64,000 nucleotides of DNA from a virus. Taxonomy: Duplodnaviria > Caudoviricetes. The notes under the pieces are model-generated. The model did no database searches, was not told the DNA's origin, and saw only the letters and a program-made list of their open reading frames with translations. Shown one piece after another: positions 1 to 64,000 of this stretch. Location of the stretch: the IMG/VR virus record IMGVR_UViG_3300037195_001552, positions 697 through 64,696 of that record; one strand, given 5' to 3'. The translations under genes were made by a program, and so were the position numbers. How positions within the stretch are numbered: the first letter of the stretch is position 1; each line of letters begins with the position of its first letter.

Positions 1-1
1 G

Positions 2-253
2 CGTGGGGCAACACCTGAAGAAGTTGACCAATGGATAGAAGATGCTTGGCAACTCGGCGGGGATGCTCTCGTTCTAGAAAAGATAGCTATCCACACCGAG
101 TTACCCCCAGTACCCTACGACGAAGCACGTCGTCGTAATTATGCCTCATGGGGTGATCAATTGGATATGCAATACCATGACGGGAAAGATGGAACAACCA
201 CGTGGGTGGATCATGTGCGATCAGTCAAAGCGGCTCATCCAAAACCAGAATGA
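2..253 (+). CDS. C-terminal part of a tail fibre assembly/chaperone-like protein (5'-truncated)
   Basis: My translation, frame 2: ...RRRNYASWGDQLDMQYHDGKDGTTTWVDHVRSVKAAHPKPE*. The DQLDMxYHD...TTW...VKAAHPKP motif is typical of small proteins that follow tail fibres in marine phages. Confidence 0.6.
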   Translation, partial: RGATPEEVDQWIEDAWQLGGDALVLEKIAIHTELPPVPYDEARRRNYASWGDQLDMQYHDGKDGTTTWVDHVRSVKAAHPKPE

Positions 254-260
254 CAAATAA

Positions 261-410
261 ATGCCTAGACCCATGCAAACCCTAGCTCTCATTATCATGG
301 GTCTGCTGCGGCGGCCCTACCACCTAGTGGCCCGACATCGCTGGACGGCGGTGCTCGTCTGCGCGGGGCTTTTAGTCGGGCTGGGCTACTACGTTGCAGG
401 GCTGGTATAG
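261..410 (+). CDS. small membrane protein (49 aa)
   Basis: Not in the ORF track. MPRPMQTLALIIMGLLRRPYHLVARHRWTAVLVCAGLLVGLGYYVAGLV* has two hydrophobic stretches and fills the gap between its neighbours. Confidence 0.45.
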   Translation: MPRPMQTLALIIMGLLRRPYHLVARHRWTAVLVCAGLLVGLGYYVAGLV

Positions 411-569
411 CCATGACGCCGCCCACCAACTCTCCTGTCCTGCCCGTGTCGTGTCCGTTGCGACGACCGAACTGGATACAGTATGTCCTGACAATCGTCA
501 TCGTCATAGTCGGTGGTGTCTTCGTATACGGGCAGTTGACCCAAAGGGTTGTCTCATTGTCTGAAGCCC
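410..569 (+). repeat. copy 1 of a ~160-bp imperfect direct repeat (copy 2 at 63718-63874)
   Basis: Direct comparison: identical except for a 3-nt indel (gcc) and two substitutions. Confidence 0.95.
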
Positions 570-754
570 AGGCGGCAAGCAAAAAGGTCACCGCAGAGGT
601 CACAGTGGCTGTGCAAAATCAGAGCATTGAACAGGCTGTGCTGAAACAGCAAGTCTTGAACATTCAGACTGAACAACGAGAGTTCCGTGCAGAAGTGAAG
701 AACTCCTTAAAGGATATAGTGCGTAAAATTGATAAAAAGAATGGGCAGTGGTAA
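413..754 (+). CDS. single-TM coiled-coil protein of the lysis module (holin/spanin-like)
   Basis: One TM (YVLTIVIVIVGGVFVYG) followed by a coiled coil; lies upstream of the endolysin. Confidence 0.55.
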   Translation: MTPPTNSPVLPVSCPLRRPNWIQYVLTIVIVIVGGVFVYGQLTQRVVSLSEAQAASKKVTAEVTVAVQNQSIEQAVLKQQVLNIQTEQREFRAEVKNSLKDIVRKIDKKNGQW

Positions 755-791
755 GTGCCAGCAAGTTAAAATAGACAACTAGGAGTTGATT

Positions 792-932
792 ATGGTTAAA
801 GTTTCTCCAAAGCCTCAGCGTCCTATGAAGAAAAAGAGACCTTTTGAGGGGATAGCCCCCACCCCCAGGGATCGTCGGAAAATGGGTCTCCCCCCGCTGA
901 AAAAGAGAAAGAAGAAGGGTACAGGGGTGTGA
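792..932 (+). CDS. small K/R/P-rich basic protein (46 aa)
   Basis: AGGAG RBS at 781. MVKVSPKPQRPMKKKRPFEGIAPTPRDRRKMGLPPLKKRKKKGTGV*; the stop overlaps the endolysin GTG. Confidence 0.5.
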   Translation: MVKVSPKPQRPMKKKRPFEGIAPTPRDRRKMGLPPLKKRKKKGTGV

Positions 933-1321
933 CTATCAGATTTTTCAGTCACTGGCGTGATGTCCCCCAAGGCTATTGGAGATGGCCCAATTTTAAACCT
1001 TCAGAAGTCGCCTGTCAGCATTGTGGGGAGCTGCTTGTTGATGAAGAAGCAATGGATGCGCTCCAGCATCATAGAGGACTTCTTAACGGACCTCTTAAAA
1101 TCAATTCTGCTTATAGGTGTCCTATTCATAACGCTATGGTGGGCGGGGCTCCTTTGAGCGCACATAAGTTCGCCAAGGCTTTTGATAAAAGTCTAACCCA
1201 TCCTCCTCGTAAACGAGTTACTATGGAGGAAACTGGGTATAAAGCAGGGTTTAAAGGAATGGGTCGCTACAAAACATTTAGTCATCAAGATACTGGAAGG
1301 AAAAGAATATGGGGTTCTTAG
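929..1321 (+). CDS. endolysin, peptidase M15 family (Zn peptidase)
   Basis: NFKPSEVACQHCG, SAYRCPIHNAMVGGAPLSAH...AFD and the C-terminal FSHQDTG match the M15 pattern SxYR..HN..VGG...S.H....D...HxD. Confidence 0.85.
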   Translation: MTIRFFSHWRDVPQGYWRWPNFKPSEVACQHCGELLVDEEAMDALQHHRGLLNGPLKINSAYRCPIHNAMVGGAPLSAHKFAKAFDKSLTHPPRKRVTMEETGYKAGFKGMGRYKTFSHQDTGRKRIWGS

Positions 1322-1761
1322 GCACTTTGCTCATGGGTCCAGCCACCGGACTTCTTGGCTCGCTTTTTGGCGGAGTAATGAAATACTTTGAAAAAAAGCA
1401 AGAAATGGAAAATATGAAATTTAAGCACGAGCACGAGACCAAATTGCTTGAAATGAATATTATGGCTCGTGGCAAGGAGATGGAAAACGAAGCCATGATC
1501 GCTCAGGTATCAGCGACCGCGGACATGGTATCGGCCAGTTACCAACATGATGCCTCATACGGTACTTCTAGTCCTTGGATCAATGGCGCACTTCGTATGA
1601 TCCGGCCTATTCTCACCATTGGGCTTATTGCTCTCACCACGCTTATTTTTCTTAAAGCCAATGAGCAGGAACAAAGTAAGATCATCCTCACCGTACTCTA
1701 CATGACTGAAGTTGCTGTCACGTGGTGGTTCGCTGATCGTGCTAGAGGCAGTAAGAAATGA
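1309..1761 (+). CDS. holin-like membrane protein (GTA-type 3TM holin-like)
   Basis: Hydrophobic N-terminus, central coiled coil, IRPILT motif and two C-terminal TMs ending WWFADR; adjacent to the endolysin. Confidence 0.55.
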   Translation: MGFLGTLLMGPATGLLGSLFGGVMKYFEKKQEMENMKFKHEHETKLLEMNIMARGKEMENEAMIAQVSATADMVSASYQHDASYGTSSPWINGALRMIRPILTIGLIALTTLIFLKANEQEQSKIILTVLYMTEVAVTWWFADRARGSKK

Positions 1762-2057
1762 TCAGGACTTTGGCCCTTGCGGGTGTGCTTGTCCTCATAC
1801 CCGTGGGAGCTGAAGCCTGTATGTGTGGCCCTCGTGATAATGTTATGGCTCAATTAAAAGAAAGATATGGGGAAGAAGTGAGGAGCACAGGAATATTTCG
1901 AGAGGGGCTTGCTATAATTGAAATATTAAGAGGGCCAAAAGGATCTTTTACAGTTTTATCTTCAAGTCCTAGAGGAATGACTTGCGTAGTTACTTTTGGA
2001 ACTCATATGGAAGACCAAAACATAATTAGTGGACCCTATGAAAATGCGGAGCCATGA
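1758..2057 (+). CDS. hypothetical secreted protein
   Basis: Signal peptide followed by CGPRDNVMAQLKERYGE...; overlapping start/stop coupling with neighbours. Confidence 0.6.
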   Translation: MIRTLALAGVLVLIPVGAEACMCGPRDNVMAQLKERYGEEVRSTGIFREGLAIIEILRGPKGSFTVLSSSPRGMTCVVTFGTHMEDQNIISGPYENAEP

Positions 2058-2353
2058 AAAACAAATTACTCTACGCCGCCGCCGTTATTGGAGCCTTGGT
2101 GGGTATCTATGGAGGATTGGCAACATTCGGTATTAATCTTCCACGGCCCACATGGCATCACGAACATCAGGAACTTGCAGCATTATCTTTGGATCATGTT
2201 CTTGTGCAGCTTAATCGTCGTTTAATCGAAATCGATATCGCCATTGCAAAATTTAGACGTGAAGGAATCGTGCCTCCTGAAAACTTAATCCGTGAACGTC
2301 AACAAATTCTCAAAGAAATTCGTCTCATTAAAAAGAAACTTGGTGATGCCTAA
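2054..2353 (+). CDS. hypothetical membrane-anchored coiled-coil protein
   Basis: N-terminal TM and C-terminal coiled coil; translationally coupled. Confidence 0.55.
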   Translation: MKNKLLYAAAVIGALVGIYGGLATFGINLPRPTWHHEHQELAALSLDHVLVQLNRRLIEIDIAIAKFRREGIVPPENLIRERQQILKEIRLIKKKLGDA

Positions 2354-2357
2354 TCAT

Positions 2358-4151
2358 ATGATGCTCCCTCTTAAGATTCCTCCTGGCATAGTTAAAGATT
2401 GGACAGATTACGCCGCCGAGGGACGATGGGTGGCAGGCGATAAGGTGCGTTTCCGTAATGACCTACCTGAAAAACTAAAGGGCTGGGTCCGCAGTACCAT
2501 AACCGATGACTCTACCCTCACGGGCATCACGCGGGTAATTCTAGCGTGGTATGATCTAAGCGAAGTTGACCTTCTGGCCTTTGGCACCAACTCGCACATC
2601 TGGCTGATATCCGCAGGCACCCTCTACGACATCACCCCACTGCGAGCTACGACCACGAACATGGCCGACCCCCCGTTTTCCATGACCTCAGGTTCGGCTG
2701 TTGTCACTGTAACGGATACTGCCCATGGATCGGAAACAGGTGACTATGTCACCATATCGCAGGCCGCAGCCGCTGGTGGAATCACCATTGATGGGAACTA
2801 TCAGCTTACCAGGGTCGATGCAAATTCTTATACAATTACTCACTCATCAGCAGCTACGTCAACTACGACGGGAGGCGGTGCAGCGGCCGATGCTGAGTAT
2901 GCGATTACCACGCAAAATGAAGATGCCGTGGGAACTGGCTGGGGCGCAGGCGGTTGGGGAGGCTCCACTTGGGGAACTGCTCGAACGACAGGGGTTCCTA
3001 TTGAACTGCCAGTATGGTCCTTTGATCTTTGGGGCGAAGACCTTGTAGCCACCATTCGTGGAGGAGGCACCTATGTCTGGGACGCCAGTGCCGGAACAGG
3101 TACCAGGGCAGCGACAGCGTCGGGAGTTCCTTCGACGGCGAAGCTTACACGGGTTAGCACTGCTGATCGGCATCTTGTTGCTTATGGGGCTCATGACGGC
3201 AGCAGCGATGATCCTGTTCTGATACGCTGGTCAGACGATGATGACCGCACTGACTTTACCGCCACGGCCACCAACAGTGCAGGAACTCACCGCCTGACTC
3301 GTGGAACCAGCATTATCACCGCTATTGACAGCCGTAATCAGACTGTAGTTTTCACTAACACCAGTGTTCATGCTCAATCTTTCGTTGGCCCACCGTTTAT
3401 CTACAATTTCCGTTTGCTGGCAGACGACACAACTTTGATTGGACAAAATGCTGTATCTGAAGTAGACGGCACAGTATTCTGGATGGGTTCAGACGATTTC
3501 TACATGTATGCAGGTGAAGTAGATATTCTGCCTTGTCCTTTACGCCGAGATGTGTTTGATAATCTTAATCGTCCTCATCAACAAAAGTGTTTCTCTGGTA
3601 TCAATCAACGATACCAAGAAGTTTGGTTCTTTTATCCTCGAGGAACGGCTACCGAACCCAGTCATTACGTTGCGTTTTATTACGGAGAACCACGTAAGAA
3701 TATCTGGCACGAAGGTTCATTGGCTCGTACAGTTTGGTACGATATTGAAAAGTTCCTAGAAAATCCCATTGCGGTGGACAGTAGCGGAAATCTTTATGAA
3801 CATGAAAATGGTGATGATGATCATGTGACCGCCATGTCCGTAGCTATAACTTCTGGAGCCATTCAACTCACAACCCCAGAAACAGGGGCGGGTGATCGAT
3901 TGTTGTTGATGGATAAATTCATACCGGATGCCAGCACAAGTGATGATATGACACTTACCGTCTTTACCCGAAAATATCCTCAGGACCCAGAGACCACAAA
4001 AGGTCCGTTTACTATTACTAGTTCGACAGGTAAGGTAAGCCTACGGGCCAAGGGTCGTCAGCTTCGTATCAAGTATGCTTCTTCAACCTTGGGTCAAAGC
4101 TGGCATATCGGAACGCCCCGCGCCCGTGTGCGGGTACAAGGACAACGATAA
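2358..4151 (+). CDS. tail nozzle / virion stabilisation protein (tail tubular B-like)
   Basis: About 600 aa beta-rich protein starting MLPLKIPPGI; propeller-like repeats (WSFDLWGEDL, IRWSDDDD, VFWMG) and a C-terminal LRAKGRQLRIK motif. Confidence 0.7.
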   Translation: MMLPLKIPPGIVKDWTDYAAEGRWVAGDKVRFRNDLPEKLKGWVRSTITDDSTLTGITRVILAWYDLSEVDLLAFGTNSHIWLISAGTLYDITPLRATTTNMADPPFSMTSGSAVVTVTDTAHGSETGDYVTISQAAAAGGITIDGNYQLTRVDANSYTITHSSAATSTTTGGGAAADAEYAITTQNEDAVGTGWGAGGWGGSTWGTARTTGVPIELPVWSFDLWGEDLVATIRGGGTYVWDASAGTGTRAATASGVPSTAKLTRVSTADRHLVAYGAHDGSSDDPVLIRWSDDDDRTDFTATATNSAGTHRLTRGTSIITAIDSRNQTVVFTNTSVHAQSFVGPPFIYNFRLLADDTTLIGQNAVSEVDGTVFWMGSDDFYMYAGEVDILPCPLRRDVFDNLNRPHQQKCFSGINQRYQEVWFFYPRGTATEPSHYVAFYYGEPRKNIWHEGSLARTVWYDIEKFLENPIAVDSSGNLYEHENGDDDHVTAMSVAITSGAIQLTTPETGAGDRLLLMDKFIPDASTSDDMTLTVFTRKYPQDPETTKGPFTITSSTGKVSLRAKGRQLRIKYASSTLGQSWHIGTPRARVRVQGQR

Positions 4152-4396
4152 TGACTAGTCCTCTTAGACTTCCCAGAGCACCAGAATATTACAGTCGGGA
4201 ACAAGTGCAGAGAATGATTGATGACATTGAACAGGGTTTCTTGGAACGTGATCAAATAATCAAGGACGGCTATCAGATGTCTAATGTTACTCCTACTCGT
4301 ATTCTGGATGCTGATTCAACTTCCACTGCGGAATTGGCTGATGTTCTAGGCACCTTGATCGATGACATGAAGGCACGGGGGTTACTGGCAGCATGA
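4151..4396 (+). CDS. hypothetical virion-module protein
   Basis: Coupled ORF; the LRLPRAPEYYSRE N-terminus is typical of the gene following the nozzle in this phage type. Confidence 0.6.
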   Translation: MTSPLRLPRAPEYYSREQVQRMIDDIEQGFLERDQIIKDGYQMSNVTPTRILDADSTSTAELADVLGTLIDDMKARGLLAA

Positions 4397-4938
4397 GCAC
4401 CGTAATTCCATTGGAATATCATCCGATTGAGGACATAGACATTGATGATCCATATTCCTATGCACTGTATGGGTCAGACACTCCTGGGGAAATTTCCTTT
4501 TTTGAAGATCCTGTTCCAGGCGATCCAATAGAATTTTCTGAAGCCTGGACCGGATACGGTAGTCGTGACCCTGAAGTTTCTTATGCGCCGCCGCCTCAGT
4601 CTTTAGGGTCTGGCGCGGGAATGCTGGGCCTCGGCGCTTTGGGTCTACTGGCTCAGTCTTCCATGGGTAAGAGCAAAGGTGGTGACGCGGGGAGTTCTAT
4701 TCTAGATTCTTTTCTGACTACCCAAAAGCCCGAAGGCAACCTCGGTGGATACGGTCCATGGGGGGCCGGTGGAATGGGGGCTTTGGGAGCCTTTGCCTTG
4801 GCCAAGGCCGGTGGAGCCTCTAATAAGGAAGCCGCGAAAAGTGCGGCTCTCACGGGTATCGGAGCAGGACTGGGCTACCAGTTCTTTGGGCCGGTGGGTG
4901 GTTTGATTGGCGGTGCCGCAGGGAATTGGTTCAGCTAA
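4393..4938 (+). CDS. Gly/Ala-rich putative internal virion protein
   Basis: Acidic N-half and glycine-zipper-like C-half (GLIGGAAGNWFS). Confidence 0.5.
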   Translation: MSTVIPLEYHPIEDIDIDDPYSYALYGSDTPGEISFFEDPVPGDPIEFSEAWTGYGSRDPEVSYAPPPQSLGSGAGMLGLGALGLLAQSSMGKSKGGDAGSSILDSFLTTQKPEGNLGGYGPWGAGGMGALGAFALAKAGGASNKEAAKSAALTGIGAGLGYQFFGPVGGLIGGAAGNWFS

Positions 4939-5381
4939 TGGAAATCCGCCCCGCCACGCTTATCGACATTACCAACATCCTGTTGATGCTGGGTGAGATG
5001 CAGCAAGAAATGTCGGAAACTTTAGATGAAGTTCACTGGCCCAAGGTTTCTCACATCGCATTGGATTGTATCAACCGAGGGCTGGTTCTTGCGGCGCATA
5101 CAGATGAAGGGGATTTCGCAGGTTCTGTGGGTGGGGTTCTTGGTCCCGAATGGTACAGTGAACAGCCGGTGTTGTCTGATTATTGGTTTTATGTTCGGAA
5201 AGATTTTCGCGCCTCACCGGCTGGCTTTAAGTTGATGAAGGCGTTCAAAGCCCTATCCATAGAACTAAATGTTCCATTAAGGGTGGGTCATACGCTGGGT
5301 AAAGATCTCGAGCGCATGGATAAATTTTACGGTAAACTGGGGTTTGAAAGAACCGGCACAATCTTTCGAAAGGCAAGTTGA
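4938..5381 (+). CDS. GNAT-family acetyltransferase
   Basis: MEIRPAT start, FYVRKDFRASPAGFKLM acetyl-CoA loop and FYGKLGF C-terminal motif. Confidence 0.8.
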   Translation: MEIRPATLIDITNILLMLGEMQQEMSETLDEVHWPKVSHIALDCINRGLVLAAHTDEGDFAGSVGGVLGPEWYSEQPVLSDYWFYVRKDFRASPAGFKLMKAFKALSIELNVPLRVGHTLGKDLERMDKFYGKLGFERTGTIFRKAS

Positions 5382-6457
5382 TGGGTGGCATGTGTCAACC
5401 GACCACTGACACCACACCGGGTTATTCCAGCACGGTCGCTGGAACTGAGATCCCGGAATGGGTCAGTCACGCTGGCCAGCAGATTTTTGGACAAGCCGCT
5501 AATCTGGCTTCTCAGCCTTACACGCCTTATCCTCTGCCTCGTATTGCAGATTTCTCCGGCCTGGAATCCATGGGTATCAACATGGCGGGGGCCAACATTG
5601 GTAATTATCAGCCGGGCTTGGCCGCAGCCGGAGGAACATTGGATGCTTCTGGTCAGGTCATCGGCGCTATTCCTGGTCAGATAGGGAACACCGGAGCCAA
5701 TCAGAATTTTGCCATGGGGGCAGCGGGCGGGGCTGCTACTCCCTGGAATACCGGCGCGATGAACACTTATATGAACCCATTTACTTCGGGTGTGTTGGAC
5801 GTTGCCGCTGGTGATCTCAATCGTCAATTTGATATTCAACAAAGAAACACTGACGCAGCGGCGGGTGGGGCCGGAGCCTATGGTGATGCACGACACGGCA
5901 TATTGAACGCCGAAAATGAGCGCAACCGTGGTCGTACCCTTAGTGATCTCTACACGACCGGCTATGGCAATGCTTACAACAGCGCTCTCGGCGCCTTCGG
6001 CGCCGACCAGAACCGCTTGTTGCAGTCCGGCAACCTTGCACTAGGGGCGGGTAATCTTGGCCTTGCAGGGGCTCGTACAAACCTCCAGGCAGGCGGTGCG
6101 CTGGGCAACCTCGCCAATCAATACGCACAACTTGGAGCCACTACGCAGAACCTTGCTTCTAACGACATCAATCAGCTCATGGGTATCGGCGGTATGCAGC
6201 GCGGCTTGGCCCAATCCAGTCTGGACACGGCCTATCAGGACTTCCTGGAACAGCGGGCTTATCCACGCGAACAGGTGAACTTTGCCATTGGCGCGTTGAA
6301 GGGCGTCCCCTACAGCGAGCGCCAATGGCAAAACACCCATTCCATGACCCCACAGCTCGGGACCTCTCCCTTTGGTCAAGCCGCTGGTGCCCTCACGGGT
6401 CTCTACGGTGCCTACAACATGTTCAATCGTCCCGGCACCGGCGGGGGAACTAGGTGA
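5378..6457 (+). CDS. DNA ejection/pilot (internal virion) protein
   Basis: G/A/Q/N-rich with AGAYGDARHGI and LDTAYQDFLEQRAYP motifs, typical of podovirus ejection proteins. Confidence 0.7.
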   Translation: MMGGMCQPTTDTTPGYSSTVAGTEIPEWVSHAGQQIFGQAANLASQPYTPYPLPRIADFSGLESMGINMAGANIGNYQPGLAAAGGTLDASGQVIGAIPGQIGNTGANQNFAMGAAGGAATPWNTGAMNTYMNPFTSGVLDVAAGDLNRQFDIQQRNTDAAAGGAGAYGDARHGILNAENERNRGRTLSDLYTTGYGNAYNSALGAFGADQNRLLQSGNLALGAGNLGLAGARTNLQAGGALGNLANQYAQLGATTQNLASNDINQLMGIGGMQRGLAQSSLDTAYQDFLEQRAYPREQVNFAIGALKGVPYSERQWQNTHSMTPQLGTSPFGQAAGALTGLYGAYNMFNRPGTGGGTR

Positions 6458-8082
6458 TGGCTGGTGTGCCCATGAAGCCCTGGCTAGTCCCCGGTCGCGC
6501 CCCCGGTGCTTTGGCCAATGTCCCGCAGCAACCTCCCCCGCAGATGGCCCAGGTCCCTGGGAACGCGGCGGTAGGCGCAGCCCCGGTCATGCGTCAACAA
6601 CAGGGGATTGTCCCTAATCAAAACGGATGGACTGCCGGGGGATTGATGCAGCAGCCCGATAATGGTCTGAAACTGCCTATCTTCCCTAACGAGTTTCATA
6701 AGAACTGGGGATCACAAGCTGGCGGTGTTCAGCCTCCTTCGGGAGGCACCGTGCCTCAGGCCGACCCACAGGCGAGCACATCGCCCTTCGACCGTATTGG
6801 GTCGGATCCGGAGTTGGACAAGTGGTTGGCGCTGACCATGGGCGGCTTTGGGATGGCGGCAGAGGCCGGTAAACCCGGAGCAACGTTCCTTGGCGCGTTG
6901 GGCGAGGGCGGCAAGCAAGGTATCGCCGCTGGCATGGGCGCGGCGAAACAACGCCGCGAGGCCGCTGCGCTGAAGGAAGAACAAAATCTTAAAAGGATGC
7001 TGTATACCAGCAAAATGCGAAACGCAGAAGCCGCCTACGCCAAGTCCCTGCAAGAATCTCTTGGTCCCTTGGGCAAGCAAGCTCGTGATGAAGGAAAGGA
7101 TCCACAAACGGATCCCGATGGATTCAATGCTCGGGTCAAAGAACTTTGGGACGAACAGCGCAAGTCCAAGGGCAGTACTCTTGAACGGATGATTGATCGG
7201 CAAGCAAGAGCTTTAGGTATCACCGATAAAAATTCCAATGAATATGAAGCCTTAGTTGATGATGCTTGGGAAAAGGCCACTCACATTCGTCCTCCGGCCA
7301 CTACGCATATCAATACCAAAATAGACATGAAGAAGGAGACCGAGGAACACAAGGCTCTTGTCAAAAAATGGGGTAAAGAAGCTGAAAGTATCGGAACGAC
7401 TTTTGGCACTTTCCGCAGCAACAATATTTATCAAGAAGGCTTATTCAGTGGTCAGGTCCATTCGGGTGTGGGTACTGAAACTGTGACTGGATTAGTCAGC
7501 TTCGTTAAGACAATGACAGGTAACGATATTTCAGGAATGTTGAGAGGTCTGGGAGTACAAGTCGGAAACATACCCCTCACCCAACTAAAGGAGGGTTTGG
7601 GTAACGACATCATGAGAGGACTTCTAGAAGACTTTGGTCCCCGGCCCACGGATAAGGATATGGAGGTTGCTCGTTCAATTGCCGGTGCCCTTAATCTCGC
7701 ACCTGAAACCAATGTCAAGTTGAATGAACTGCTATTTGAGCGTACTACGCAGAAACTCAAAGATCAAATTCGTGCCCATCGCTCTCTTGGAGAAAATCTT
7801 GAGGGCAACCAGAAAGTGTGGCATGAAGAACAAACCAAAGAATTAGTCCAACGAGCCAATTTTTTACTTCAAAAGCGAAAAGAACAGTTTACTGTTCTTG
7901 ATACTGAAATGAAGACCTTGGTTGATAAAGCTGAGGCAGGAACAGGTGCCGGGGGACGTTGGGAAGATACTCTCGAAACAATGTTGGGCGCTGATCGAAC
8001 AGGATTTCTTCTTAATAGATTCCAAGTTTGGAATGCCTACAAGGCTATCAAAAGAAACGCCTTCCCTGTGACGATTAAATAA
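6454..8082 (+). CDS. internal virion protein
   Basis: 542 aa, P/Q-rich N-terminus then helical; lies in the ejection-protein position. Confidence 0.6.
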   Translation: MMAGVPMKPWLVPGRAPGALANVPQQPPPQMAQVPGNAAVGAAPVMRQQQGIVPNQNGWTAGGLMQQPDNGLKLPIFPNEFHKNWGSQAGGVQPPSGGTVPQADPQASTSPFDRIGSDPELDKWLALTMGGFGMAAEAGKPGATFLGALGEGGKQGIAAGMGAAKQRREAAALKEEQNLKRMLYTSKMRNAEAAYAKSLQESLGPLGKQARDEGKDPQTDPDGFNARVKELWDEQRKSKGSTLERMIDRQARALGITDKNSNEYEALVDDAWEKATHIRPPATTHINTKIDMKKETEEHKALVKKWGKEAESIGTTFGTFRSNNIYQEGLFSGQVHSGVGTETVTGLVSFVKTMTGNDISGMLRGLGVQVGNIPLTQLKEGLGNDIMRGLLEDFGPRPTDKDMEVARSIAGALNLAPETNVKLNELLFERTTQKLKDQIRAHRSLGENLEGNQKVWHEEQTKELVQRANFLLQKRKEQFTVLDTEMKTLVDKAEAGTGAGGRWEDTLETMLGADRTGFLLNRFQVWNAYKAIKRNAFPVTIK

Positions 8083-8083
8083 C

Positions 8084-10888
8084 ATGACAGACGCTGAAAC
8101 TGAAGCGGCTCTTAGAAAACTTAGCCAGAAGCTAAGTACAGGAGGGCGTGGATCTGGAGATTTCAGTGTTGCTGATCCTGAAAAGGGTTATTGGGAAGAA
8201 GCTGGAGACTGGTTATCTGAAATCTTTACTGGGTCTGAACAAAGAAAAGATTTGGAAGCCCGTGGTATTTCAGTAGAAGGTGCTCCCGTCGGTATGCGAG
8301 CATCTGCTTCCTTTAACCCAAAGGCTGAAGATAAAGCGATTGACGTTGCTCGTCAACTCATGGAAGAGCATGGTTCTGATGTAGATATCAAAGTCGATCA
8401 TCGTACAAACCGACTCAAATATAAACATCCTAAGAAAGGATGGATCATTTTTGATCCTCCTGGAATGGATATGGGAGATTGGACCGAGTTGGCCGGTGAA
8501 CTTCCCGCCATGACACTAGAAGGTCTTACCTATTGGCTCAGTAGAAAAATTCCGGGCAGGAATATTCTCCGTCGCGGACCTAAACGCGATATTGCATTAA
8601 AGGGTACTGCGATCGCTACAGGAGGAGCGGCTGGGGAAGCTGGTCGTGTGAAATATGCCCAAGAAACAGGTATGCAAGATCATCTTACTAAAAAAGAAAA
8701 AGAAGAACAGATGGTCATGGAACCTCTCAAAGCCGCTGGCCTCGGTGTAGCGGGAGGTGTTGCTGGTCGTGCCACCGGAGGCGGGCTTAAATGGGTTTGG
8801 CAGATGGCAAGCGGTAAGCGAGTTCCTGCCGTCTATCGTAATCGTCTTAAGGTGTTTGCAGAACAGAGCCAGGAACCAATTGAACTTATCAATGATTATT
8901 TGAAAAAATCAGGCATTGATAAGAAATTCTCACCAACGCCTTCTCAGGTGTTAAGAGATCCAGAACTTCATCGGGTAATGCAAAACATTATCAATGATAA
9001 ATCCATGCCCGATCAGTCAAAACTTATTATTCAAGCCTATATGGACAACTATAGTGCTCTAAAATCAGCTTTGGACGAGGCCGGTATCAGAGCTGTACCG
9101 CTACAAGCCGATGAAGTCAGTGAATTATCCGCTGGAACCGCCTTAAAAAGAGAACTCGAAGCCCCTCTAAAGGCCGGAGAGCGCGCCGTGGCCCTTGGGG
9201 CCAGCAATAGGTCTAAAGCTGCTCGAGAGGCTCTCGAGGCCGTCGAGGCCACTGCTGGGCACGAAGCAGCCGACATGGGGGCGGGCGCAAGCTACCGTGA
9301 TCTTTTTGAAAAAGCCGTACAGAAACATAGAGATCGGTTTAATCGCCTATATTCAGAACTTTCAGATACCTACATCAACCGTACTGTTCGTCCGACCACA
9401 TTACGACATCTTCTAAAGAAAGAGCTTGCTCTTTACGAAAAAGATTTAGCTGAAGGCTCCTGGCTTGTGGGAGAAGATCAAGCTCTTTTTGAAAAGATTC
9501 TTAAAAATGTGGATACTGCTCGTATTAGTTCTAGTGGAGCTAATATTCGGGGAGCTCCTGAAGTTGATCTTCCTGTTTTGGATCGTTTTATCAAACAACT
9601 CAAGGCAGGTGAACGAAAATTATATGGAAAAGACAATACGGGTCCTGCATTAGAATCTATCAAACGACTTCGCGAAGCAGCCGAAAAAGACTTTGCTCGT
9701 GGATTAGCTGATATGGGTCCAGAAGCTGTGGTCAAAAAGGCTCAGCTCGATGAACTTTATAAAGCAGAACAAGACAAACTGGCTCGCGGCACCGTAGCTA
9801 AGATGATAAAAATAGATGCTGACGGTATGCCTCGTGTTACCGATGAAAAAATGTTCAATTATTTCTTTGGTCGTGATGTCGCTACAGGAACTCGTAGCAA
9901 GCATATTCATCGTGTTCTGTCTGAACCACAGTATCATGCTGAACGTAAACAAGTTGAAAATACAATTTTTCAACAGTTTATAAGAGAAAACAGTGATCCA
10001 GTTACCGATAAACTCATTGGGAAAAAGGCGAAAAACTGGCTTGATCAGCGTAAACAAAATCTTGATCTGTGGTTCAGTCCACAACAGCAACAGATTTTGC
10101 GAAACGCCGAAACTTCGGCAAGTGCCGTAAAGCGATGGGAGCAACGTGAGAAAAATTTCCAAAAGGCGTTAAAACACGCCTACGGAGCTACTGTCACAAA
10201 GTATGGTAGAGAAGGAGTACTTCAGCCCGAAGAAGTTTTCAAAAAGATGTGGGATAATCCTATCGGGCTCGAACGTATGAAATCGCGCGCGACCAAGTTT
10301 CCTAATGAATGGGATATGTTCCGTAAGGCCGGACTAAAGCGTATTGAAAAAGACATCACAGCTTATGATAAAAATCTTGAAGCAGATGTCATTAACTTTG
10401 ATAAATTGAATAAAATTTTAGACGATCAAGACTATATGAAACGTATTCGAGTTCTTTATGGAGATCAGTATCTTAAGGATCTCCGTATGATTCGAGAAGG
10501 AGCACAGATTTTAGATCGAGATATTGGAAGTAGAGTATCAAAAGATAAAAACGGCTGGGTGGCGGTCGTTCGGAACATGGTGTTTGGTCCTCTTAGTCAT
10601 AAAAACTTCGCCTACAAAAAAGGTTCGGAAAAAGTTCAACAGGTTCAGCTTGATAATCTGAAACGTCTTCTATTAGACACAGATCAATTAAGAAAAGTTG
10701 CAAACGATATCGACACCAGTGAAGGAACAAAACATGCTCAGACCCTGTTAGGGGCCGGGGGCGCTCAGTTTGCAGGAGACGCTGATACAGGTGAATCCTA
10801 CCGTGGGGGAATACCGGCTGTTGATGCTCTTGCAGATCGGGTTAAAAACGATAAAGTCCTTCAAGAGAAGATCCGTGCGGCGCAGTGA
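8084..10888 (+). CDS. large internal virion (ejectosome-type) protein
   Basis: 934 aa, mostly helical; last gene of the late operon. Confidence 0.6.
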   Translation: MTDAETEAALRKLSQKLSTGGRGSGDFSVADPEKGYWEEAGDWLSEIFTGSEQRKDLEARGISVEGAPVGMRASASFNPKAEDKAIDVARQLMEEHGSDVDIKVDHRTNRLKYKHPKKGWIIFDPPGMDMGDWTELAGELPAMTLEGLTYWLSRKIPGRNILRRGPKRDIALKGTAIATGGAAGEAGRVKYAQETGMQDHLTKKEKEEQMVMEPLKAAGLGVAGGVAGRATGGGLKWVWQMASGKRVPAVYRNRLKVFAEQSQEPIELINDYLKKSGIDKKFSPTPSQVLRDPELHRVMQNIINDKSMPDQSKLIIQAYMDNYSALKSALDEAGIRAVPLQADEVSELSAGTALKRELEAPLKAGERAVALGASNRSKAAREALEAVEATAGHEAADMGAGASYRDLFEKAVQKHRDRFNRLYSELSDTYINRTVRPTTLRHLLKKELALYEKDLAEGSWLVGEDQALFEKILKNVDTARISSSGANIRGAPEVDLPVLDRFIKQLKAGERKLYGKDNTGPALESIKRLREAAEKDFARGLADMGPEAVVKKAQLDELYKAEQDKLARGTVAKMIKIDADGMPRVTDEKMFNYFFGRDVATGTRSKHIHRVLSEPQYHAERKQVENTIFQQFIRENSDPVTDKLIGKKAKNWLDQRKQNLDLWFSPQQQQILRNAETSASAVKRWEQREKNFQKALKHAYGATVTKYGREGVLQPEEVFKKMWDNPIGLERMKSRATKFPNEWDMFRKAGLKRIEKDITAYDKNLEADVINFDKLNKILDDQDYMKRIRVLYGDQYLKDLRMIREGAQILDRDIGSRVSKDKNGWVAVVRNMVFGPLSHKNFAYKKGSEKVQQVQLDNLKRLLLDTDQLRKVANDIDTSEGTKHAQTLLGAGGAQFAGDADTGESYRGGIPAVDALADRVKNDKVLQEKIRAAQ

Positions 10889-11135
10889 GGTATTGGTAGT
10901 TTGAGCCAATAATACCTCCGCGCAACTTTCTAATACCGTCATCGGGGCCAGTGTCGACCTGGGGTTTTTATGGTGAGGTATTGCGGTATTGCTTTATATA
11001 CGTTTTCGATCGATCCGTATCGATCGATCGCTGAAAACGGTAAAATAGCAATACTCTAATACCTTATTTTCCAAAGTGGCAGTGTATAAGGGTTACAGCG
11101 TTCTTCAATCGTATTAGAAAGTTTTGCCGGGGTAT
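10889..11135. repeat. AATAC(C/T) repeat locus 1 (iteron/operator-like)
   Basis: Several direct and inverted AATAC hexamers. The 26-mer GTAAAATAGCAATACTCTAATACCTT (11040-11065) and the 19-mer AATCGTATTAGAAAGTTTT (11107-11125) both recur at 38.4 kb. Confidence 0.85.
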
Positions 11136-11205
11136 AAAGGTGTAGTCAGGGGTTATATAAGAATATTATATATACCCGCGCGAACAAGTTAGTTACAAAT
11201 TCTAT

Positions 11206-11235
11206 TTGTATTCAATATACTTTTACCCTTACACT
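11206..11235 (+). promoter_or_regulatory. sigma70-like promoter of the replication operon
   Basis: TTGTAT-18 nt-TACACT, upstream of the AGAAAGCAGAAAGGGG RBS. Confidence 0.45.
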
Positions 11236-11262
11236 GGGCCTTAGAAAGCAGAAAGGGGTAAC

Positions 11263-12699
11263 ATGAAGTACCCGTTTAAGATCAAGCCGTATGAGCACCA
11301 ACTCACGGCTTTGGAAAAGGGCCTACCTCACCTGGAATATGCCTACTTTATGGAGATGGGCACGGGTAAGACGAAGGTGCTGTTGGACACCGCAGCCGTG
11401 CTGTACGATCAGGGTAAGATCGAAGGTTTACTGGTCGTGGCCCCCAAGGGCGTTTATCGGAACTGGACAGACATTGAAATACCCGCCCACTTCCCTGATC
11501 ACATACCCTCACGGGTCGTCGCATGGTCGTCCAATCTGAACAAGAAGAAGAAAGAAGAAATAAACAGTCTGTTCGAACCTAACAACAACTTTTGCATATT
11601 CGTCATCAACGTAGATGCCCTGATCACAAAGAAGGGTGCCTTGGTGATTGAAAAGTTCCTTAACACCCGCCTTGCAATGATGGTGATCGATGAGTCCACC
11701 ACCATCAAGACCCCAAGTGCCAAGCGCACCAAGGCCACTATCAAATTCGGGAAATTGGCCCGCTATCGACGTATTCTAACGGGTTCCCCCGTAACCAAAT
11801 CTCCTTTAGATATCTATACTCAGTGTGAATTCCTCAATCCACACCTGTTGGGATTTTCATCTTACTACAGTTTCCGCAATCGTTACGCGGTTTTGATTGA
11901 TCAGGACTACGGCGGGCGGACATTCAAACAGGTGGTGGGATATAAGAACACAGAAGAGCTGAAAGATGAGCTGGCTCAGTTTTCTTTCAGAGTAACCAAA
12001 GACGAATGCTTGGATCTACCGCCTAAGATATACGTGCGGCGTGAATTTGAAATGACCAAGGAGCAGAAAAAGGTTTATGACGAAATGTTGTCGTTGGCCT
12101 TGGCTATTTTTGAAGAAGGCGCGGCTACGACCACTTCGGCCATTGTGCAACTTCTTAGACTGCATCAGATTTCATGTGGGTTTTTGCCTCTGGATGATGA
12201 CGGTGGGATGCAGGAACTAAAGAATGACCGGCTTTCCACCCTCATGCAGCTATTGGAGGAAACCGATGAAAAAGTCATTATCTGGGCGAACTACCGGGCG
12301 GACATCTTCCGGATCAAAGAAGCAGTCGAAAAGGCTTACGGGCCGGATTCTATCGTTACTTATTTCGGAGACACGAATATTGATGATCGACAGACCGCTG
12401 TATCGTCTTTCCAAGATATGTCTTCATCCACGAGGTTTTTTCTCGGAAACACCCAAACAGGTGGATATGGTATCACTCTTACAGCGGCGTCAACAGTGGT
12501 CTACTATTCTAACAACTATGACCTGGAAAAGCGGCTTCAGAGCGAAGACCGAGCTCATCGTATTGGGCAGCATAATCCGGTTACATATATCGATCTTGTC
12601 TGTAAGAATACGGTTGATGAAAAGATCATTAAGGCGCTTCGCAACAAAATAGACCTAGCCCGCGCCATCACAGGTGACAAATGGCGCGAGTGGCTTTAA
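11263..12699 (+). CDS. SNF2-family (SF2) helicase
   Basis: EMGTGKT Walker A, IDEST, LTGSP and QSEDRAHRIGQ motif VI. Confidence 0.92.
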   Translation: MKYPFKIKPYEHQLTALEKGLPHLEYAYFMEMGTGKTKVLLDTAAVLYDQGKIEGLLVVAPKGVYRNWTDIEIPAHFPDHIPSRVVAWSSNLNKKKKEEINSLFEPNNNFCIFVINVDALITKKGALVIEKFLNTRLAMMVIDESTTIKTPSAKRTKATIKFGKLARYRRILTGSPVTKSPLDIYTQCEFLNPHLLGFSSYYSFRNRYAVLIDQDYGGRTFKQVVGYKNTEELKDELAQFSFRVTKDECLDLPPKIYVRREFEMTKEQKKVYDEMLSLALAIFEEGAATTTSAIVQLLRLHQISCGFLPLDDDGGMQELKNDRLSTLMQLLEETDEKVIIWANYRADIFRIKEAVEKAYGPDSIVTYFGDTNIDDRQTAVSSFQDMSSSTRFFLGNTQTGGYGITLTAASTVVYYSNNYDLEKRLQSEDRAHRIGQHNPVTYIDLVCKNTVDEKIIKALRNKIDLARAITGDKWREWL

Positions 12700-13100
12700 C
12701 CCTTTTTCTTATACTGCTAACTACAGGGGCGGAGTGTGGAATCGACGTTGCGAGAAAGGGCCAAGTTCGAACCCCACCGCCCATTGTCCGCTTGAACCAG
12801 ACAGTCTTCAACCTCGGTGATAAAGCCGTCTTTTGGATCGATTCCCCTGTACCTGTTTCCCCCGTTATCTACGATTTTCAATCAAGAGGTTGGGTAAAGA
12901 TATTTCCCAACAGTTTTGAAACTTTTTGGATGAAAAGCCGAGGGAAAATTCCTTCGACAAACAAGTATTTTATGAGAATATTTCCAGGAAGAACCCCGTT
13001 TCCACATCGTTACAAAGTCATCGTCGACGGCAGAGCGCATATTTTACCTTATCGCATACGTAAATCCAATTTACAGGACCACGCTGGGCGTTTACGCTAA
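12681..13100 (+). CDS. hypothetical exported protein
   Basis: Signal-like N-terminus (LTLFLILLTTGAEC); lower GC than its neighbours. Confidence 0.5.
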   Translation: MARVALTLFLILLTTGAECGIDVARKGQVRTPPPIVRLNQTVFNLGDKAVFWIDSPVPVSPVIYDFQSRGWVKIFPNSFETFWMKSRGKIPSTNKYFMRIFPGRTPFPHRYKVIVDGRAHILPYRIRKSNLQDHAGRLR

Positions 13101-13116
13101 TGTTTAGAGGGAAGAA

Positions 13117-13443
13117 ATGAGCATAGTTTATATCGTGCAGGAACCTGCCAACCGGAACTTTACTCCGGCTAAGAAGTACGGAAAACTGAAATCTCTTGTG
13201 CCGGATAGGGTACAAGTACAGATTTCGGCTGCTCCGGTTATTCGCCGTTTACGCGGTGAACTTAAAGATTTCTCAAACAACGATTATTTACTTCTTTCTG
13301 GTGATCCCATCATAATCGGTCTCGCTATAGTCGTAGCGGGCGAAAATAACATGGGTCGAATAAACGTGCTGAAATGGGACAAACAGGAGAAGACGTATAA
13401 TCCAATCGAAATTGACCTATACCCAAAAGAGGGTGATAAATGA
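13117..13443 (+). CDS. conserved hypothetical replication-module protein
   Basis: Good RBS; VYIVQE...NF..A.KYG.L...DYLLLSGDP pattern is common next to SNF2 genes in such phages. Confidence 0.7.
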   Translation: MSIVYIVQEPANRNFTPAKKYGKLKSLVPDRVQVQISAAPVIRRLRGELKDFSNNDYLLLSGDPIIIGLAIVVAGENNMGRINVLKWDKQEKTYNPIEIDLYPKEGDK

Positions 13444-14000
13444 ACGACATATTTGCAGAAATGGAAGCCGACGCCTTAGACGCTTCGGCAATTCCAGACG
13501 ACAAGAAATTGGAAGGTGTCGCCGGGCTTGCTCAAGACATGATCCAACTGGAAAAGCAAATCAACGATACGGAAGACCATCTGAAAGATCTAAAGCGTCA
13601 ACATCAGATTATTCAGACCGGCAAGCTGCCTGAAGCCCTAATCGAACTGGGCCTAACCGGCTTGCCAATGGAGGACGGGGTTACCATCGAGGTGAAGCCG
13701 TTCGTAAGTGCCAGTATCTCCAAGGCAAACAGGGAAGAGGCGTATCAGTGGCTGATGGATAACGGCCACGGAGACATCATCAAAAACCTTGTTTCGGTGG
13801 ATGTTGGTAAGGATTCAGAGCAAGCCAAGCTGGCTCTGGATGTTCTCCGCAACGCGGGCCTGGAACCTTCTAATGATAAGAAGGTCCATCCGCAGACGCT
13901 TAAGGCGTTTGTGCGAGAACAGGTCGAAAAGGGAACGCCCATACCCTTAGAGCTCCTCGGAGCATACCTTGGGCAAAAAGCGACCATCAAAAGGAAATGA
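13440..14000 (+). CDS. hypothetical replication-module protein
   Basis: Coiled coil plus WLMDNGHGDIIKN...VHPQTLKAFVREQ, a family seen upstream of phage SSB-like genes. Confidence 0.7.
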   Translation: MNDIFAEMEADALDASAIPDDKKLEGVAGLAQDMIQLEKQINDTEDHLKDLKRQHQIIQTGKLPEALIELGLTGLPMEDGVTIEVKPFVSASISKANREEAYQWLMDNGHGDIIKNLVSVDVGKDSEQAKLALDVLRNAGLEPSNDKKVHPQTLKAFVREQVEKGTPIPLELLGAYLGQKATIKRK

Positions 14001-14788
14001 AAATGGCAAAGAAGAGCACTGCCGTTGCCAAGCGCAACGGAGATCGACTTCCTGTCGATCTCGCAACGGAGATGGAAGCGGATGCTGGCGACGGCTTCCA
14101 AGATGTTACCACACAGGATATGGCGATCCCGTTCCTACGTATCCTTCAGAGCATGTCGCCCCAGCTCAATAAACGGGACGGAAGTTACGTGGCGGGAGCC
14201 GAAGAAGGTCAGATCTTCAACACGGTGACCGGCGAATTGTGGGACGCCGATAAGGGGGTAAACGTTGTCCCCTGCGCCTTCAAGGCCAAAAAGATTGAGT
14301 GGCGTCCGCGGGACTCCGGCGGGGGTTTTGTGGCCGCGCACTCTCGGGATGTAAAGATTCCCACGGAAAAGAACGACAAGGGCAAGGATGTCATGGAAAA
14401 TGGCAACCTTTTGGTGGACACCACCGAGTTCTACGTTCTTATTCTTAGCGATAACGGCTTTGCCGAACAGGCCGTAATCACCATGTCGTCCACCCAGCTC
14501 AAGTACAGCCGGAAGTGGATCACGCTTATGGCGCAGCAACTCATTGATACGAAGGAGGGCCAAAAGCGGGCTCCCTTCTACAGCAGCGTCTACAACATGA
14601 AGACCATGGGCGAGAGCAACGCCGATGGCGACTGGTCAAGCTGGGACATTGGCTTGGTGGGTCATATTCCTGACGTTCCGACCTATCACACCGCCAGGGC
14701 GTTTGCCCGTGCCGTGGAGGACGGTGACGTGGAGGCCAAGCACGTTGCACCGGACGAAGGAGAAGAAACCACCTCCGACGTGATGTGA
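13997..14788 (+). CDS. single-stranded DNA-binding / recombination-like protein
   Basis: DMAIPFLRILQSMSPQ motif, acidic C-terminal tail, and position before the primase. Confidence 0.6.
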   Translation: MKMAKKSTAVAKRNGDRLPVDLATEMEADAGDGFQDVTTQDMAIPFLRILQSMSPQLNKRDGSYVAGAEEGQIFNTVTGELWDADKGVNVVPCAFKAKKIEWRPRDSGGGFVAAHSRDVKIPTEKNDKGKDVMENGNLLVDTTEFYVLILSDNGFAEQAVITMSSTQLKYSRKWITLMAQQLIDTKEGQKRAPFYSSVYNMKTMGESNADGDWSSWDIGLVGHIPDVPTYHTARAFARAVEDGDVEAKHVAPDEGEETTSDVM

Positions 14789-14795
14789 ACTATCC

Positions 14796-14829
14796 AACCC
14801 CGCGCCCGACGGCGCGGGGTTCTTTCTTT
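14796..14829 (+). terminator. intrinsic terminator
   Basis: Stem AACCCCGCGCC/GGCGCGGGGTT, loop CGAC, followed by CTTTCTTT. Confidence 0.7.
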
Positions 14830-14843
14830 CCGGAGGCGGCGGC

Positions 14844-16394
14844 ATGAGTCTGGCAGAACGTATGCTCAATCTATTTCGTGGGATGGATGAGGCCCACGGC
14901 GTTTACCTGTTGAACGAAGAAGAGAAGGAAGCAGAAGAAGGAGAGAAGCAGACCGGAACGGCCTTCACCAAACGCGCCCCGGTTACGGTCCAACTCTGGC
15001 ACCAGCATCTGAAAGGCGAGGAGCCATTGGGAATTATCCCAATCAATCGTCACAATATGTGTGTCTGGGGGGCCATTGACATAGATAGTTATCAGTTAGA
15101 TCTTAAGCAATTTGCTCAGAAAATTTATTCCGCGGGCCTACCGCTATTTCCCTGCCGAAGCAAGTCCGGAGGATGTCACCTAGTGTTGTTTTTGAAAGAA
15201 CCTGTGGCGGCGGGCACTCTTCAAGTGAAACTGGCCGAAATTTCCGCATTTTTGGGATTTGGCCAATCGGAAATTTTCCCAAAACAGCGGCAAGTTCTCG
15301 TTGAAAAGGGGGACATGGGCAATTGGTTGAACATGCCTTACTTCGGCGGAGATCGTAGCAATCGGTACTGCTTGGATAAAAACGGTAAAGCCATGAAATT
15401 GGCTGTTTTCTTAAAGATGGCAGAAGAAGACAGGATTACAGAAGCTGAGTTGGAAAACATTCAGCTTATTCCATTAGACACAGACCTTGGTGACGGTCCC
15501 CCTTGCCTACAGTGCCTTATTTCACAGGGTTTTCCGGAAGGAACACGGAATAATGGCCTTTTCAATCTTGGGGTTTATTGTCGTAAAGCCTTCCCAGACG
15601 AATGGGCCTCAAAAGTGGATGAATTCAATGGCAAATATATGTCCCCACCATTGCTGTCACGAGAAGTACAGTCACTGACTAAACAGTTAGATAAAAAAGA
15701 TTATCAATATAAATGTAACGATCAACCCCTGGCCGGGTTCTGCAATATTTCGGTTTGTCGCACACGACCTTTTGGCATTGGTGGAGCTGCCATGCCTCTG
15801 ATGACGGCCTTAAGAAAAATTCCCACTGATCAGCCCGTGTGGTTTCTTCAAGTCAATGACACAACACTTGAATTATCTACCGATGAACTTCAGGTACAGG
15901 GTAAGTTTCAAAAAGCGTGTATGAATGCGATGAATTACATGCCACCGAAAATATCGGAACGGCAGTGGCGAGGAATTATTCAAAGTCTTTTAGATAAATG
16001 TCACCATATGGATAAACCGGAAGAAGCCAGTATCTCAGATCAATTTTTTGAGCTGGTTCAAGCGTTTTGTACAGATATGAGACTTCAGGCCCAAACAAGA
16101 GAAGAATTATTGTTGGGCCGACCGTTTGAAGGACTTAACCCAGATAATATGGAAATCAAATGCGTATTCTTTAGATTAAGAGATTTAATTGAATTTACGG
16201 TAAGGAACGGTTTTAAATACTACACCCGATCGCAAGCCAGCGCACAACTTCAAGGGGAACGGTTGATGGCGAAGCAAAAGTTTCTTAAGATAAAGGGGGT
16301 GGGGGTGAACGCTTGGTATATAGATTTTCACATATTTGAAGCTATAGATGAAGCCTACGAATTACCGGACATGGGGGGTGAGGATGTCCTTTAG
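14844..16394 (+). CDS. DNA primase (prim-pol-like N-terminus, PriCT-like C-terminus)
   Basis: WGAIDID and RSKSGGCHL AEP-like motifs; GPPCL...RNNGLFNLGVY helical domain. Confidence 0.75.
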   Translation: MSLAERMLNLFRGMDEAHGVYLLNEEEKEAEEGEKQTGTAFTKRAPVTVQLWHQHLKGEEPLGIIPINRHNMCVWGAIDIDSYQLDLKQFAQKIYSAGLPLFPCRSKSGGCHLVLFLKEPVAAGTLQVKLAEISAFLGFGQSEIFPKQRQVLVEKGDMGNWLNMPYFGGDRSNRYCLDKNGKAMKLAVFLKMAEEDRITEAELENIQLIPLDTDLGDGPPCLQCLISQGFPEGTRNNGLFNLGVYCRKAFPDEWASKVDEFNGKYMSPPLLSREVQSLTKQLDKKDYQYKCNDQPLAGFCNISVCRTRPFGIGGAAMPLMTALRKIPTDQPVWFLQVNDTTLELSTDELQVQGKFQKACMNAMNYMPPKISERQWRGIIQSLLDKCHHMDKPEEASISDQFFELVQAFCTDMRLQAQTREELLLGRPFEGLNPDNMEIKCVFFRLRDLIEFTVRNGFKYYTRSQASAQLQGERLMAKQKFLKIKGVGVNAWYIDFHIFEAIDEAYELPDMGGEDVL

Positions 16395-17865
16395 ACCGGA
16401 AATAATAATAGGACCTCCCGGCACAGGAAAAACCACCCGACTATTAGACGAAGTTTCCCAGGCTTTGTCTAATGATTCACCACCAGAAAAAATCGGCTAT
16501 ATGGCCTTTACCCGAAAAGCTGCAAACGAAGCGATCGAACGCGCTGCCGTACAATTTGGATTTATTGAGAAGCAGCTCCCCTATTTTCGCACGTTACATA
16601 GTTTCGCATTTCGGATGCTGGGACTACGCCGGGAACAGGTGCTGGGCCGTAAGACCCTTGATGAATTTGGCCGGGTAATGGGCCTTAGAATCACAGGGTC
16701 AGTAAATGTTGACGAAGGTCAGACCTTCGGCACCTTGCCGGGGGACCGGGCCATGTTCATCTGTGCGCTATCTCGTATGAAACGAATAACGCTTAAGGAA
16801 CAATGGGAAGAAAACAACGAAGATTTGGGCTGGTGGGAAGTTGAACGAGTGTTTCGTGGTCTTAAGGAGTTTAAAACTACTAAGGGTCTGGCTGACTTTA
16901 CGGATATGCTGGAGCAGTACATAGCCTATGGTGTGACTCCACACCTGGACCTGTTGGTGGTGGATGAAGCACAGGATTTATCTCGTCTGCAGTGGGAAAT
17001 GGTGGAGAAAATGGCCCAAACCGCCCGACGCGTTATTGTGGCGGGCGACGATGATCAGGCCATTTTCCGTTGGGCGGGGGCCGATGTATCTTACTTCGTG
17101 AATTTGAAGGGCAAGACCACTACACTTGATCAATCTTATCGTATCCCCAAGCAAGTTCAGAATCTAGCCTTGGACGTAATCAAACGGGTTAAGGAACGTA
17201 GAACAAAAGAATGGTCTCCTAGAGAAGCAGAAGGGAGTTTAGAATACCGCCCCACTACGGATGGGATTGACTTTTCAGCAGGAGAATGGCTGATACTAGC
17301 CCGGAATAACTATTTGCTGGAAGCTGTGGAAGAGCAGTGCCGCAGGGAAGGTTGGATTTTTGAAAAGAACGGGCGACGATCCGTATCTGATAAGACCTTA
17401 AATACGATCCGAGGATGGGAGGCTTTACGAAAAGGGGAATTGGTTAGTCATTCCGTGGCGCGGGATATATTGAGAGTAATTCCTAGAAAATCTAAGTGGT
17501 TCCCAAAAGATGGTCAGTATTCACTCCAAAATCTTAAAGAAGACTATGGAGTAAATACTAAAAGCATTTGGCACGAAGCGTTTGAAAAGATGTCTTTAGT
17601 TGAACGATCTTATTTGGTAGCGGCACTTCGCCGTGGAGAAAAGGTATCCAAACGACCCCGAATCAGTATGAACACGATCCACAGTGTGAAAGGGGGTCAA
17701 GCAGATAACGTGGTGTTATTTTCAGATATAGCTCAACGAACTTATCGGGCACTGCTGAATTTCCCTGAAGACGAACACCGGGTTTTCTACGTTGGGATCA
17801 CACGGGCCAAGGAAAAATTGATAGTTATCCTACCGAACAGTAAATTCTTCTTTGCGGGGCTTTAG
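16384..17865 (+). CDS. UvrD/Rep-family (SF1) helicase
   Basis: GPPGTGKTT, VVDEAQD, GDDDQAIF, TIHSVKG, FYVGITRAK. Confidence 0.92.
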   Translation: MSFRPEIIIGPPGTGKTTRLLDEVSQALSNDSPPEKIGYMAFTRKAANEAIERAAVQFGFIEKQLPYFRTLHSFAFRMLGLRREQVLGRKTLDEFGRVMGLRITGSVNVDEGQTFGTLPGDRAMFICALSRMKRITLKEQWEENNEDLGWWEVERVFRGLKEFKTTKGLADFTDMLEQYIAYGVTPHLDLLVVDEAQDLSRLQWEMVEKMAQTARRVIVAGDDDQAIFRWAGADVSYFVNLKGKTTTLDQSYRIPKQVQNLALDVIKRVKERRTKEWSPREAEGSLEYRPTTDGIDFSAGEWLILARNNYLLEAVEEQCRREGWIFEKNGRRSVSDKTLNTIRGWEALRKGELVSHSVARDILRVIPRKSKWFPKDGQYSLQNLKEDYGVNTKSIWHEAFEKMSLVERSYLVAALRRGEKVSKRPRISMNTIHSVKGGQADNVVLFSDIAQRTYRALLNFPEDEHRVFYVGITRAKEKLIVILPNSKFFFAGL

Positions 17866-17879
17866 AAGTGTGTTATTCT
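17851..17879 (+). promoter_or_regulatory. sigma70-like promoter upstream of the modification cluster
   Basis: TTTGCG-17 nt-TATTCT. Confidence 0.4.
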
Positions 17880-17928
17880 ATGTGGCATAGAAAGCAGAAA
17901 TCGAACCATCATCAACGAGGTACAGGAA

Positions 17929-18183
17929 ATGCCCAGAAATACCGATACGGTTGCTATCGATGTGGAATCCGTTGTTCGGATTCCGAAAGAGACCGAGGCC
18001 AAGCCCAGGCGGGAAGGCTCCAAGGTCGCCAATTTCTACGCCGCGTACAAGGATGGTATAACCGTCGCCAAGTGGCTGGAGGCCGTTCGCCCGCTCGGCG
18101 GTGGTCTTTCCAATCTTCGGAAGGACCTCAAGGTCGGCCGGATCACGCTGGAAGCTCCCAAAGCGAGCAAGAAGGCGGCATAA
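17929..18183 (+). CDS. small basic putative DNA-binding protein (distant homolog of 39413 and 40388)
   Basis: Pattern RxG[ST]...G.TV..[WY]...G.ITL is shared with the two ORFs at 39.4 and 40.4 kb. Confidence 0.6.
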   Translation: MPRNTDTVAIDVESVVRIPKETEAKPRREGSKVANFYAAYKDGITVAKWLEAVRPLGGGLSNLRKDLKVGRITLEAPKASKKAA

Positions 18184-18196
18184 TCCAATTCATCGG

Positions 18197-18228
18197 CGGG
18201 CGCGGTAGTCACGGGGTTACCGCGCCCG
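18197..18228 (+). terminator. GC-rich hairpin, possible weak terminator
   Basis: Perfect 11-bp stem CGGGCGCGGTA/TACCGCGCCCG; poor U-tail. Confidence 0.4.
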
Positions 18229-18247
18229 ATTTGTGGAAGGAGCTGAA

Positions 18248-18553
18248 ATGAGTAAAGCCACCCACGAAAAGATCGCAGACGACGCCCTGGCGCGTATTGC
18301 GAAACTGAAGACGTTAAATACTGACGCCCTGGCCAAGATCAAAGATCTGCAAGAGCAGGTTGAAACGGCGGATAGACATATGATGTCCTACGCTGATGCG
18401 GCGGATACGGCTGTTGAAGCCTTGATCCCCCTCCAAGCTCGACTGGATGAAGCCAACATCCTTCTCCGCCAAGCAGTTGACAAACAACTGGTGTCGCCCT
18501 ACGCTGGCACCTGGATCACGGACGTGAAGGCGTATTTTTATGAGACTTCCTGA
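18248..18553 (+). CDS. hypothetical coiled-coil protein
   Basis: GGAG RBS; overlaps the next gene. Confidence 0.6.
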   Translation: MSKATHEKIADDALARIAKLKTLNTDALAKIKDLQEQVETADRHMMSYADAADTAVEALIPLQARLDEANILLRQAVDKQLVSPYAGTWITDVKAYFYETS

Positions 18554-19394
18554 ATTCTACGGCTTTATGAAGGAGCGGGAGCAAATCCGGCTCAACCGGG
18601 AGGCCGGTAAGCCTTGGCCTTGGACTGATGACCCCATACTTCAGGAGTATAAGTTCACCAACGTGAAGCGGGCACATGATCGGACGACCCGTTGGTTTTG
18701 GAGTGTGCTGGATGAACACAAGGACGACCCTCCTGCTCATCTGTTGTTCAATTGCGCTGTTTTTCGTTATTTTGGAACTATAGAATTCTCCAAGCGCATC
18801 GGCTGGATTTCCAGTTGGGATGAGAACCAAAAGAACATCATCAAGAACAGAGCCAAGGACATGTTGTCCAAGAAGCAAAAGGTGTTCACCGGGGCCTATG
18901 TCATAACGAACCAGGGCATCAAAGCCCCGAAGCAAGAAGTCGTCGTCGATATCTTCCTGGAGGGCCTGTTTTTCCGTCTCAAGGCGTTAACCAAGATCGC
19001 CCATGAAACAAGCCGCTGGGAACTGGTCGCCAAGGAGATGATGGAAATCCAAGGCTTCGGTGGCACCGGCTTCATGACCAAGGAGGTTCTTCAGGATGCG
19101 ATGCACACACGAGTCCTTAGCGACTGCACGGATCGTAATACGTGGTGTCCTGTCGGTCCTGGTGCCCGTCGTGGACTTAATCGGGTTCTTCGCCGGGATG
19201 TGAAAGCTCCCTTGTCGAAAGACGAAGGTCTTTATCACATGAAAGGTATTTTCGAAGAACGAGACGGCTACTGGCCTACGAACTGGGTGAAGCTTGAACT
19301 CCACGACATTCAGTTCCAGCTTTGCGAATTCGACAAGTACGAAAGAGTGCGCCTTGGCCAAGGTCGCCCGCGGAGCAAGTATAGGAGAAAATAG
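18540..19394 (+). CDS. aGPT-pyrophosphorylase / 5-hmdU DNA kinase helical-domain family protein
   Basis: EREQIRL...PWTDDPILQEYKFTNVKRAHDR N-terminus, GPGARRGL helix-hairpin motif and CEFDKYERV...GRPRSKY C-terminus. Confidence 0.8.
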   Translation: MRLPEFYGFMKEREQIRLNREAGKPWPWTDDPILQEYKFTNVKRAHDRTTRWFWSVLDEHKDDPPAHLLFNCAVFRYFGTIEFSKRIGWISSWDENQKNIIKNRAKDMLSKKQKVFTGAYVITNQGIKAPKQEVVVDIFLEGLFFRLKALTKIAHETSRWELVAKEMMEIQGFGGTGFMTKEVLQDAMHTRVLSDCTDRNTWCPVGPGARRGLNRVLRRDVKAPLSKDEGLYHMKGIFEERDGYWPTNWVKLELHDIQFQLCEFDKYERVRLGQGRPRSKYRRK

Positions 19395-19396
19395 CT

Positions 19397-19705
19397 ATGT
19401 GGATGATTGGATGTATTGCTGTCCTGGGTGTTTTGATCATAGCGGCTGGTCACATTATATCTATCATGTGGGGATGGTTCATAGTTCCTTTAGGAGTTCC
19501 AGAAGTCACCGCTCCCTGGGGATATGCTGTCTATGCTCTAGTTAGATATATGACAACTCCTCCGGCTACAGTGATTCAAGTACAGGATCTACACAGACAA
19601 ATAGTTCCCAGCAATAAACAGAGATATTACACCATGCTTTTCGCAGAAGGTTTGATACTATCTCTTATTCTTTTGATCGGTTACATTTGCAAGGAGATAA
19701 TGTAA
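19397..19705 (+). CDS. small membrane protein
   Basis: Two to three hydrophobic segments; AT-richer than its flanks. Confidence 0.55.
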   Translation: MWMIGCIAVLGVLIIAAGHIISIMWGWFIVPLGVPEVTAPWGYAVYALVRYMTTPPATVIQVQDLHRQIVPSNKQRYYTMLFAEGLILSLILLIGYICKEIM

Positions 19706-19709
19706 AGTC

Positions 19710-21053
19710 ATGAAAATCCTAATAGCATTTCACGATTTGATGGACCTGGGGGGTATCATCAATAATCAGGAGGACTTGTACGCCGGACTGACCGAGCTAG
19801 GTCATTCCGTCGATACGGTCAAACTGATCTGGAAACCCCGGATCACCACCACCCGCACACGGACCAAGCCCTCACGGGTCGTTGGCAAGATGGGCTGGCC
19901 TATGGATCAAAACGGCGGCTGGGTCTGGCCTCACAGCGCAAAGATCCCATACAAGGGCGCGGGGCCGATGCACCGCTGGAAGGAGCGCGCCAGCAAGTAC
20001 GATCTGATTATTTGGCAGATCCCAGTGCCCTCCAAGAATAAGAATAACCGGGGTAATGCAGACTGGCTGGAACTCTATAATATACCCGTCAAGCAGATCG
20101 CCTACGTCCACGACGGCAACTTCCCCGCACGATACCCCTGGCTCTACGCAATCAAGGACCATCTCTGTGGCGTCGGAGCGACGCACCCGTGCGGGTATCA
20201 TTCATTGGCGAATATTGACCTGCCACGGGCCTTGTTCTTTACGTCCCAGGCTGATCAGGAAGAGCGAAATGCTGGGGCGGGGTTTCGCGATCGGCAGCCG
20301 GGGTGGTTTTCGCTGCAGACCTTCAAGGGCTGGAAGCATGTTGATGATCTGGTGCGGGCAGTGCCTTACATGGATATTGGGGTGTCTCCGACAATTTTAG
20401 CCGGGGGCGGTATTCAGTGGTACTACATGACTTCCAAGGACAAGTGTAAACCCGAATATTTGGTAAATCTTAAGAATGACCCAGACGCCACGGACCAGTA
20501 TATCGGACAACGTATTTGGGAACGGGCGATTGAATGCGAGCTAGACTACAGGGGGTATATTCAAAATGTCGAACGGGAAGAGATACTCTCAAACGTCCGG
20601 TTCCTTATCGATCCTTCGTGGTCGGCGAAATTTGCTAAATTTGGTGACCATCCTAATCGCGTGTCTATTGATGCTCTCATTAATGGCGCTGTCCCTATTG
20701 CCCGAAATCATGGAATCGCTGGATCTGATAATGGAATAGGTGAATTCTTTAAGGCGGGGTTGAACTATGTCATGATCCCGTGGGACGCTACGCCGAAGGA
20801 ATTCGCCGAACATGTCGATGAAGCGATGAATATGGGCGAGAATACCTTTAACGACATGCTGCACGAAGGTCGTAAGGTGGCGGCGCTTTGGGATAACCGG
20901 GTGGTCGCCCAACACTTTATTGACATGGCTGAGGGTCGGCCCTCTGGTGTTTGGAAAACGCCAGATGACCGAGGTACGTTCAAACAGGAACTCGCCGATA
21001 AAAGCAAGCAGATGCTGGAGGAATTCTTTAATGCGAACGATACACGCACGTAA
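19710..21053 (+). CDS. GT-B fold glycosyltransferase (putative DNA-modifying)
   Basis: MKILIAFH...GGI N-terminus; KGWKHVDDLVRAV, ILAGGG and DALINGAVPI sugar-nucleotide motifs. Confidence 0.7.
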   Translation: MKILIAFHDLMDLGGIINNQEDLYAGLTELGHSVDTVKLIWKPRITTTRTRTKPSRVVGKMGWPMDQNGGWVWPHSAKIPYKGAGPMHRWKERASKYDLIIWQIPVPSKNKNNRGNADWLELYNIPVKQIAYVHDGNFPARYPWLYAIKDHLCGVGATHPCGYHSLANIDLPRALFFTSQADQEERNAGAGFRDRQPGWFSLQTFKGWKHVDDLVRAVPYMDIGVSPTILAGGGIQWYYMTSKDKCKPEYLVNLKNDPDATDQYIGQRIWERAIECELDYRGYIQNVEREEILSNVRFLIDPSWSAKFAKFGDHPNRVSIDALINGAVPIARNHGIAGSDNGIGEFFKAGLNYVMIPWDATPKEFAEHVDEAMNMGENTFNDMLHEGRKVAALWDNRVVAQHFIDMAEGRPSGVWKTPDDRGTFKQELADKSKQMLEEFFNANDTRT

Positions 21054-22065
21054 CGTCAACGATGCCTTTACCGTAGGGGTGCGTATGTTGCTGTCTGACG
21101 GCTTTCGACAGCCGTCGAGGGTGGGTGAGGTGCTTACCATGGGCGGGCCTGTAACCACCACTTACGAGTGCCCCAGGGAGCGTGTGCTGTTCCACGAGGC
21201 CCGTGACGCCAACCCCTTTTTCCACCTGATGGAAAGCCTGTGGATGCTGGCGGGCCGTGACGATGTTAAGTGGATTTCTGAGTTCTCCTCGGGAATCAGC
21301 CAGTTCAGCGATGATGGTGTATCCTTTCACGGGGCTTACGGGTTTAGGTGGCGTAATCACTTTGACTTTGATCAGCTCAAGTCCATTCAGCATGTTCTGG
21401 AAGAAGATCCTAATAGTCGGCGAGCGATACTCGGCATGTGGGATCCGAACTGCGACCTGGGAGGCTTCGGCAAGGACTACCCCTGTAACTTATCCATAGC
21501 CTTTCGTATTCGGCATGAACGGCTGGATATGACGGTGTTTAATCGTTCCAACGATATCATCTGGGGGGCTTACGGCGCGAACGCGGTGCATATGTCCGTT
21601 CTCCAAGAAATCCTTGCGGGGCTCCTTGGTGTAAAAGTCGGTCGCTACTACCAAGTGTCCAACGACTATCACGCCTACGTCGATGTCATCGGCAAGTTGG
21701 GAGAAGTCCAACCTCATCCAATGTGCCCGTATGATAACGGCACCGTGCGGTTTCATAATATGGTGCCTTACCCAGAGGATTGGTTCAAGGATCTTGAACT
21801 ATTCATAAAAGATGGGGGATACCTTTCGCCTGTTGAATACAGCAACCCGTTTTTCGGTGGTGTCGCTTTGCCGATGATCAGGGCGTGGAGACATTGGAAA
21901 AGGAAACATTTCTTAGACGCCCTTACGGAAGTTGGGATGATAACCGCGCCGGATTGGCGCTTTGCTTGTGACGCATGGATAAGGAGGCGATATGAACGAT
22001 ACGTACAAGCGGATAAGAGCGGGGGGACGCGTACGAAGGTGGCACACGATACCGGTCATCAATGA
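21031..22065 (+). CDS. thymidylate synthase-family enzyme, probable dUMP hydroxymethylase
   Basis: SRRAILGMWDP, catalytic YPCN, RSNDIIWGAYGAN (Asn at the dUMP-specificity position) and HAY. Confidence 0.8.
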   Translation: MRTIHARNVNDAFTVGVRMLLSDGFRQPSRVGEVLTMGGPVTTTYECPRERVLFHEARDANPFFHLMESLWMLAGRDDVKWISEFSSGISQFSDDGVSFHGAYGFRWRNHFDFDQLKSIQHVLEEDPNSRRAILGMWDPNCDLGGFGKDYPCNLSIAFRIRHERLDMTVFNRSNDIIWGAYGANAVHMSVLQEILAGLLGVKVGRYYQVSNDYHAYVDVIGKLGEVQPHPMCPYDNGTVRFHNMVPYPEDWFKDLELFIKDGGYLSPVEYSNPFFGGVALPMIRAWRHWKRKHFLDALTEVGMITAPDWRFACDAWIRRRYERYVQADKSGGTRTKVAHDTGHQ

Positions 22066-22495
22066 GGAAACCGTCGCCCATCATAGCTGGGGCGTGGCTA
22101 CCGTTCTATTGGCTCTTTGGCCAGATTGCTCTCGTGAGTTGCTTGTTGCTGCTCTTTATCATGACGTGCATGAGTCTGTTACTGGTGATATTCCTAAACC
22201 TGCTTTCTGGCGTAACCCAAATCTGGCGGACGTTGTCGACGATATTGAAGAAGATGTTCAGCGTGAATTAGGAATTACTCCCGCCCTTACTGACAAGGAA
22301 AAGGAGCAGCTCGCTATAGCCGATATGTTTGATCTTTGTTTCAGATGCGAGGAAGAAATTCTTCTGGGTAATAAAAGTTTTGAAGATATTCTGCGGGCGG
22401 CATCGGCGTGGCTCTGGGGTGTTAAGCTAGAAGGTGCGGCTGAGAAAATGAGAAGTTCTTTTAGAAATTGGATGAAGGAACGAGGCATTCTATAG
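21992..22495 (+). CDS. HD-domain 5'-deoxynucleotidase (YfbR-like)
   Basis: VRRWHT...ETVAHHSW, LYHDVHESVTGDIP, ADMFD. Confidence 0.85.
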   Translation: MNDTYKRIRAGGRVRRWHTIPVINEETVAHHSWGVATVLLALWPDCSRELLVAALYHDVHESVTGDIPKPAFWRNPNLADVVDDIEEDVQRELGITPALTDKEKEQLAIADMFDLCFRCEEEILLGNKSFEDILRAASAWLWGVKLEGAAEKMRSSFRNWMKERGIL

Positions 22496-22567
22496 CCCTT
22501 AGTATTTTCCAATAGCGGGGACGAAGGTTTTTTGCCATAATTAGGTAAGGTTTAGAAAGGAGACAGC

Positions 22568-23056
22568 ATGACAATGTCACATCTTGATTTTCTGCAAACC
22601 GTGGCCAATAATGATGTTAAGGGCCTACGGGAAGCAGAGAAAAACTATGGTTCCTCCTGGAAAAAGCGGGGCGGTGTCGGTGCTTTCATGATGCTCGCCC
22701 GCAAGTGGGATCGGATTGAGCAGCAAGTGCAGAAGTCAGGTTCTCTGGCTTCTGCATTTGATATTCTTTCACATGCTCGGGCTGATACCCGCCCCGAAGG
22801 CATCCGCGACGACATAAGGGATCTACGCCGCTACCTCCTGCTTGTGGAAGCCGAGCTGGACTTCCTGGACTGGGAACAGCGGCAGCGTGAGTCAAAAAGG
22901 GAAGCACAGCGCATGGTTCCGCGCGCCAGGACCACGACCGAACACCCCGCGCCATTCGGCTACGAAGACACCGAGGATGACTATGCCCCCACGGGGAAAG
23001 ATGACATGGTGGTGGAAGTCACTGGCGAAAGCCTGGGTATGAAAAGTGAAAGCTGA
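22568..23056 (+). CDS. MazG-like all-alpha NTP pyrophosphatase (nucleotide-modification-associated, DUF1599-like)
   Basis: KNYGSSW...KWDRI...DIRDLRRY pattern; located in the modification cluster. Confidence 0.6.
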   Translation: MTMSHLDFLQTVANNDVKGLREAEKNYGSSWKKRGGVGAFMMLARKWDRIEQQVQKSGSLASAFDILSHARADTRPEGIRDDIRDLRRYLLLVEAELDFLDWEQRQRESKREAQRMVPRARTTTEHPAPFGYEDTEDDYAPTGKDDMVVEVTGESLGMKSES

Positions 23057-23282
23057 GCAACTTGTCCAAATTCTTATTGAAGCCGGTAAGATCATTGACA
23101 CCAACTTTCGGGAGCTTTCTGATGTTGTGGGCTATGCCCCATCAGAAATCGCCCGATGGCATAAGACCAGTAACCCTAGTCTCAGACAATATGTTGATTG
23201 GGCGGAAGCCCTCGGCTATACCGTAACTCTTATAAGGGGTACCGAATATCAGCCTTCAAGGCACTCTAGACATCGGTCCTGA
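23046..23282 (+). CDS. XRE-type helix-turn-helix protein
   Basis: FRELSDVVGYAPSEIARW...NPSLRQY..WAEALGY. Confidence 0.65.
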   Translation: MKAEQLVQILIEAGKIIDTNFRELSDVVGYAPSEIARWHKTSNPSLRQYVDWAEALGYTVTLIRGTEYQPSRHSRHRS

Positions 23283-25251
23283 ATCAGACTGGACACCGCC
23301 GGACGTTCTACCTAACCTGGCCGGGTTGACCAGTGTTTCAATTGATCTGGAAACCAATGACCCTGACCTAAAGAAATCGGGACCTGGATGGGTGTTCCGA
23401 AACGGGCATGTGGCGGGCTTTGCCCTTGGCTTGGCCAAAGGTCAGAACGTCAAGAATATCTATTTACCCATAGGTCATCTGGAAGGTTCAGAAAACCTGG
23501 ATAAAGATCAGGTTACCTCGTATGTTCGTGAAATCTGTGCCTTAAATATCCCTAAGATATTTCACAATAGCTTGTATGATCTTGGGTGGTTATCTTCTCT
23601 TGACATAAAGGTTGAGGGACGAATAATTGATACGATGTATGCAGCGGCACTATTGGATGAAAACCGCTACAGCTTTGGTTTAGATATTCTGGGAAAAGAA
23701 TGGTTAGGCGAGGGCAAGGACGAGGAGGAATTAGTTAAGGCCGCAAATATCCTGGGATACGGTAAAGACATCAAAGGCAGCATGTGGAAGATGCCGCCGC
23801 GCTATGTCGGGGCCTACGCTGAACAGGACGCCGGGGTTACTCACAAGCTATGGGAATACGAACAGGCTCGGTTGGTCAAAGAAGACTTAACTGATCTGAT
23901 GGACTTGGAAATGTCTTTGGTGCCTCTACTTCTAGAGCAACGCCGCCGTGGAGTCCGTGTGGACGTAGACCGTGCTGAACAGTTACGCAATGAGATGAAG
24001 AGAAAGAAGGAAGATCTCTTAGAGGAAGTTTACCATAAATTCGGCGGGCGGTGTGATCCATACAATGCAAAGCAGATCGCCCGTATATGTGATAAACAAA
24101 ACATCCCATATTCCCGCACCCCCACGGGTCTTCCTTCCTTCACAAAGGAATGGTTGGAGACGCATCCACACGAATTCCCCCGCATGATCCGTGAGGCGCG
24201 GAAGATCGACAAAACCATATCCACCTTTTTCGAGGGGATGATACTAGATCATGTCCACAAAGGCAGAATACACGCTGAGGCCCACCCACTCAAAAGCGAC
24301 GACGGCGGCACCGTGTCTGGACGGTTCAGCTACTCGAATCCCAATCTACAGCAAACGACAGCGCGAGATCCGGTATACGGCCCAATGGTCCGGTCATTAT
24401 TTTTACCGGAGGATGGTTGTCTCTGGGGGGCCTTGGACTACAGTTCGCAAGAACCACGGCTGACAGTCCATTACGCTTACCTAACAAAACAGCGGGGAGC
24501 GGCAGAAGCGGTCGCAGCATTTAAGGAAAACCCCCGGTTGGACTATCATCAAATGGTAGCCGACCTTGCTGGGATCGAACGGGGCCATGCGAAAATAATT
24601 AACCTTGCTTTGGCCTATGGAATGGGTCAAGTCAAGCTATGCCTGGATCTAGGGCTACCGCTGGAAACCCTGGAGGATGGTCGTCAAATAGCGGGACCAG
24701 AAGGCAGAGCACTATTGGATAAATATCACGAGTGTGTGCCGTTTGTCAAAGGGCTCATGTCAAAATGTACCCGAATCGCTGCTGATCGCGGTTATGTTCG
24801 GACGCTGCTGGGGCGGCGCTGCCGCTTTGATAGCTGGGAACCCACCATGGGCCGCAAACCGGCAGTCCGGGGCCGTGCGGCGGCGTCGAACGCCTTCGAT
24901 GGGCCAATAAAACGGGCATTTACCCACAAAGCGTTGAACCGTTTGATACAGGGCTCTGCGGCGGACATGACAAAGAAGGCGATGCAGGGTTTATGGGCCG
25001 AAGGCGTCGTTCCAATGATATCTATGCACGATGAACTGGATATCAGTGTTCCTGACGAAACCCATGGTCGCAAATGTGTAGAAATTATGGAACATTGCGT
25101 AGAGATCTCAGTTCCTCAGGTAATAGACGCAGAATTCGGCTTTAACTGGGGCAACGCCAAGAAAGTCTTCAGCGACAGACCTTGGACAGGAGGTTTGGAT
25201 AGTGGTCACGCTATTCAGTCCACGGAGAGTGAATATGTGCCAGCGGAATAA
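23248..25251 (+). CDS. polA: family A DNA polymerase with 3'-5' exonuclease (likely start ATC 23248; ORF track starts at TTG 23326)
   Basis: IDLET exo I, FHNSLYD exo II, GRFSYSNPNLQQ, DYSSQEPR motif A, KIINLALAYG motif B, MHDEL motif C. Confidence 0.95.
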   Translation: MSLQGTLDIGPESDWTPPDVLPNLAGLTSVSIDLETNDPDLKKSGPGWVFRNGHVAGFALGLAKGQNVKNIYLPIGHLEGSENLDKDQVTSYVREICALNIPKIFHNSLYDLGWLSSLDIKVEGRIIDTMYAAALLDENRYSFGLDILGKEWLGEGKDEEELVKAANILGYGKDIKGSMWKMPPRYVGAYAEQDAGVTHKLWEYEQARLVKEDLTDLMDLEMSLVPLLLEQRRRGVRVDVDRAEQLRNEMKRKKEDLLEEVYHKFGGRCDPYNAKQIARICDKQNIPYSRTPTGLPSFTKEWLETHPHEFPRMIREARKIDKTISTFFEGMILDHVHKGRIHAEAHPLKSDDGGTVSGRFSYSNPNLQQTTARDPVYGPMVRSLFLPEDGCLWGALDYSSQEPRLTVHYAYLTKQRGAAEAVAAFKENPRLDYHQMVADLAGIERGHAKIINLALAYGMGQVKLCLDLGLPLETLEDGRQIAGPEGRALLDKYHECVPFVKGLMSKCTRIAADRGYVRTLLGRRCRFDSWEPTMGRKPAVRGRAAASNAFDGPIKRAFTHKALNRLIQGSAADMTKKAMQGLWAEGVVPMISMHDELDISVPDETHGRKCVEIMEHCVEISVPQVIDAEFGFNWGNAKKVFSDRPWTGGLDSGHAIQSTESEYVPAE

Positions 25252-25257
25252 AAGACA

Positions 25258-25494
25258 GTGGCGACCGAAGATCGTTTAGAGGCTGTTCACAAGTATGCGG
25301 CTTCTGCCATGGGTATGACAGCCGGAGCCATAGCTCGTCGCAAGATTGGTTTGGTCACTATTAATGAGATAATCGATCGTCTAGAGAAATCCTTAGCTGA
25401 GGCCAAAAAGTTACAAGAGGCCTTGGCTGAAGTCACCAATAAGGGATCTCAGGCTAAACGTGCCCCTTCCTGGTTATTTGGAAATCAGAAATGA
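25258..25494 (+). CDS. hypothetical protein
   Basis: In-operon ORF, helical. Confidence 0.5.
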   Translation: MATEDRLEAVHKYAASAMGMTAGAIARRKIGLVTINEIIDRLEKSLAEAKKLQEALAEVTNKGSQAKRAPSWLFGNQK

Positions 25495-26120
25495 CTAAAT
25501 TGGCAGCTCTCAAGAAAAAGGCCATGCAGAATCCTGAGATAAAGGCTGAATACGATAAACTTGCAAAGGAATTCGATATGTCCAATAAAACTGAATCTCA
25601 TGTGATGATCGACATTGAAACTTTGGACACACGACCTACGGCAGTCGTGCTGAGTATCGGGGCTGTCCCGTTTGATCCCCATGAGGGCACGGTGGATGAG
25701 AAAAAGGGTTTCGAGATTTTCCCTAGTATCCAGGATCAACTAGACATAGGCCGCACGGTCTCTGAAAATACGTTGAGGTTCTGGATAGCAAATCAAAATA
25801 TCGGCATCAAAAGCTGGTATTCTCAGGTGCCTAATGGACTAAAGGGCGCACAGGACAACTTTCGACAATGGTGTAAGGACGTACCTCCGCCGGGAGAATT
25901 ATGCCCATGGAGCAACGGCGCGGCCTTCGACATCCCCATCTTAGAGGACTGGATGAACTATGAGAACATCCCCTGGAAGTTCTGGGCGGTGATGGACTGT
26001 CGTACGATGCAATGGGCGCATCCGGTCCCCAAGGTAGGGGCGACAGATCATACGGCACTGGCTGATGCCATTGCCCAGGCGAAAAGGGTTTGTGCGTCAT
26101 ATTCGACAAAGGAGGATTAA
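25491..26120 (+). CDS. DEDDh 3'-5' exonuclease (RNase AS / DUF5051-like)
   Basis: VMIDIETL, WSNGAAFDIPIL, HTALADA. Confidence 0.85.
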   Translation: MTKLAALKKKAMQNPEIKAEYDKLAKEFDMSNKTESHVMIDIETLDTRPTAVVLSIGAVPFDPHEGTVDEKKGFEIFPSIQDQLDIGRTVSENTLRFWIANQNIGIKSWYSQVPNGLKGAQDNFRQWCKDVPPPGELCPWSNGAAFDIPILEDWMNYENIPWKFWAVMDCRTMQWAHPVPKVGATDHTALADAIAQAKRVCASYSTKED

Positions 26121-26121
26121 G

Positions 26122-26394
26122 ATGGCTTACGTAGACCCCAATGATGCTGCGATTATTTATGGAGCGGTTATCGAACATCAACCGAAGATTGTGGAGCATG
26201 TTCAGGGTATGAATATCCAAATTGCCATGGGATACATCTGGGATGAATTCACCGATCTCCCAGATCCCGATGACATGACTCCGGAAGATATCGCCTACTT
26301 GGTTCATCAGATCCGTAGTAGGCGAAAAGATGCCTTTGATGCCAAGGCTTATAAGAAAGCCAAACGTAAGCCTGAATTGACGGTGGTGGAATGA
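26122..26394 (+). CDS. hypothetical protein
   Basis: Strong GGAGG RBS before MAYVDPND. Confidence 0.6.
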   Translation: MAYVDPNDAAIIYGAVIEHQPKIVEHVQGMNIQIAMGYIWDEFTDLPDPDDMTPEDIAYLVHQIRSRRKDAFDAKAYKKAKRKPELTVVE

Positions 26395-26810
26395 GGAAAT
26401 CTGAGAAAACATTCTGGCGATTATTGAAAAGCCATCTGCCCAAAGGTTGTGATCACCAGCGTATTGAGACCGGCAGTACCGGGCGGGGTATCCCCGATGT
26501 GAACCTATGCAAGGACGGAGTTGAAATATGGGTAGAACTTAAGGTCGTGATTGGGCGCAGTATCGATTTGTCCCCCGAGCAAGTGGCGTGGCATTATAGG
26601 CGTAATGCAGCGGGCGGTACGACCTGGATAATGGCTCGCGACGTTGCTGACGGTGCTCGCAAGGGTAAGTATGATCGAATTTACCTTTGGTGCGGGTCAC
26701 AGTCTATCGAAGTTAAGAAACAGGGTGTAGACGCTCCAGGGGCATTTGTATTCGAATCCCCATATGAGTGGGATAAGATCATGGATAAACTATTTGGAGT
26801 AGTGTGGTAA
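26391..26810 (+). CDS. VRR-NUC / PD-(D/E)xK nuclease (resolvase-like)
   Basis: RIETGSTGRGIPDV...WVELKV...EQVAWH. Confidence 0.85.
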   Translation: MRKSEKTFWRLLKSHLPKGCDHQRIETGSTGRGIPDVNLCKDGVEIWVELKVVIGRSIDLSPEQVAWHYRRNAAGGTTWIMARDVADGARKGKYDRIYLWCGSQSIEVKKQGVDAPGAFVFESPYEWDKIMDKLFGVVW

Positions 26811-26989
26811 TGGAACGATGCAATCACTGCGACTTTTGGGATCAGCTTTCGGATCATCCCGACATGGGAAAATGTATGCTGGACCCACCCACGGTCCTTT
26901 GGGACCATAATCGGGGGAAATCTGTAAGCCAGTACCCCCTCACTCGGACGACTGCCGGGTGTTCTCAACATATAGAAAGGAGCCCGTGA
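26804..26989 (+). CDS. small Cys-rich (metal-binding) protein
   Basis: CNHCDFW...GKC..DPP...YP.T....GCSQH. Confidence 0.6.
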   Translation: MVMERCNHCDFWDQLSDHPDMGKCMLDPPTVLWDHNRGKSVSQYPLTRTTAGCSQHIERSP

Positions 26990-27609
26990 TGGCGAAGAAG
27001 AAAGAGAAGATGACTGTAGCGGTCTTGTTGGATCGCTCAGGAAGCATGGAGGAGTGCCGGGACACCACGATTGATGCCTACAACGAGTATATCAAGGGGC
27101 TTACTTCGGCAAAGGCCCTTACCGTTTCGGTTTCCCTTACGCTGTTTGACAGCGAGGGCATCGATCTCCTGTATGGCGACACACCTGTCAAAAAGGTGCC
27201 CAAGCTGGATCGGGAGGCGTTTGTGCCTCGGGCACTTACCCCGTTGTATGACGCCATTGGCAAAACCATCCACGGGATGAAAAAGAGCAAGGGCAAGATA
27301 ACCTTTGTTATTTTGACCGACGGCATGGAAAACGCCAGCAAGGAGTACAATCGGGAGGCCGTGAGAAAACTGCTGCTGGCACGGCAGGAGGAAGACGGCT
27401 GGTTGGTGGTCTACCTAGGCGCAAACCAGGACGGTTGGGGTGAGGGCATGGGCCTTGGTGTAAGGTCAGGCAACGCCATGACCTACGGCACCGGCAACGT
27501 CAAGGAATCGTTTGCCATGGTTGGCCGTGTGTCGGCATCCTATGGTAAAAGCGGCCTCACGCACAACACTAACTTTACTGACGACGAACGCACGAGGGCG
27601 GTGAAATGA
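26989..27609 (+). CDS. von Willebrand factor A domain protein
   Basis: MIDAS motif DRSGSM, TPLYDAIG, ILTDGMEN. Confidence 0.9.
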   Translation: MAKKKEKMTVAVLLDRSGSMEECRDTTIDAYNEYIKGLTSAKALTVSVSLTLFDSEGIDLLYGDTPVKKVPKLDREAFVPRALTPLYDAIGKTIHGMKKSKGKITFVILTDGMENASKEYNREAVRKLLLARQEEDGWLVVYLGANQDGWGEGMGLGVRSGNAMTYGTGNVKESFAMVGRVSASYGKSGLTHNTNFTDDERTRAVK

Positions 27610-27920
27610 ATCGGCGCGAGCTAATCATAAACCTGCTCACCCTTCCGGCCGCTCTGGCCGGGGGGCTCGCAGTCGGCGCGGCGGTGAAAGCTGCCCGCCG
27701 TTCGTCGGATAAGTTGCAGGAGGTTTTCAGCGAGGTTTCAATCGGCTCTTGCTGCTATCAAGTCACAGGGCGAAGCCCTGATGGCAAATGGGTTACGAAG
27801 ATGGTTCCGATCACGGGGACCGAACCCGTGGATCAAGCATTCGTCTTTGGTTACACCGGGCTAACGGAAATTCGCCGTATTGTCCAAGTGCCGAAGAGCT
27901 GGACCCATGGCAACTCGTAA
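27606..27920 (+). CDS. hypothetical protein with N-terminal hydrophobic/Tat-like segment
   Basis: MNRRELIINLL...; coupled to the vWA gene. Confidence 0.5.
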   Translation: MNRRELIINLLTLPAALAGGLAVGAAVKAARRSSDKLQEVFSEVSIGSCCYQVTGRSPDGKWVTKMVPITGTEPVDQAFVFGYTGLTEIRRIVQVPKSWTHGNS

Positions 27921-28044
27921 AGTCGCAACGATCAAGCCACCGAGCCAACGGCATCGCTCCACGTCCATTGGGCGTGGAGCGAATAGCCGCCCGGCGAACA
28001 AACACAAGCGCCGGTCCTGGAAACGCTATCGGGGGCAGGGTTAG
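27907..28044 (+). CDS. small Arg/Lys-rich protein (45 aa)
   Basis: Not in the ORF track. MATRKVATIKPPSQRHRSTSIGRGANSRPANKHKRRSWKRYRGQG*; the NKHKRR..K.YRGQG ending recurs in marine phages. Confidence 0.6.
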   Translation: MATRKVATIKPPSQRHRSTSIGRGANSRPANKHKRRSWKRYRGQG

Positions 28045-29060
28045 ATCCAAGGAGGAATGCCGTGCTGCGGCTGTTGGGGCTGTTGGAGAGGATCAGGAGA
28101 ATGTGGTGTCCATCCAGGATATCCCGGTCCTGTCGGCTGCGGAGGCAAATTCGGGGGCTGGGGGCCAACTCCCGGAGGTCGAGGTGTTACGCCGGGGAGA
28201 AGGCCGGGATTGATCGGAGCGGGGGCCCAGTCGGGAGGGAAAACCAGACCTGGATGATGCGGAGGTTGCGGCATTATACCCGCGTTGATCTGATTCTGTT
28301 GATTCTGCAATGTATTCGAGTTGCCGCCACCATTGTTGGTCATGGTGGACAACATAGCCAGAGGGCCGGTCCCTGCGGCGTAGGTGTTCCCAGAACTCTG
28401 AATATCCCCAGGTCCTTCAGACATCCAATAACTTCCATCAGGCAATGAATTAAAGGCACCGCCCGGTTGATTGTTGCCAGGGAAGGGCGGCATGGGAGTC
28501 GCGCTGTTGCTAGCGGCGGCGTTCGGGACACTGCCTGGGAGATTGTTGTATGGATCAAAGGGGCCGCTTATAGGTTCACCTGTTGCAGAGAAACTATTGC
28601 CCGAACTGGGAATATCATTAGGACTTTCTGGTACCCAATAGTCTCCGGTAGGGAGGGGCAGGGCTCCTTCCACCGTGGTCCAATGTGCGTCAACAGGAAT
28701 AGGCTCGTTAAAGGTATTTCCTGAACTGGGTATATCATTGGGACTAGTTGGCAACCACCACTGACCATCGTCTAAAGGCTGGGCTTCTGGGAGATGATAT
28801 CCAGGATCGAACGCCAGGTGTTCTTCAGATGCAGATGGGGGCGAGGTGCCGTAAACGTTCGGGATTGTATCGTCATAGGTTGGAAGATCAAACGAAGTGG
28901 AAGTAGATGCGGGTGTGGAAGGGGGAGGAGGACTATAGGTAGAAATTAGATCATCATATGTTGGAAAATTAAATGAATAAGAGGGGCCGGTAGGAGCAAC
29001 AGGAGCCGGAGAGCCATAGAAATGACTCATTGCACCCGCATAGGTAGGAAGATTTAACAT
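28041..29060 (-). CDS. Pro/Gly/Ser-rich low-complexity repeat protein
   Basis: 339-aa open frame with no Lys; repeats of PTYDD and W...[SG]PxDIxSSGN[TS][FY] (three copies). Confidence 0.65.
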   Translation of the reverse strand: MLNLPTYAGAMSHFYGSPAPVAPTGPSYSFNFPTYDDLISTYSPPPPSTPASTSTSFDLPTYDDTIPNVYGTSPPSASEEHLAFDPGYHLPEAQPLDDGQWWLPTSPNDIPSSGNTFNEPIPVDAHWTTVEGALPLPTGDYWVPESPNDIPSSGNSFSATGEPISGPFDPYNNLPGSVPNAAASNSATPMPPFPGNNQPGGAFNSLPDGSYWMSEGPGDIQSSGNTYAAGTGPLAMLSTMTNNGGGNSNTLQNQQNQINAGIMPQPPHHPGLVFPPDWAPAPINPGLLPGVTPRPPGVGPQPPNLPPQPTGPGYPGWTPHSPDPLQQPQQPQHGIPPWI

Positions 29061-29069
29061 TAGGCTAGG

Positions 29070-29354
29070 TTAGCTAGATTTGTTGTCTTTTGCAAGGTTC
29101 CGTCGCCGCCATTTTTCTTCATCCTTAAGCTCGGCAATATCACTACGGATCCAATCAATGGTCGTTTCAAATTGTTGAGCTTCAACACTGATTTCATCCA
29201 ATCGTTTCCATTGTACAGCGACTTGTTTGGCTAGCTTTTCGATCTTTTCAGTGTTGGCCTTCAATCCATATTTTACAGTAAACCATGCTCCTGCCACGGT
29301 GACTAACACACCACCGATAGTAATCAGTGTTCGCAAGATATTCAAGTCATCCAT
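29070..29354 (-). CDS. single-TM coiled-coil protein
   Basis: MDDLNILRTLITIGGVLVTVAGAWFTVKYGL followed by a coiled coil. Confidence 0.65.
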   Translation of the reverse strand: MDDLNILRTLITIGGVLVTVAGAWFTVKYGLKANTEKIEKLAKQVAVQWKRLDEISVEAQQFETTIDWIRSDIAELKDEEKWRRRNLAKDNKSS

Positions 29355-29580
29355 GGCCGAATCATAGCGGTGGCTGGCCCGTGGGGCAAGTCGCCGTTGG
29401 GGGCGCATTACGGGCCACGGGTGGCTGTCTTGCGGTTGTGGGGCCAATAGCGCCAATCTGAGGGGTAATCCCTGCCCAGGTTAGCCGCTTAGTAGGGGGA
29501 GCTAGGCTTTTTGGGGTAAGGGTGCCGGGGGGCAAGCTGAGTGCTGTACGGGCAATCGAGGGCAATCGAGGGGTAAAGAT

Positions 29581-29626
29581 AAAAAACAGGCAAAATAATA
29601 GCCCCAGACCGAAGGCTGGGACTATT
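29581..29626 (-). terminator. intrinsic terminator of the leftward early transcript
   Basis: Stem AATAG-CCCAG/CTGGG-CTATT with A-tracts on the plus side (U-tail on the minus strand), just after the 29634 ORF. Confidence 0.55.
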
Positions 29627-29633
29627 AGATAGG

Positions 29634-30149
29634 TTAACTGTGGCAGTCAACCACAGATACCCAGTAATGATCCGGTATGGTGGGGATGATGGAATCGACA
29701 TGGTTGACCCAGTCATTTATCTCCCTAGTGAAGTCCTGCTCCCGCCATTCTTCGTCCAAAAGAATGGCGTATGGACACAGATCCTTTTCCCATATTGTCT
29801 TTAACTGTCCCACCTGCATTTGATCGCTGCCATGAGACTGCCAGGACGTCGGCCATAGGGTTTTGGTTCCGGTCCCATTGCATCCGTTGCAGGGGCCGTC
29901 AACAAACTTGTCCTTGCGAATGCCCGTGCTGTTGCACAACTCGCAAGGGGCCTGATGTTTGGGATCCTTGTTGGGGTCGTACTCTTTATCCAGCACCCCG
30001 GTCCACCGACCGCCGAGTTGATACCAGTCCCATTTGGGAGCTTTGCAGTTGGGGGCGCACTCATTGAAAGGGGCGAGTGCCCGCTCCAACTCGTTACCCT
30101 GATCATCGGGTTCGCCAGGGGTGATAACATAGACGAGATAGTGTCCCAT
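29634..30149 (-). CDS. hypothetical protein with DnaJ-type CxxCxGxG zinc motifs
   Basis: KWDWYQLGGRW; PCELCNSTG and PCNGCNGTG. Confidence 0.7.
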   Translation of the reverse strand: MGHYLVYVITPGEPDDQGNELERALAPFNECAPNCKAPKWDWYQLGGRWTGVLDKEYDPNKDPKHQAPCELCNSTGIRKDKFVDGPCNGCNGTGTKTLWPTSWQSHGSDQMQVGQLKTIWEKDLCPYAILLDEEWREQDFTREINDWVNHVDSIIPTIPDHYWVSVVDCHS

Positions 30150-30232
30150 GATTCTTCCTTTCTTCTTTCTAAAAGGACCCCCGCCCGGAGGCGAGGGTCA
30201 AGTTCAGGGAGGTGCCTAGCCCGCGAGGGGAA

Positions 30233-31261
30233 CTAGGCGACCTCAGCGTACTCCATGGCGTACTCCAGGGCCAGCTCCTTACGGCGAGCGCCGCCGCCAA
30301 ACCATGTGGAGGCCAGGATGTTGGTGCTATCCTGGTAGCTGATCCGCATGTGATCCTCGAAGTAAGTCACACCGTTGAAGGCTCCCCACCACGTACCCCG
30401 AGAACCTTTGAGGTCCGCGCCGGGGGCCATCTGGATGGCCTCCAACACCGACTCGCTGCTGGGGGTGAGGTTGTCCACCAACTGCTCGTTGGCGGCAAGT
30501 TCCTTCTTGGGCTGGTAGACACGGGCGACGAACTCCATAATGTCGTCGGCCGTGGCCTTTTTCTTGGACAAGTGCTGCGCCATCTCCTTAAAGGTGGCGA
30601 GCTGGTCACCGGCCAACCCGAGGGCTTGCTCTGCGGCCCGTTGCACGTCAGCGTCGAAGGCTCGTACGTGGGGCATCCTAAAGGCCGTGCCCTTTTTCTT
30701 GCCCGAGGCACCGATAGCCATGGTCAGGGTGTTGTTGCAGACCACCCGGATGGGGGTCAGCCTGACTTGGTTACCCTTGCCCCAGACGTGGGCCGAGTGA
30801 TACAGGAGGTAGCCCTTCATCTGATCGCCCTTGACAATGTCGAAGTCGTCGGCAAAGCGGGCCAGTACCCAGATTTCGGTGCCGCCCTTGAGGGAACCAC
30901 AGGTTTCCATGGTCATGGAGCCCGCCTTGCAAAACTTGTCAACGAACTCGAAGACTTCTTTGTTCTGCACGGGCACCCACTCGGGGCCGACGGGGCCAAA
31001 GACGTCGTCTACGGGATCGAACTTACCGTTACCGTGGTCGCGAATCAGCACTCCGTACTCGCTGTCCCGCTTGCCGCTGACCACGACGTTTTCGCCGTTG
31101 GGCAATTGGGTAAACATGGGCTGCCGGACGACTTCCCAATCCAGCCCGGCGGTTTTCATCCACTTGAGCGCGGGCATCCCCGGCTCCATCTCCGTGCCCA
31201 GACCGTGCCAGGGTTTTTCGGAGATCCACGCCATGTTGGCGTTTTCAATTTCATGCGACAT
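30233..31261 (-). CDS. DUF932 / LGT_TIGR03299-family protein
   Basis: PWHGLG, AGLDWEV, VQNKEVFEF, TPIRVVCNNTL, GTWWGAFNGVTYFEDH. Confidence 0.85.
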   Translation of the reverse strand: MSHEIENANMAWISEKPWHGLGTEMEPGMPALKWMKTAGLDWEVVRQPMFTQLPNGENVVVSGKRDSEYGVLIRDHGNGKFDPVDDVFGPVGPEWVPVQNKEVFEFVDKFCKAGSMTMETCGSLKGGTEIWVLARFADDFDIVKGDQMKGYLLYHSAHVWGKGNQVRLTPIRVVCNNTLTMAIGASGKKKGTAFRMPHVRAFDADVQRAAEQALGLAGDQLATFKEMAQHLSKKKATADDIMEFVARVYQPKKELAANEQLVDNLTPSSESVLEAIQMAPGADLKGSRGTWWGAFNGVTYFEDHMRISYQDSTNILASTWFGGGARRKELALEYAMEYAEVA

Positions 31262-31301
31262 GTTGTACCTTTCTGCTTTCTGTGGTGAACATTGTAGAAA
31301 T

Positions 31302-31335
31302 ATTGTACCATGCGTACCGGGGCGGAGGTATTGGA
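31302..31335 (-). promoter_or_regulatory. AATACC-class promoter 1
   Basis: Minus strand TCCAATACC-19 nt-TACAAT. Confidence 0.65.
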
Positions 31336-31364
31336 AAATGGCCCAAATCAGGAACTGTTTTCGT

Positions 31365-31562
31365 CTACTCCACAAATTCAAAGGCGTTGTCGGTAAGCTC
31401 CTGGGCGATAGCGATGGCCTCGTCATAGCCCTTGGCAGACATCATGCGGTTGACGCCCGCCTGGGCTTCATCCTTGGAAAGACCTATCTCCTTCATGTAC
31501 TTTTTCGTCTGGCCAATGATGAAGAACACATTGCCCTCCGGCCCGGATTTACTTATTCTCAT
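31365..31562 (-). CDS. small hypothetical protein
   Basis: GPEGNVFFIIG...MMSAKGYDEA, a recurrent small phage protein pattern. Confidence 0.6.
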   Translation of the reverse strand: MRISKSGPEGNVFFIIGQTKKYMKEIGLSKDEAQAGVNRMMSAKGYDEAIAIAQELTDNAFEFVE

Positions 31563-31613
31563 TGCGTTTCCTCCATTGAGCTCAGCGCCAGTTGAGGCCG
31601 AGCTAGGGTCCAG

Positions 31614-31871
31614 TCAATGTTGTGTCTCCTTATGATAGGTGAGGTATTCCATCGCCTTGTGATACATGGTGAGCAACATGCCGTTGAGAAAAGCAAACTG
31701 CTCGTTGAGCTGGGTATGGGCGGGGGAGGTATCGATCACAATGTCCGTGATATAGATAAACATCCCCTCCATGGCCATGTGGGTCTCGTTCAGATCTATT
31801 AACTCGGCGAACACGGGATCCAAGGCCTCCTGGATTTTGGTGTGGATTTGCTCCCGTCGGATTTCATCCAT
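31614..31871 (-). CDS. hypothetical protein
   Basis: MDEIRREQIH...; overlaps the stop of the DUF2786 gene. Confidence 0.5.
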   Translation of the reverse strand: MDEIRREQIHTKIQEALDPVFAELIDLNETHMAMEGMFIYITDIVIDTSPAHTQLNEQFAFLNGMLLTMYHKAMEYLTYHKETQH

Positions 31872-32586
31872 TGCCGATGGCCCGTTGACTATTGCGGGCA
31901 ACTTGGGTGTCCAGGCCCACTTTGTCCCCGGCATCACGGCCATCCAAATAACCGGCCATATTCCCTGTCCGAGTCTTGCGGGCCGTGGCGGTTTTTGTCG
32001 GGCCAAAGGTGTCCTTAGAATACCGCGCCACGGCCTGTGACATGGTCTCGTAGAGCGCTGGGAGGTTGCCGGGGTTGGAGGAAGAAGGCGTTTGCTGCGC
32101 TTGCATTCGCTCCCGTAACCGGGTGGACACACGCGCCGCGCATCCCTTGCGGAAAGCGCCATCATAGGTGTTGTCCTTGAACCCGCAGTTCTCCAAGGTT
32201 GCGGCGCGAGCCAGCTTGATAACCGTGGTTGTGAGGTACTCGGCCATGAGGCAGGTCGCAGCGGAGTTGGCCGCTGTACCGATGATATAGTGGTACGTCC
32301 CGTGGCCTTGGGTGGAGTACATGTAGTCACAGAAGTTGAGCTTGGCCGTCGCTTGCCAAAGGTGTCGTACCCACGGCGACTTGTGCTTGGTGGTCGCATT
32401 GGCGTGGCCGATGGGATCCGTGGTGGGGGCACCCGTATCAGGATCCGGCACCTGGGCGATGGTGAGGTTATGCTTGGTAAGCAGGTCGTTAGCCCGCTCG
32501 GCGGCAAGCGCTGCCTCATGCTCGTTGGAACTGGTCGCCAAGGCCAGGAGCTTCTGGACTTTGGCGATAACTTGCTCGTGCGTCAT
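31864..32586 (-). CDS. DUF2786-domain protein
   Basis: VIAKVQKLLALATSSNEHEAALAAERANDLLTKHNL. Confidence 0.85.
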   Translation of the reverse strand: MTHEQVIAKVQKLLALATSSNEHEAALAAERANDLLTKHNLTIAQVPDPDTGAPTTDPIGHANATTKHKSPWVRHLWQATAKLNFCDYMYSTQGHGTYHYIIGTAANSAATCLMAEYLTTTVIKLARAATLENCGFKDNTYDGAFRKGCAARVSTRLRERMQAQQTPSSSNPGNLPALYETMSQAVARYSKDTFGPTKTATARKTRTGNMAGYLDGRDAGDKVGLDTQVARNSQRAIGNG

Positions 32587-32618
32587 GGCTTTCTCCTTTC
32601 TGCTGCATACCATGTAAC

Positions 32619-32653
32619 AGTATGGCATAGGCGGGGCGGCGGAGGTATTGGAT
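32619..32653 (-). promoter_or_regulatory. AATACC-class promoter 2
   Basis: Minus strand ATCCAATACC-19 nt-CATACT. Confidence 0.65.
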
Positions 32654-32811
32654 TTATTTGTTGGTTTTCAGGAATCGCATGACCAACATTTTGATGAGCT
32701 GATGTTTGGTAGGACGGATACCCGTTTTGCGTTCCATCAGGTTTTGCGCTCGCTCGACCATGTCCAAAGTCGGCTTGAGCACAGCGATACTGGTTCGTGG
32801 AATTTGTGCCA

Positions 32812-33114
32812 TTATTTCCATTCCTTCAGTGAGAGGTTTGATGTGGACTCGATGTGGAGCCCGAGACGTTTACGACCGACTTCGGTCGTGAACTTTCGGT
32901 TAGCGGCTTCAACGGCTGATCGTAATGGAGTAAGGAGGCTGGTCCAAACAGCCTTGACTTTATTATGACGTTCCCATGCGGCTTCCATCGTAGCTGGGAT
33001 GGAAAATGGATTGTCGCCCAACTTGGGAGCGTTGGCGACAGCTTGCTCCTGATCGGCGCGTATGGCGTCCATATCGCGCCACTTTTCGTTGAGATCGGCT
33101 TGGGGGTCCTTCAT
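32812..33114 (-). CDS. hypothetical protein
   Basis: GGAGG RBS before MKDPQAD. Confidence 0.5.
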   Translation of the reverse strand: MKDPQADLNEKWRDMDAIRADQEQAVANAPKLGDNPFSIPATMEAAWERHNKVKAVWTSLLTPLRSAVEAANRKFTTEVGRKRLGLHIESTSNLSLKEWK

Positions 33115-33145
33115 GTGTTGTCGCCTCCGACTAGGATGGTGAGAG

Positions 33146-33364
33146 TTATCGGTTGAGGGCCTCCTCTTCAAGAGTGTCCCATTCACGGGCGGTGATGCGG
33201 TCGTATATAGATGCGGGACAGGAATGGCCGCTGAGGAAGCAGAGCTCAAAGTCCTCGGCATATGGATAATTAATGCCGACATCTGGCTCTGCCGGGGCGA
33301 TACCGGCGGTAACCTCCACGGGGAGACCACCGAGTATCGTTGTTTGGAAGGTGACCTGGGTCAT
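33146..33364 (-). CDS. hypothetical protein
   Basis: MTQVTFQTTILGGLPVEV...PAEPDVGI; coupled ORF. Confidence 0.55.
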   Translation of the reverse strand: MTQVTFQTTILGGLPVEVTAGIAPAEPDVGINYPYAEDFELCFLSGHSCPASIYDRITAREWDTLEEEALNR

Positions 33365-33597
33365 TTGATGGCCACCGTTTCGTCGTATGGGGTGCGGGTG
33401 ATGGTGACCGGGCGACCATTGTCCGGGGTGGCGTGGCGGACCATGTATTCCTTGACACCCTTGCCCCTGTCGTGAAGGGTATCCTTGTGGACAAGGTGGG
33501 TGTCGTTCCAATCAGGGTTGAGGGCCTGGAATTGCTCCCAAAAGTCAGCGGCACCCTCGGCGGACGTAAAATCAAAGCAAATACGGTGAATTGTCAT
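33361..33597 (-). CDS. hypothetical protein
   Basis: AAAGGGAGAGG RBS; coupled to the next gene. Confidence 0.55.
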   Translation of the reverse strand: MTIHRICFDFTSAEGAADFWEQFQALNPDWNDTHLVHKDTLHDRGKGVKEYMVRHATPDNGRPVTITRTPYDETVAIK

Positions 33598-33703
33598 AAG
33601 TTTTAAGGCCCGTAGGGCCTCTCCCTTTGCTGGGGGTAGGTAGGTGCCGCCCGCACGGGCTCTTGTGCCTTAGCGGGCGGCTGGGGCGGTCGGGCACGGG
33701 CGA

Positions 33704-34039
33704 TTACGCCCGGTTTAGCAGCGGCAAAAGTTTCTTGCAGAGCCGGTGCTCGGGGTTTTGCTGGTAAGCGAGGAAAAACAAGTCCTGGAGGTCCTGCTTA
33801 TCAAAGCCCCCGTTAAGACCCTGGCCGCGCTTGTGGTGATGCAGGTAACCGCGGAGCGCCCATTTGACCGTCTCGGGGACATTACCGGCTTCTCGCCACT
33901 GGCCAAGGGACTGGGAGCCATTGGCGTAGCCCATAGCTTCAATCGCCTGGGTCGGGGGGATGGCCAGAGTCTCCTGAATGTTTATGAGAATTTGCTCCAC
34001 CTCGCTAAAGGGGACCTTTTTGTACTGACGTGTGACCAT
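33704..34039 (-). CDS. putative HTH DNA-binding protein
   Basis: AIEAMGY...SLGQWREAGNVPETVKWALRG; AGAAAGG RBS. Confidence 0.55.
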   Translation of the reverse strand: MVTRQYKKVPFSEVEQILINIQETLAIPPTQAIEAMGYANGSQSLGQWREAGNVPETVKWALRGYLHHHKRGQGLNGGFDKQDLQDLFFLAYQQNPEHRLCKKLLPLLNRA

Positions 34040-34069
34040 TAGGGTTATCCTTTCTGTAATGGTGCTTAT

Positions 34070-34104
34070 AGTATGGCATACCATGGGGCTAGGAGGTATT
34101 GGAT
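34070..34104 (-). promoter_or_regulatory. AATACC-class promoter 3
   Basis: Minus strand ATCCAATACC-19 nt-CATACT. Confidence 0.65.
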
Positions 34105-34433
34105 AATTTGGCTGCTTTCCGTCGGGCGCGGGCCTCCTGTCGGCGTCGGTTGCGCTCTGCTTTGAGTTCGTCTGGGGTGGCGTCTACGGGGAGAGGAATA
34201 CGATGGGAGCGCGTGATAGGTTTGGTCGGAGGCGGTGGCTGGCGGTTGGGGTCTGGTGGAGGCTCGGTGGGGCGACGTGGTGGATCGATGATGGAGCCGT
34301 AGAGGGTGGAATAATCCATCAGGAGGTTGGCCAAGGTGGTGCGAGGAAGAGAGACCGTGCGGCTGTGGGAATCGGCCAGGGTGTGAAGTTTGCTGAATTC
34401 AGTGTCGGTGAGGTGGAGTTTAGGCTGGGTCAT
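34089..34433 (-). CDS. hypothetical protein, Pro-rich with basic C-terminus
   Basis: ORF track; part of a coupled chain of ORFs. Confidence 0.5.
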   Translation of the reverse strand: MTQPKLHLTDTEFSKLHTLADSHSRTVSLPRTTLANLLMDYSTLYGSIIDPPRRPTEPPPDPNRQPPPPTKPITRSHRIPLPVDATPDELKAERNRRRQEARARRKAAKLSNTS

Positions 34434-34596
34434 ACCGAGCTTTCAGACGCTGTTCAATCTGGGCTCGCTCATAAGCGAGTTGCCGCTGGGTAAGGCCGGT
34501 CATGATAGGGCGGCGGGTGCGCTTGTCAAAGATGGCCCAACTGTAGGCATCGTCGCCTTCGTACTTGCGGGCGGTCGTGTGTTTGTATTTAGTCAT
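34420..34596 (-). CDS. small hypothetical protein
   Basis: MTKYKHTTARKYEGDDAYSWAIFDK; coupled. Confidence 0.5.
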   Translation of the reverse strand: MTKYKHTTARKYEGDDAYSWAIFDKRTRRPIMTGLTQRQLAYERAQIEQRLKARYDPA

Positions 34597-34759
34597 AGGA
34601 CGATCCTGAACGGAGGGATGTTTGGATGGTGCCACAGTCAGGACACCTAAAGGTCAGTTGATCACGACCCTCAAAGTCCTCGGCGATGTTCTGTATGTCC
34701 ACGTCGGACTCGTCGAAGAACTCGGAACACTTGGTGCAGTAGACGTTGATGTGGGTCAT
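34589..34759 (-). CDS. small zinc-ribbon protein (56 aa)
   Basis: Not in the ORF track. MTHINVYCTKCSEFF...TFRCPDCGTIQTS...; AGGAG RBS. Confidence 0.55.
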   Translation of the reverse strand: MTHINVYCTKCSEFFDESDVDIQNIAEDFEGRDQLTFRCPDCGTIQTSLRSGSSYD

Positions 34760-34772
34760 TTGCCTAACTCCT

Positions 34773-35447
34773 CTAGAGTAGAGGCACCAGAGACATTTCC
34801 AAGTCCAGGAAGTTGGGCAAGCGATAGTAGGTGGCGGGCATGGAGCCCTCGCGGAGGCGGAGGTAGATGTAGTGGGTGTCGTAGTAGATATGAATGAAGT
34901 TGGGCAGTTCGGATTGGGAAGTTAGGGGCTGACAGAAATGGTAACACTCCTCCCAACCGTTGTCGCTGTCCACCGGGGGGTCTTGGGATGTGTCTTCGGT
35001 CCGGGGGTCGGGGTGGTGCTGATCAATGCGGAGGGTGGGGGATGGCAGAGCTTCCAGGATATTCCACATGGGAGCGAAGAAAACGGTGTTGTTGAGCTGG
35101 AGGTATATGTCGGTGACGGTTGTGCGACGCCAGGGCCGGGGCGGCGGGGGATCCATGAAAGCGAGGGCCAGATAATAGATGATGGTAATGGTAGGAAGAT
35201 CGTCGGAATACCAGTGAGCACAGGCATACTCATGATCGGCGGTGTAGTCCCCGCCTAGGACGGGGCAGTCAGGAATGCCGATAAGGCGGGCCAGATCCTC
35301 GTTGGAATAACCGAGAGTGGCGTGGGGCGGGCCAAGTTCGGGATGGTGGGCGTCCGTCCGCAGGTCCAAAGCAAGGGAGTAAGCGTAATCGTTGCACTTG
35401 CTGTCAGGGGTGTAGTCGGGGTTGCTGATGATCATACTATGCTCCAT
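34773..35447 (-). CDS. hypothetical protein
   Basis: 224-aa frame in the leftward block. Confidence 0.5.
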   Translation of the reverse strand: MEHSMIISNPDYTPDSKCNDYAYSLALDLRTDAHHPELGPPHATLGYSNEDLARLIGIPDCPVLGGDYTADHEYACAHWYSDDLPTITIIYYLALAFMDPPPPRPWRRTTVTDIYLQLNNTVFFAPMWNILEALPSPTLRIDQHHPDPRTEDTSQDPPVDSDNGWEECYHFCQPLTSQSELPNFIHIYYDTHYIYLRLREGSMPATYYRLPNFLDLEMSLVPLL

Positions 35448-35893
35448 AGTTCGGTGTGAGTGGTTGTGGGGACATAGAGCGTCATGTTGCCGTAGTCGTT
35501 GACGTGCAGGACCGGGGTTGGATGGTTGGGGGGGATTTCGGAAGTGTCGTTGACTTTGAGCAAGGTGCCGTCGTGTATGTCGTCACGGATTTGGTCATGG
35601 TCCGGCCAAAAGCCGAAGTCGGAACCATCGCCCACGTGTGCGCCGAAGTAAAGGTACGGCGGGGCATGGTCGTTGAGAATATCCGACATGGTGTTGATAA
35701 AGTCCTGTGCCTCTTCGGAATTCCACCAAGGGTCGTCGTCCGTGGCGGGCAGGATGGTGAATAAATGGGACAGGGCTTCATCGTAATCGCCGGTGTTAAT
35801 GGCGCAGATGGCGTCTCTGAAAGCTGGTATCAGATCCTGCGGACGCAGCGTGGCGTGGCTGATGGTGCCGATGGTGGGGCTATGAGTGGGCAT
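35432..35893 (-). CDS. hypothetical protein (paralog of 37645-38034)
   Basis: Shared PY.YFG.H..D...FGFWPD motif. Confidence 0.65.
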   Translation of the reverse strand: MPTHSPTIGTISHATLRPQDLIPAFRDAICAINTGDYDEALSHLFTILPATDDDPWWNSEEAQDFINTMSDILNDHAPPYLYFGAHVGDGSDFGFWPDHDQIRDDIHDGTLLKVNDTSEIPPNHPTPVLHVNDYGNMTLYVPTTTHTELWSIV

Positions 35894-36065
35894 GGCCGTC
35901 CTCCTCTATGCCGATGATCATATTGTGGTAGGGGATCATCGCGACTTGGGGCTCAAAGATGAGCGGAAAAACCGTGCGGCGAAAAGCGAGGAAACTGGGC
36001 GCTATGCGACGGTCACGGTCGTAAAGTTGGAGAAGAGTGGTGAGCTGTGCGCGGTTGAGTTTCAT
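35880..36065 (-). CDS. small hypothetical protein
   Basis: Ends GIEEDGHAHS; coupled. Confidence 0.55.
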   Translation of the reverse strand: MKLNRAQLTTLLQLYDRDRRIAPSFLAFRRTVFPLIFEPQVAMIPYHNMIIGIEEDGHAHS

Positions 36066-36349
36066 CTATCATACTCCATGTTATCGGGAAGACGGAGGTA
36101 ATGGTAGTCGTGGGGGCCTATTTCCGGGACGGTTTGGATACCGTGGTCGCGGAGCAAGGCTGCGGCCATATCGGGGAACAGGCTGGTGTCATCGGTATCC
36201 GTGGGAAAAAGAATGTACCCGGCGCGGTTCATCCGCTCATGCAAGGCTGGCATTTGCCGATGGTTAGTGAGTAAATAACCCGGCATAGAGATATCCAAGG
36301 GCAGCAAATCGCCGTTGGGGTCTTGGGGTATGGCGATGAAGTGGGTCAT
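36062..36349 (-). CDS. hypothetical protein (paralog of 36346-36672)
   Basis: Shared IAIP...L.ERMNRAGY...D..T...D..I.T motif. Confidence 0.6.
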   Translation of the reverse strand: MTHFIAIPQDPNGDLLPLDISMPGYLLTNHRQMPALHERMNRAGYILFPTDTDDTSLFPDMAAALLRDHGIQTVPEIGPHDYHYLRLPDNMEYDR

Positions 36350-36672
36350 ACGAGGCACTCCGTAAAGGCTTCGGGGGATTCGCCAGCACCGATAAAGCGC
36401 AGGTGGTGCCAGCCTGTGTCGTGGTCGTAAACGGGGGCTGTGCGGATGCTGTGATCGTCCCACAGGTCGTTGATAGTGGCGAGCAGTTTGTGGGTGTCGT
36501 TGGTGGAGGTTTCGGCGAGGGAATACCCGGCGCGGTTCATCCGCTCGCGGAGAATTGGTTCCTCGCGGGGGAGCTCAGGCCACAGGGCGTCGGCCGTGAC
36601 CAATAGTGGGGGGAGGGGGGTGTTGTCCGGATAGCCGTGGGGGATGGCGATGTACTGGGTGAGAATGGGCAT
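36346..36672 (-). CDS. hypothetical protein (paralog of 36062-36349)
   Basis: YIAIPHG...LRERMNRAGY. Confidence 0.6.
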   Translation of the reverse strand: MPILTQYIAIPHGYPDNTPLPPLLVTADALWPELPREEPILRERMNRAGYSLAETSTNDTHKLLATINDLWDDHSIRTAPVYDHDTGWHHLRFIGAGESPEAFTECLV

Positions 36673-36675
36673 GGG

Positions 36676-36927
36676 TCACAGCTCCTGGAGATGTTCGGTG
36701 ATGATGTACTTGGCCTTGTTGATGAACTGCCGTGCAGACTCCAGGCTGGCTGGGGTCTGCATTGCCTGGAGCTCCTGGGCATCCGACAACAGGGACATGG
36801 CCATCATGCGGGGGCCGCTGATGGCGGAGGCTACGGCGTTGTCGATGTCGGCGGAAGTGCAGCCGAACATGGATGTTTGGGCTGCGGCTCGCTCGGCGGG
36901 GGTGTAGGACATGGCGATGGGCTCCAA
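36676..36927 (-). CDS. hypothetical protein
   Basis: MFGC...MSLLSDAQEL...ARQFINKAKYII. Confidence 0.6.
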   Translation of the reverse strand: MEPIAMSYTPAERAAAQTSMFGCTSADIDNAVASAISGPRMMAMSLLSDAQELQAMQTPASLESARQFINKAKYIITEHLQEL

Positions 36928-36954
36928 TGTTTGTTGAGAATAGGTTACTGTTTA

Positions 36955-36990
36955 CATGGTAGCCCATAGGGGCGGGCGGAGGTAGTGGAT
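36955..36990 (-). promoter_or_regulatory. AATACC-class promoter 4 (variant ACTACC)
   Basis: Minus strand ATCCACTACC-19 nt-TACCAT. Confidence 0.55.
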
Positions 36991-37001
36991 ATTGGGGGTA
37001 G

Positions 37002-37250
37002 TCAGGAGGTGCGCCAAATGCGGACGCCCGTGGGGGCATCGCGGGTTATGCGGGTGACGAACTTTTTATTGACGTGCTGACGTCCTATTGTGGCCAGACG
37101 GTTTTGCATTTTGTTGAGTTCGTCGGCAGGGGCCGGGACAAAGAAACTGTCACCGGGCTGGAGCTCGGCGAGGGGATACTTGTGCTTACGTGGCCGACCC
37201 CGCCTGGGAGGCGGGACCGGCACGTTGCTTTCTATCTTGTAAGTGGTCAC
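37002..37250 (-). CDS. small basic putative DNA-binding protein
   Basis: YKIESNVPVP...RGRP...KYPLAELQPGDSFFVP...GVRIWRT. Confidence 0.7.
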   Translation of the reverse strand: MTTYKIESNVPVPPPRRGRPRKHKYPLAELQPGDSFFVPAPADELNKMQNRLATIGRQHVNKKFVTRITRDAPTGVRIWRTS

Positions 37251-37558
37251 GATGCGGGGACCATGACGTTAAAGTAGGTGTTGAGTACCTTGTGGATAAG
37301 GTCGTTATCCGACCGGCAAAGGGTGGGAATATACTCGCCCGTGTGCATAAAGGCGATTTCCTCCGGCACCATGTAGTCTAACGTACCCTCCAGATTGTGG
37401 AGGTCGTCGACGGTGGGGTAGTCGGAGGGATAGGGCCAGTGGTTGCAGACAACCCGTGCGACATATTGCTGGGTGGTCATGGCCGTGTCGTGGACACCGT
37501 TGTCCAGGGCGATTTCCTGGAAGGCGATGTCAATGTTGGGAAACTCAGGGTGTGTCAT
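37247..37558 (-). CDS. hypothetical protein
   Basis: GGAG RBS; coupled. Confidence 0.5.
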   Translation of the reverse strand: MTHPEFPNIDIAFQEIALDNGVHDTAMTTQQYVARVVCNHWPYPSDYPTVDDLHNLEGTLDYMVPEEIAFMHTGEYIPTLCRSDNDLIHKVLNTYFNVMVPAS

Positions 37559-37644
37559 GGTAGCTCCAATCAATGGTTGTTGTACTAGGGTGGGGGGTTA
37601 AGTCCCCGCCCGCTAGATGCGAGCGGGGGAGGGTTGGGTGGAGG

Positions 37645-38034
37645 TTACGGGGTGGCGGACCAAGCGATGATCCGCACCGGGGCGGAATCGGCCGGGTTGT
37701 CTATGATAACGGGGCCGCTGTGGTCGTGGGGGATTTGATCAAGCGTTTGGACCAGGAGCAACTTGCCGTTGTCCACATCCTCGTTGATGGTGAGCCAGTC
37801 CGGCCAAAAGCCAAAGTTGTTGGGATCGTTGGGGTGGACACCGAAGTACTGATAAGGTGCCGCCGTGTCGTGGAGAGCCATAATGAGCTCGTTGATATAG
37901 TCGCAGGGATCCTCAGGCATTGGTGTGGGAGGGGTGGGGGTGGTGTGAGCTCGGGCGGCGAGTTCCTTGGTGGCGATGGCGATGAACTCCTCGTCCGGTG
38001 TGGTGGAGGAAAGAAGGTGTCCTTGGGTTATCAT
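37645..38034 (-). CDS. hypothetical protein (paralog of 35432-35893), first leftward gene
   Basis: AAAGGAG RBS; PYQYFGVHPNDPNNFGFWPDW. Confidence 0.6.
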   Translation of the reverse strand: MITQGHLLSSTTPDEEFIAIATKELAARAHTTPTPPTPMPEDPCDYINELIMALHDTAAPYQYFGVHPNDPNNFGFWPDWLTINEDVDNGKLLLVQTLDQIPHDHSGPVIIDNPADSAPVRIIAWSATP

Positions 38035-38066
38035 GGTAGCTCCTTTGTCGTTAGGTTGGCATTAGT

Positions 38067-38098
38067 ATATGGTAGCCCATGGGGTTTTTGGATTGCAA
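38067..38098 (-). promoter_or_regulatory. sigma70-like promoter heading the leftward block
   Basis: Minus strand TTGCAA-18 nt-TACCAT, with CCATGGGC just upstream of the -10. Confidence 0.6.
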
Positions 38099-38230
38099 AT
38101 GGATAATTAAGGGTGAGTAATAACAATGGGTTAGGGGGAGGGATTTGTACAGGGGGAGGGGGACGGTCACTGTTTTTACAGGATTTATTGGATCAGGCGA
38201 AAAAACGGATTCAAGGGCGTTTAATGCTAT

Positions 38231-38460
38231 CTAATACTCGGCAATACCGTTTTTCCCATCGCAAAGCGTTGCTGAGCGCGGGTTGGTGACAAAAGGTATT
38301 AGAGTATTGCTAGTATTGTTTTTTGACAGTATTTAGATTGATTCGAGAAATCTCCAGAGGCGTAAAATAGCAATACTCTAATACCTTGAATTCATAAGTC
38401 AGGGAGGGTAAGACATTGGATGTTTCAAAATCGTATTAGAAAGTTTTACCGAGGTATTAG
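38231..38460. repeat. AATAC(C/T) repeat locus 2
   Basis: 26-mer at 38362-38387 and 19-mer at 38429-38447 are identical to locus 1, at the same 67-nt spacing; an inverted 20-mer copy lies at 38293-38312. Confidence 0.9.
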
Positions 38461-38611
38461 TAACGAGAAAAAAATTGTTTGTTTACGAGTTGGATTCAAA
38501 AGGCAAGATATAAGTGTCTGTTGTTCAGGGGATATAATTTATTTACGCTACGCGAGGTCCGGTGGCGGACGGACGTGGACGTAAATATTATTTACGTGAA
38601 AGGAGGGAGTC

Positions 38612-39079
38612 GTGAAGATATTGGACGGCGTGGAGAAGGGGCTCGTCAACGGGAAAGGGAGGGCGGTGAGTCGGACGTTGTTGGAGGAAACCCTCCACGA
38701 GCTGGAGGGCGATATAGCCAGCGTCGCCGACCGCCTCGGCCTCGATTATATTCCCCTGAATCATCACATTTACAAAGACTATCGCCTCCGGGATATCTGC
38801 CTCGGCTATCGTCAGTCGTTAGTGGACATGGCCGAGGGAGTAGTTCGCGGCGAACTTCGTCAAAGGAGTTTCAAGGCAGCAAAGTTTGTCTTATCAACAT
38901 TGGGAAAAGACCGAGGCTATGTACCGAAAACAGAATCCCAATCAACACAGATAGTCCATAAGACAGAGTCCAAAATGGATCTGACAAAGCTCTCGCCCGA
39001 AAAACTACGCCAGCTACGCGGTCTCGTAGAGGAAGCGAACCAGGAGCCGGTGACGATCGACCAGATCCCCGACGAATAG
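38612..39079 (+). CDS. terS: terminase small subunit (putative)
   Basis: N-terminal HTH-like segment, AAKFVLSTLGKDRGY motif and DLTKLSPEKLRQL tail; AAGGAGG RBS. Confidence 0.65.
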   Translation: MKILDGVEKGLVNGKGRAVSRTLLEETLHELEGDIASVADRLGLDYIPLNHHIYKDYRLRDICLGYRQSLVDMAEGVVRGELRQRSFKAAKFVLSTLGKDRGYVPKTESQSTQIVHKTESKMDLTKLSPEKLRQLRGLVEEANQEPVTIDQIPDE

Positions 39080-39086
39080 CCGACCA

Positions 39087-39114
39087 TCTCAAGATTCGAC
39101 AAGCGCGCATAATA
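39087..39114 (+). repeat. 28-bp direct repeat, copy 1 (copy 2 at 40122-40149)
   Basis: TCTCAAGATTCGACAAGCGCGCATAATA is exact in both copies and heads each ~1-kb duplicated unit. Confidence 0.9.
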
Positions 39115-39332
39115 ATCTAGGGATGATGGATTATCTTTTCAGAGACACCGGTCACGATCACTCTCACGTGTCCATAGAATGTCGCTCGGCAACCATGGAT
39201 TGTCGTTGTCACTCTCTCTTCTTCTCTTCCCTCAGGATTATGCCATAATCCTGACCGGATCATCTCCCCCCCACGCTACGAGAGACATGGGCCGTTACTG
39301 GCACAATCGTCAGGATTTTGGCCATTATCCCG

Positions 39333-39361
39333 TTGCCATGACGCTTGCCATGGGGTACCAT
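39333..39361 (+). promoter_or_regulatory. sigma70-like promoter of paralog A
   Basis: TTGCCA-17 nt-TACCAT. Confidence 0.65.
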
Positions 39362-39412
39362 GGTTACAGTTACATTGCAGTGATGTAACAGCCATGAGAA
39401 AGGATTAATGAC

Positions 39413-39790
39413 ATGGCATCCAAGACCCAAAAGACCGAGACCCCCGCCCCTGCCGTCCGCGCGACGGATCTTACCGCCTGCAAGATCGTGGTCAAGGACC
39501 CCAAGGCGTCCGCCGCCCTGGTGGACCGTCACAGCCGGGCGCGCACCGCGAGAAACCAGCGGTGGCACATCCTGGTCAGCATGGACGGCAAGACCATTGC
39601 CGACTACTACAAGGCGGCGAGGGAGGCTGGCGTCCCGGTCTCGGCCAACAATCCCATCCGGGCCGCGTCCTTGGGGATCATCGGCTTGGTCACCGCGTCG
39701 GGTGACGACTGGACCAAGGCCAATACGGCGGCTGTCCTGAAACACGCACCCGCCGCTGTCCGCAAGCAGTTGGCTGCGTCCGCCAAGTAG
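39413..39790 (+). CDS. small basic protein, paralog A (normal codon usage)
   Basis: 125 aa; AGAAAGG RBS; aligns along its length with 40388-40714. Confidence 0.8.
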   Translation: MASKTQKTETPAPAVRATDLTACKIVVKDPKASAALVDRHSRARTARNQRWHILVSMDGKTIADYYKAAREAGVPVSANNPIRAASLGIIGLVTASGDDWTKANTAAVLKHAPAAVRKQLAASAK

Positions 39791-39802
39791 CCTATCAACC
39801 AC

Positions 39803-39834
39803 GGCCAGGGTCTTCGGACCCTGGCCATCTTTTT
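39803..39834 (+). terminator. intrinsic terminator
   Basis: 10-bp stem GGCCAGGGTC/GACCCTGGCC, UUCG loop, then ATCTTTTT. Confidence 0.8.
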
Positions 39835-39842
39835 GGAGAAGT

Positions 39843-40049
39843 GTGATGAAGCACTCCCGCAAGCCCGGTGTCTTGAGTAAGGACGGCACACCCTACGCGC
39901 CTTCGTCACTGTTCGTCGTTAATAAAGACGGATGGCAGACTCCTTATAACTATACTCCGCAATCTGTCCTTGCCGCGTTTTTGAGCGACAAGGTCGTGAA
40001 GATTATTCTTACGACGGAGGACAATGTGGAGCACACCGTCGTGAAGTAG
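39843..40049 (+). CDS. small hypothetical protein
   Basis: GGAG RBS; bounded by two terminators. Confidence 0.5.
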   Translation: MMKHSRKPGVLSKDGTPYAPSSLFVVNKDGWQTPYNYTPQSVLAAFLSDKVVKIILTTEDNVEHTVVK

Positions 40050-40058
40050 TTTGTCATG

Positions 40059-40088
40059 AGCCCCGCTGTCTATGGACGGCGGGGTTTT
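40059..40088 (+). terminator. intrinsic terminator
   Basis: AGCCCCGCTGTC-TATG-GACGGCGGGGTT followed by TT. Confidence 0.65.
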
Positions 40089-40121
40089 GATTTGCCTAGA
40101 CTGCCGATGAATCGCCGATGG

Positions 40122-40149
40122 TCTCAAGATTCGACAAGCGCGCATAATA
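40122..40149 (+). repeat. 28-bp direct repeat, copy 2
   Basis: Exact match to 39087-39114. Confidence 0.9.
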
Positions 40150-40312
40150 TTCGCATGAGGACGAGAGACGATCGGTCGTCTTCCGATCACGACTACGATA
40201 CACATATCAATGGATCCACCGCCAGCCGCCGGTGTCCGGATTTTAGCATAATCCTGACGCGGACGCTTGCCGCCGGGCAAAAGGTGACGTCCTAATTTTC
40301 GCTGCTATTTTG

Positions 40313-40341
40313 TTGCCATGCCGGGTGCCATGGGCTAACAT
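40313..40341 (+). promoter_or_regulatory. sigma70-like promoter of paralog B
   Basis: TTGCCA-17 nt-TAACAT, entirely inside the GA/TC-free island. Confidence 0.65.
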
Positions 40342-40387
40342 GTACGTACATTGCATATGGCAATGCACACAAGCAAAGGGTAAGCAC

Positions 40388-40714
40388 ATGTTTAACACAT
40401 GCAAAATTACTACCAACAAAAACACGGTTGCCACGTTGGCGGCTGCCGCACGGCCCGGCACGGCCCGTGCCCAGCGGTGGGCCATACTGGCCACTATGGG
40501 CGGCCAAACGGTAGCCGCCTACTACGCCAAGTGCCGGGCGGCGGGTTGCCCGGTAAGTAGTAATAACCCCATACGCGCTGCCGCGCTGGGGGCCATAACG
40601 CTAACCTTGCCCAACGGCACCAATTGGGCAACGGCCAACCCGGCCACGCTGGCCAAACATGCCCCGGCCAGCATACGTAAGGCCATGCTGGCCAAGGCGG
40701 CTGCGGCCAAGTAG
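40388..40714 (+). CDS. small basic protein, paralog B (GA/TC-free, no Asp/Glu)
   Basis: 108 aa from MFNTCK; RBS AAAGGG; TAG stop; homologous to 39413-39790. Confidence 0.8.
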   Translation: MFNTCKITTNKNTVATLAAAARPGTARAQRWAILATMGGQTVAAYYAKCRAAGCPVSSNNPIRAAALGAITLTLPNGTNWATANPATLAKHAPASIRKAMLAKAAAAK

Positions 40715-40722
40715 CCGGGCCA

Positions 40723-40774
40723 GCCGGGCCGGGGGCGCGGTGCCCCCGGCCCGGCACCCCCAAAAAAATTTTGG
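40723..40774. other. 14-bp perfect GC hairpin followed by C5-A7-T4 tract
   Basis: GCCGGGCCGGGGGC-GCGGT-GCCCCCGGCCCGGC, then ACCCCCAAAAAAATTTTGG. Confidence 0.8.
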
Positions 40775-40887
40775 AGATACTTAACTAACTTTTGCATGGC
40801 CGGAATCCCAGAACTTTCGCCCTTGCATCTCCGCCCACCTCCCCCTACCCTTACCCCCTATTCGATCTTCGAAAAACGAAAGATCAC

Positions 40888-41625
40888 ATGTCCGCACTCG
40901 ATAAGATCATTCGTCAACTTCCTTTTGAAAAGCTTCTCAAGCTTTTTAAGTCCACCTCTCGTGGACGAGGCGCCCTTTCCAATCTTTCTCCTGAAGGTAT
41001 CAATTCACTTCGAACCCGATCTCCCAATGAAAGGACAGCACTCAGTACTCCTCGAGAATTCTTGAATCTCGCATACCCTGTTGAAAAATGGAGTTCGCCT
41101 GAAGATAGATTCCTGATAGATCAAATTAAAGACAATTGGGATCAAGGGCTTAATAATATTCCCATACTGGGAATTGAACGATTCCCCATGTCCCATATTA
41201 CAGATCCTTTCATACGCGAACTCTCAAAAGATATCTCACAATATGAAGATGCTTTTGAAATGACAGCAACTGAATCTAACCGTCATCTATTTGATTTAAA
41301 TCTTCGAAAAATGTTTGACAAACGTCGTCAATATCAAGAAAAAGCGTATGAGTCGGATATAGCAGCGGTGACTGGACATGAGGGGCGACATAGGGCAAAA
41401 CTAGTGGCCGAAGAGTACGGTGAAGATTTTCCTTTTATCTTTAATCTTTCCGATGATTTAAATTCCCCCGTATTTTATGACGATAAACTTCTTCCTGTTC
41501 CTCGCATACTCTACGATGAATCATTACCAGCAGACTTTGATCCTTTCAATCTTCCTCTCCCACGAAACATGCCCGATATTCTCGGCGCCCTCCCACGCCC
41601 CACCGACAAGCGCAAGTTCGCCTAA
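40888..41625 (+). CDS. ParB/Srx-like domain protein, array member 1
   Basis: MSALDKIIR start, PREFLNLAYP, IPILG, GHEGRHRA. Confidence 0.6.
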   Translation: MSALDKIIRQLPFEKLLKLFKSTSRGRGALSNLSPEGINSLRTRSPNERTALSTPREFLNLAYPVEKWSSPEDRFLIDQIKDNWDQGLNNIPILGIERFPMSHITDPFIRELSKDISQYEDAFEMTATESNRHLFDLNLRKMFDKRRQYQEKAYESDIAAVTGHEGRHRAKLVAEEYGEDFPFIFNLSDDLNSPVFYDDKLLPVPRILYDESLPADFDPFNLPLPRNMPDILGALPRPTDKRKFA

Positions 41626-41627
41626 CC

Positions 41628-42266
41628 ATGCCCGCCCTTGACAAATTAATTAGACGACTCGCTTCTTCAGAAGTTCTCGAAAAACTTTTGTCCACGCCCC
41701 GTGGCCGACAGGCGCTCTCACTTCTTGATCCACAAGCTCATCAAAATATTCTTCGCCGGGATCCCTATTCCATGCACGCGATTTCATCTCCTCGAGAATT
41801 CCTCGATCTAGCGTATCCCGTCAAGGATTGGAATCACCCCGAGGAAATCGCAAAGATCAAAGCTATCCGTGATAACTGGGGGGCTGGACTTCGTGAAATT
41901 CCCTTCCTCGCTACTCAACGTCACAAAGAATATATGCGAGATACTTTTGATGATCTTGACTACGAAGTATACCCCCCGTCTTTTCTAAAATGGTTGGATA
42001 CCCCACGAAACATGCCTCTTATCGATGATCACCAGGGCAGGCACCGCGCGAAATTGATAGAGCAACAGTACGGCCCTGAACATCCTTTTCTTATTGAGTT
42101 AGAATTAGGTGAAGATGTTTTTTCAAATCCCCAAACCAGGATTTTTCCTGAAAATTATCTAGATCGTATAATTGATTTCCCAGACAAAGATCCCACCCGT
42201 CCCCCTCTCAAGGATATCCTCGGCACTCTCCCTCCCTCCTCCGCTGCCCTAACCGATGTAGCCTGA
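41628..42266 (+). CDS. ParB/Srx-like domain protein, array member 2
   Basis: MPALDKLIR start, PREFLDLAYP, IPFL, DHQGRHRA. Confidence 0.6.
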   Translation: MPALDKLIRRLASSEVLEKLLSTPRGRQALSLLDPQAHQNILRRDPYSMHAISSPREFLDLAYPVKDWNHPEEIAKIKAIRDNWGAGLREIPFLATQRHKEYMRDTFDDLDYEVYPPSFLKWLDTPRNMPLIDDHQGRHRAKLIEQQYGPEHPFLIELELGEDVFSNPQTRIFPENYLDRIIDFPDKDPTRPPLKDILGTLPPSSAALTDVA

Positions 42267-42652
42267 TGCCCGCCCTTGATAAACTTCTTCGTTTACCCCA
42301 AGTTCGAAGGGCCATTGAACGATTGCTCATTGATCCCCCTTCTAATCGCAATCGATATGCGGGAGGTTCGCTAGATTCCAACATATTGTCATTCCATGAA
42401 GATCCCCCGCTTCCCCGACAACGTGCTCCAAAGCTGGGATCTTTTACTCGAGAACTCAAACGAAACTATTCTTCGCCCTTTATGGTTGATAAATCATCCT
42501 CGCCTCCTTCCCCGGCTATGATACAACGGGCGATTGACTTCTCAGATCCGTATATCTTCTATCACGACCGTCCACGACTTCTCGATCTTCCCTCTGACAC
42601 CAATATATCCGATATACTCCCGAATTGGGAAGAATGGCTGAAATCCCAGTGA
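42266..42652 (+). CDS. array member 3 (shares MPALDKL N-terminus, different interior)
   Basis: MPALDKLLR start and a C-terminal SDIL motif like members 1 and 2. Confidence 0.6.
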   Translation: MPALDKLLRLPQVRRAIERLLIDPPSNRNRYAGGSLDSNILSFHEDPPLPRQRAPKLGSFTRELKRNYSSPFMVDKSSSPPSPAMIQRAIDFSDPYIFYHDRPRLLDLPSDTNISDILPNWEEWLKSQ

Positions 42653-43347
42653 CCGTTCTTCCCGGCCCCAACACTCGCCCTTCCCACCCCAGCCCTTTTC
42701 AACTGACTGGACTTTATCGGAAACTTCTCACGGAACTTCCCGCACCGGTCCTTGACACTATTCGAAAAATTATGATTCAACTTGAAAAGGATGCGTTGAA
42801 AAAACGTTCTCCCAGTCTCGAACACATGGGATTCGGTGTTTCTCGCCCCAGCTTCCCCGAACCCCTAGGAATTCAGCGAGGAGCTCCCGGCCAAGTTCAA
42901 ATCCCCGATGAATCTGAAGCTATGGAGTTTCTCACCACCCCCTTTGACCCTGAAACCAGACTTTTCACTGTTCATCCTCATTCAGACATCATGCGAAACG
43001 CAGAGACAAAAGAACTCTTTGAAAACCCGCTCCATGAGTTTTTCTCACCTAGCGATCTTCAGTTCATGGAACACCCCCAACTTCCGAATAGGTTCAACAC
43101 AGAACATTTCAAGTTCAAAGGGCGTGCGCTACCTGAAGTTTCCCCTGGGGATCCCACTATTCGATCATATCGTCCGAAGTATCCGGGCCGTAATCGCCGA
43201 GAACTCGTCGAGAATCTTTTCCCCGAAGGCCGCTGGCTAGATGAACTGGACTATGGTATACCGATCACTTCAGATCCCACCGCTATCGCCAAGCGATGGG
43301 AAGATCTAGCCAAAGACGATTGGTTTGATTATACGATCTTTGAATAA
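42634..43347 (+). CDS. JAB/MPN-like protein, array member 4
   Basis: EHMGFG...FTVHPH...FSPSD; C-terminal DDWFDYTIFE. Confidence 0.55.
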   Translation: MAEIPVTVLPGPNTRPSHPSPFQLTGLYRKLLTELPAPVLDTIRKIMIQLEKDALKKRSPSLEHMGFGVSRPSFPEPLGIQRGAPGQVQIPDESEAMEFLTTPFDPETRLFTVHPHSDIMRNAETKELFENPLHEFFSPSDLQFMEHPQLPNRFNTEHFKFKGRALPEVSPGDPTIRSYRPKYPGRNRRELVENLFPEGRWLDELDYGIPITSDPTAIAKRWEDLAKDDWFDYTIFE

Positions 43348-43363
43348 GGTTAGGAGCTCTCCC

Positions 43364-43777
43364 ATGACTTCCCCCTCCACCACGATCATGATCAACCGCG
43401 AGGATTTCGACGCTCACGCCTCCGATCCCTCAAAATTCGAGTCCTACCTCCGATCCCGTGGGAAACCGCCTACCTTCCCCTACACGACCAACGGTCGTCG
43501 AGTGACTTGGGGACCCCCGGCCCCCACCGACGACGCCCCCACCGACGAAGACCTCGGCGTCGACACGCCCACGGCCCCCGCCCCCACGGGTTCTTCTTCC
43601 TCTGCAACGGCAGACGAGGACGACAAACCGTTGCCCCTGACAGACATAGATTTCACCAAGTTCAACAAGACGCAGCTCCGCGACTGGATCTTCCAGCAAA
43701 CGTCCACTCGTCCGCCGCGCTTCCACAAGAAGGACACTCTCATCGCCACCGCCGTCCAGATCCAAAACGATGGCTAG
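43364..43777 (+). CDS. protein with C-terminal Rho-N/HeH-like helical motif
   Basis: Low-complexity linker, then FTKFNKTQLRDWI...KKDTLIATA. Confidence 0.55.
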   Translation: MTSPSTTIMINREDFDAHASDPSKFESYLRSRGKPPTFPYTTNGRRVTWGPPAPTDDAPTDEDLGVDTPTAPAPTGSSSSATADEDDKPLPLTDIDFTKFNKTQLRDWIFQQTSTRPPRFHKKDTLIATAVQIQNDG

Positions 43778-44405
43778 TCTCCCACCACCCGGCGCACGTC
43801 CTCAGTCACCTCCACCCCTCTACCAGTTGGCAGGGTTCAAACGACGTGCGCTTGAAGACCTTTCAGCCCCGGTGCTGGATGCTATCGCTAAAATTCAAAA
43901 ATTAATATCTCAGGAAAAGAAAATTCTCAATAGAGAATTCTTAGGATATGGATTTCAAGATCCAAAAAACAGTTCTCTTGAAGACATTATATGGGGTCAA
44001 GAAGATAAAGTCTTAGTACTACCGGGTTCGCCGTTCGATATTTTTCAAAAACAGAGCCATTTCGGTAAAAGACCCTTTACCGTTCATAATCACTTGGAAG
44101 GTGAACCTCCTTCAGAAGAAGATCTTAATCAGGCTTTTTGGCCCGACCATAGATCCCGTTTTCGTGGAGAACACTATAATTTTGGGAATCTTTTGAATTC
44201 CACCCCCCGTGCCGAAAGCATTCAGGCTCTTCCGAAAATAGAAAGTTATGATCCTGAATATTTTAGACGATGGAAACGTGGGTTGGATCTAGGTATGGCA
44301 GAAGAAATTTACGGCGAAGACTTTGATCTACCCGACCATGTCATACGTGAAAATCTACGCCGCTTCGCCGATGAAGATTGGTTCAACTACACCGTTTTCG
44401 AATAA
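43770..44405 (+). CDS. JAB/MPN (RadC-like) protein, array member 5
   Basis: REFLGYG...FTVHNHLEGEPPSEED; ends EDWFNYTVFE. Confidence 0.7.
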   Translation: MASLPPPGARPQSPPPLYQLAGFKRRALEDLSAPVLDAIAKIQKLISQEKKILNREFLGYGFQDPKNSSLEDIIWGQEDKVLVLPGSPFDIFQKQSHFGKRPFTVHNHLEGEPPSEEDLNQAFWPDHRSRFRGEHYNFGNLLNSTPRAESIQALPKIESYDPEYFRRWKRGLDLGMAEEIYGEDFDLPDHVIRENLRRFADEDWFNYTVFE

Positions 44406-44407
44406 TC

Positions 44408-45103
44408 ATGGCCTCCCTTCCCCCACCTTCTTATCGCCCCCAGCACCCTGATCTATTTCAGCGGGCGAAGTTTTTGCGGCGAGGATTACAGGACCTTCCT
44501 GCGCCGGTACTAGATGCTATTGCTAAGATCAAAAAGGCGTTGGAACGAGATTTTCGTAATCGTGACATTATCGATCGCGAATATTTCGGGTATGGCTATG
44601 AAGGTACGTCACCCTTATCCAGGATAATTAGGGGTGAAAAAAATGCAGTTGAGATTAAACCGGGCAGTGATGAGCATAATTTCATGACCTTCCCCGAAAG
44701 CCCTGTTCTCGTGCGCCCGGATAGATTCTCCCTTCATAATCATCCTCATTTGCAAGATAAACCGGGTCAAGGATTCATGCTTGGTAATCTAGAACATTCG
44801 AAAAACTTTTCTACGGGGGATATTGAAGGATTCATGTCTCCGCAATTTTCAAATAGATTCAAAACAAATAATTATCTGATGGTGGGTGAAGCCAATGATC
44901 CCGTAACTCCGCTAGGAGCGGAAGCGATTACGTCTCTTAGGCTTAAACCCCATCCTAATCGTTTTCGATCGCAAGAACATCTGTGGAATACAATAGGTCC
45001 ACAGATCTATGGAAAATCTACCCCCCACACACCTGAAGAGGTTCAAAGGCAGTTTCGTGAAAAGGCCCTCGAGGATTACTTTGATTTCACCGTTTTCGAA
45101 TAA
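44408..45103 (+). CDS. JAB/MPN (RadC-like) protein, array member 6
   Basis: REYFGYG...FSLHNHP...NFSTGD; ends EDYFDFTVFE. Confidence 0.65.
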   Translation: MASLPPPSYRPQHPDLFQRAKFLRRGLQDLPAPVLDAIAKIKKALERDFRNRDIIDREYFGYGYEGTSPLSRIIRGEKNAVEIKPGSDEHNFMTFPESPVLVRPDRFSLHNHPHLQDKPGQGFMLGNLEHSKNFSTGDIEGFMSPQFSNRFKTNNYLMVGEANDPVTPLGAEAITSLRLKPHPNRFRSQEHLWNTIGPQIYGKSTPHTPEEVQRQFREKALEDYFDFTVFE

Positions 45104-45105
45104 CG

Positions 45106-45732
45106 ATGGCTAGTCTCCCGCCCCCCGGCTATCGCCCCCAGCACCCTGATCCATTTCAGCGGGCGAAGTTCCTTCGTCGATCTCTTAGAGATATCCCCGC
45201 CCCTGTGCTGGACGCTATCGCCCGAATACAAAAGTTGATCGCACGGGAAAAACTCATCCCCGATCGAGAATTTTTAGGATTTGGTTATCAAGACAAAGGG
45301 CTATTAGGGATACATAAGGGTCAGCAGGATATGATCATGACGCCCCCTAATTCTCCTTACGGTAGATTTCAAACAAAAAATCACCCCACTGGCTCTAAAC
45401 CATTCACCATTCATAATCACCCTGGTGCGGAGCCTCCTTCAGAACAGGACTTTAATGCGGGTTGGAACCCCCCGTTCCCATACAATAAGACTGCCGAACA
45501 CTATCAATTTCCCAGTGATCTAAAGAACTCTCCATTTGTTGAAAGTTTTCAGCAAACACCAAAAACCCGTGAATGGGATCCAAAATCCTTCGAAAGGTGG
45601 CCCCGTGGTATTGACCTAGGCATGGGCGAAACAATCTATGGGGAAGACTTCGATCTACCCGACCATGTCATACGTGAAAACCTACGCCGCCTAGCCGACG
45701 AAGATTGGTTCAACTATACAGTCTTCGAATAA
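45106..45732 (+). CDS. JAB/MPN (RadC-like) protein, array member 7
   Basis: REFLGFG...FTIHNHPGAEPPSEQD; ends EDWFNYTVFE. Confidence 0.7.
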   Translation: MASLPPPGYRPQHPDPFQRAKFLRRSLRDIPAPVLDAIARIQKLIAREKLIPDREFLGFGYQDKGLLGIHKGQQDMIMTPPNSPYGRFQTKNHPTGSKPFTIHNHPGAEPPSEQDFNAGWNPPFPYNKTAEHYQFPSDLKNSPFVESFQQTPKTREWDPKSFERWPRGIDLGMGETIYGEDFDLPDHVIRENLRRLADEDWFNYTVFE

Positions 45733-45735
45733 CAC

Positions 45736-45852
45736 ATGGCCCGCCTCCCCGTCAAAAAGATCATCCCCGTTACAAAGGAGCTCGTAGACGACGCCCGCGA
45801 TTTCTTCTCCCGCATCCAAACCCGTGCCCGAGCCAGCTTTAACAAAGTTTGA
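45736..45852 (+). CDS. small protein (38 aa)
   Basis: MARLPVKKIIPVTKELVDDARDFFSRIQTRARASFNKV* fills the gap exactly up to terL. Confidence 0.4.
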   Translation: MARLPVKKIIPVTKELVDDARDFFSRIQTRARASFNKV

Positions 45853-47430
45853 ATGATGATCTCCGATATCCCCCAGGCTGATCTCGAATATCTCGCCAAT
45901 ACCCTTTCTACGTCCGATATCGACCATGCTCTGCAAACACAGTCCATGCACGAGTTTATCAAGGGCTGCTGGCCGACGATCGAACCCGGTCGCAAATACT
46001 ACGATAATTGGCACATTCAGGCCATCTGCGAGCATCTCGAGGCTGTTGTCCGTGGTGAGATAACCCGGCTCATTATCAACATCCCCCCACGGCATATGAA
46101 GTCTCTCACTTGCGCCGTGGCATTTCCCATGTGGGCCTGGATCCAAAAGCCACACATTCAGTTTCTGTTCGCCAGCTATGCCTCCAGCCTCGCTATTCGT
46201 GACAGTGTTAAATGTCGACGTCTCCTATCCTCCCCCTGGTTTCAGGCAAACTGGGGTGACCGGTTCCATCTCACAGGGGACCAGAACCAGAAGCAACGGT
46301 TTGAGAATAACCACAACGGGCATAGAATATCTACGTCCGTAGGCGGTGCTCTCACCGGCGAAGGTGGAGATATTATAGTCATAGACGACCCGCACAACGT
46401 GAAGGAAGCAGAATCAGACGCCGTGCGGCTGGGCACGACCGAGTGGTGGGACACGGCAGTCCCCAGCCGCCTCAATGATCCCAAGACGGGTGCCTTTGTC
46501 ATCATCATGCAGCGGGTCCACCAGTCTGATCTCACAGGGCACATTCTCAAAAATGCCCCCGACCTTGATGAGTGGACCCACCTGTGCGTCCCCGCGGAAT
46601 TCGAAAACAACCATCCTCATAAGTTCTACACGTCACTAACCACGGCCACCGCCCAGGAAGATCCTCGCAAAGAGGAAGGCGCGCTCCTATGGTCCGAGCG
46701 GTTTGGGCAAAAGGAACTGGATATCCTCAAAACGACGATGGGCAGTTACGCCGCTGCGGGACAGCTTCAGCAACGACCGGCTCCTAAAGGCGGTGGTATT
46801 ATCAAGCGCAAGTGGTGGCGGAAATGGCAGGATCCTCAATTCCCTGAATTTATCTATGTCCTGCAATCATGGGATACGGCCTATTCAGAACAGGATGTGT
46901 TATCCTCATCTTATTCGGCTTGCACCACCTGGGCGGTCTTTCAGTTTGGTTCTCAATATCACTTTATGATAATCCATCGCTATCGCGAGCGGCTTCCGTT
47001 CCCTGAACTGAGGAAACATGCCAAGGAACTGTATGCCGAATACAAGCCCGACGCCGTGCTCATTGAGAAGAAGGCCTCGGGTCAGTCTCTCATACAGGAT
47101 TTAAAGCAAGCTGGAATTCCTGCGTTACCCTATAACCCGGATAAAGATAAGGTGGCTCGTGCTCATGCGGCTTCTGTCTTGCTCGAATCCGGTTTGGTGT
47201 GGCACCCTGAGCGTCGTTGGGCCAATGAAGTTATTGATCATTGTGCCGTTTTCCCAGCCGGTGACGGGACAGATATCGTGGACACAGTCACTCAGGCGCT
47301 GCTCCGATTCAGGGCAATGTGGTTCGCCGTACCACCTGATGACGAAGACTATGATCCCGACATCCCCGATCGCGAAGATCCACTGGCCAACATAATCCAG
47401 TTCCCTGATCAAGAGGCCATCTATGGCTAA
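45853..47430 (+). CDS. terL: terminase large subunit
   Basis: LIINIPPRHMKS Walker A, IIVIDDP Walker B, IIMQRVH, SWDTA nuclease motif, DIVDTVTQAL. Confidence 0.95.
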   Translation: MMISDIPQADLEYLANTLSTSDIDHALQTQSMHEFIKGCWPTIEPGRKYYDNWHIQAICEHLEAVVRGEITRLIINIPPRHMKSLTCAVAFPMWAWIQKPHIQFLFASYASSLAIRDSVKCRRLLSSPWFQANWGDRFHLTGDQNQKQRFENNHNGHRISTSVGGALTGEGGDIIVIDDPHNVKEAESDAVRLGTTEWWDTAVPSRLNDPKTGAFVIIMQRVHQSDLTGHILKNAPDLDEWTHLCVPAEFENNHPHKFYTSLTTATAQEDPRKEEGALLWSERFGQKELDILKTTMGSYAAAGQLQQRPAPKGGGIIKRKWWRKWQDPQFPEFIYVLQSWDTAYSEQDVLSSSYSACTTWAVFQFGSQYHFMIIHRYRERLPFPELRKHAKELYAEYKPDAVLIEKKASGQSLIQDLKQAGIPALPYNPDKDKVARAHAASVLLESGLVWHPERRWANEVIDHCAVFPAGDGTDIVDTVTQALLRFRAMWFAVPPDDEDYDPDIPDREDPLANIIQFPDQEAIYG

Positions 47431-49990
47431 CCTGGATATTGCCGTTATTGACGACGACATTGTTGATCTTCCCATAGAGGATATGGGCGATGGCACCGTG
47501 GCCATTGGCGAAACTCTTCCCGCTGATATCAAAACGGAACCGGGTCTTGGTCCTTGGGATGATAACCTCATTTCAGAATTTTCTGACGATGAACTCCAGG
47601 AACTGGCTATTCAGTGCTATGACGATTACGAGCAGGATGTTGAATCTCGCAAAGACTGGCTAGAGATTTACGAAAAGGGCCTAAAGTCTCTTAAGCCCGA
47701 AACTCAGGTCGAAGAATCTCGTAAGCGTCGCAATCTAAGCATGGTTATTCATCCTGTGATTGCCGAAGCTGCGACACAGTTCCAAGCTCGTGCCATCGGC
47801 GAGATGTTTCCTCCCTCTGGTCCGGTGGGTGTCACGATCATTGGTCAATCACACGAGGCTGTTGAGAAACAAGCCAAGCGTGTTCATGACTTCATGAACT
47901 ATCAGCTTATGGAGGAGATGGAAGAGTATTTCCCCGATATGGATCAGATGCTTTTCCATCTTCCCCTCACGGGTCATACGTTCAAGAAGAGTTGGTGCGA
48001 TGTGAATTTGCAACGGATCACGTCGCAGTTCTGTACGGCTGACGACCTTGTGATCGACGCCAATGCGACCACGCTGGCCACCGCCAGCAGATACACCCAG
48101 GTTCTTCGCCTACCTCCTCAAACCTACCATGAATACGTGGCGAATGGTTTTTATGAGAAGGTAGATCTCGCAGAACAAAGCGATCCCAGTGACACACAGA
48201 CGGTGGCCCAGGAAGTAGAAGGCGTAGAACCCAGCTTAACAGACGAAGAAGGTCTCGTAATTCTGCTGGAGCAGCATCTCTACCATCCTCATGAATCAGA
48301 CGAAGATGAACCGGACAAGCCTTTCATCGTTACACTTCATAAGGAAACGAAACAAATCGTTTCGATTCGTCGTAATTGGGACGAAGACGACGAGCGGTGC
48401 AAAAAGAACGTTTGGTTTGTTTCGTACAAGTTCCTTCCGGGGCTGGGGTTCTACGGCTTTGGTCTGTATCACATCATCGGCGGCTTGGGGAAGGCTGCGA
48501 CAGGTGCGCTTCGCAGTCTACTTGATGCCGCCACTTATGCGAATATGCAGGGTGGTCTCAAACTACGCGGGCGCATTAAGTCTGGCGAAATCGAAATTGC
48601 GCCTGGGGAATTTGCAGATATTGATGCCGCCGTAGATGACATCAAAAAAGCAGTCATGCCGCTCCCGTTTAAGGAGCCGAGCCAGACGATGTTCGCTCTT
48701 CTACAGTACATCGTTGATGTCGCCAAGTCCTTTGCCAACAGTGCCGAGGTTAATATCAGCGATGCCAACCAGAATACGCCGGTTGGAACTACTGTCGCTC
48801 TCCTAGAGGAAAACGCCAGAGTTTTCTCAGCAATCCATAAACGGCTTCATTACAGTCAACGTAGTGAATTCAAACTCATCGCCAAACTCAATGGGATGTA
48901 CTTACCTGATGAGTATCCTTATCGCGTCAAGGACGGAGAGCAGACGGTCCTGCGATCTGATTTCGATGACCGGGTCGACGTGGTCCCGGTGTCGGATCCT
49001 GCCACATTTTCATCTACACAGCGTATCTCTCAGGCGCAAGCTGGTCTACAGATGGCCACGGCTTATCCCCAGTTCCACGATATCCCCGCCGCGCTACGAA
49101 GGATGTACGAAGCTCTCCGCATACCGAACTATGAAGAAGTCCTGATTGATCCCACTGATGTCGATCGTATGGACGCGGTTACCGAAAACGTAGCGATTAT
49201 GAATAATCGCCCGGTGAAGACGTATGAAGACCAGGACCACATAGCTCATATGACCGTATTGGACGACTGGTTCAAAAAGCTGCCTCCACAGGGTCAGCAG
49301 ATGTTCATGCCCGCCTTTACCAGTCATCGGGCAGAGCACATGTCGCTTCTTTACCGGACAATGATTCAGGCTCAGTTGGGTGCGGCACTGCCGCCCCTGC
49401 CCGATTTCAAGGATCCCAACGCACCCAACCCTGAAATTGATCCAATCTTGGATACGAAGATTTCCCAAGCGGCTGCTCAGGCGGTAAACGCCAATCCACA
49501 GCAGCCGATGGGACCGCCTGTGCCTCAGCCCCAGCAACCCCAAGGGGGCGCGCCGCAGGATCCCGCCCAGGCTGCGGCGCAATTGGCCCAGATCGAAGCC
49601 CAGACCACGATGGCCAAGGCACAGGCGGACATACAAGCGAAGCAGATGAAGGCCCAGGCTGATATCCAGATTCAGCAGATGAAGGTTCAGGCCGATATGC
49701 AGGTCCGTCAGATGGAACTGCAAATGGAAATGCAGATCGAACAAGTTCGTGAGCGGACCAAGATTCAGGCCGAGCAAATGCGCGAAGCGGCCAAGTCGTC
49801 TGCTGACCGCGAAAAGGCCGAGCAAGAGATTGAAATCATGTGGGCCAAGGCCGAAGCTGAGATTACCATAGCCCGTGAGAAGGCCCAGGCGAACATCAAG
49901 GCCAAGTTGATGGAAACTGCGTCCAAGGCCCGCATCGCCGCCGCTGACGCGGCGAAGAAGAACACGGAGGCCAGCGATGGCGGGTCCTGA
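47423..49990 (+). CDS. portal protein with long Q/A-rich C-terminal coiled coil
   Basis: HPVIAEAATQFQARA, FHLPLTGHTFKK, GLGFYGFGL, NQNTPVGTTVALLE; directly after terL. Confidence 0.9.
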   Translation: MANLDIAVIDDDIVDLPIEDMGDGTVAIGETLPADIKTEPGLGPWDDNLISEFSDDELQELAIQCYDDYEQDVESRKDWLEIYEKGLKSLKPETQVEESRKRRNLSMVIHPVIAEAATQFQARAIGEMFPPSGPVGVTIIGQSHEAVEKQAKRVHDFMNYQLMEEMEEYFPDMDQMLFHLPLTGHTFKKSWCDVNLQRITSQFCTADDLVIDANATTLATASRYTQVLRLPPQTYHEYVANGFYEKVDLAEQSDPSDTQTVAQEVEGVEPSLTDEEGLVILLEQHLYHPHESDEDEPDKPFIVTLHKETKQIVSIRRNWDEDDERCKKNVWFVSYKFLPGLGFYGFGLYHIIGGLGKAATGALRSLLDAATYANMQGGLKLRGRIKSGEIEIAPGEFADIDAAVDDIKKAVMPLPFKEPSQTMFALLQYIVDVAKSFANSAEVNISDANQNTPVGTTVALLEENARVFSAIHKRLHYSQRSEFKLIAKLNGMYLPDEYPYRVKDGEQTVLRSDFDDRVDVVPVSDPATFSSTQRISQAQAGLQMATAYPQFHDIPAALRRMYEALRIPNYEEVLIDPTDVDRMDAVTENVAIMNNRPVKTYEDQDHIAHMTVLDDWFKKLPPQGQQMFMPAFTSHRAEHMSLLYRTMIQAQLGAALPPLPDFKDPNAPNPEIDPILDTKISQAAAQAVNANPQQPMGPPVPQPQQPQGGAPQDPAQAAAQLAQIEAQTTMAKAQADIQAKQMKAQADIQIQQMKVQADMQVRQMELQMEMQIEQVRERTKIQAEQMREAAKSSADREKAEQEIEIMWAKAEAEITIAREKAQANIKAKLMETASKARIAAADAAKKNTEASDGGS

Positions 49991-50714
49991 TTTCCTCCAA
50001 CACTTGTTTGAACCCGTTGGTGTTGATGTGAATGCTTGGACGAACGCTGTTCTCGATGGGTTGCCTGAAATCGCCGGTATCGCTGGCGACAGTCTTGGTG
50101 AATACGGCAAGGACAAGTATCGCGATTGGGATCGTATTCTACGTTCTGAAGATTTTGGTGCTCTTGGTGAAGAGTATATCGACACTATGGGGGGCAATCT
50201 TTCAGATATTTCCAATTTCGTATTGGATTCAGCATTTCCCGAAGGACGTGGTCATCAAGACATTGAAGGCGATGTCCGTGCTAAGAATGATCTGAAACGA
50301 TTGGGAAAATACGCTGCCGACGGGGCTTTCCTTTATGGTGATGTCCGTCTCTGGCAAGAACGAAAAAAGATTACAGAAAATTGGGATAAAATGGTTCGCG
50401 GAGGTAAGGGAGCTCTTGGCAAACTTGCCCGTCAGGCTTTGAAAACTGTTCCTGGCGTTGGTGCCCTTTCAACTCTTCTCTCTTCTTCTCCTGCTGGTGC
50501 CAATAGTACCATATTCCCTCCGGGCACTTCTCCTGAAATGATGCAGATCATTTCCGATGATCGTAAAAGAGAAGCTCGTAACCAACCAGATATCTTCCGT
50601 CAGTATCTTCGTGACTACAGGCGCAAGCAATACGAAGAAGATTATCTTAGTAGACGATACGCGAATCCCCACGCCTTTCGGCGTCGCACAGCCGGTGCTT
50701 TGGACACATTATGA
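49977..50714 (+). CDS. hypothetical head-module protein
   Basis: 245-aa coupled ORF; VPGVGALSTLLSSSPAG segment. Confidence 0.55.
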   Translation: MAGPDFLQHLFEPVGVDVNAWTNAVLDGLPEIAGIAGDSLGEYGKDKYRDWDRILRSEDFGALGEEYIDTMGGNLSDISNFVLDSAFPEGRGHQDIEGDVRAKNDLKRLGKYAADGAFLYGDVRLWQERKKITENWDKMVRGGKGALGKLARQALKTVPGVGALSTLLSSSPAGANSTIFPPGTSPEMMQIISDDRKREARNQPDIFRQYLRDYRRKQYEEDYLSRRYANPHAFRRRTAGALDTL

Positions 50715-52501
50715 CCACAGGCCCCACCTGGAACCCGTACACCCGACCCATCAATCAATATGGGGTGAACACGGGCGAGCATACCTTTTTAACCTTCCCC
50801 AGTCAGGTTCCTTCTTTGTACGGGCCACCGACACCGACTACCCCCGGTAGCAGCACTCCCAACCCAGACGATGACCCCGGTACGGGCGTAGCGCCGGTTG
50901 ATCCTCATGCACCGGGTGGTACCTACAATCCTTACGGGGGCGACCCTGGCCCCGGAGACATGGGATTTACCAACGCCTATGATCCTGATTTTCCTGATGT
51001 CCAGGGTTACGATACTACTCCTACGTTTGAAGAAATGATGGCCACAATAGCTATCCCAGCCGGGATGATGGTTCCGGGCCTGTCTCTCTGGGGAATGAAC
51101 ACTATTCAGCAGCATAACCCCGAACTCAAAGGCCCCATAGATTATGTCACTGATGAACTGGGTCTTAGTTTCCCCGACCTTAATCTTTCAGATGTTACCG
51201 ACAGCATCGCCAATGCCCTCGGCTTCAACCCCACCACCGAAGACTTCACCGCTGAGTTGGGTGCGATAAATGATCCCCTTGGATATGAACATTCAGTTTC
51301 TGCCTCTGATGTGGTCGCTCATGAAGCTGCCTTTAATGCTGCAAATTCTTTGGGGTATGATATTTCAACCCCTTCTGTACCCGGTTCAGGAACACCTGGA
51401 ACTAATCCTGCAGATCGTGATCCATATGGATACGGTATATCTCATTTTTCAGAAATGTCCGATGATACAGATGAAGCCTTTGCCTATGATCCAAATTTCG
51501 CCTATTCCCCAACGGTTGAATATGGATTAAATGACGAAGCCGGACCAACGGGACCGGGGAGTCTTTTTTCTCTTGAGGAAGCTCAGCAAGATTTTCCTGC
51601 TCAAACCCCAGCTACCTCGGCTCCGGTGGATCTCACAACAGGGATACCAGCCGTTACCTCTGCTCCTCCTGAATATAGCCCCGGTACGGGTGTGATGGGT
51701 CTCCATGATCCTCACAATGTTCAGGCCACGGATGCTTTGTTCGACTATTCAGAAAACTTTGATTCTACTATGGACTATACCGCAGGACCCGCTGATCGTG
51801 ATTTCTACGGCTTTGAGGTTCCCGGCATTTCCGAAACAGAACATGCCGAAATCGAGGCAGCGATGGCCGCTCTTGATCCACACAGTGCTGTCACAGGATT
51901 CGATCACAGCTTTGATGCTTTTTCTGATGACCCCGAAGTAGCGGCTATGAATGCAAATGCCGCCGCCGCTTTGAGCACCTCTCCGGAGGACAGGGCGGCA
52001 GCTCTATCGGCTCTAGGGTTAACCCCTGCGGATCTTGATCAATTTTCCAACATGTCGCTTTCCATAGACGATATCACCAGCGCCCTCAGCAATACTTCCT
52101 TTGATAGAGACAATATCACCGACACACTTTCTAATATTGGTATCGGTGACGATAGTCTTTCGGGAGGAGCAGGATTCGATACTATGTCTGATATGTCAAT
52201 TGCAGATATTCAGGCTGAGATTGATCGTAATAATCAAGCTATTGCCTTTGGTCTAGGTTTGGGTGGTATTGAATATGGTCATCTAGGCGGTCCAAATTCT
52301 TGGGGTGGTTTTGGTCAATCAATAAGTGTAAATGATCAAGCTCATCAAGCAGCTCTTGAAGCTAGTTTGTTTGGAAATATTGATCCTTGGGGCGGGGGCA
52401 GTTCTGCGAGCACCGAACCCGGTACGGGACCAGCGGGTGCTGCTTCTAGCCAATCTGCGGCAGAAGCAGAGGCCGCTGAATGGGGCGGCATGGACTTCTA
52501 G
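50711..52501 (+). CDS. acidic D/S/G/P-rich low-complexity protein (putative internal head protein)
   Basis: 596-aa open frame, almost free of Lys and Arg. Confidence 0.6.
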   Translation: MTTGPTWNPYTRPINQYGVNTGEHTFLTFPSQVPSLYGPPTPTTPGSSTPNPDDDPGTGVAPVDPHAPGGTYNPYGGDPGPGDMGFTNAYDPDFPDVQGYDTTPTFEEMMATIAIPAGMMVPGLSLWGMNTIQQHNPELKGPIDYVTDELGLSFPDLNLSDVTDSIANALGFNPTTEDFTAELGAINDPLGYEHSVSASDVVAHEAAFNAANSLGYDISTPSVPGSGTPGTNPADRDPYGYGISHFSEMSDDTDEAFAYDPNFAYSPTVEYGLNDEAGPTGPGSLFSLEEAQQDFPAQTPATSAPVDLTTGIPAVTSAPPEYSPGTGVMGLHDPHNVQATDALFDYSENFDSTMDYTAGPADRDFYGFEVPGISETEHAEIEAAMAALDPHSAVTGFDHSFDAFSDDPEVAAMNANAAAALSTSPEDRAAALSALGLTPADLDQFSNMSLSIDDITSALSNTSFDRDNITDTLSNIGIGDDSLSGGAGFDTMSDMSIADIQAEIDRNNQAIAFGLGLGGIEYGHLGGPNSWGGFGQSISVNDQAHQAALEASLFGNIDPWGGGSSASTEPGTGPAGAASSQSAAEAEAAEWGGMDF

Positions 52502-52528
52502 TAGTTAATAGAAAAAGGCTATAGTACA

Positions 52529-52714
52529 GTGGCGAGCAAGAAACAAGTTTCGGCGGCGGAGGTTAGGGCAGCGAAGAGCTGGCTGAATCGCCGAAACATT
52601 ACGACGAAGGAAATATCGCCCAAACAGTTTGCTCACGCCGCCAAGGTACTGGACAAGGGTTTCCGCGAGACCCTACAAATTATCGCGGGTGAGCAGACCG
52701 GAGGTCAAGTGTAA
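52529..52714 (+). CDS. small basic protein
   Basis: ISPKQFAHAAKVLDKGFRETL pattern; coupled to the next gene. Confidence 0.55.
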   Translation: MASKKQVSAAEVRAAKSWLNRRNITTKEISPKQFAHAAKVLDKGFRETLQIIAGEQTGGQV

Positions 52715-53568
52715 TGCTCACACCACTTATACCACGCCCGCCCCGGCCAGAGGTCAGCCCTCTCGAGCAGCTTGCACAATTCCGTTTACGTGAAAAATAT
52801 TTGGCAATAATCAAAGATGCCTTGGAAGAATCCAAGGTCAGAAAAGCTATTCGGGCACTACAACGAAAAGCGGCCCTGGCCGCTCAGGGTAGAGGCAAGG
52901 GCTTTGATCCCAATTTTCCTCGTCAGGAATTTGGTGCGCTGGGTATGCGTGATCTTCCTAATCAGGCCATGGGCCAAACTCATTACCGCAAGGGCCAATC
53001 CGGTTCTATCAAACTTCCCCCTCGTGACATGAAGCGTTTGAGAAAATGGAGCGACGAGGGTATTCCTTCTTTTGACATGCACACACATCCCGGTGGAGGT
53101 CCTTTAAGTAGAGCTGATTCTCTTTTCTTCGGTGTTCGCCCCGGTATTGATAACTACATCGTTGAAGGTCCGGGTCAACGTTATCTTGGCCCAGACGATA
53201 CCAACCCCTTTGAAAACTATTTCGGCACGGTTGAACGATACAAATTGCCCAAGACCGAGGAACGATGGACTCGCAACCCAGCAAGTAGGGTACTTCGAAA
53301 AGCCAGTGACGAATTAGTGGATCCTATTCTCCTTGGAGAAGAAGACTTTGCGCCCTTGGTGACAAGACTTAAACAGGAAACGAGTCTTCCTACTGATCGG
53401 GCGCGTCATACACTTGCTCGTGGCGCTCTTGGCGAACTTGCCAAGCGGGATAAATTTGATTATGATCTTTATGATAACCCTGAATTTGTCGAAGAGGCCA
53501 TGCGCCTATTAGACAAAGAAGGTGCCCTCGGACCTTTCCTCCGAATGCTTGAGGATAAAGGTCTCTAG
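52714..53568 (+). CDS. JAB/MPN (RadC-like) protein, remote member of the array family
   Basis: QEFGALG...FDMHTHPGGGPLSRAD; Pro-rich N-terminus and KFDYDLY resemble members 4-7. Confidence 0.65.
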   Translation: MLTPLIPRPPRPEVSPLEQLAQFRLREKYLAIIKDALEESKVRKAIRALQRKAALAAQGRGKGFDPNFPRQEFGALGMRDLPNQAMGQTHYRKGQSGSIKLPPRDMKRLRKWSDEGIPSFDMHTHPGGGPLSRADSLFFGVRPGIDNYIVEGPGQRYLGPDDTNPFENYFGTVERYKLPKTEERWTRNPASRVLRKASDELVDPILLGEEDFAPLVTRLKQETSLPTDRARHTLARGALGELAKRDKFDYDLYDNPEFVEEAMRLLDKEGALGPFLRMLEDKGL

Positions 53569-53619
53569 TGCAGCGTAGTTCATTTGATAAGACAACCACC
53601 AAGGCAGGAGTAAAGTCTT

Positions 53620-53850
53620 ATGGCCTCAAACGATCCCTACTCGGGAAGTGGAAAAGGAGCAAGCGGAAAAATGCCCAAAGGAAAAGGAAATAGTTCTCGC
53701 TATGGTCGCGGTGGATCTTCTGGATCCAAATCTCACGCCTCCAGCGGCAACGGTCCCAAGTCCAGCTATCCCCCGCCCAAGAACAAGCACACCAAACGCG
53801 GTGTCGTCGGTATTGCGAAGAAGGGCTACGGCGCGGCCTGTTGTCAGTAG
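53620..53850 (+). CDS. small G/S/K-rich basic protein
   Basis: AGGAG RBS; ends RGVVGIAKKGYGAA. Confidence 0.6.
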   Translation: MASNDPYSGSGKGASGKMPKGKGNSSRYGRGGSSGSKSHASSGNGPKSSYPPPKNKHTKRGVVGIAKKGYGAACCQ

Positions 53851-54045
53851 ATGGCTGACGTTTTTCGTGATACTCTTTCCGCTATTCGGGACGAGCGGAA
53901 AGAGCTGGCTGAAGAAATAGCCGACGGTCGTTGTTCAGACTTTGCGGATTATCGTAACAAGTGCGGTATTCGCGAAGGTCTGGGTAATGCAGAAAGAATC
54001 CTAGTTGAAGTCCTGCAGAAAATAGAAGGTGATGATGATGACTGA
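53851..54045 (+). CDS. conserved small head-module protein
   Basis: G.CSDFADYRNKCG..EGL pattern, commonly upstream of GroES-like genes. Confidence 0.65.
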   Translation: MADVFRDTLSAIRDERKELAEEIADGRCSDFADYRNKCGIREGLGNAERILVEVLQKIEGDDDD

Positions 54046-54388
54046 CTCTTTCTTGCCCCGACCACAGGGCTGGAAGATCTTGATCAAGAAGCACAAACCC
54101 AAGGAAAAGACAGAAGGCGGTATTCTTCTACCGGATATGAGCAAAGATGCAGAGGGTTACCTGTCCGTTACCGGGCAGGTCGTGGCTCTTGGCCCGCTTT
54201 GCTATACCGATCGGAAGACCGGCGAACCTTGGTCGAGTGGCCCTTGGTGCAAGGTCAAGGATTGGGTGATCATACCCAAATTTACACAGTTTAAGATGGA
54301 TATTGATGATGATGAGTATCGCATTGTCAATGATGATGAGATCATTGCAACCATCAAGGACCCCACGCGGATCAAGGTCTACGCCTGA
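54029..54388 (+). CDS. groES: GroES/Cpn10-like co-chaperonin
   Basis: PQGWKILI, KTEGGILLP, GQVVALGPLCY, YRIVNDDEIIA. Confidence 0.85.
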   Translation: MMMMTDSFLPRPQGWKILIKKHKPKEKTEGGILLPDMSKDAEGYLSVTGQVVALGPLCYTDRKTGEPWSSGPWCKVKDWVIIPKFTQFKMDIDDDEYRIVNDDEIIATIKDPTRIKVYA

Positions 54389-54412
54389 CCGCGCAGAAAT
54401 AAAGGAAAAACT

Positions 54413-54691
54413 ATGGCTACCGGAATGGATTTCAGCTCGGCCCTCCACGGGCTCAAAACTGGACACAAAATGGCCCGTGAGGGCTGGAACGGCAAGGGGA
54501 TGTTCATCTTCCTCGTACCCGGCAGTGTCTTCAAGGTCAATCGCCCCCCGCTTTTGGGCATCTACCCCGAAGGTACCGAAATCAACTATCATGGTCACAT
54601 CGACATGAAGACGGCCGACAACGTGGTCGTCCCCTGGCTGTGCAGCCAGACCGACATGTTGGCCGAGGATTGGGAGATTGTCGATGACTGA
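54413..54691 (+). CDS. DUF2829 / Tad2-family putative nucleotide-signal sponge
   Basis: MDFSSAL..LK.G.K.AR.GWNGKGMF...PWLCSQTDMLAEDW. Confidence 0.8.
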   Translation: MATGMDFSSALHGLKTGHKMAREGWNGKGMFIFLVPGSVFKVNRPPLLGIYPEGTEINYHGHIDMKTADNVVVPWLCSQTDMLAEDWEIVDD

Positions 54692-55634
54692 CACAGATAC
54701 CGATTGGGAAGCTGATGATTCCTTGGAAAAGGATCTAGGCCCGGCTGAAAACAAGAAACCTGCCGATGATGAGGATTTCTCCGATTTCCTTGACATTGTT
54801 GAAGACGACGATGACGAGGATAAAGGCGGGGGCATCCAGGACGATGAGCCGGAAGAAGAGGAAGAACTGGAAAAGGGCGACAACCGCTATCAAAAGCGAA
54901 TTGATCGCCTTGTGGCAGACCGTGGTACGGCGGAACGTGCTTCCCAGGCTCAGGCCATAGAGAACCAGGAACTGCGAGAACGCCTTGAACGACTTGAAAG
55001 TGGCCAGACTGACAATAAGGTTCAGAATTTCAAGCATCGGTATCAGGCTGTTCGCAATGCGCTCCATACCGCCCACGAGGAGGGCGATAGCACCAGGGCC
55101 GTCGAACTTACTGAGCAAATGGCGGACATGCGGGCTGCGGCCCGTGTGGCTGATGCTCAGCGGCAGGCTGCGGTGATGCGGCGGCAACAAGAGCAGGCTT
55201 ATATGGGCGCGGCAGGGGAGGAGGCCCCGCCGCAACTTGCGATGGAGTGGTGGAACAAGCGTCGTTGGTTCAACACCCCGGAACATGCTGGCGAATCGGC
55301 CTACGCCCGTCAGGTTGATATACAACTTGAGCGCGAGGGCTTCGACAAGTTCTACCCCGAATATTACGACGAGCTAGATCGTCGTTTACAAGCGAGATTC
55401 CCTGAGTTATACTCCGATTCTACGAAGAAGGCCAAAGGGAAGAAACGAGCCTCATCTCCAAGTGCCCCGACCAGAGGGCAACGTCGGAAAAGCTCCAAAT
55501 TCTCCAACGATGGTCGAATTCGTATGACAAGAGGAGAACTTGAAGTGGCAAAGTCACTGGGTCTTACTTCCAAAGAAGCTCTTAAGGAATACGAAAAAGA
55601 ACTTCGTATTTCTCGGGCTAACCAGGAGGCATGA
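54678..55634 (+). CDS. capsid scaffolding protein
   Basis: Acidic N-terminus, YQKRIDRL coiled coil, and C-terminal LEVAKSLGL...Y.K motif. Confidence 0.75.
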   Translation: MSMTDTDTDWEADDSLEKDLGPAENKKPADDEDFSDFLDIVEDDDDEDKGGGIQDDEPEEEEELEKGDNRYQKRIDRLVADRGTAERASQAQAIENQELRERLERLESGQTDNKVQNFKHRYQAVRNALHTAHEEGDSTRAVELTEQMADMRAAARVADAQRQAAVMRRQQEQAYMGAAGEEAPPQLAMEWWNKRRWFNTPEHAGESAYARQVDIQLEREGFDKFYPEYYDELDRRLQARFPELYSDSTKKAKGKKRASSPSAPTRGQRRKSSKFSNDGRIRMTRGELEVAKSLGLTSKEALKEYEKELRISRANQEA

Positions 55635-56110
55635 TCATGGCTGAAACATCAAGAGCTTCTAAAGAACTCCATCCCAATCGCGAGCACGAGGCTCGCGCCG
55701 ATGTGTGGATTCAACCATCTACGCTTGATGCTCCTCCGGCACGACCGGGGTATCGTCAACGCTGGGTGGCCACCCAGATCCTAGGGAAAGACGTTCCACA
55801 TCACGCCATGCGGCGACAACGTGAAGGCTGGACTCCCCGGCCAATCGACACGATTCCTGAAGACTTTCCAGTTCCCACCATTGCTCACGGGCAATGGGAG
55901 AACTGTATCGGGATTGAAGGCATGATTCTGTGCGAACTTCCCGAGGAAAGAGGCAAACTTCGCGATGAATACTTTGCCGGAAAGAACAGGGAACAGAACG
56001 AGTTCGTTGATCGTCAGCTCGACAATGTCGAACGGGGCGGAGGAGTGAAAATCGAGCGTGATCAGCGATCCCATGTTCACAAGGGAACGCTGATTGCTGA
56101 CGACGATTAA
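55631..56110 (+). CDS. conserved head-module protein
   Basis: LDAPPARPGYRQRWV...REGW...GMILCELP...RDEYF. Confidence 0.7.
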   Translation: MIMAETSRASKELHPNREHEARADVWIQPSTLDAPPARPGYRQRWVATQILGKDVPHHAMRRQREGWTPRPIDTIPEDFPVPTIAHGQWENCIGIEGMILCELPEERGKLRDEYFAGKNREQNEFVDRQLDNVERGGGVKIERDQRSHVHKGTLIADDD

Positions 56111-56130
56111 CCCCTAGGAAGGAATCCACA

Positions 56131-56697
56131 ATGGCGAATACTGATTCTGCCCGTGGTTTCTGGCCTGTCAAACATCTGACAGGCGGCTTGATCCGAGCGA
56201 ACAAGCACACTATTGCGACTGGCTTTGCGACAAACATCTTCAAAGGTGACGTGGTGAAGTTGGTGGCGGCTGGTGGCATCGAAGACGCTGACGCGGGTGA
56301 CCGTGTTCTTGGTATCTTCAACGGTGTGGAATACACCGACGCTTCGGGCAATGTCGTCTTCAAGAAGTATTGGCCAGCCAGTACCACGGCGACCAATATC
56401 AAGGCATACGTCTATGACGATCCCAACATCGTCTTTGCCGTACAACAGGCCACGGGTGGTAGCGTCGCTACCACTGACGTTGGTCTGCTGGGTGATCATG
56501 TTGCCGGTACGGGCAGCACGACCACCGGCCAATCGGCCCATGAACTGAGCGGAACCATCACCACAGGGGCGGCGGGCTTCCGTGTTCTTGGCCTATGGGA
56601 CGCCCCCGGCAATGCCTACGGCGAACACGCCAACCTCTTGGTCCAGGTCTTTGAGCACGAGCTCGCTGAGCATGGCCAGGGTACACCGGGAGTCTAG
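56131..56697 (+). CDS. capsid decoration / minor capsid protein
   Basis: MANTDSARGFWPVK...IFKGDVV...GIFNGVEY...VYDDP; lies before the MCP. Confidence 0.7.
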   Translation: MANTDSARGFWPVKHLTGGLIRANKHTIATGFATNIFKGDVVKLVAAGGIEDADAGDRVLGIFNGVEYTDASGNVVFKKYWPASTTATNIKAYVYDDPNIVFAVQQATGGSVATTDVGLLGDHVAGTGSTTTGQSAHELSGTITTGAAGFRVLGLWDAPGNAYGEHANLLVQVFEHELAEHGQGTPGV

Positions 56698-56700
56698 ACC

Positions 56701-57606
56701 ATGGCACAGAATCGCGCGCAATTTGCAAAGCAACTTGAGCCGGGTCTTAACGCCCTGTTCGGTCTCACCTACAAGCAGTATCCGAATCAGTGGAAGACTG
56801 TCTTCGACTTTAATACGTCGGAAAAGGCGTTTGAGGAAGATGTCCTGATGGAGGGCTTCGGCGAAGCTCCCGTCAAGGAGGAAGGCTCGTCTATCCAGTA
56901 TGATACGGCTGCTGAAGTATGGACAGCCCGCTATAATCATGAAACCATCGCCCTGGCCTTCTCGATCACTGAGGAAGCCGAGGAAGATGGTCTTTATGGT
57001 TCCTTGGCAAAGAAGTACGTCAAGGCGCTGGCTCGCTCCATGAGTCACACCAAGGAGATCAAGGCCGCAAACATCCTGAACAATATGTTCACGTCCGGTA
57101 CGGGCGGCGACGGTGTTGTTCTTGGTTCGGCCGCTCACCCGACCACGGGTGCTGGAAACCAGTCGAATATCCTGGCGACGGCTGCGGATCTTACGGAAAC
57201 CTCGCTCGAGACTCTACTTATTCAGATCTCGAACATTAAGGATGACCGTGGTATTCCCGCTGCTGCCATTGGTACAAAACTGGTTATTCCGCCCGCTCTG
57301 GTCTTCATCGCCGAACGCGTCCTGGGGTCGAACCTCCAGAACGACACGGCTAACAACGCCATCAATGCGAACAACAGTCTCGGCATGTTGCCGGGTGGCG
57401 TTCACGTGATGCAGCGCCTTACCGACACCGATGCTTGGTTCATCTGCACCGATGTCATGGACGGTCTCAAGCACTTTGAGCGCCTTGCCATGAAACGCGG
57501 TATGGAGGGCGACTTCGAAACCGGCAACGTTCGGTACAAGTGTCGTGAACGGTACAGCTTTGGCTGGACCAACTGGCGTGGTATCTTCGGTACCGCTGGC
57601 GGTTAA
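56701..57606 (+). CDS. major capsid protein (Mu gpT-like family)
   Basis: QLEPGLNALFG, SEKAFEE, ARYNHETIALAFSITEEA, GDFETGNVRYKCRERYSFG. Confidence 0.9.
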   Translation: MAQNRAQFAKQLEPGLNALFGLTYKQYPNQWKTVFDFNTSEKAFEEDVLMEGFGEAPVKEEGSSIQYDTAAEVWTARYNHETIALAFSITEEAEEDGLYGSLAKKYVKALARSMSHTKEIKAANILNNMFTSGTGGDGVVLGSAAHPTTGAGNQSNILATAADLTETSLETLLIQISNIKDDRGIPAAAIGTKLVIPPALVFIAERVLGSNLQNDTANNAINANNSLGMLPGGVHVMQRLTDTDAWFICTDVMDGLKHFERLAMKRGMEGDFETGNVRYKCRERYSFGWTNWRGIFGTAGG

Positions 57607-57626
57607 TTCTCCACCGCCTATCCAGG

Positions 57627-57662
57627 AAGCTCCCCGGTGACCCACTCGCCGGGGGGTTTTTT
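57627..57662 (+). terminator. intrinsic terminator after the MCP
   Basis: CTCCCCGGTGA/TCGCCGGGGGG stem followed by T6. Confidence 0.8.
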
Positions 57663-57663
57663 G

Positions 57664-57760
57664 TTGCACTAAGACCTAAATTCGAGTAACGTATCGTCAG
57701 TTCGGCTGAAACGCTTGGGGTGACCTAATCAAAGGCCCCCGTCATTGAACGAAAGGTTCA
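57664..57760 (+). ncRNA. candidate structured RNA element downstream of the MCP terminator
   Basis: Non-coding 100 nt with short stems (TCAG-TTCGG-CTGA; GGGG...CCCC). The position matches the described Mu-gpT downstream element, but the sequence match is not verified. Confidence 0.3.
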
Positions 57761-57763
57761 CAA

Positions 57764-58714
57764 ATGGCTTCTCCAGCTCTTACGTCCAATTACCCCAATG
57801 GCTTCCGCGGCGGCGTGTCCGTTCTCGGTGCCCCGATTCTCAATACCTACGGTGGCAATCTCTTTTGGGTCGACTCCGGTTCAGGTTCCAATGGCAACAA
57901 GGGTACCCACGACCAGCCCTGGGCTACGATCGACTATGCCGTCGGCAAATGCACAGCGAACAACGGCGACATGGTGATGGTCAAGGCCGGTCATTCTGAA
58001 ACCTACTCCGCTGCCGCTGGTGCCACGCTTGACGTTGCTGGTGTTCATTTTGTCGGCTTAGGCACTGGTTCTGACCGTCCTAAGATTATAATGGACACCG
58101 CTGCAACGGTTGATATCAATGTCACCGCTGCCAATTGCGGTTTTCACAACTTTCAGTTTGAGGCCGGTGTCGCCGATATCGCTAAGATTTTCCACGTTAC
58201 CGCCAAGAACTTTGTGGTTAATGGCTGTGAATTCCGTGAACAGGCTGCCACAGAAAATTGGGTGCTGATTATTGATTGTGATGGCACCACCAATAACGAA
58301 TGTGATGGTCTCCAGTTTACGAATAATGTGGTTATTGGCGCTGATACGGCCAATCAAAATGTTGTGAAAATCGCTGCCGATCTTACCGGTCTCGTGTTCA
58401 GTGACAACTACATCGAACTCGGTATTCTTGATAATGACGCCATGATTGAAGTTCTTACTGGTAAAGACCTTCGATCCTGCCGAATCATGAACAACTTGTT
58501 CTATCGGCTCAATACCGCTGGTGAGTTGCTCATTAATGTGGATACCGGCACAGCGAATACTGGTATTGCTGCAAACAATCTATTTGGTTGTTTAGATGTC
58601 AATGGAGTTGTTCTAATTGAGACAACTACTCGCATTATGCACTTCGAAAACTATGTCACGGGTGTGGCTGATGAATCTGGTTACCTTGATCCTGCGGCAG
58701 GTGCCGATTCATAG
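57764..58714 (+). CDS. virion structural protein with pectin-lyase-like beta-helix
   Basis: TSNYPNGF N-terminus, WVDSGSGSNGNKGT..QPWATIDYA, parallel beta-helix repeats. Confidence 0.7.
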   Translation: MASPALTSNYPNGFRGGVSVLGAPILNTYGGNLFWVDSGSGSNGNKGTHDQPWATIDYAVGKCTANNGDMVMVKAGHSETYSAAAGATLDVAGVHFVGLGTGSDRPKIIMDTAATVDINVTAANCGFHNFQFEAGVADIAKIFHVTAKNFVVNGCEFREQAATENWVLIIDCDGTTNNECDGLQFTNNVVIGADTANQNVVKIAADLTGLVFSDNYIELGILDNDAMIEVLTGKDLRSCRIMNNLFYRLNTAGELLINVDTGTANTGIAANNLFGCLDVNGVVLIETTTRIMHFENYVTGVADESGYLDPAAGADS

Positions 58715-58767
58715 TAATCTGACCTAGGGGGGAGCCGTAGCTCCCCCCGCTTGGAGAGGATATAAAG

Positions 58768-59712
58768 ATGAGCCAACATGTCAAGGCCATCGCTCTCGCC
58801 CCCACCGCGCTCGATCGTAATGGGATTTCAGTCGCTCAAACTCTTGCTTCTGGTGATTTAGAATTTCTTCAGGCTGGGGCGTTGGCTTCAGGTTTGGATC
58901 GAAATGGTATCGCCACTAGTCAAACCCCCAGCGACACCACTGCCCTAACCCTTGACGGTACTCTTGGAAAAACCTTTTCTAGCGGTACTCGGGTCTCCAT
59001 TTTTGGTGGTTCAAATGAAAGTGGCAAAACCTTCACGGTCTTGGGCAAGGATAAAACGGGCGGCATTATTTCAGAGACCATTACTGGTCCCAATGTAACC
59101 ACGGTCATGGGGGCCACCACCTTTTATCAAATAACCAGTATTACGCCTTCTGAAGCCACCACAGGGGCTATCGAGGTGGGCGTCAACGGCACTACCACCT
59201 TAACTACCCCGCAGCATGTGACGATCTTCGGGGCCAATGACGAAAGTACGGTGACTTTCACGATCACCGGCACTGATCGTTACGGTAATACAATGACAGA
59301 AGATATCACTGGTCCCAATAACACTACAGCAGCAGGAGAAAAGAATTTTAAAACAGTTACTAAGGTCGTAGGTAATGGAGCCACGACAGGTAATGTTGAG
59401 ATCGGTATCAATGGACTTGCTGAATCTCAATGGTATGTGTTGAATTATCGTGGGGGTGATTTTAAAGTAGGCATCGGAACTGATGTCTCCTCATCGGCGA
59501 ATTTAACTTATGCGGTGCAGCATACCTTCAGTGATGTCTTTGCATCAGGATTTGCTGAAGATGATGCCGTGGTGCTTACTCATTCGACTCTTACAGGGGA
59601 AACCACCAATCAGGATGGGAACTATACTGAACCTCCTGTAGCTATGCGATTGGCAATCACGGCCCATACTTCTGGGTCTGTGAATATGCGAATCGTTCAG
59701 GCGAGGAGTTAG
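58768..59712 (+). CDS. Thr/Gly-rich virion structural protein
   Basis: Internal duplication (ETITGPN.../EDITGPN...). Confidence 0.65.
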   Translation: MSQHVKAIALAPTALDRNGISVAQTLASGDLEFLQAGALASGLDRNGIATSQTPSDTTALTLDGTLGKTFSSGTRVSIFGGSNESGKTFTVLGKDKTGGIISETITGPNVTTVMGATTFYQITSITPSEATTGAIEVGVNGTTTLTTPQHVTIFGANDESTVTFTITGTDRYGNTMTEDITGPNNTTAAGEKNFKTVTKVVGNGATTGNVEIGINGLAESQWYVLNYRGGDFKVGIGTDVSSSANLTYAVQHTFSDVFASGFAEDDAVVLTHSTLTGETTNQDGNYTEPPVAMRLAITAHTSGSVNMRIVQARS

Positions 59713-59853
59713 ATCATGGCCGTGATGATAGGATCATTTTGCAGAATGCCATTATCGATCTGCCACGTGAAGTCAACATATTTTTGATAATTTGGGCGGC
59801 ACCAGCTTGATCGATTTTAATGCAAGAGTTATCGGCTATAGGCAATATCCATA

Positions 59854-60528
59854 ATGGCAACTTCAGGCACCTTCACATGGCGACCCGACATTGAGGAAAT
59901 TATTGTCGAGGCGTATGAACGCTGTGGGGTGGATGCTCAAATTCTTACCGGCTATCAGGCACGGGCGGCACGGCGCAGCTTGAATCTCATGTTCACATCA
60001 TGGGGCACAAAGGGCGTCAACTATTGGACGACTTCTCAGGTATCCGAGACCGTAACTGAAAGCACGGCGACCATTACCTTGGACGTGGGGACTATTGATG
60101 TTCTTGACGCAGTCCTGCGCCGGAGCAATACGGACACCCCGATGCAGCGGATATCCATGTCGGAATATCATCAGCTCCCGACCAAGACCACAGAGGGCCT
60201 GCCCAGTTCCTTTTTCTTTGATCGTCAATATACGCCTCAGATCTATCTCTGGCCGGTGCCGGAGAATTCTACGGACGCTTTTGTTTACTGGCAGCTCAAG
60301 CAGATTGAAGACGTTACGGCCTCCAACCAGGATGCGGATGTGCCTTACCGCTGGACTGAGGCCATGGTATCTGGTCTTGCAGTTCGGCTCTGCACCAAGC
60401 AGAAAACTATTGATGTGAATCGTCTTACTGTGCTCAAAGAACAAGAGATCGAAGCCTTTCGCGATGCAAGCGATGACGAAGGTGAAAAATCAAATCTTCG
60501 TATAATTCCACCGAGGCAGATGTGGTGA
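59854..60528 (+). CDS. head-tail adaptor / tail tubular A-like protein
   Basis: MATSGTF...IEEIIVEAYERCG...ARRSLNLMF...W...G.NYW. Confidence 0.75.
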   Translation: MATSGTFTWRPDIEEIIVEAYERCGVDAQILTGYQARAARRSLNLMFTSWGTKGVNYWTTSQVSETVTESTATITLDVGTIDVLDAVLRRSNTDTPMQRISMSEYHQLPTKTTEGLPSSFFFDRQYTPQIYLWPVPENSTDAFVYWQLKQIEDVTASNQDADVPYRWTEAMVSGLAVRLCTKQKTIDVNRLTVLKEQEIEAFRDASDDEGEKSNLRIIPPRQMW

Positions 60529-60529
60529 C

Positions 60530-61117
60530 ATGGTCTATTATGCAACGGGCCGCAAATCACGAGCTATATGCGACCAGTGCGGGTTCGAAGTTTCATACAT
60601 CACGCTCAAGACACAGTGGGATAACCTCCGTGTTTGTCCCAAGTGCTATGAGCCAAAGCACCCGCAGCTTGAGCCCCGAAATGTGGTTGATGCCCAAGCT
60701 CTTTGGCAACCCCGGCCGGACCGTGATGGAGATCTCACTAAATTCCGCGTTGGGGACTCCATCGGAGAAAAACCCCTCCAGATCAACAGCTTTGCGGGTT
60801 CGGTTATTCCTACAATCGATCCAGGCACGGCTGGGTCTGCGGCCACCTTCTCCGACGGAACAGTTTCCGTTAAAATTGACAGTAACGCCAATGTGTCGGG
60901 GTCAGCAGCTACTTTCTCCACTGGAAGTGTTGTTCCAACCGTTGATCCAGGAGCAGCCGGATCAGCGGTTACCGCATCTGATGGAACAGTCATTCCAACC
61001 GTTGATCCAGGAGCAGCCGGATCAGCAGCAACCTTCTCTATTGGAACAGTCACAATCTTCATCGACGCAGGAGCCTGGGGTCATGATGCCTGGGGGGACA
61101 ATACGTGGGGTGATTAG
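60530..61117 (+). CDS. virion protein with CxxC/CxxC N-terminus and 20-aa tandem repeats
   Basis: AICDQCGF...VCPKCYEPKHPQL; a 34-nt exact repeat at 60933-60966 and 60993-61026. Confidence 0.7.
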   Translation: MVYYATGRKSRAICDQCGFEVSYITLKTQWDNLRVCPKCYEPKHPQLEPRNVVDAQALWQPRPDRDGDLTKFRVGDSIGEKPLQINSFAGSVIPTIDPGTAGSAATFSDGTVSVKIDSNANVSGSAATFSTGSVVPTVDPGAAGSAVTASDGTVIPTVDPGAAGSAATFSIGTVTIFIDAGAWGHDAWGDNTWGD

Positions 61118-61735
61118 ATGACCACCTATACCATCTTACTTCAGGATGCTCAGGACTGGTATGAGGATGATAGCACTGATTTCGTCGCTGAAATACCATC
61201 CATTATCACCCGTGCTGAGGAGCGAATTTTCAAGGACATACCAAATCTTCCTTCCTTCCGTACCACGGACACGGGATCTTTGGTTGCATCAACTGCGACA
61301 TTGGCCAAGCCTATGGGCCTTCGGGTTACTCGAGGCATTTCCCTCACTGTTAGTTCTTCCGAGACTTTTCTTGAACGACGTATAGATTCATATCTTAGAG
61401 ATCTTTATCCAAATGCTTCTACTGAAGGACAACCGACCGTATATTCTGAAGACGATGAAACTAACTTTCGTTTAGCCCCCACTCCCGATACGACTTATAC
61501 TTATACGGTTTATTATCAACGTGTTCCTACTGGATTATCTGCTTCCAATGCTACAACAGAAATCGGTACGAATTACTATGACATGCTGCTCTATTGTGTT
61601 TTGTGGCGCTCCGGGTTATTTTTGAAGGACTATGATGCTGCTAAAGCTCATCAAGCCGACTATGAAGCAGAAGCCGCAAGAGTAGCCGCCGAAGTCCAAC
61701 GCATGTACGCGAACGAATACGGATCAGGAGCTTAA
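61118..61735 (+). CDS. head-tail joining protein
   Basis: MTTYTILL..AQDW.E...I..AEERIF...LAPTPD..Y. Confidence 0.7.
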   Translation: MTTYTILLQDAQDWYEDDSTDFVAEIPSIITRAEERIFKDIPNLPSFRTTDTGSLVASTATLAKPMGLRVTRGISLTVSSSETFLERRIDSYLRDLYPNASTEGQPTVYSEDDETNFRLAPTPDTTYTYTVYYQRVPTGLSASNATTEIGTNYYDMLLYCVLWRSGLFLKDYDAAKAHQADYEAEAARVAAEVQRMYANEYGSGA

Positions 61736-61736
61736 C

Positions 61737-62156
61737 ATGGCTAATACACAAGCAGTCTGTACTAGTTTCAAATCGGAACTCCTAAATAAAGAGCACGATT
61801 TGAATACCGACACTTTTAAAATTGCTCTCTATACTTCCAGTGCGACCGTAAATGCTACTACGACAGCGTATTCCGCTACCAATGAAGTTTCTGGAACGGG
61901 ATATACGGGAGGAGGGGCTACTCTTTCAGGTGGAGCGATTGCAACAACAGGAACTGTTGCATACATTGATTTTACAGATGTTTCTTGGACCACGGCCTCA
62001 TTTACGGCCAATGCGGCTCTTATCTATAACTCATCAGCTTCTAATAAAGCTGTCATGGTCATAACCTTTGGGGGTGATCAAACAGTTGTAACGGGAACCT
62101 TTACTATCGTATTTCCTGCGGCAGACTCTTCCAATGCTATCCTACGTCTAGATTGA
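61737..62156 (+). CDS. virion structural (tail-associated) protein
   Basis: QAVCTSFKSELL...TFKIALYTSSA...NEVSGTGY. Confidence 0.75.
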   Translation: MANTQAVCTSFKSELLNKEHDLNTDTFKIALYTSSATVNATTTAYSATNEVSGTGYTGGGATLSGGAIATTGTVAYIDFTDVSWTTASFTANAALIYNSSASNKAVMVITFGGDQTVVTGTFTIVFPAADSSNAILRLD

Positions 62157-62166
62157 TAGGTGAAAC

Positions 62167-63435
62167 ATGGCTTCTTCAGCATCAGACCTTATCAAATTTG
62201 AGAAAATGGCGACGGGCGAAAAGTCCGGAACCTGGGGAACTTTGGCCAACAAGGCGATGTCTCGGCTTGAAGAAGCCATGCACGATATCACCAACATTAG
62301 CTTGAATGCTCTCGGTGGCGCGAACTACACTTTGGACGACACCCAATACGAAGAGCATGATGATTCCACACCGGCCCAGGAGTCTCATGTGGCGGCGATT
62401 AAAGCCACAGGAACACTAGACGCCAACGAAGTCATCCTTGTTCCGGCCCGTAATCATATCTATTGGGTATGGAATGCAACCAGTGGTTCTTTCACCGTAA
62501 CGGTCAACATTAGTGGTGGAGCAGGGGTTGAGGTTCCACAAGGTTATCTTGCAGCGGTTCTTGCCGACGGCACCAATGTTGAAGCTCTCACTCCCCCGGT
62601 ATCTGCCACTGGAGCAATGACCATGTACGGTCGTGAATTGTTCCTAGACGCTGATGGCGATACGAGCATCACGGCTGACACCGATGACCAGATTGACATC
62701 AAGATTGCCGGAGCGGATGATTTTCAATTTACGGCCAATACACTGAGTGTGTTATCCGGCAGCACATTAAATATTGATAGTGGCGCGACCATTGCTAACA
62801 GTGGGACTGCTACGGGGTTTGGTGGTGTCGATACAACCGGCACTCCAGCCAACAATCAGCTAGCGATATTCACTGACGCGGATACCGTGGAGGGTGACTC
62901 CAATCTGACATACGACGGCACCGATCTGATCCTTGCTGGCGGTAATATCAACGTAAGCAGCGGTAACGGTATTGACTTCAGTGCTACGGGCGATAGCAAC
63001 GCCGGTATGACCAGCGAGTTATTCGACAACTACGAAGAGGGCTATTACGATCCTGTTCTTGGGGGTGGTACATCTGGAACATTCACAGCGGCTGCTGGCA
63101 ACAATACGCTTGCCTATACGATCATCGGGCGTTGCTGCTACATCAGGGGTAGCCTCCACATTGATAGCGAAAGTTCTCCGGTGGGTATGGTCCAAATGTC
63201 CCTGCCCGTGGCCATCGCCAGTCTGACTGATAGCGCGGAAACAGGATATATTTCTGGTGCCTTCGTGACGAACACTGGCGGGACACACCATCTTATAGTG
63301 GGCTACTTGGAGGCTTCCAATAACACTGTCAGGTTTTATGAATTCGATACTGAGTACGCCGCGAATGGTTTGGATGCTACTGAGGTAGACACGAGTTTTG
63401 GAATCCGTTGCAATTTCTGGTACGTTGTTGACTGA
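62167..63435 (+). CDS. tail fibre protein
   Basis: GEKSGTWGTLANK anchor N-terminus, DADGDTSITADTDDQIDIKIAG repeat, and C-terminal FDNYEEG domain. Confidence 0.8.
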   Translation: MASSASDLIKFEKMATGEKSGTWGTLANKAMSRLEEAMHDITNISLNALGGANYTLDDTQYEEHDDSTPAQESHVAAIKATGTLDANEVILVPARNHIYWVWNATSGSFTVTVNISGGAGVEVPQGYLAAVLADGTNVEALTPPVSATGAMTMYGRELFLDADGDTSITADTDDQIDIKIAGADDFQFTANTLSVLSGSTLNIDSGATIANSGTATGFGGVDTTGTPANNQLAIFTDADTVEGDSNLTYDGTDLILAGGNINVSSGNGIDFSATGDSNAGMTSELFDNYEEGYYDPVLGGGTSGTFTAAAGNNTLAYTIIGRCCYIRGSLHIDSESSPVGMVQMSLPVAIASLTDSAETGYISGAFVTNTGGTHHLIVGYLEASNNTVRFYEFDTEYAANGLDATEVDTSFGIRCNFWYVVD

Positions 63436-63457
63436 TCTAATACGAAAGGATGAAGAC

Positions 63458-63724
63458 ATGGGTAAACTTGCACGGCGTCAAGTGATCGACCGGAAGGAAG
63501 TGCTTGAAAATGGCATTATCCAATTACGAATAGCGAATATCGTTTCAGACGATGGTGTCGATTTCAGCAAGACTTACGTCGGTCGGCGTTTGATCCATCC
63601 TGGCGATGACGTAAGTGCTGAGTCTCCGGAAATACAGGCTCTTTGCGCTCTTGAGCACACGCCTGAGAAGATCGCTGCTCAGGAAGCACGAGTAGCGGCC
63701 AGTAAGGCCAGGGGCGTGCCATGA
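63458..63724 (+). CDS. tail fibre chaperone-like protein
   Basis: EVLENGIIQLR...DDGV.FS...RRLIHPGDDVS.ES.EIQA.C pattern. Confidence 0.7.
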   Translation: MGKLARRQVIDRKEVLENGIIQLRIANIVSDDGVDFSKTYVGRRLIHPGDDVSAESPEIQALCALEHTPEKIAAQEARVAASKARGVP

Positions 63725-63874
63725 CGCCCACCAACTCTTCTGTCCTGCCCGTGTCCTGTCCGTTGCGACGACCGAACTGGATACAGTATGTCCTGACAAT
63801 CGTCATCGTCATAGTCGGTGGTGTCTTCGTATACGGGCAGTTGACCCAAAGGGTTGTCTCATTGTCTGAAGCCC
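63718..63874 (+). repeat. copy 2 of the ~160-bp direct repeat
   Basis: See 410-569. Confidence 0.95.
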
Positions 63875-63921
63875 CCGTACAATCCTCCGAACACAACACC
63901 TGGAAATGTAAATATGCCTAA
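63721..63921 (+). pseudogene. truncated duplicate of the 413-754 membrane gene
   Basis: The first ~51 aa are near-identical to 413-754, then the sequence diverges abruptly and stops early. Confidence 0.55.
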
Positions 63922-64000
63922 CAAGAAACCTCAACAGTCTACAGGTTTTGCCCCCATCTACCATGATATAGGTGGGGGTCAATATTGGGAACAATCATCC

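Follow-up and report, generated by a model that had tools for sequence, protein, structure and literature searches.

Phage genomes are known to avoid short motifs, and specific host restriction sites of 4-8 bp are missing from the first-step-transfer (pre-early) DNA of T5 and from the leading early region of T7. In thymidine-modifying phages, the hypermodification of 5-hmdU depends on the sequence (PMC8989533, PMC5889632). It is placed at TG and TC in M6, ViI and PhiW-14 (PMC6449724), and mainly at TG, with less at TC, in SH-Ab 15599 (PMC13458397), and the phage T-dioxygenase 5mYOX97 prefers NTC (PMC13229309). Marks built on 5-hmU lower or stop transcription, whereas 5-hmU itself raises it (PMC6457204, PMC4838386, PMC4150806). 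Phosphorylation of a 5-hmU template by 5-HMUDK, for instance, reduces the output of E. coli RNA polymerase to 10% of that obtained with the 5-hmU template (PMC6457204), and bulky 5-substituted uracils also act as transcription switches in the form of major-groove adducts (PMC4838386) and of kinetoplastid base J (PMC4150806). Such switches provide a physical rationale for the reading proposed below, but they are in-vitro or eukaryotic systems. We know of no phage that silences its own genome by means of 5-substituted uracils while exempting one unit, and the available parts of the papers on M6, ViI, PhiW-14 and SH-Ab 15599 do not report a genome region free of the target dinucleotide.

The DNA analyzed here (the window) is a stretch of 64,000 nt from the 64.7-kb genome of an uncultured marine phage. 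Between positions 40300 and 40774, 475 nt contain no GA and no TC on either strand, in a genome where the mean spacing of these dinucleotides is 7.5 nt and the next-longest gap is 44 nt. The normalised gap score is 63 for GA/TC, versus 19 at most for any other dinucleotide class. GA/TC is not generally avoided in this genome, being slightly enriched (observed/expected ratio of 1.06-1.08). The cassette, which is GC-rich with many GGC, begins just 5' of the promoter of one gene, termed B, spans the gene and ends just past a GC hairpin, so that the purge includes non-coding flanks of 88 nt 5' of the start codon and 60 nt 3' of the stop codon (148 nt in total). Like the T5 and T7 regions, it is a small early-type unit whose promoter is of the host type and in which the target of a DNA-directed enzyme is missing, while the rest of the genome carries that target. 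It differs from them in that both strands have lost every copy of a dinucleotide, and the protein two amino acids with it, in the slight GA/TC enrichment of the remaining DNA, and in the retention of a normal paralog alongside. No earlier description of dinucleotide-free units in modified phages was found in a limited literature search. Three features were absent from the papers found: a whole promoter-to-terminator unit devoid of one dinucleotide on both strands, a price that amounts to the loss of 2 of the 20 amino acids, and a normal paralog kept alongside across a phage clade.

The cassette lies in the second of two tandem units. The original prediction had described two units of about 1 kb that start with the same 28-mer and share boxes, promoters, homologous ORFs and a hairpin. 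The 28-mer does open unit A (39087-39114, + strand) and unit B (40122-40149, +, outside the purged stretch) as two exact copies, without any other match in the window when up to three mismatches were allowed. No GCATAATCCTGAC-like box occurs outside the two units (6 matches versus 1.7 expected), and the GACGCTTGCC box is present at 39340 and 40262. Upstream of promoter A there is an operator-like palindrome with perfect 11-nt arms, which contains TC/GA (39231-39255), and a further half-site of the GCATAATCCTGAC-like box on the - strand (39309-39321), 12 nt 5' of the -35 element. An imperfect copy of the palindrome is found at 40235-40258, outside the purged stretch, with a GCATAATCCTGAC-like box at 40246-40258. 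The announced sigma-70-like promoters precede both genes as consensus matches, with the form TTGCCA-17-TACCAT in A (39333-39361, +) and TTGCCA-17-TAACAT in B (40313-40341, +), the latter within the cassette. Gene A, the normal copy (39413-39790, +), has 43 GA/TC and encodes 125 aa with 9 Asp/Glu and a pI of 10.3, while gene B, the purged copy (40388-40714, +), has 0 GA/TC and encodes 108 aa with 0 Asp/Glu and a pI of 11.1. The hairpin loops are also those described: gene A is followed by an intrinsic terminator (39803-39835, +) with a 10-bp stem, a TTCG loop and a T run, and gene B by a 14-bp GC hairpin with a GCGGT loop, then ACCCCCAAAAAAA and then TTTT (40723-40770, +), a tail that differs from a canonical terminator; the cassette ends 4 nt later. 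The tandem arrangement is therefore real, but the units are not equal, since unit A (around 1035 nt) adds a 68-aa ORF with no family match (39843-40049, +) and a second hairpin with a T run that closes it (40053-40095, +; z -6.0). In unit B the purge is limited to the 3' 475 nt, and its 28-mer and operator-like box contain GA/TC.

The purge leaves protein B without any Asp or Glu, which had been ascribed to a constraint acting on the DNA. B-type proteins lack both residues and have a pI near 11, and one could conceive that selection favoured an acid-free, very basic protein, with the DNA pattern as a by-product. This explanation, which we regard as almost certainly wrong, is contradicted by the 148 nt of equally clean non-coding flanks and by back-translation: with the codon usage of this genome, 20,000 back-translations of B had a mean of 21.9 GA/TC and a minimum of 8, against 0 observed. 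Since synonymous recoding of B never gives fewer than 8 GA/TC, the ban acts on the DNA and not on protein composition. In line with this, Ser is encoded only by AGT/AGC, as previously noticed, Ile only by ATA/ATT and Phe only by TTT, all of them TC-free. The recurrence of the purge in diverged relatives, described next, is a further result in support of the DNA-level constraint.

About a dozen related phages carry a purged copy, and nearly every related marine contig pairs a normal and a purged copy, the GA/TC counts of the coding sequences being bimodal among relatives (0-2 versus 13-61). Intact cassettes span 566 nt in L003, 470 in L006, 437 in L009, 534 in both L010 and L011, 471 in L014, 462 in L020, 440 in L025 and 514 in L027, and those of L012, L024, L029 and L033 show one or two GA/TC breaks. 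All of them include the promoter, with a start 88-151 nt upstream of the initiation codon, and end past a hairpin and T run. In every lineage the enclosed gene belongs to one and the same family, whichever strand it occupies with respect to the neighbouring genes. Cassettes that are 51-67% identical are all clean. Where a sequence has no GA/TC, a third of all possible single substitutions would generate one; with this yardstick, the absence of any newly created GA/TC at the 28 sites that differ between L009 and L038 has a P of about 1e-5, and at the 19 sites that differ between L003 and L014 a P of about 5e-4. The purge is still under selection, because these close pairs differ at 19-28 sites without creating GA/TC. 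Among contigs of four DNA runs, only three differences fell inside the cassette (40428, 40495 and 40647) and none created GA/TC, a number of sites that gives no power, and the cassette copies in L001 and L002, from other samples, were identical, without variation. A horizontal origin from a genome of odd composition was rejected because the purge is exact, is bounded by transcription signals and is maintained between close relatives. The proposal that B is a recoded copy of A does not follow from the tree, which requires two or more state changes without indicating their direction and in which one of the large purged clades is old.

Some relatives show purges of a single strand, in either sense. 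The gene in L016 has 0 TC and 7 GA, the cassette of L016 and L017 being a decayed one, and two genes of L003 are TC-free on the coding strand. In L022 and L012 a third paralog encodes a protein with 1 Asp/Glu in DNA with 1 GA and 22-27 TC. The original prediction would be refuted by acid-free homologues in DNA of normal GA/TC content, and on this point the outcome is mixed, the paralog being purged on one strand rather than unconstrained.

Candidate genes for a thymidine hypermodification are present in the same genome. An aGPT-Pplase-like protein (18540-19394, +) matches the Pfam family HMUDK_hel (PF18723; E 4e-41) with 141.8 bits against a cut-off of 25, over profile positions 6-276 of 281, which places it in this family, and it is 32-36% identical to annotated aGPT-Pplases. 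A thymidylate synthase (TS) homologue (20920-22065, +; Pfam Thymidylat_synt, E 6e-21) shows full-length identities of 45-47% to its homologues in PhiJL001 and Sonora; the PhiJL001 record describes the protein as similar to the SPO1 dUMP hydroxymethylase, and the homologue in our phage may be a dUMP hydroxymethylase too. It is followed by an HD / YfbR-like 5'-deoxynucleotidase (21992-22495, +). A distant third homologue of the A/B family, of 84 aa (17929-18183, +; hhalign probability 73%, E 3e-5; 51% identical to L118:4433-4678), sits two genes 5' of the HMUDK_hel gene, with a 106-aa ORF (18233-18553) in between, and in a second phage an 82-aa homologue precedes the HMUDK_hel gene. The likeness to M6, ViI, PhiW-14 and SH-Ab 15599 lies in the combination of a TS homologue with an aGPT-Pplase-like (HMUDK_hel) enzyme adjoining the DNA polymerase gene. 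In those phages the marks have been published at TG or TC. A tblastn search of the present genome with the Sonora nucleotide kinase returned no P-loop 5-hmdU DNA kinase at E 1e-3, so that the pathway appears incomplete by the standard of M6 and ViI.

The genome of the window and the 66-kb genome behind L003 both have the cassette, HMUDK_hel, the TS homologue and the HD protein. In the sister clade, a complete genome of 56 kb (G002) and another that is 83% complete (G003) lack HMUDK_hel, TS and the A/B family, as well as any dinucleotide-free stretch of any class. Thus the cassette co-occurs with the modification genes in this clade, in one phylogenetic contrast of two genomes versus two. Neither the A/B family nor the island was present at 74 loci with TerL at 57-61% identity. 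The cultured phages PhiJL001 and Sonora, which have the closest HMUDK_hel homologues, show no dinucleotide-free island, indicating that such enzymes alone do not require one. Other routes to a mark were rejected: 7-deazaguanine at GA, with DpdA/TGT (PF01702) absent genome-wide at E <= 1 in a search whose control matched 14 of 14 genomes and with a GGC-rich cassette, and T oxidation of the Tet/JBP type, with Tet_JBP (PF12851) absent from the genome at E <= 1. 5mYOX97 illustrates that phage T-acting enzymes can read TC, but no Tet/JBP homologue is present in our phage. A 447-aa protein earlier called a glycosyltransferase had no Pfam or PHROG match, no solved relative and no similarity to the PhiJL001 glucosyl transferase, and its AF2 model was unusable (pLDDT 33).

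Given these data, we see about an even chance that the gene B cassette is a transcription unit unable to receive a TC-directed mark, with the thymidine hypermodification of the phage as the likeliest source; the DNA-level process that gene B escapes is probably the phage's own thymine modification. Promoter, gene and terminator would form a self-contained unit kept free of 5'-TC-3' on both strands. A TC-directed process, most likely post-replicative thymidine hypermodification by the TS homologue, the aGPT-Pplase-like enzyme and the HD nucleotidase, would act on the rest of the genome and find no target in the cassette, which would remain ordinary DNA in the virion. Host RNA polymerase could then use promoter B whatever the state of the remaining genome, and paralog A, which has a near-identical promoter and lies in normal DNA, would supply the same protein when the DNA is in another state. 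We infer the existence of the mark, its location at TC, its hindrance of transcription and the position of B as the gene required first; on this view B may be a starter gene on incoming DNA. The original prediction had proposed a division of labour in which B would be read from incoming modified DNA and A from newly replicated DNA. Several observations count against our reading: the kinase search gave no match, PhiJL001 and Sonora have similar enzymes but no island, M6, ViI and PhiW-14 are transcribed despite their modification, and the one-strand purges of the relatives are not predicted by a purely duplex-level mark. Only tentatively do we extend the reading to a dinucleotide-specific bulky thymine mark that would be a genome-wide transcriptional off-state of packaged or incoming DNA, with one unmarkable ignition gene and with paralogs specific for modification states (fully purged, template-strand-only, coding-strand-only and normal), the readable copy reporting the epigenetic age of the DNA. 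If so, the phage would encode an epigenetic timing circuit through its choice of codons and amino acids. Should the transcription reading be true, thymidine hypermodification would be a regulatory state in addition to a restriction shield, and purged cassettes would point out the genes that open the infection programme. From sequence alone, the cassette may indicate TC as the likely target context of an uncharacterised modification of DNA or of an enzyme that attacks it, and it points to the single gene that the phage cannot afford to expose, and the A/B pair offers a natural matched control, with the same fold and promoter type and differing mainly in GA/TC content.

The process escaped could alternatively be an attack on TC by a nuclease of host or phage, a modification-dependent restriction enzyme cutting beside marked TC, or a 5'-TC cytosine deaminase, such that a unit without TC escapes the damage done to other DNA and can still be expressed. 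A DNA-acting enzyme would need the purge of both strands and of non-coding flanks that is observed, dinucleotide specificity is required because no 4-8 bp restriction site demands the loss of every GA/TC, and enzymes of this kind exist, since the cuts of T4 endonuclease IV fall 5' of dC within TC, and deaminases of the DddA/APOBEC type prefer 5'-TC. The one-strand purges could be explained if the enzyme attacked the single strands that transcription exposes. We nevertheless think it rather unlikely: neither the window nor any host yielded a candidate enzyme, a 0.5-kb fragment that survived the cutting of the genome would not rescue the phage, an exempt unit would be needless if the phage's own DNA were protected by a mark, and only a modification-dependent attacker would lead one to expect thymidine-modification genes in the same genomes.

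Those coding-strand purges would also suit a constraint on the mRNA, by which a transcript without GA and/or UC escapes a sequence-specific endoribonuclease, in the way that ACA-less messages escape MazF; the messages would be UC-free in L016 and the two L003 genes, and GA-free in L022 and L012. Nevertheless, with its start 88-151 nt ahead of the coding sequence, the purge covers the untranscribed -35/-10 region and DNA upstream of it, and B would have to exclude two unrelated motifs that are reverse complements only by coincidence, which makes this explanation very improbable. That the stretch is mainly a cis-acting site for replication, packaging or a nucleating DNA-binding protein, which must stay unmarked, with the gene being secondary, seems improbable as well. 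Cumulative GC skew does peak at around 40 kb, at the tandem units, with a sign change that gene orientation does not explain, the terminase gene is located 5 kb downstream of the cassette (2-7 kb in relatives), and the encoded protein has a predicted winged-helix-like core. However, in every lineage the purge tracks one family gene from promoter to terminator on either strand, the GC-rich cassette is not an obvious unwinding element itself and the repeated boxes are outside it.

Regarding the proteins, the homology of the two ORFs was confirmed (49% identity, E 3e-31, gene A being about 1 kb 5' of B), and the replacements of acidic residues from A to B quoted in the original prediction are correct in the alignment. 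Pfam DUF6303 gave 18 bits with A, below the gathering cut-off of 25, and no match with B; nucleotide and protein searches of a cultured-phage collection with the locus and A gave no match; scans of IMG/VR for the single-protein patterns of B and TerL yielded zero or one relative; and a word-indexed protein search, queried with A or the profile of the family, retrieved nearly only self matches. The metagenome scan for relatives was done with an 11-row family alignment as query. Among the seven genes at 40888-45732, Pfam ParB, sulfiredoxin and JAB were absent at E <= 0.01. A Foldseek search of the PDB with the AF2 model of A (pLDDT 88.8) returned nothing at E <= 0.001. The model aligns with winged-helix/RRE-like domains (the Fur DNA-binding domain, the ORC/MCM winged helix, the sigma-54 core-binding domain and PqqD) over residues ~20-100, with VIA-align Z values of 4.5-7.5 for Fur, ORC, MCM, sigma-54 CBD and RRE domains, a range that is common by chance, and A has no sequence-family membership with them. 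PqqD-like clusters also appeared among the Atlas structural neighbours, and the modelled protein is small and basic, with a predicted winged-helix-like core. The exact B protein is present on 13 contigs.

All sequence statements of the original prediction were confirmed. The duplicated units open with the same 28-mer, which occurs exactly twice in the window (39087 and 40122), and boxes of the GCATAATCCTGAC type were found only in these two units, those of unit A making a perfect palindrome with 11-nt arms. Promoter-like TTGCCA-17-TA(C/A)CAT sites precede both A and B, the paralogous small genes of the units, whose homologous ORFs (39413-39790 and 40388-40714, respectively) are 49% identical, and strong GC hairpins follow both. 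The B unit holds a stretch of 475 nt (40300-40774) with zero GA and zero TC, which starts 13 nt ahead of the -35 hexamer and ends 4 nt past a short T run behind B's hairpin. Elsewhere GA/TC steps lie 7.5 nt apart on average and the next-longest gap is 44 nt; no other dinucleotide class leaves a comparable gap in this genome, across which GA/TC is slightly over-used. Between the hairpin of B (40723-40770) and the short T run lies ACCCCCAAAAAAA, so that this is not a canonical intrinsic terminator.

The B protein has no Asp and no Glu, and the purge could reflect a constraint on the protein. However, in 20,000 back-translations of B's own protein with the codon usage of this genome the mean number of GA/TC was 21.9 and the minimum 8, against 0 in the real gene, and the loss of acidic residues therefore leaves the DNA pattern unexplained. 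The procedure reproduces an ordinary gene, since for A it gave 40.6 expected and 43 were observed. For Ser, Ile and Phe, B uses only TC-free codons, and its flanks are clean too (88 nt upstream of the start codon, 60 nt downstream of the stop codon). A constraint on the mRNA also fits poorly with the extension of the purge to untranscribed promoter DNA and with the absence of both orientations of the step. Back-translation, codon choice, clean flanks including the promoter and the loss of both orientations thus support a constraint on the DNA duplex as the economical reading, in agreement with the level originally proposed for B.

A profile search with A and B against 1.8 billion proteins yielded 25 representative homologues, five of them without Asp/Glu, and related loci were collected from the DNA of these homologues and then by a metagenome scan. 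Nearly every contig of the phage group carries a pair of family members, of which one lies in ordinary DNA and the other in a GA/TC-free cassette. Clean cassettes of 566, 470, 437, 534, 534, 471, 462, 440 and 514 nt were found, while those of four lineages are broken once or twice, each break being a Glu codon. Counts of GA/TC per coding sequence are bimodal, with 0 in at least 14 distinct sequences versus 13-61 in normal copies. The relatives share a layout: clean DNA of about 90-150 nt, which contains a -35/-10-like pair and a leader hairpin, leads up to the start codon; the gene comes next, then a hairpin and T run, and the first GA/TC follows. Most of their intrinsic terminators are canonical, unlike that of B, and TCATGA palindromes, often repeated, lie immediately outside one or both cassette edges in L009, L010, L012, L024, L025 and L033, TCAGGATTATG/CATAATCCTGA boxes taking their place in the window. 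Islands of other dinucleotide classes were absent from every locus, and neither the A/B family nor an island was present in 74 loci from phages that are more distantly related (TerL 57-61%). This comparison makes the initial observation much stronger: clean cassettes do recur with Asp/Glu-free homologues, although some copies are purged on one strand only. The cassette is a form of motif avoidance for which a limited literature search returned no published description.

Exactly one third of single substitutions in a GA/TC-free sequence create GA or TC. Nevertheless, 28 positions separate the cassettes of loci L009 and L038, and 19 those of L003 and L014, with 0 new GA/TC in either pair, and cassettes with just 51-67% DNA identity are all clean. 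Divergence without loss of cleanness indicates, from these sequence comparisons, that the ban is kept by present-day purifying selection and is no relic. In a tree of 37 family members, one well-supported old clade is made of purged copies, while the other purged copies, B included, cluster with normal copies from similar phages; on the starred branches, at least two changes of state between purged and normal are required. Given the short proteins and their biased composition, the tree gives no direction of change and does not establish B as a recoded A.

Some relatives are purged on one strand only. A third paralog of 89 aa with one Asp/Glu (L012:2902-3261, L022:1426-1785, L021:8281-8544) has, in the L012/L021 lineage, 1 GA and 22-27 TC on the coding strand, GA being purged on that strand only; this lineage also holds one fully purged and one normal copy. 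The coding strand of a 77-aa homologue (L016:8487-8818, equal to L017:7933-8264) has 0 TC over 332 nt and 7 GA, three of them Asp codons, and an 86-aa acid-free copy in L028 and L030 has 3-4 GA and 1 TC. These copies of L016/L017, L028 and L030 could be either decaying cassettes or cases of a ban on the coding strand only. Just upstream of the L003 cassette, two genes of 174 and 107 aa have coding-strand stretches of 311 and 416 nt (8276-8586 and 8681-9096, + strand) that lack TC and contain GA; L116:1407-2227 is their mirror, and the window has no second stretch of this kind. Together they suggest a role for the strand and hence for transcription or for exposure as single-stranded DNA; a TC-specific nuclease or deaminase, and also an RNA-level component, could play a part.

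The purge co-occurs with genes for DNA modification. Adjoining the polymerase gene are an aGPT-Pplase-like protein (Pfam HMUDK_hel, PF18723, E 4e-41), a thymidylate synthase (TS) homologue (45-47% identity to the TS homologues of PhiJL001 and Sonora, which among cultured phages have the nearest HMUDK_hel proteins) and an HD nucleotidase. The same cluster is found in the 66-kb genome from which the L003 cassette comes. In two sister-clade genomes, one of them complete, a gene search validated on the window genome found neither HMUDK_hel nor TS nor the A/B family, and no stretch there is free of a dinucleotide. The DpdA and Tet/JBP routes were ruled out, as the genome encodes neither enzyme. The TS-homologue gene of PhiJL001 is described in its record as similar to SPO1 dUMP hydroxymethylase, and in that cultured marine phage (L125, 12271-16120) the order is the same as here: the aGPT-Pplase-like gene, a gene annotated as glucosyl transferase, then the TS homologue; its genome also has a 1351-nt stretch without TA.

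These data led us to consider that the design of the B unit leaves a TC-directed mark nowhere to be placed. The unit would then remain ordinary DNA, open to reading, when the remainder of the genome carries the mark, with A as a source of the same protein on DNA in a different state. We give this explanation about an even chance. The sequence data show the purge with its level, extent and recurrence, the selection on it and its co-occurrence with the modification genes; that a mark exists, that it sits in a TC context, how it acts on transcription and when B is used are what we infer. Known hypermodified phages are transcribed, which speaks against it, as do the one-strand purges, the failure to find a P-loop 5-hmdU kinase in the window genome by tblastn with the Sonora kinase, and PhiJL001 and Sonora, which have similar enzymes and no dinucleotide-free island. 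By analogy, published work supports a thymidine-modification chemistry: TG or TC is common to resistant sites of M6, ViI and PhiW-14 (PMC6449724), the SH-Ab 15599 mark falls mainly on TG and less on TC (PMC13458397), NTC is the preferred context of one phage T-dioxygenase (PMC13229309), and once 5-hmU had been phosphorylated by 5-HMUDK, the output of E. coli RNA polymerase fell to one tenth of that on the 5-hmU template (PMC6457204).

The A/B proteins are basic (pI 10.3 and 11.1), and the AlphaFold2 model of A, from 21 sequences, is confident (pLDDT 88.8). Foldseek returned no match with this model at E <= 0.001, while exhaustive structure alignment reached Z 4.5-7.5, a range common for chance arrangements, with domains of the winged-helix type (Fur, ORC/MCM, the sigma-54 core-binding domain and RiPP recognition elements), and Atlas neighbours were unnamed viral clusters and PqqD; the predicted fold may be winged-helix-like. 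A third homologue, a distant one (hhalign probability 73%), is encoded two genes upstream of the window's HMUDK_hel gene, and a homologue also precedes this gene in a second phage, a weak hint from gene position that the family may be tied to modification genes.

The source is a single virus record of 64,696 bp, estimated complete (window, positions 697-64696), with genes for a family-A DNA polymerase, primase, two helicases, large terminase, portal and major head protein. By terminase, its nearest cultured phages are Roseobacter phages CRP-901/902 (57% identity), and no relatives of A were found in the cultured-phage collection; the exact B protein is present on 13 contigs, Tara Oceans marine assemblies among them. 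The largest ORF (934 aa, 8084-10888), flanked by genes for a virion protein and a helicase, had no match in Pfam or PHROG, and seven tandem genes downstream of the units (40888-45732), originally thought to be ParB/Srx-like and JAB-like, had no Pfam match at E <= 0.01. Directly upstream of unit A, a 155-aa protein (38612-39079) without a family match adjoins the A/B family in nearly all related loci (34-36% identity). Cumulative GC skew climbs from 0 to 40 kb and then drops, turning at the tandem units (about 40000), unlike gene orientation, which flips at 28 and 37.5 kb.

Follow-up and report, generated by a model that had tools for sequence, protein, structure and literature searches.

A transcription unit free of GA and TC dinucleotides in an ocean phage genome with a thymidine-modification gene cluster

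Several phages, among them M6, ViI, PhiW-14 and SP10, carry thymidine hypermodifications that derive from 5-hmdU (PMC5889632, PMC8989533, PMC6449724), and the conversion of 5-hmdU has been described as taking place 'in sequence-specific contexts' (PMC8989533). The sites that resist restriction in M6, ViI and PhiW-14 suggest TG/TC (PMC6449724), and among the phage T-dioxygenases 5mYOX97 prefers NTC and 5mYOX176 prefers NTG (PMC13229309). Both in M6-type systems and with these dioxygenases, modification is limited to a part of the thymines, in TC or TG contexts. Gene clusters with a thymidylate-synthase-like (TS-like) enzyme, an HD-domain protein and aGPT-Pplase1 are also carried by HTVC023P-type pelagiphage clades (PMC9599517).

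The 64,000-nt stretch of phage DNA analyzed here (the window, bases 697-64696 of a 64,696-bp genome) likewise has TS-like, HD and aGPT-Pplase1 genes next to PolA. According to dinucleotide counts, the TC context holds about 27% of the thymines of this genome, a share that falls inside the range reported for modified T in such phages. The same window contains one complete transcription unit, hereafter unit A', from which both GA and TC are absent. This GA/TC-free island is real, strongly selected, recurrent and previously undescribed; no description of dinucleotide-free cassettes in phages was found in the full-text literature.

The thymidine-modification cluster

The initial annotation of the sequence had placed a base-modification cluster at 18.5-23 kb, and its genes turn out to be of the thymidine-hypermodification kind. 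The aGPT-Pplase1-type protein (18540..19394, plus strand; PF18723, 3.7e-41) is 31% identical to M6 gp55, and its homologs in phage records are annotated as aGPT-Pplase1. The TS-like enzyme (20920..22065, plus strand; PF00303, 5.6e-21; phrog_5131, 1.9e-111) is 47% identical to M6 gp58 and is a candidate dUMP hydroxymethylase, the context of the gene pointing to a hydroxymethylase rather than a methylase. An HD-domain 5'-deoxynucleotidase (21992..22495, plus strand; PF12917, 6.4e-17) is 38% identical to M6 gp59. These three genes adjoin PolA together with a fourth (19710..21053, plus strand), which encodes a 447-aa protein with a 73% identical ortholog in locus L024 (1738-3027). This protein gave no match in Pfam, PHROGs, NCBIfam or a PDB profile search, and its AF2 model has a pLDDT of 33. 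The PolA of the window is 44-46% identical to that of the HTVC023P-type group.

In contrast to M6-type systems, the cluster of the window shows no P-loop kinase and no PLP or radical-SAM enzyme, and has the 447-aa protein instead. The search for the P-loop 5-hmdU kinase by tblastn of M6 gp54 covered the whole genome and gave no match at E 0.01, a threshold that a divergent kinase could escape. The same gene set, including the ortholog of the 447-aa protein, occurs on a 66-kb contig that carries a second pair of a normal and a recoded gene (P0004/P0005, see below). In a third lineage, the P0015 phage, PolA and the HD gene stand at the edge of the fetched stretch. The comparison of the cluster covers these two phages and the window, the loci L015, L019 and L020 lying on short contigs. 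M6 and Bhz59 possess the homologous cluster, and no dinucleotide-free island was found in either of them; a rule by which an aGPT-Pplase1 cluster entails a dinucleotide-free island fails for both phages.

Extent and anatomy of the GA/TC-free unit

The island (40300..40774, plus strand) comprises the entire unit A'. As the initial annotation had claimed, its 475 nt contain zero GA and zero TC on both strands; the last site before it is the TC at 40299-40300, and the first one after it is the GA at 40774-40775. When GA and TC were counted over the whole 64,696-bp genome, this gap was the single outlier, with 475 nt versus 44 nt for the runner-up. For the other complementary dinucleotide pairs, no gap longer than 238 nt exists genome-wide, and this value belongs to the rare TA. 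Taken singly, GA is missing over 488 nt and TC over 507 nt, each about four times the longest gap expected (approximately 130 nt for TC). The base composition of the island predicts 55 GA/TC sites, with a probability of zero sites of about 4e-26, and the minimum among 100,000 mononucleotide shuffles of the island was 34 sites. Back-translation of the acid-free protein with the codon usage of the genome (20,000 trials) gave 22 sites on average and 9 at the least. Since even back-translation never fell below nine sites, the constraint acts on the nucleotides as well as on the amino acids.

Across the window, GA and TC are not depleted, with observed/expected ratios of 1.057 and 1.077, respectively, so the bulk of the DNA must be either protected or indifferent. 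Genome-wide motif avoidance of the kind directed at restriction sites was accordingly rejected: the word is not under-represented, and the depletion is confined to one 475-nt unit. The flanks had been described as rich in GA/TC, which is correct for 40099-40199, where 25 sites per 100 nt tie the genome maximum, but not for the adjacent 100 nt, which hold only 11 sites against a mean of 13.5. This block of top density sits 100-200 nt upstream of the island. Two non-coding blocks, 40099-40199 upstream of A' and 39138-39238 upstream of its paralog A, hold 24-25 GA/TC sites per 100 nt and are rich in CGAT/GATC, the genome mean being about 13.3-13.5 sites per 100 nt and the maximum 25. A GA/TC-dense flank was also considered as a conserved partner of the island and dismissed, as it is weak in the related locus L021 and absent in L015, L019 and L020.

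Gene A is indexed on 23 marine metagenome contigs, Tara Oceans runs included, ten of which were fetched. The island is intact and identical or nearly so on eight of these ten independent contigs, and the other two stop before the island is complete. A 99.7% variant strain has four substitutions within the island, and its changes in A' are two synonymous and two non-synonymous ones. Repeats are shared between the two ends of the contig, namely 1-76 with 63444-63519 (76 nt, 97%) and 1116-1265 with 64421-64570 (150 nt, 98.7%), and a second contig of 63.6 kb, assembled independently, ends at most about 1.2 kb away from this position. Given these repeats and the break of the second assembly, the contig ends look like assembly breaks and not like physical ends.

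Within the island lie the parts of one transcription unit. The annotated sigma70-type promoter TTGCCA-17-TAACAT was located by a promoter scan at 40313..40341 (plus strand, 9/12 matches); it can be aligned with its counterpart in unit A, and the bases around it are conserved between the two units. The leader contains an operator-like perfect palindrome, CATTGC-N5-GCAATG (40349..40365, plus strand); a similar one, CATTGCA-N4-TGCAATG, occurs in the A' leader of the relative L021 (14831-14848), and the other lineages lack it. The ribosome-binding site AAAGGG (40373..40378, plus strand), which is free of GA, and the open reading frame of 108 codons ending in TAG (40388..40714, plus strand) both agree with the initial annotation. 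Gene A' encodes a protein with zero Asp/Glu (family profile score 118.8, E 4.8e-36). While normal members of its family have a AGAAAGGAG-type ribosome-binding site, the A' genes of all lineages have AAAGG or AAAGGG. Downstream of the stop codon, a GC-rich hairpin with a 14-bp stem (40723..40755, plus strand) is followed by A7 and T4 runs up to 40772, and the RNA fold of this 3' region reaches -46 kcal/mol. The hairpin noted initially thus exists as a GC-rich stem at about 40723-40755, but it was not called by the terminator scan, because the T run begins 13 nt past the stem. The purge begins 13 nt before the -35 box and ends just beyond the hairpin. It therefore takes in untranscribed DNA, about 48 nt ahead of the likely start of transcription, including promoter bases that bear GA/TC in unit A.

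Approximately 1 kb upstream lies unit A, a normal twin from which the cost of the recoding can be read. Its promoter, TTGCCA-17-TACCAT (39333..39361, plus strand), was found by the promoter scan and by alignment with A'. It is followed by gene A (39413..39790, plus strand), a paralog of A' that encodes 125 aa with nine Asp/Glu and has 43 GA/TC sites, and by an intrinsic terminator called by the terminator scan (39803..39836, plus strand; 10-bp stem with eight GC pairs and a T run). The two proteins are 49% identical (BLASTP 3e-31), and the duplication includes the whole unit, since A (39320-39835) and A' agree in promoter architecture and in a conserved promoter/leader region; TTTTGGAGA stands downstream of both. 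There are 55 GA/TC sites in the 516 nt of unit A and none in unit A', at a nearly equal GC content (62.2% for unit A and 62.5% for the island, compared with 51% for the genome). In A', all Asp/Glu residues have been lost, with Ala, Gly, Thr or Asn in their place. Every TCN serine codon is gone, so that serine is written as AGY only; ATC is gone as well, isoleucine being mostly ATA, and the usual AGAAAGGAG-type ribosome-binding site has been given up. The footprint of a deaminase of the APOBEC or DddA type was considered and rejected: just 8 of the 52 aligned sites are TC>TT or GA>AA, and the GC content is unchanged relative to A.

Between the island and the terminase gene, runs of paralogous open reading frames were observed at 40888-42652 and 42625-45732; three of them begin with M(S/P)ALDK, and four of about 210-240 aa follow. 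The reading frames in 40888-45732 had no Pfam match, and the two that were tried against NCBIfam gave no meaningful match.

Related islands and the encoded protein family

A profile built from A and A' retrieved 25 representatives of a small-protein family, with the approximate motif RPG..R..RW.IL..MDGKTV..YY..CR.AG.PC..NNP..A..KGLITL (alignment A3). Besides A', four representatives contain no Asp/Glu and one contains a single Glu, and all of them are encoded in GA/TC-free islands. Conservation of the island in relatives, on which the initial annotation had laid weight, could thus be established in four further lineages with zero GA/TC and in a sixth with one GA. The islands measure 566 nt around P0005 (loci L011 and L021), 470 nt around P0011 (L015-L018), 437 nt around P0022 (L019) and 534 nt around P0025 (L020); the one around P0015 (L026 and L027) measures 445 nt and includes exactly one GA, in its Glu codon. 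The runner-up gaps in these loci are 34-86 nt long, and the GC content of the loci is 40-51%. In every relative, the free zone extends from 82-117 nt upstream of the start codon to 23-107 nt past the stop and spans the leader, a hairpin and the promoter region, the latter wholly or for the most part. Promoter calls are ambiguous in L019, L020 and L026. In L020, the -35 box with the best score (TTGACA) falls immediately outside the island, and the promoter is clearly inside in the window only.

Some short words were observed in these loci. The island of L020 is bracketed by TCATGACAATTT (558-582 and 1100-1115), and TCATGACAGA is found at the left edge of the L019 island (985-993); such words at the island edges may represent either a regulatory box or the scar of a duplication. 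In the leader/promoter regions of three divergent lineages, the motif TAGTGTAT..T.TGTATAGGC is conserved in the A' islands (L019, about 1030-1055; L020, about 607-632; L026, about 9996-10020), and it is unlike the CATTGC palindrome of the window and L021.

Four of the five other island phages also have one or more normal, acid-containing paralogs. P0004 lies 5 kb upstream of P0005, L019 has a P0026-like gene, L020 a P0024-like gene, and L026 two copies; no second copy was seen on the P0011 contigs, which are 1.1-1.7 kb long. In a maximum-likelihood tree, the acid-free proteins do not form one clade, although their shared composition should cluster them. The A of the window pairs with its own A' (support 90/93), the A of L021 pairs weakly with its own A' (85/41), and the A' proteins of L019 and L020 group together, apart from their partners. 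This polyphyly of A', together with the A/A' pairing in the window, suggests that A' may have been recoded repeatedly or homogenized by gene conversion, the tree support being moderate.

Selection on the islands is ongoing. Natural variation within the islands of four lineages amounts to 16 substitutions, and not one of them introduces a GA or TC, although about 33-35% of random substitutions would do so (P of 0/16 approximately 0.001). Of the 12 substitutions in coding sequence, ten affect the third codon position, and between L015 and L018 all six coding substitutions are at third positions and leave the protein identical. This bias indicates that the genes are truly protein-coding and that purifying selection acts on their products.

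At 17866-18180 of the window (plus strand), just upstream of the modification cluster, lies what may be a third and very divergent gene of the A family; its match to the family profile is marginal (E 0.023, score 10.2, profile positions 22-97). The 447-aa protein of the cluster shows 73% identity in two phages with A proteins that share only about 33%. Other searches for relatives yielded little. A DNA search of 39300-41800 and tblastn searches with A, P0010 and P0005, all against the phage collection, found none, and neither did IMG/VR scans with the A1 alignment, two neighboring proteins and alignment A3; the IMG/VR scan with P0015 gave two short contigs only.

The AF2 model of the A protein (pLDDT 82.5) is winged-helix-like. 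VIA-align related it weakly (Z 4-6.2) to the sigma54 core-binding domain, to Fur/Zur DNA-binding domains and to ORC/MCM winged helices. Foldseek of the model against PDB and BFVD gave nothing below E 0.8, no Pfam match of the protein was above threshold, and the ESM Atlas returned unnamed viral clusters only. In two distant homologs, P0017 and P0018 (355-365 aa), the A domain is C-terminal to an N-terminal XRE-type HTH (PF01381), and it may thus act as an effector or partner-binding module rather than as the main DNA reader. From the winged-helix-like model and this fusion to an XRE HTH, A/A' is probably, although with low certainty, a small basic regulator that binds DNA or polymerase.

Explanations of the purge and comparison with known systems

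The loss of GA together with TC and the purge of promoter DNA indicate that the constraint is a feature of double-stranded DNA and not of mRNA. The explanation that we favor, to which we give an even chance, is that A' is an unmodifiable early copy of a small regulator gene, from which TC has been purged by selection. The thymidine-modification pathway would decorate T only where C follows, and a cassette without TC or GA would stay ordinary DNA, in the virion genome as well as throughout infection. The promoter and template of A' would then be readable by the unaided sigma70 RNA polymerase of the host, whatever the modification elsewhere, and the cassette would also be open to protein binding regardless of the modification state of the remaining genome. 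A' would be the constrained, 'always readable' copy, paid for by the lack of Asp/Glu, a weaker ribosome-binding site and rare codons, and A would be the unconstrained one. If the recoding has impaired the protein, it is understandable that a normal paralog is retained. In this explanation, we infer the TC context of the modification, its effect on transcription and the regulatory role of the protein.

Some observations stand against this explanation. All the other genes are rich in GA/TC and must nevertheless be transcribed, and no phage RNA polymerase was found among the ten large open reading frames scanned against PHROGs; modification thus cannot block transcription in general. Elongation should be little affected by a modified base in the non-template strand, and yet the purge includes both strands. 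In addition, M6 and Bhz59 lack an island, and the kinase, PLP and radical-SAM enzymes were not found. A bolder form, in which A' is a starter gene, recoded repeatedly and independently, that alone can be read by the unaided host RNA polymerase on an incoming hypermodified genome and whose product opens the remainder to transcription, is possible but doubtful. If it were true, hypermodified thymine would be a genome-wide transcriptional lock as well as a shield, and the missing dinucleotide of the island would reveal the context of the modification enzyme from sequence alone.

An escape at the level of mRNA would place the constraint in the transcript, which would avoid GA and thereby evade an ADP-ribosyltransferase similar to CmdT or an RNase with a dinucleotide target in single-stranded RNA. 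CmdT of the CmdTAC system reads exactly GA, ADP-ribosylating the adenine in mRNA, and Shine-Dalgarno sites contain GA (PMC11618068). Such an enzyme would be blind to the A' mRNA and its ribosome-binding site, which has been rewritten as AAAGGG, and every GAN codon has been lost. However, CmdTAC acts on single-stranded RNA and leaves unexplained both the loss of TC, which is significant independently (a gap of 507 versus about 130 expected), and the purged promoter DNA, which extends for about 48 nt before the likely start of transcription. We regard this explanation as very improbable. An escape at the level of DNA appears rather unlikely. The cassette would evade an enzyme that attacks GA/TC in DNA, and the remaining genome would be protected otherwise, for example by modification. 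Either the host, as a defence, or the phage itself, as a weapon against the host, might supply the attacker, for instance a nuclease, a DNA ADP-ribosyltransferase or a TC-specific deaminase, and the cassette would be the minimal expressible unit with zero targets. An all-or-none purge of both strands fits a situation in which a single site is fatal; the boundaries are those of a minimal promoter-to-terminator fragment, and the undepleted GA/TC elsewhere (observed/expected 1.06-1.08) fits bulk DNA that is protected or indifferent. However, neither this phage nor its host is known to have such an enzyme, a genome that is cut elsewhere would still be lethally damaged, and an intact 475-bp fragment is of little obvious benefit. 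Known DNA-targeting systems read longer motifs; that of DarT is TNTC, which would not demand the purging of every TC. Against a deaminase in particular stand the mere 8 of 52 sites with TC>TT or GA>AA and a GC content equal to that of the paralog. Were the purge nevertheless due to such an attacker, it would point to an enzyme reading a two-letter DNA word.

The two remaining explanations take the gene as incidental or the island as functionless. The island might have to stay unmodified for packaging or ejection, as first-entering DNA or as the region recognized by the terminase, and in the three lineages with long contigs A' does lie upstream of the large terminase gene, at distances of 5 kb in the window, 2 kb in L021 and 0.8 kb in L026. 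Its boundaries, however, track one gene unit and not a site, the A' protein is under purifying selection, and unit A, only 1 kb upstream, is fully modifiable, which makes this explanation improbable. A functionless origin of the island, as a footprint of mutation, an artefact of assembly or synthetic DNA, has a negligible probability; nothing beyond its oddity speaks for it. This reading is contradicted by independent assemblies from many ocean samples, by the six divergent lineages and by variation that is mostly at third positions, and the substitution spectrum relative to the paralog is mixed.

If the reading of A' as an unmodifiable early copy holds, the island would be a natural cassette defined by the absence of a modifiable dinucleotide, the phage counterpart of an unmethylated CpG island. 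DNA hypermodification would then carry a cost that the phage must engineer around. The context of uncharacterized modification pathways would also become readable from metagenomes, the prediction here being T in TC. The A/A' family of small proteins stands out as a candidate early gene family, with a likely key function, in an abundant group of ocean phages related to the HTVC023P-type pelagiphages.

Compared with M6-type phages, for which no modification-free island has been described and of which neither M6 nor Bhz59 showed one, the window has an island free of GA/TC. CpG islands and engineered CpG-free expression cassettes combine a promoter and a gene that are free of a modifiable dinucleotide or of its modification. 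Like them, the island would make expression independent of the modification state of the genome. The resemblance is functional only: the CpG systems concern eukaryotic cytosine methylation, and neither homology nor a common machinery is implied. Phages are also known to avoid restriction sites, and the early region of T7 with gene 0.3 is site-poor. In both cases, a short word is removed so that an enzyme cannot act, and, as in T7, an early gene with a host-type promoter would be concerned. Unlike in restriction-site avoidance, the word in the window has two letters, and the purge is local, absolute and costly in amino acids; the avoided enzyme is probably the phage's own, and a normal paralog of the recoded gene is kept.

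Follow-up and report, generated by a model that had tools for sequence, protein, structure and literature searches.

A divergent JAB/MPN family repeatedly amplified in packaging and head slots of marine tailed phages

Directly upstream of the large terminase gene, the window (the whole 64,000-nucleotide stretch that was analysed, from an uncultivated marine tailed phage) carries a run of small genes resembling one another. What these genes encode, and what kind of role would suit several diverged copies in one phage, are the questions that this locus raises. An earlier note had proposed an expanded family of JAB/MPN (JAMM-motif) proteins adjoining the terminase. In bacterial ubiquitin-like immune pathways (type II CBASS and Bil), deconjugation is the task of JAB/MPN enzymes; we know of no demonstrated function for the stand-alone JABs of mobile elements.

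Gene layout and the JAMM motif

Five JAB-family paralogs are present among the ORFs of the window, four in tandem (c1–c4, 42625–45732) and one remote (c5; Table 1), with the starts that the earlier note had given (the alternative ATG in the case of c1). A gap of 120 nt separates the last tandem copy from TerL, which is 57% identical to that of Roseobacter phages CRP-901/902. The remote copy is preceded by a conserved gene present in 55 related loci (p61) and has positional orthologs elsewhere (P0008, L102, L103, L183, and L185 15010–15969). A Tad2-like gene (PF11195, E 4e-26), an anti-defence candidate, is located in a neighbouring slot, and a head protease/MCP-type gene is encoded separately. 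Other products of the phage include a 5-hmdU DNA kinase domain and a homolog of thymidylate synthase.

Table 1. Coordinates of the JAB-family paralogs and neighbouring landmarks in the window
Feature	Position	Strand	Length	Remarks
TerS-like gene	38612..39079	+		Left edge of variable island
c1, JAB-family paralog	42625..43347	+	240 aa	TTG start 42625, alternative ATG 42634; long-loop type; HPH, 16-residue insertion, then FSPSD
ORF within array	43325..43777	+	150 aa	Unrelated to JAB copies
c2, JAB-family paralog	43770..44405	+	211 aa	Short-loop type (HNH ... PSEED); sister of c4
c3, JAB-family paralog	44408..45103	+	231 aa	Long-loop type; groups with c1; HNH, 17-residue insertion, then FSTGD
c4, JAB-family paralog	45106..45732	+	208 aa	Short-loop type; source of structure model; predicted site E55, H103, H105, S112, D115; motif codons ~45268-45270 and ~45412-45450
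TerL (large terminase)	45853..47430	+		Right edge of island; PHROG 38, E 1.6e-94
p61, conserved gene	52529..52714	+	61 aa	Left flank of second JAB slot
c5, JAB-family paralog	52714..53568	+	284 aa	HTHPGGGPLSRAD; 'pre-GroES' lineage
GroES-like co-chaperonin	54029..54388	+		Right landmark of second JAB slot
Head protease/MCP-type gene	56701-57606			

The canonical JAMM motif is E-x(n)-H-x-H-x(7)-S-x(2)-D. A five-way alignment of the paralogs contains an invariant Glu, F..HxH, and Asp, and the catalytic set of E, HxH, S, and D, written in the earlier note as E...HxH...SxxD, is complete in all five copies. Its spacing requires amendment: an insertion of 16–17 residues splits HxH from SxxD in c1 and c3, resulting in x(22–23) between the second His and Ser, and the short-loop copies have x(6) in place of the canonical x(7). 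Across the family, the HxH-to-S loop falls into length classes of 6, 13–15, or 22–26 residues. An alignment of nine sequences (the five window copies and four outside homologs) has nine invariant columns, five of which are the JAMM residues Glu55, His103, His105, Ser112, and Asp115 (c4 numbering), a pattern well beyond what chance would give. In the outside homologs the motif reads HNHP(S/G)GG.FS..D, with a (D/N)(H/N)(Y/F)(I/V) strand after it. The RadC signature, HNHPSG...PS..D with a DH(L/I)(I/V) strand, is similar, but the family's version is one residue shorter and has no Pro before Ser. The Pro-rich leader, (L/S)PAPVLD.I, and the C-terminal (D/E)D(W/Y)F(D/N)(Y/F)T(V/I)FE are found in all four tandem copies, as noted previously, and are recognisable in c5. 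The leader is a feature of the whole family, carried by the outside homologs too, and is not common to other, non-family proteins of the phage.

Membership in the JAB/MPN superfamily

Pfam, PHROG, PADLOC, and PDB-sequence models all fail to detect the JAB paralogs at E values up to 10. No Pfam family, including PF14464, PF04002, PF01398, DUF4329, and Toxin-JAB1, matches any of the nine aligned members (E ≤ 10), and PF14464 and PF04002 gave zero matches in the six-frame translated genome. The family therefore belongs to the JAB superfamily but to none of those Pfam families.

The AF2 model of c4 comprises a helix, a strand opening with Glu55, a hairpin, a helix, a strand closing in HxH, a helix starting from SxxD, and a strand, with pLDDT of 73–88 over residues 30–105, a mean of 56 overall, and values below 50 in the S/D helix (residues 108–128). 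This predicted topology fits the MPN (deaminase-like) fold, in which HxH closes a strand and S..D opens the helix that follows. In a VIA-align search of the model against 48,161 chains, PfJAMM1 ranked first (Z 6.4, rmsd 3.7 Å over 111 residues), a best Z that is within the tool's stated range for models without true matches. It was followed by eIF3f, CSN6, Rpn11, and RadC (2qlc, Z 5.7), and at lower scores by a bacterial Ubl-deubiquitinase complex (8tyy, Z 5.3) and Cap3 (9ild, Z 4.7); the remaining matches were exclusively of the deaminase-like class of folds, which includes JAB (Iyer et al., 2011, PMC3239186). The Foldseek PDB list contains mostly the same MPN proteins (JAMM1, Rpn11, CSN5/6, RadC), every E-value being at least 1e-2, and the top BFVD matches are phage RadC, JAB, MPN, and 'metalloprotease' proteins with probability up to 0.99 and no Foldseek E-value below 1e-2.

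In profile–profile comparison, a profile of 17 members aligned with the lambda-K Prok-JAB over 58 columns (Prob 78%, P 1.8e-5), an alignment that pairs the E, HxH, S, and D of both, and it matched RadC over about 60 columns (hhalign, P 1.3e-4; official tool, P 2.7e-4). RadC against lambda-K Prok-JAB, the positive control, gave P 3.3e-5, and by this profile measure the matches of the family to RadC and lambda K appear as strong as that between RadC and lambda K themselves. Negative controls (reversed templates, column-shuffled templates, and an unrelated family) scored at most 16.6, compared with 32.8 for the nine-sequence profile and 33.8–39.1 for the 17-member profile. When the core was compared by language model, every neighbour cluster with a Pfam label was assigned to Prok-JAB, DUF4329 (Tox-JAB-2), or Toxin-JAB1.

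One alternative is that E/HxH/SxxD arose by chance in an unrelated orphan fold, in which case the proteins would not be JAB-type enzymes. This would agree with the uniformly negative curated models, with structural scores that are singly non-significant, and with a model that is weak beyond residues 30–105. However, five independent kinds of evidence (motif, predicted topology, structure searches, profile–profile comparison, and language-model neighbours) converge on one superfamily, JAB/MPN+, the catalytic residues line up with those of a genuine Prok-JAB family, and the negative controls are clean. A coincidence is therefore considered very improbable, and the proposed JAB/MPN assignment stands, with fold, motif register, and profile–profile evidence in agreement.

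The Prok-JAB/JAMM peptidases (PF14464), which include the N-terminal MPN domain of phage lambda tail protein K and archaeal JAMM1/AF2198, share with the phage family the E ... HxH ... S..D order and its secondary-structure context, and provide the best profile–profile match and, in PfJAMM1, the top structural match. They differ in that their Pfam HMM is negative. The phage family also has a His-to-Ser loop that is one residue shorter in the short-loop copies and otherwise extended by as many as about 20 residues, a conserved N-terminal Pro-rich and helix region, and a C-terminal region of about 70 residues (D-W-F-D-Y-type end). Unlike lambda K, the family has no fused NlpC/P60 domain and is located outside the tail module. 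The nearest language-model neighbours are divergent JABs that have no Ubl partners and are used in conflict systems, with versions in Caudovirales (PMC3482391). These share the E, HxH, S, and D set, but their HMMs are negative, and the phage family has no RHS or secretion-domain fusion and no identified immunity-like partner gene.

Variable slots and independent amplification

The family is very rare, with 17 distinct members found, all on phage contigs and most accompanied by a TerL of the same marine clade. Only four outside homologs came out of an exhaustive profile search that covered 1.84 billion representative proteins, and tblastn with one of them (P0007) against 50,697 phage records gave no match. 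The five-copy expansion is thus unusual by this measure, as the earlier note had held, but a related TARA phage carries a separate 3+1 set, with a three-copy array independent of that in the window, and expansion is therefore recurrent rather than unique.

Members occupy three variable slots, namely TerS-like–TerL, TerL–portal (a copy in L100), and p61–GroES. In relatives, the gap between the TerS-like gene and TerL ranges from 26 bp (in L188) to 8.4 kb, and the p61–GroES slot is empty (L190, L192, L193) or filled with unrelated cargo. Copy number per phage varies from 0 to 5, and CRP-902 has no family member. The family is accessory cargo of hypervariable packaging/head slots and does not consist of core morphogenetic genes.

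In the phylogenetic tree, the members of the L185 trio are one another's closest relatives (support 100/99), c2 pairs with c4 (98/96), and c1 pairs with c3 (85/61); terminal branches are about 1 substitution per site. The pre-TerL lineage has expanded twice, independently, to four copies here and three in the TARA contig, and the window array looks like a duplicated gene pair of long-loop and short-loop type. Between c2 and c4, dS is saturated at about 2, and dN is 0.25 in the N-terminus, 0.52 in the core, and 0.04 in the C-terminus. These are paralogs of long standing, maintained by purifying selection, rather than recent repeats.

Two pre-GroES relatives (L185 15010–15969 and L183 6494–7525) have lost E and HxH and kept the remaining protein and position; that lineage, at least, can therefore act without catalysis. 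Such copies, comparable to the MPN– partner subunits of eukaryotic JAMM complexes, would suit a morphogenetic role in the head or in packaging that is not directed at the host, whether that of a maturation peptidase or of a non-catalytic MPN-type scaffold or partner. All members lie amid TerS, TerL, portal, GroES, and head genes, and heterodimers would be in keeping with the alternation of long- and short-loop genes along the array. However, close relatives do without copies (CRP-902; L188, where the TerS-like gene abuts TerL; the three relatives with an empty p61–GroES slot), copy number is variable, a separate head protease/MCP-type gene exists, and the fast divergence is atypical for core assembly factors, which makes an assembly role quite unlikely. 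Stand-alone JAB 'metalloprotease' genes of actinophages likewise encode a small JAB amid terminase and head genes, and Mycobacterium and Gordonia proteins are among the BFVD matches; however, they have no detectable sequence relation to the family and are single-copy genes at a fixed position, in contrast to 0–5 copies in variable slots.

Predicted chemistry and candidate targets

The best explanation of the five genes is a previously unrecognised, very divergent, and fast-evolving family of JAB/MPN+ (JAMM) zinc hydrolases, an explanation in which, taken as a whole, our confidence is about even. Glu55 (c4 numbering) would act as general base and activate water, His103, His105, and Asp115 are predicted Zn ligands, and Ser112 would stabilise the transition state; because the full catalytic set is present in each window copy, each is predicted to be an active metallohydrolase. 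Diversification is concentrated in the HxH-to-SxxD loop beside the predicted active site. The enzymes, probably co-expressed with late genes, would hydrolyse peptide or isopeptide bonds in a variety of targets, either of the host or modified by it, and the set may represent a counter-defence or host-takeover battery of diversified specificity; we infer catalytic activity, a protein substrate, and a role in counter-defence. Every biochemically characterised JAB enzyme is a peptidase or isopeptidase (PMC5512222, PMC3482391). Counting against this reading are the motif, which is equally close to that of RadC-type JABs (perhaps not peptidases), the absence of Ubl and E1 genes from the phage, and the two pre-GroES relatives without catalytic residues.

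Location in accessory slots, two independent amplifications, and diversification by the active site are the signature expected of a host-directed arms-race enzyme, and the long-loop, short-loop, and two catalytically dead copies constitute a natural variant set for asking what phage JABs cut. If the function is mundane or the proteins are inactive, the finding would be a new divergent family in a well-known superfamily.

A more specific version of host-directed action is that the proteins are Ubl/CD-NTase deconjugases, which would strip host Bil-type Ubl tags from virion proteins or undo Cap2-dependent CD-NTase conjugation, with a paralog per host system. The JAMM set is intact in all five window copies; Cap3 and the 8tyy complex are among the structural matches, Cap3 (type II CBASS) and BilC-type deubiquitinases sharing the superfamily and the predicted chemistry; and the genes share a strand with the structural genes and follow with little or no gap, which would allow the proteins to be made together with virion proteins. 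Repeated amplification and a hypervariable loop by the active site fit an arms race, and the Tad2-like anti-defence candidate is nearby. However, the family has no sequence-level relation to the PADLOC Cap3 and Bil JAB models (no PADLOC model, Cap3 and Bil components included, matched it), and structural scores for Cap3 and 8tyy are no better than for other JABs. Unlike Cap3 and BilC, the genes are phage-encoded and multi-copy, with no adjacent E1, E2, Ubl, or CD-NTase genes, and no ThiF-type E1 or ThiS-type Ubl was found in the phage genome. These negatives lower the probability that the proteins are a Cap3 or BilC, not that they could cleave similar conjugates, and the anti-defence deconjugase reading therefore stays a plausible candidate; overall, we consider it unlikely. 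Both it and the idea of ejected enzymes in the earlier note would fit the placement in variable accessory slots. A search of the literature found no precedent for a phage JAB as an anti-defence protein, including a phage 'DUB' counter-defence family. The related idea that phage isopeptidases act against Bil tagging or Cap2 priming as swappable, amplified packaging-module cargo, possibly as long-/short-loop heterodimers and with a loop that tracks host Ubl systems, is put forward tentatively, at low probability.

RadC-like JABs (PF04002), represented by E. coli YicR, YkfG, YfjY, and YeeS and by solo copies in phages and mobile elements, raise the alternative that the same metal site acts on DNA, RNA, or nucleotides, with host DNA or the phage's modified-DNA step as the target. 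The HNHP(S/G)G..S..D wording of the outside homologs is closest to the RadC signature, the strand past the S/D helix resembles DH(L/I)(I/V) of RadC, and the hhalign P values for RadC (1.3e-4 to 2.7e-4), the 2qlc match (Z 5.7), and the phage 'RadC' proteins among the BFVD matches point the same way, as do the phage's 5-hmdU DNA kinase domain and thymidylate-synthase homolog. Like the RadC-like JABs, the family consists of stand-alone proteins on a mobile element with no Ubl partner. RadC and Tox-JAB clades are predicted nucleases without the Ubl-tail groove (PMC5512222, PMC3482391), but nuclease activity has been demonstrated for no RadC-type JAB, the proposal coming from context alone (PMC5512222). 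In addition, the profile is closer to the lambda-K Prok-JAB (P 1.8e-5) than to RadC (P 1.3e-4), PF04002 has no match, the family has its own terminal extensions and neither an N-terminal HhH nor another DNA-binding domain, and its location in the packaging/head module, apart from replication and modification genes, is atypical of RadC. Action on nucleic acids is thus regarded as improbable, and hydrolysis of peptide or isopeptide bonds is preferred.

The unrelated 150-aa ORF within the array differs from the JAB copies in composition, with a GC3 of 0.74 compared with 0.34–0.45, and has weak homologs 5′ of TerL in L180, L181, and L183.

Paralogs of the JAB array and their predicted fold

Four tandem ORFs upstream of the large terminase gene (TerL) and a fifth, remote ORF had been described in the earlier note as paralogs, and this is confirmed by ORF calls and alignment for the genes c1–c5; the leader, PAPVLD helix and C-terminal tail common to the tandem copies also agree with that description. 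The products of c2–c5 share 24–33% identity with that of c1. The tandem genes overlap or abut with TAAnnATG junctions, and 120 nt separate the last of them from TerL. Synonymous sites are saturated between the copies, and for c2 and c4 dN has low values of 0.25 and 0.04 at the N and C terminus and a moderate one of 0.52 in the core, which indicates that the paralogs are old, selected genes. Because of this saturation, recent gene conversion is ruled out as the source of the conserved termini for most of the gene; the C-terminal dS of c2 and c4 is lower (0.95), so that some later exchange between these two copies could still have occurred. The idea that the terminal motifs are packaging tags common to the adjoining MPALDKL family or to other proteins was rejected; the motifs are confined to JAB-family members, the terminal extensions are family-specific, and the two adjoining families have no similarity to each other.

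Positions of the JAB-family paralogs and of other genes discussed (nt in the window)
Feature	Position	Strand	Remarks
5-hmdU DNA kinase helical domain	18540-19394	+	PF18723, E 4e-41
Thymidylate-synthase homolog	20920-22065	+	PF00303, E 6e-21
Two small paralogs at island start	39413-39790, 40310-40714	+	Weak DUF6303 match, E 0.003
MPALDKL family, three tandem paralogs	40888-42652	+	Directly upstream of JAB array
JAB-family c1	42625/42634-43347	+	
150-aa ORF, unrelated	43325-43777	+	Wedged between c1 and c2; GC3 0.74 vs 0.34-0.45 in neighbours
JAB-family c2	43770-44405	+	
JAB-family c3	44408-45103	+	
JAB-family c4	45106-45732	+	
Large terminase (TerL)	45853-47430		
Highly acidic, low-complexity 596-aa protein	50711-52501	+	After portal and 245-aa ORF
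JAB-family c5	52714-53568	+	
Tad2-like (Thoeris anti-defence 2-like) domain protein, 92 aa	54413-54691	+	PF11195, E 4e-26; PHROG 1048/872

Alignments of 5, 9 and 17 members matched no curated model in Pfam, PHROGs, PADLOC or PDB sequence profiles, and when membership was tested the proteins fell into none of the curated families. The nine-sequence alignment, which includes four outside homologs, has nine invariant columns, five of which are Glu55, His103, His105, Ser112 and Asp115 (numbering of c4), the invariant residues being exactly the JAMM set; the catalytic residues are intact in all five window copies. AF2 with the five-sequence alignment gave a useless model of c1 (pLDDT 42). With nine sequences, c4 was modeled at pLDDT 73–88 over residues 30–105, in the order helix, strand starting with Glu55, hairpin, helix, strand ending in HxH, helix starting with Ser112/Asp115, and strand; residues 108–128 and the C-terminal third are poor, and the metal site is a predicted one.

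In structure searches, whose scores lie individually inside the noise range described by the tool and whose weight lies in the coherence of the match lists, VIA-align against 48,161 chains placed PfJAMM1 at the top (Z 6.4, rmsd 3.7 Å, 111 residues), followed by eIF3f, CSN6, Rpn11, RadC (Z 5.7) and BRCC36-complex subunits, with a bacterial Ubl-deubiquitinase complex (Z 5.3) further down and Cap3 (Z 4.7) below it. The remaining matches were mostly cytidine-/guanine-deaminase-type proteins and FdhD, which belong to the deaminase-like fold class (PMC3239186). Foldseek against the PDB returned the same protein names with E-values that are not significant, and against BFVD it returned phage proteins named RadC, JAB, MPN, 'metalloprotease' and in some cases 'minor capsid protein' (probabilities up to 0.99, E about 1e-2).

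Profile–profile comparison points in the same direction. The nine-member profile scored 32.8 against both a RadC alignment (P 1.7e-4) and the lambda-K-type Prok-JAB (P 1.8e-4); RadC against Prok-JAB, a positive control with two bona fide JAB families, scored 33.7 (P 3.3e-5), and negative controls (reversed templates, 20 column-shuffled templates and the adjoining unrelated family) reached at most 16.6. The 17-member profile matched Prok-JAB (Prob 78%, P 1.8e-5) over 58 columns from the Glu motif (rEF.g.G in the family, AESCGF in lambda K) to SxxD, so that all catalytic elements are in register, and the official tool gave P 2.7e-4 against RadC; these HH probabilities are conservative, since both reference profiles hold enterobacterial sequences only, with at least 64–71% identity, and are of low diversity. 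Among the language-model neighbours of the core (residues 28–140), the Pfam-labelled clusters all belong to the JAB clan (Prok-JAB, DUF4329 [Tox-JAB-2] and Toxin-JAB1). The five lines of evidence, namely residues, AF2 topology, structure searches, profile–profile comparison and language-model neighbours, thus agree with the fold proposed earlier: the assignment is well supported, with an only moderate structural model, and the five proteins very probably belong to the JAB/MPN superfamily, in which they form a new, highly divergent family.

The RadC matches bear on one functional alternative. A role in nucleic-acid processes has been proposed for RadC-type JABs, and the JABs characterised biochemically are all peptidases or isopeptidases (PMC5512222, PMC3482391); a RadC-like nucleic-acid role of the paralogs is considered unlikely.

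Rarity and diversification of the family

Relatives are scarce. Among 5.8 billion clusters, a word-indexed search retrieved only products of the window itself, and the word-index searches overall yielded nothing beyond these and the metagenomic protein P0008. Against 1.84 billion representatives, an exhaustive profile search with HMMER found four outside proteins (P0006–P0009), all metagenomic. No match to P0007 was found by tblastn in 50,697 phage genomes, and motif-anchored scans yielded no confirmed relative, either with the family alignment (IMG/VR, JGI metagenomes and GTDB genomes) or with P0006 alone (IMG/VR). Further members were obtained only by TerL anchoring and an iterated-HMM scan of the flanks (1.6 Mb), which brought the family to 17 distinct members.

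In the tree, a pre-GroES clade stands apart from the rest (support 80/97), and the tandem copies of the window form the sister pairs c2 and c4 (98/96) and c1 and c3 (85/61). The three copies of the related locus L185 form a clade of their own (100/99), so tandem amplification occurred independently in two phage lineages. A homologous insertion of 16–17 residues between HxH and SxxD, outside the tree columns, is common to c1 and c3. Along the array the loop types alternate as long, short, long, short, for which duplication of a long-loop/short-loop pair is the best explanation. This loop is 6, 13–15 or 22–26 residues long among pre-TerL copies and adjoins the predicted metal site, so that diversification falls chiefly on the region through which substrates probably gain access. 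In two pre-GroES relatives (L185/L186, 15010–15969; L183, 6494–7525), Glu and HxH are replaced (e.g., by RSR) and length, position and C-terminal motif are kept; judged from these replacements, both are presumably inactive, perhaps as pseudoenzymes of the MPN(-) type. What sets the family apart is that it was amplified repeatedly, moves between slots and has a hypervariable loop at the active site.

Genomic slots and neighbouring genes

Family members occupy three gene intervals. The interval between the TerS-like gene and TerL holds the four window copies, one copy in L010 and three tandem copies in the TARA contigs L185/L186; that between TerL and portal holds a member in L100; and that between p61 (a conserved 61-aa gene) and a small ORF plus GroES holds c5, P0008 and members in L102, L103/L105, L183 and L185/L186. 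The TerS-like gene and TerL lie 26 bp apart in L188, 6.8 kb apart in the window and 8.4 kb apart in L185/L186, with distances of 2.2–4.9 kb for six other contigs, and the JAB gene is all that the islands of L010 and the window have in common. No cargo is present in the p61–GroES slot of L190, L192 and L193, and that of more distant relatives is filled by unrelated proteins, among them a 2OG-Fe(II) oxygenase. CRP-902 has no family member; its gp63, in the slot of c5, was considered and is not a relative. As all three locations are variable, the JAB genes are accessory cargo rather than core assembly genes; an assembly or scaffolding role appears quite improbable.

Comparison of L010, L101, L102, L182, L185/L186, L188, L191, L194 and L195 marks the TerS-like–TerL junction (39080–45852 in the window) as an insertion hot spot of the clade, with contents mostly unrelated between phages. 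Homologs of the two small paralogs at the island start occur in the corresponding island of L185/L186, L189, L102, L104 and L184; this small family thus accompanies the hot spot over a wider range than the JAB genes do. Proteins of the MPALDKL family start with MPALDKL and end in DILG.LP, and two of the three carry H(E/Q)GRHRAKL; they match nothing in Pfam, PHROG or PDB, all related loci lack homologs of them, and a ParB/Srx-like identity was looked for and not confirmed. Weak homologs of the 150-aa ORF lie upstream of TerL in L180, L181 and L183, and by eye its C-terminal segment resembles a helix-extended-helix (SAP/Rho_N-like) motif. The 596-aa protein and the 245-aa ORF product, which have no homolog in related loci and no family match, may be internal or ejection proteins.

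The Tad2-like gene follows GroES and precedes the next head-module gene, in the slot next to that of c5. A counterpart is absent from all 161 related TerL-anchored loci, and in the syntenic contig L007 GroES is followed directly by the next gene. The slots are thus evidently able to carry counter-defence candidates.

Function and phage background

The phage genome encodes neither a ThiF-type E1 nor a ThiS-type Ubl, so that a substrate of Ubl type would have to come from the host. In published comparative studies, solo RadC/JAB and ParB-like domains are described as effectors that phages and conjugative elements use in conflicts (PMC5512222, PMC3482391). Deconjugation of Ubl or CD-NTase, a putative anti-defence mechanism, is a possible but doubtful form of host-directed activity; literature searches turned up no report of a phage JAB that acts against defence. 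We therefore favour, at roughly even probability, a reading in which the paralogs are active JAMM hydrolases and serve as accessory enzymes that are diversified and directed at the host; hydrolysis of peptide or isopeptide bonds is their most likely activity.

The 64,696-bp IMG/VR record is rated complete (CheckV), and the window covers nearly all of it. Roseobacter phages CRP-901/902 have large terminases with 57% identity to TerL of the window, and about 160 marine metagenomic or viromic contigs (TARA, deep-sea and coastal JGI samples) encode a TerL at 57–72% identity. No tRNAs were found in the phage sequence. The left half of the genome carries replication genes (SNF2 and UvrD helicases, AEP primase and family A DNA polymerase), and TerS-like, TerL, portal, GroES and head genes follow from about 38.6 kb. 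For the primase-like protein (14844–16394, + strand) there is a match to the TOTE conflict-system AEP domain (PF22548, E 1e-12). Also in the left half lie genes for a thymidylate-synthase homolog and a 5-hmdU DNA kinase helical domain, which suggest that hypermodified thymidine is present in the phage DNA.
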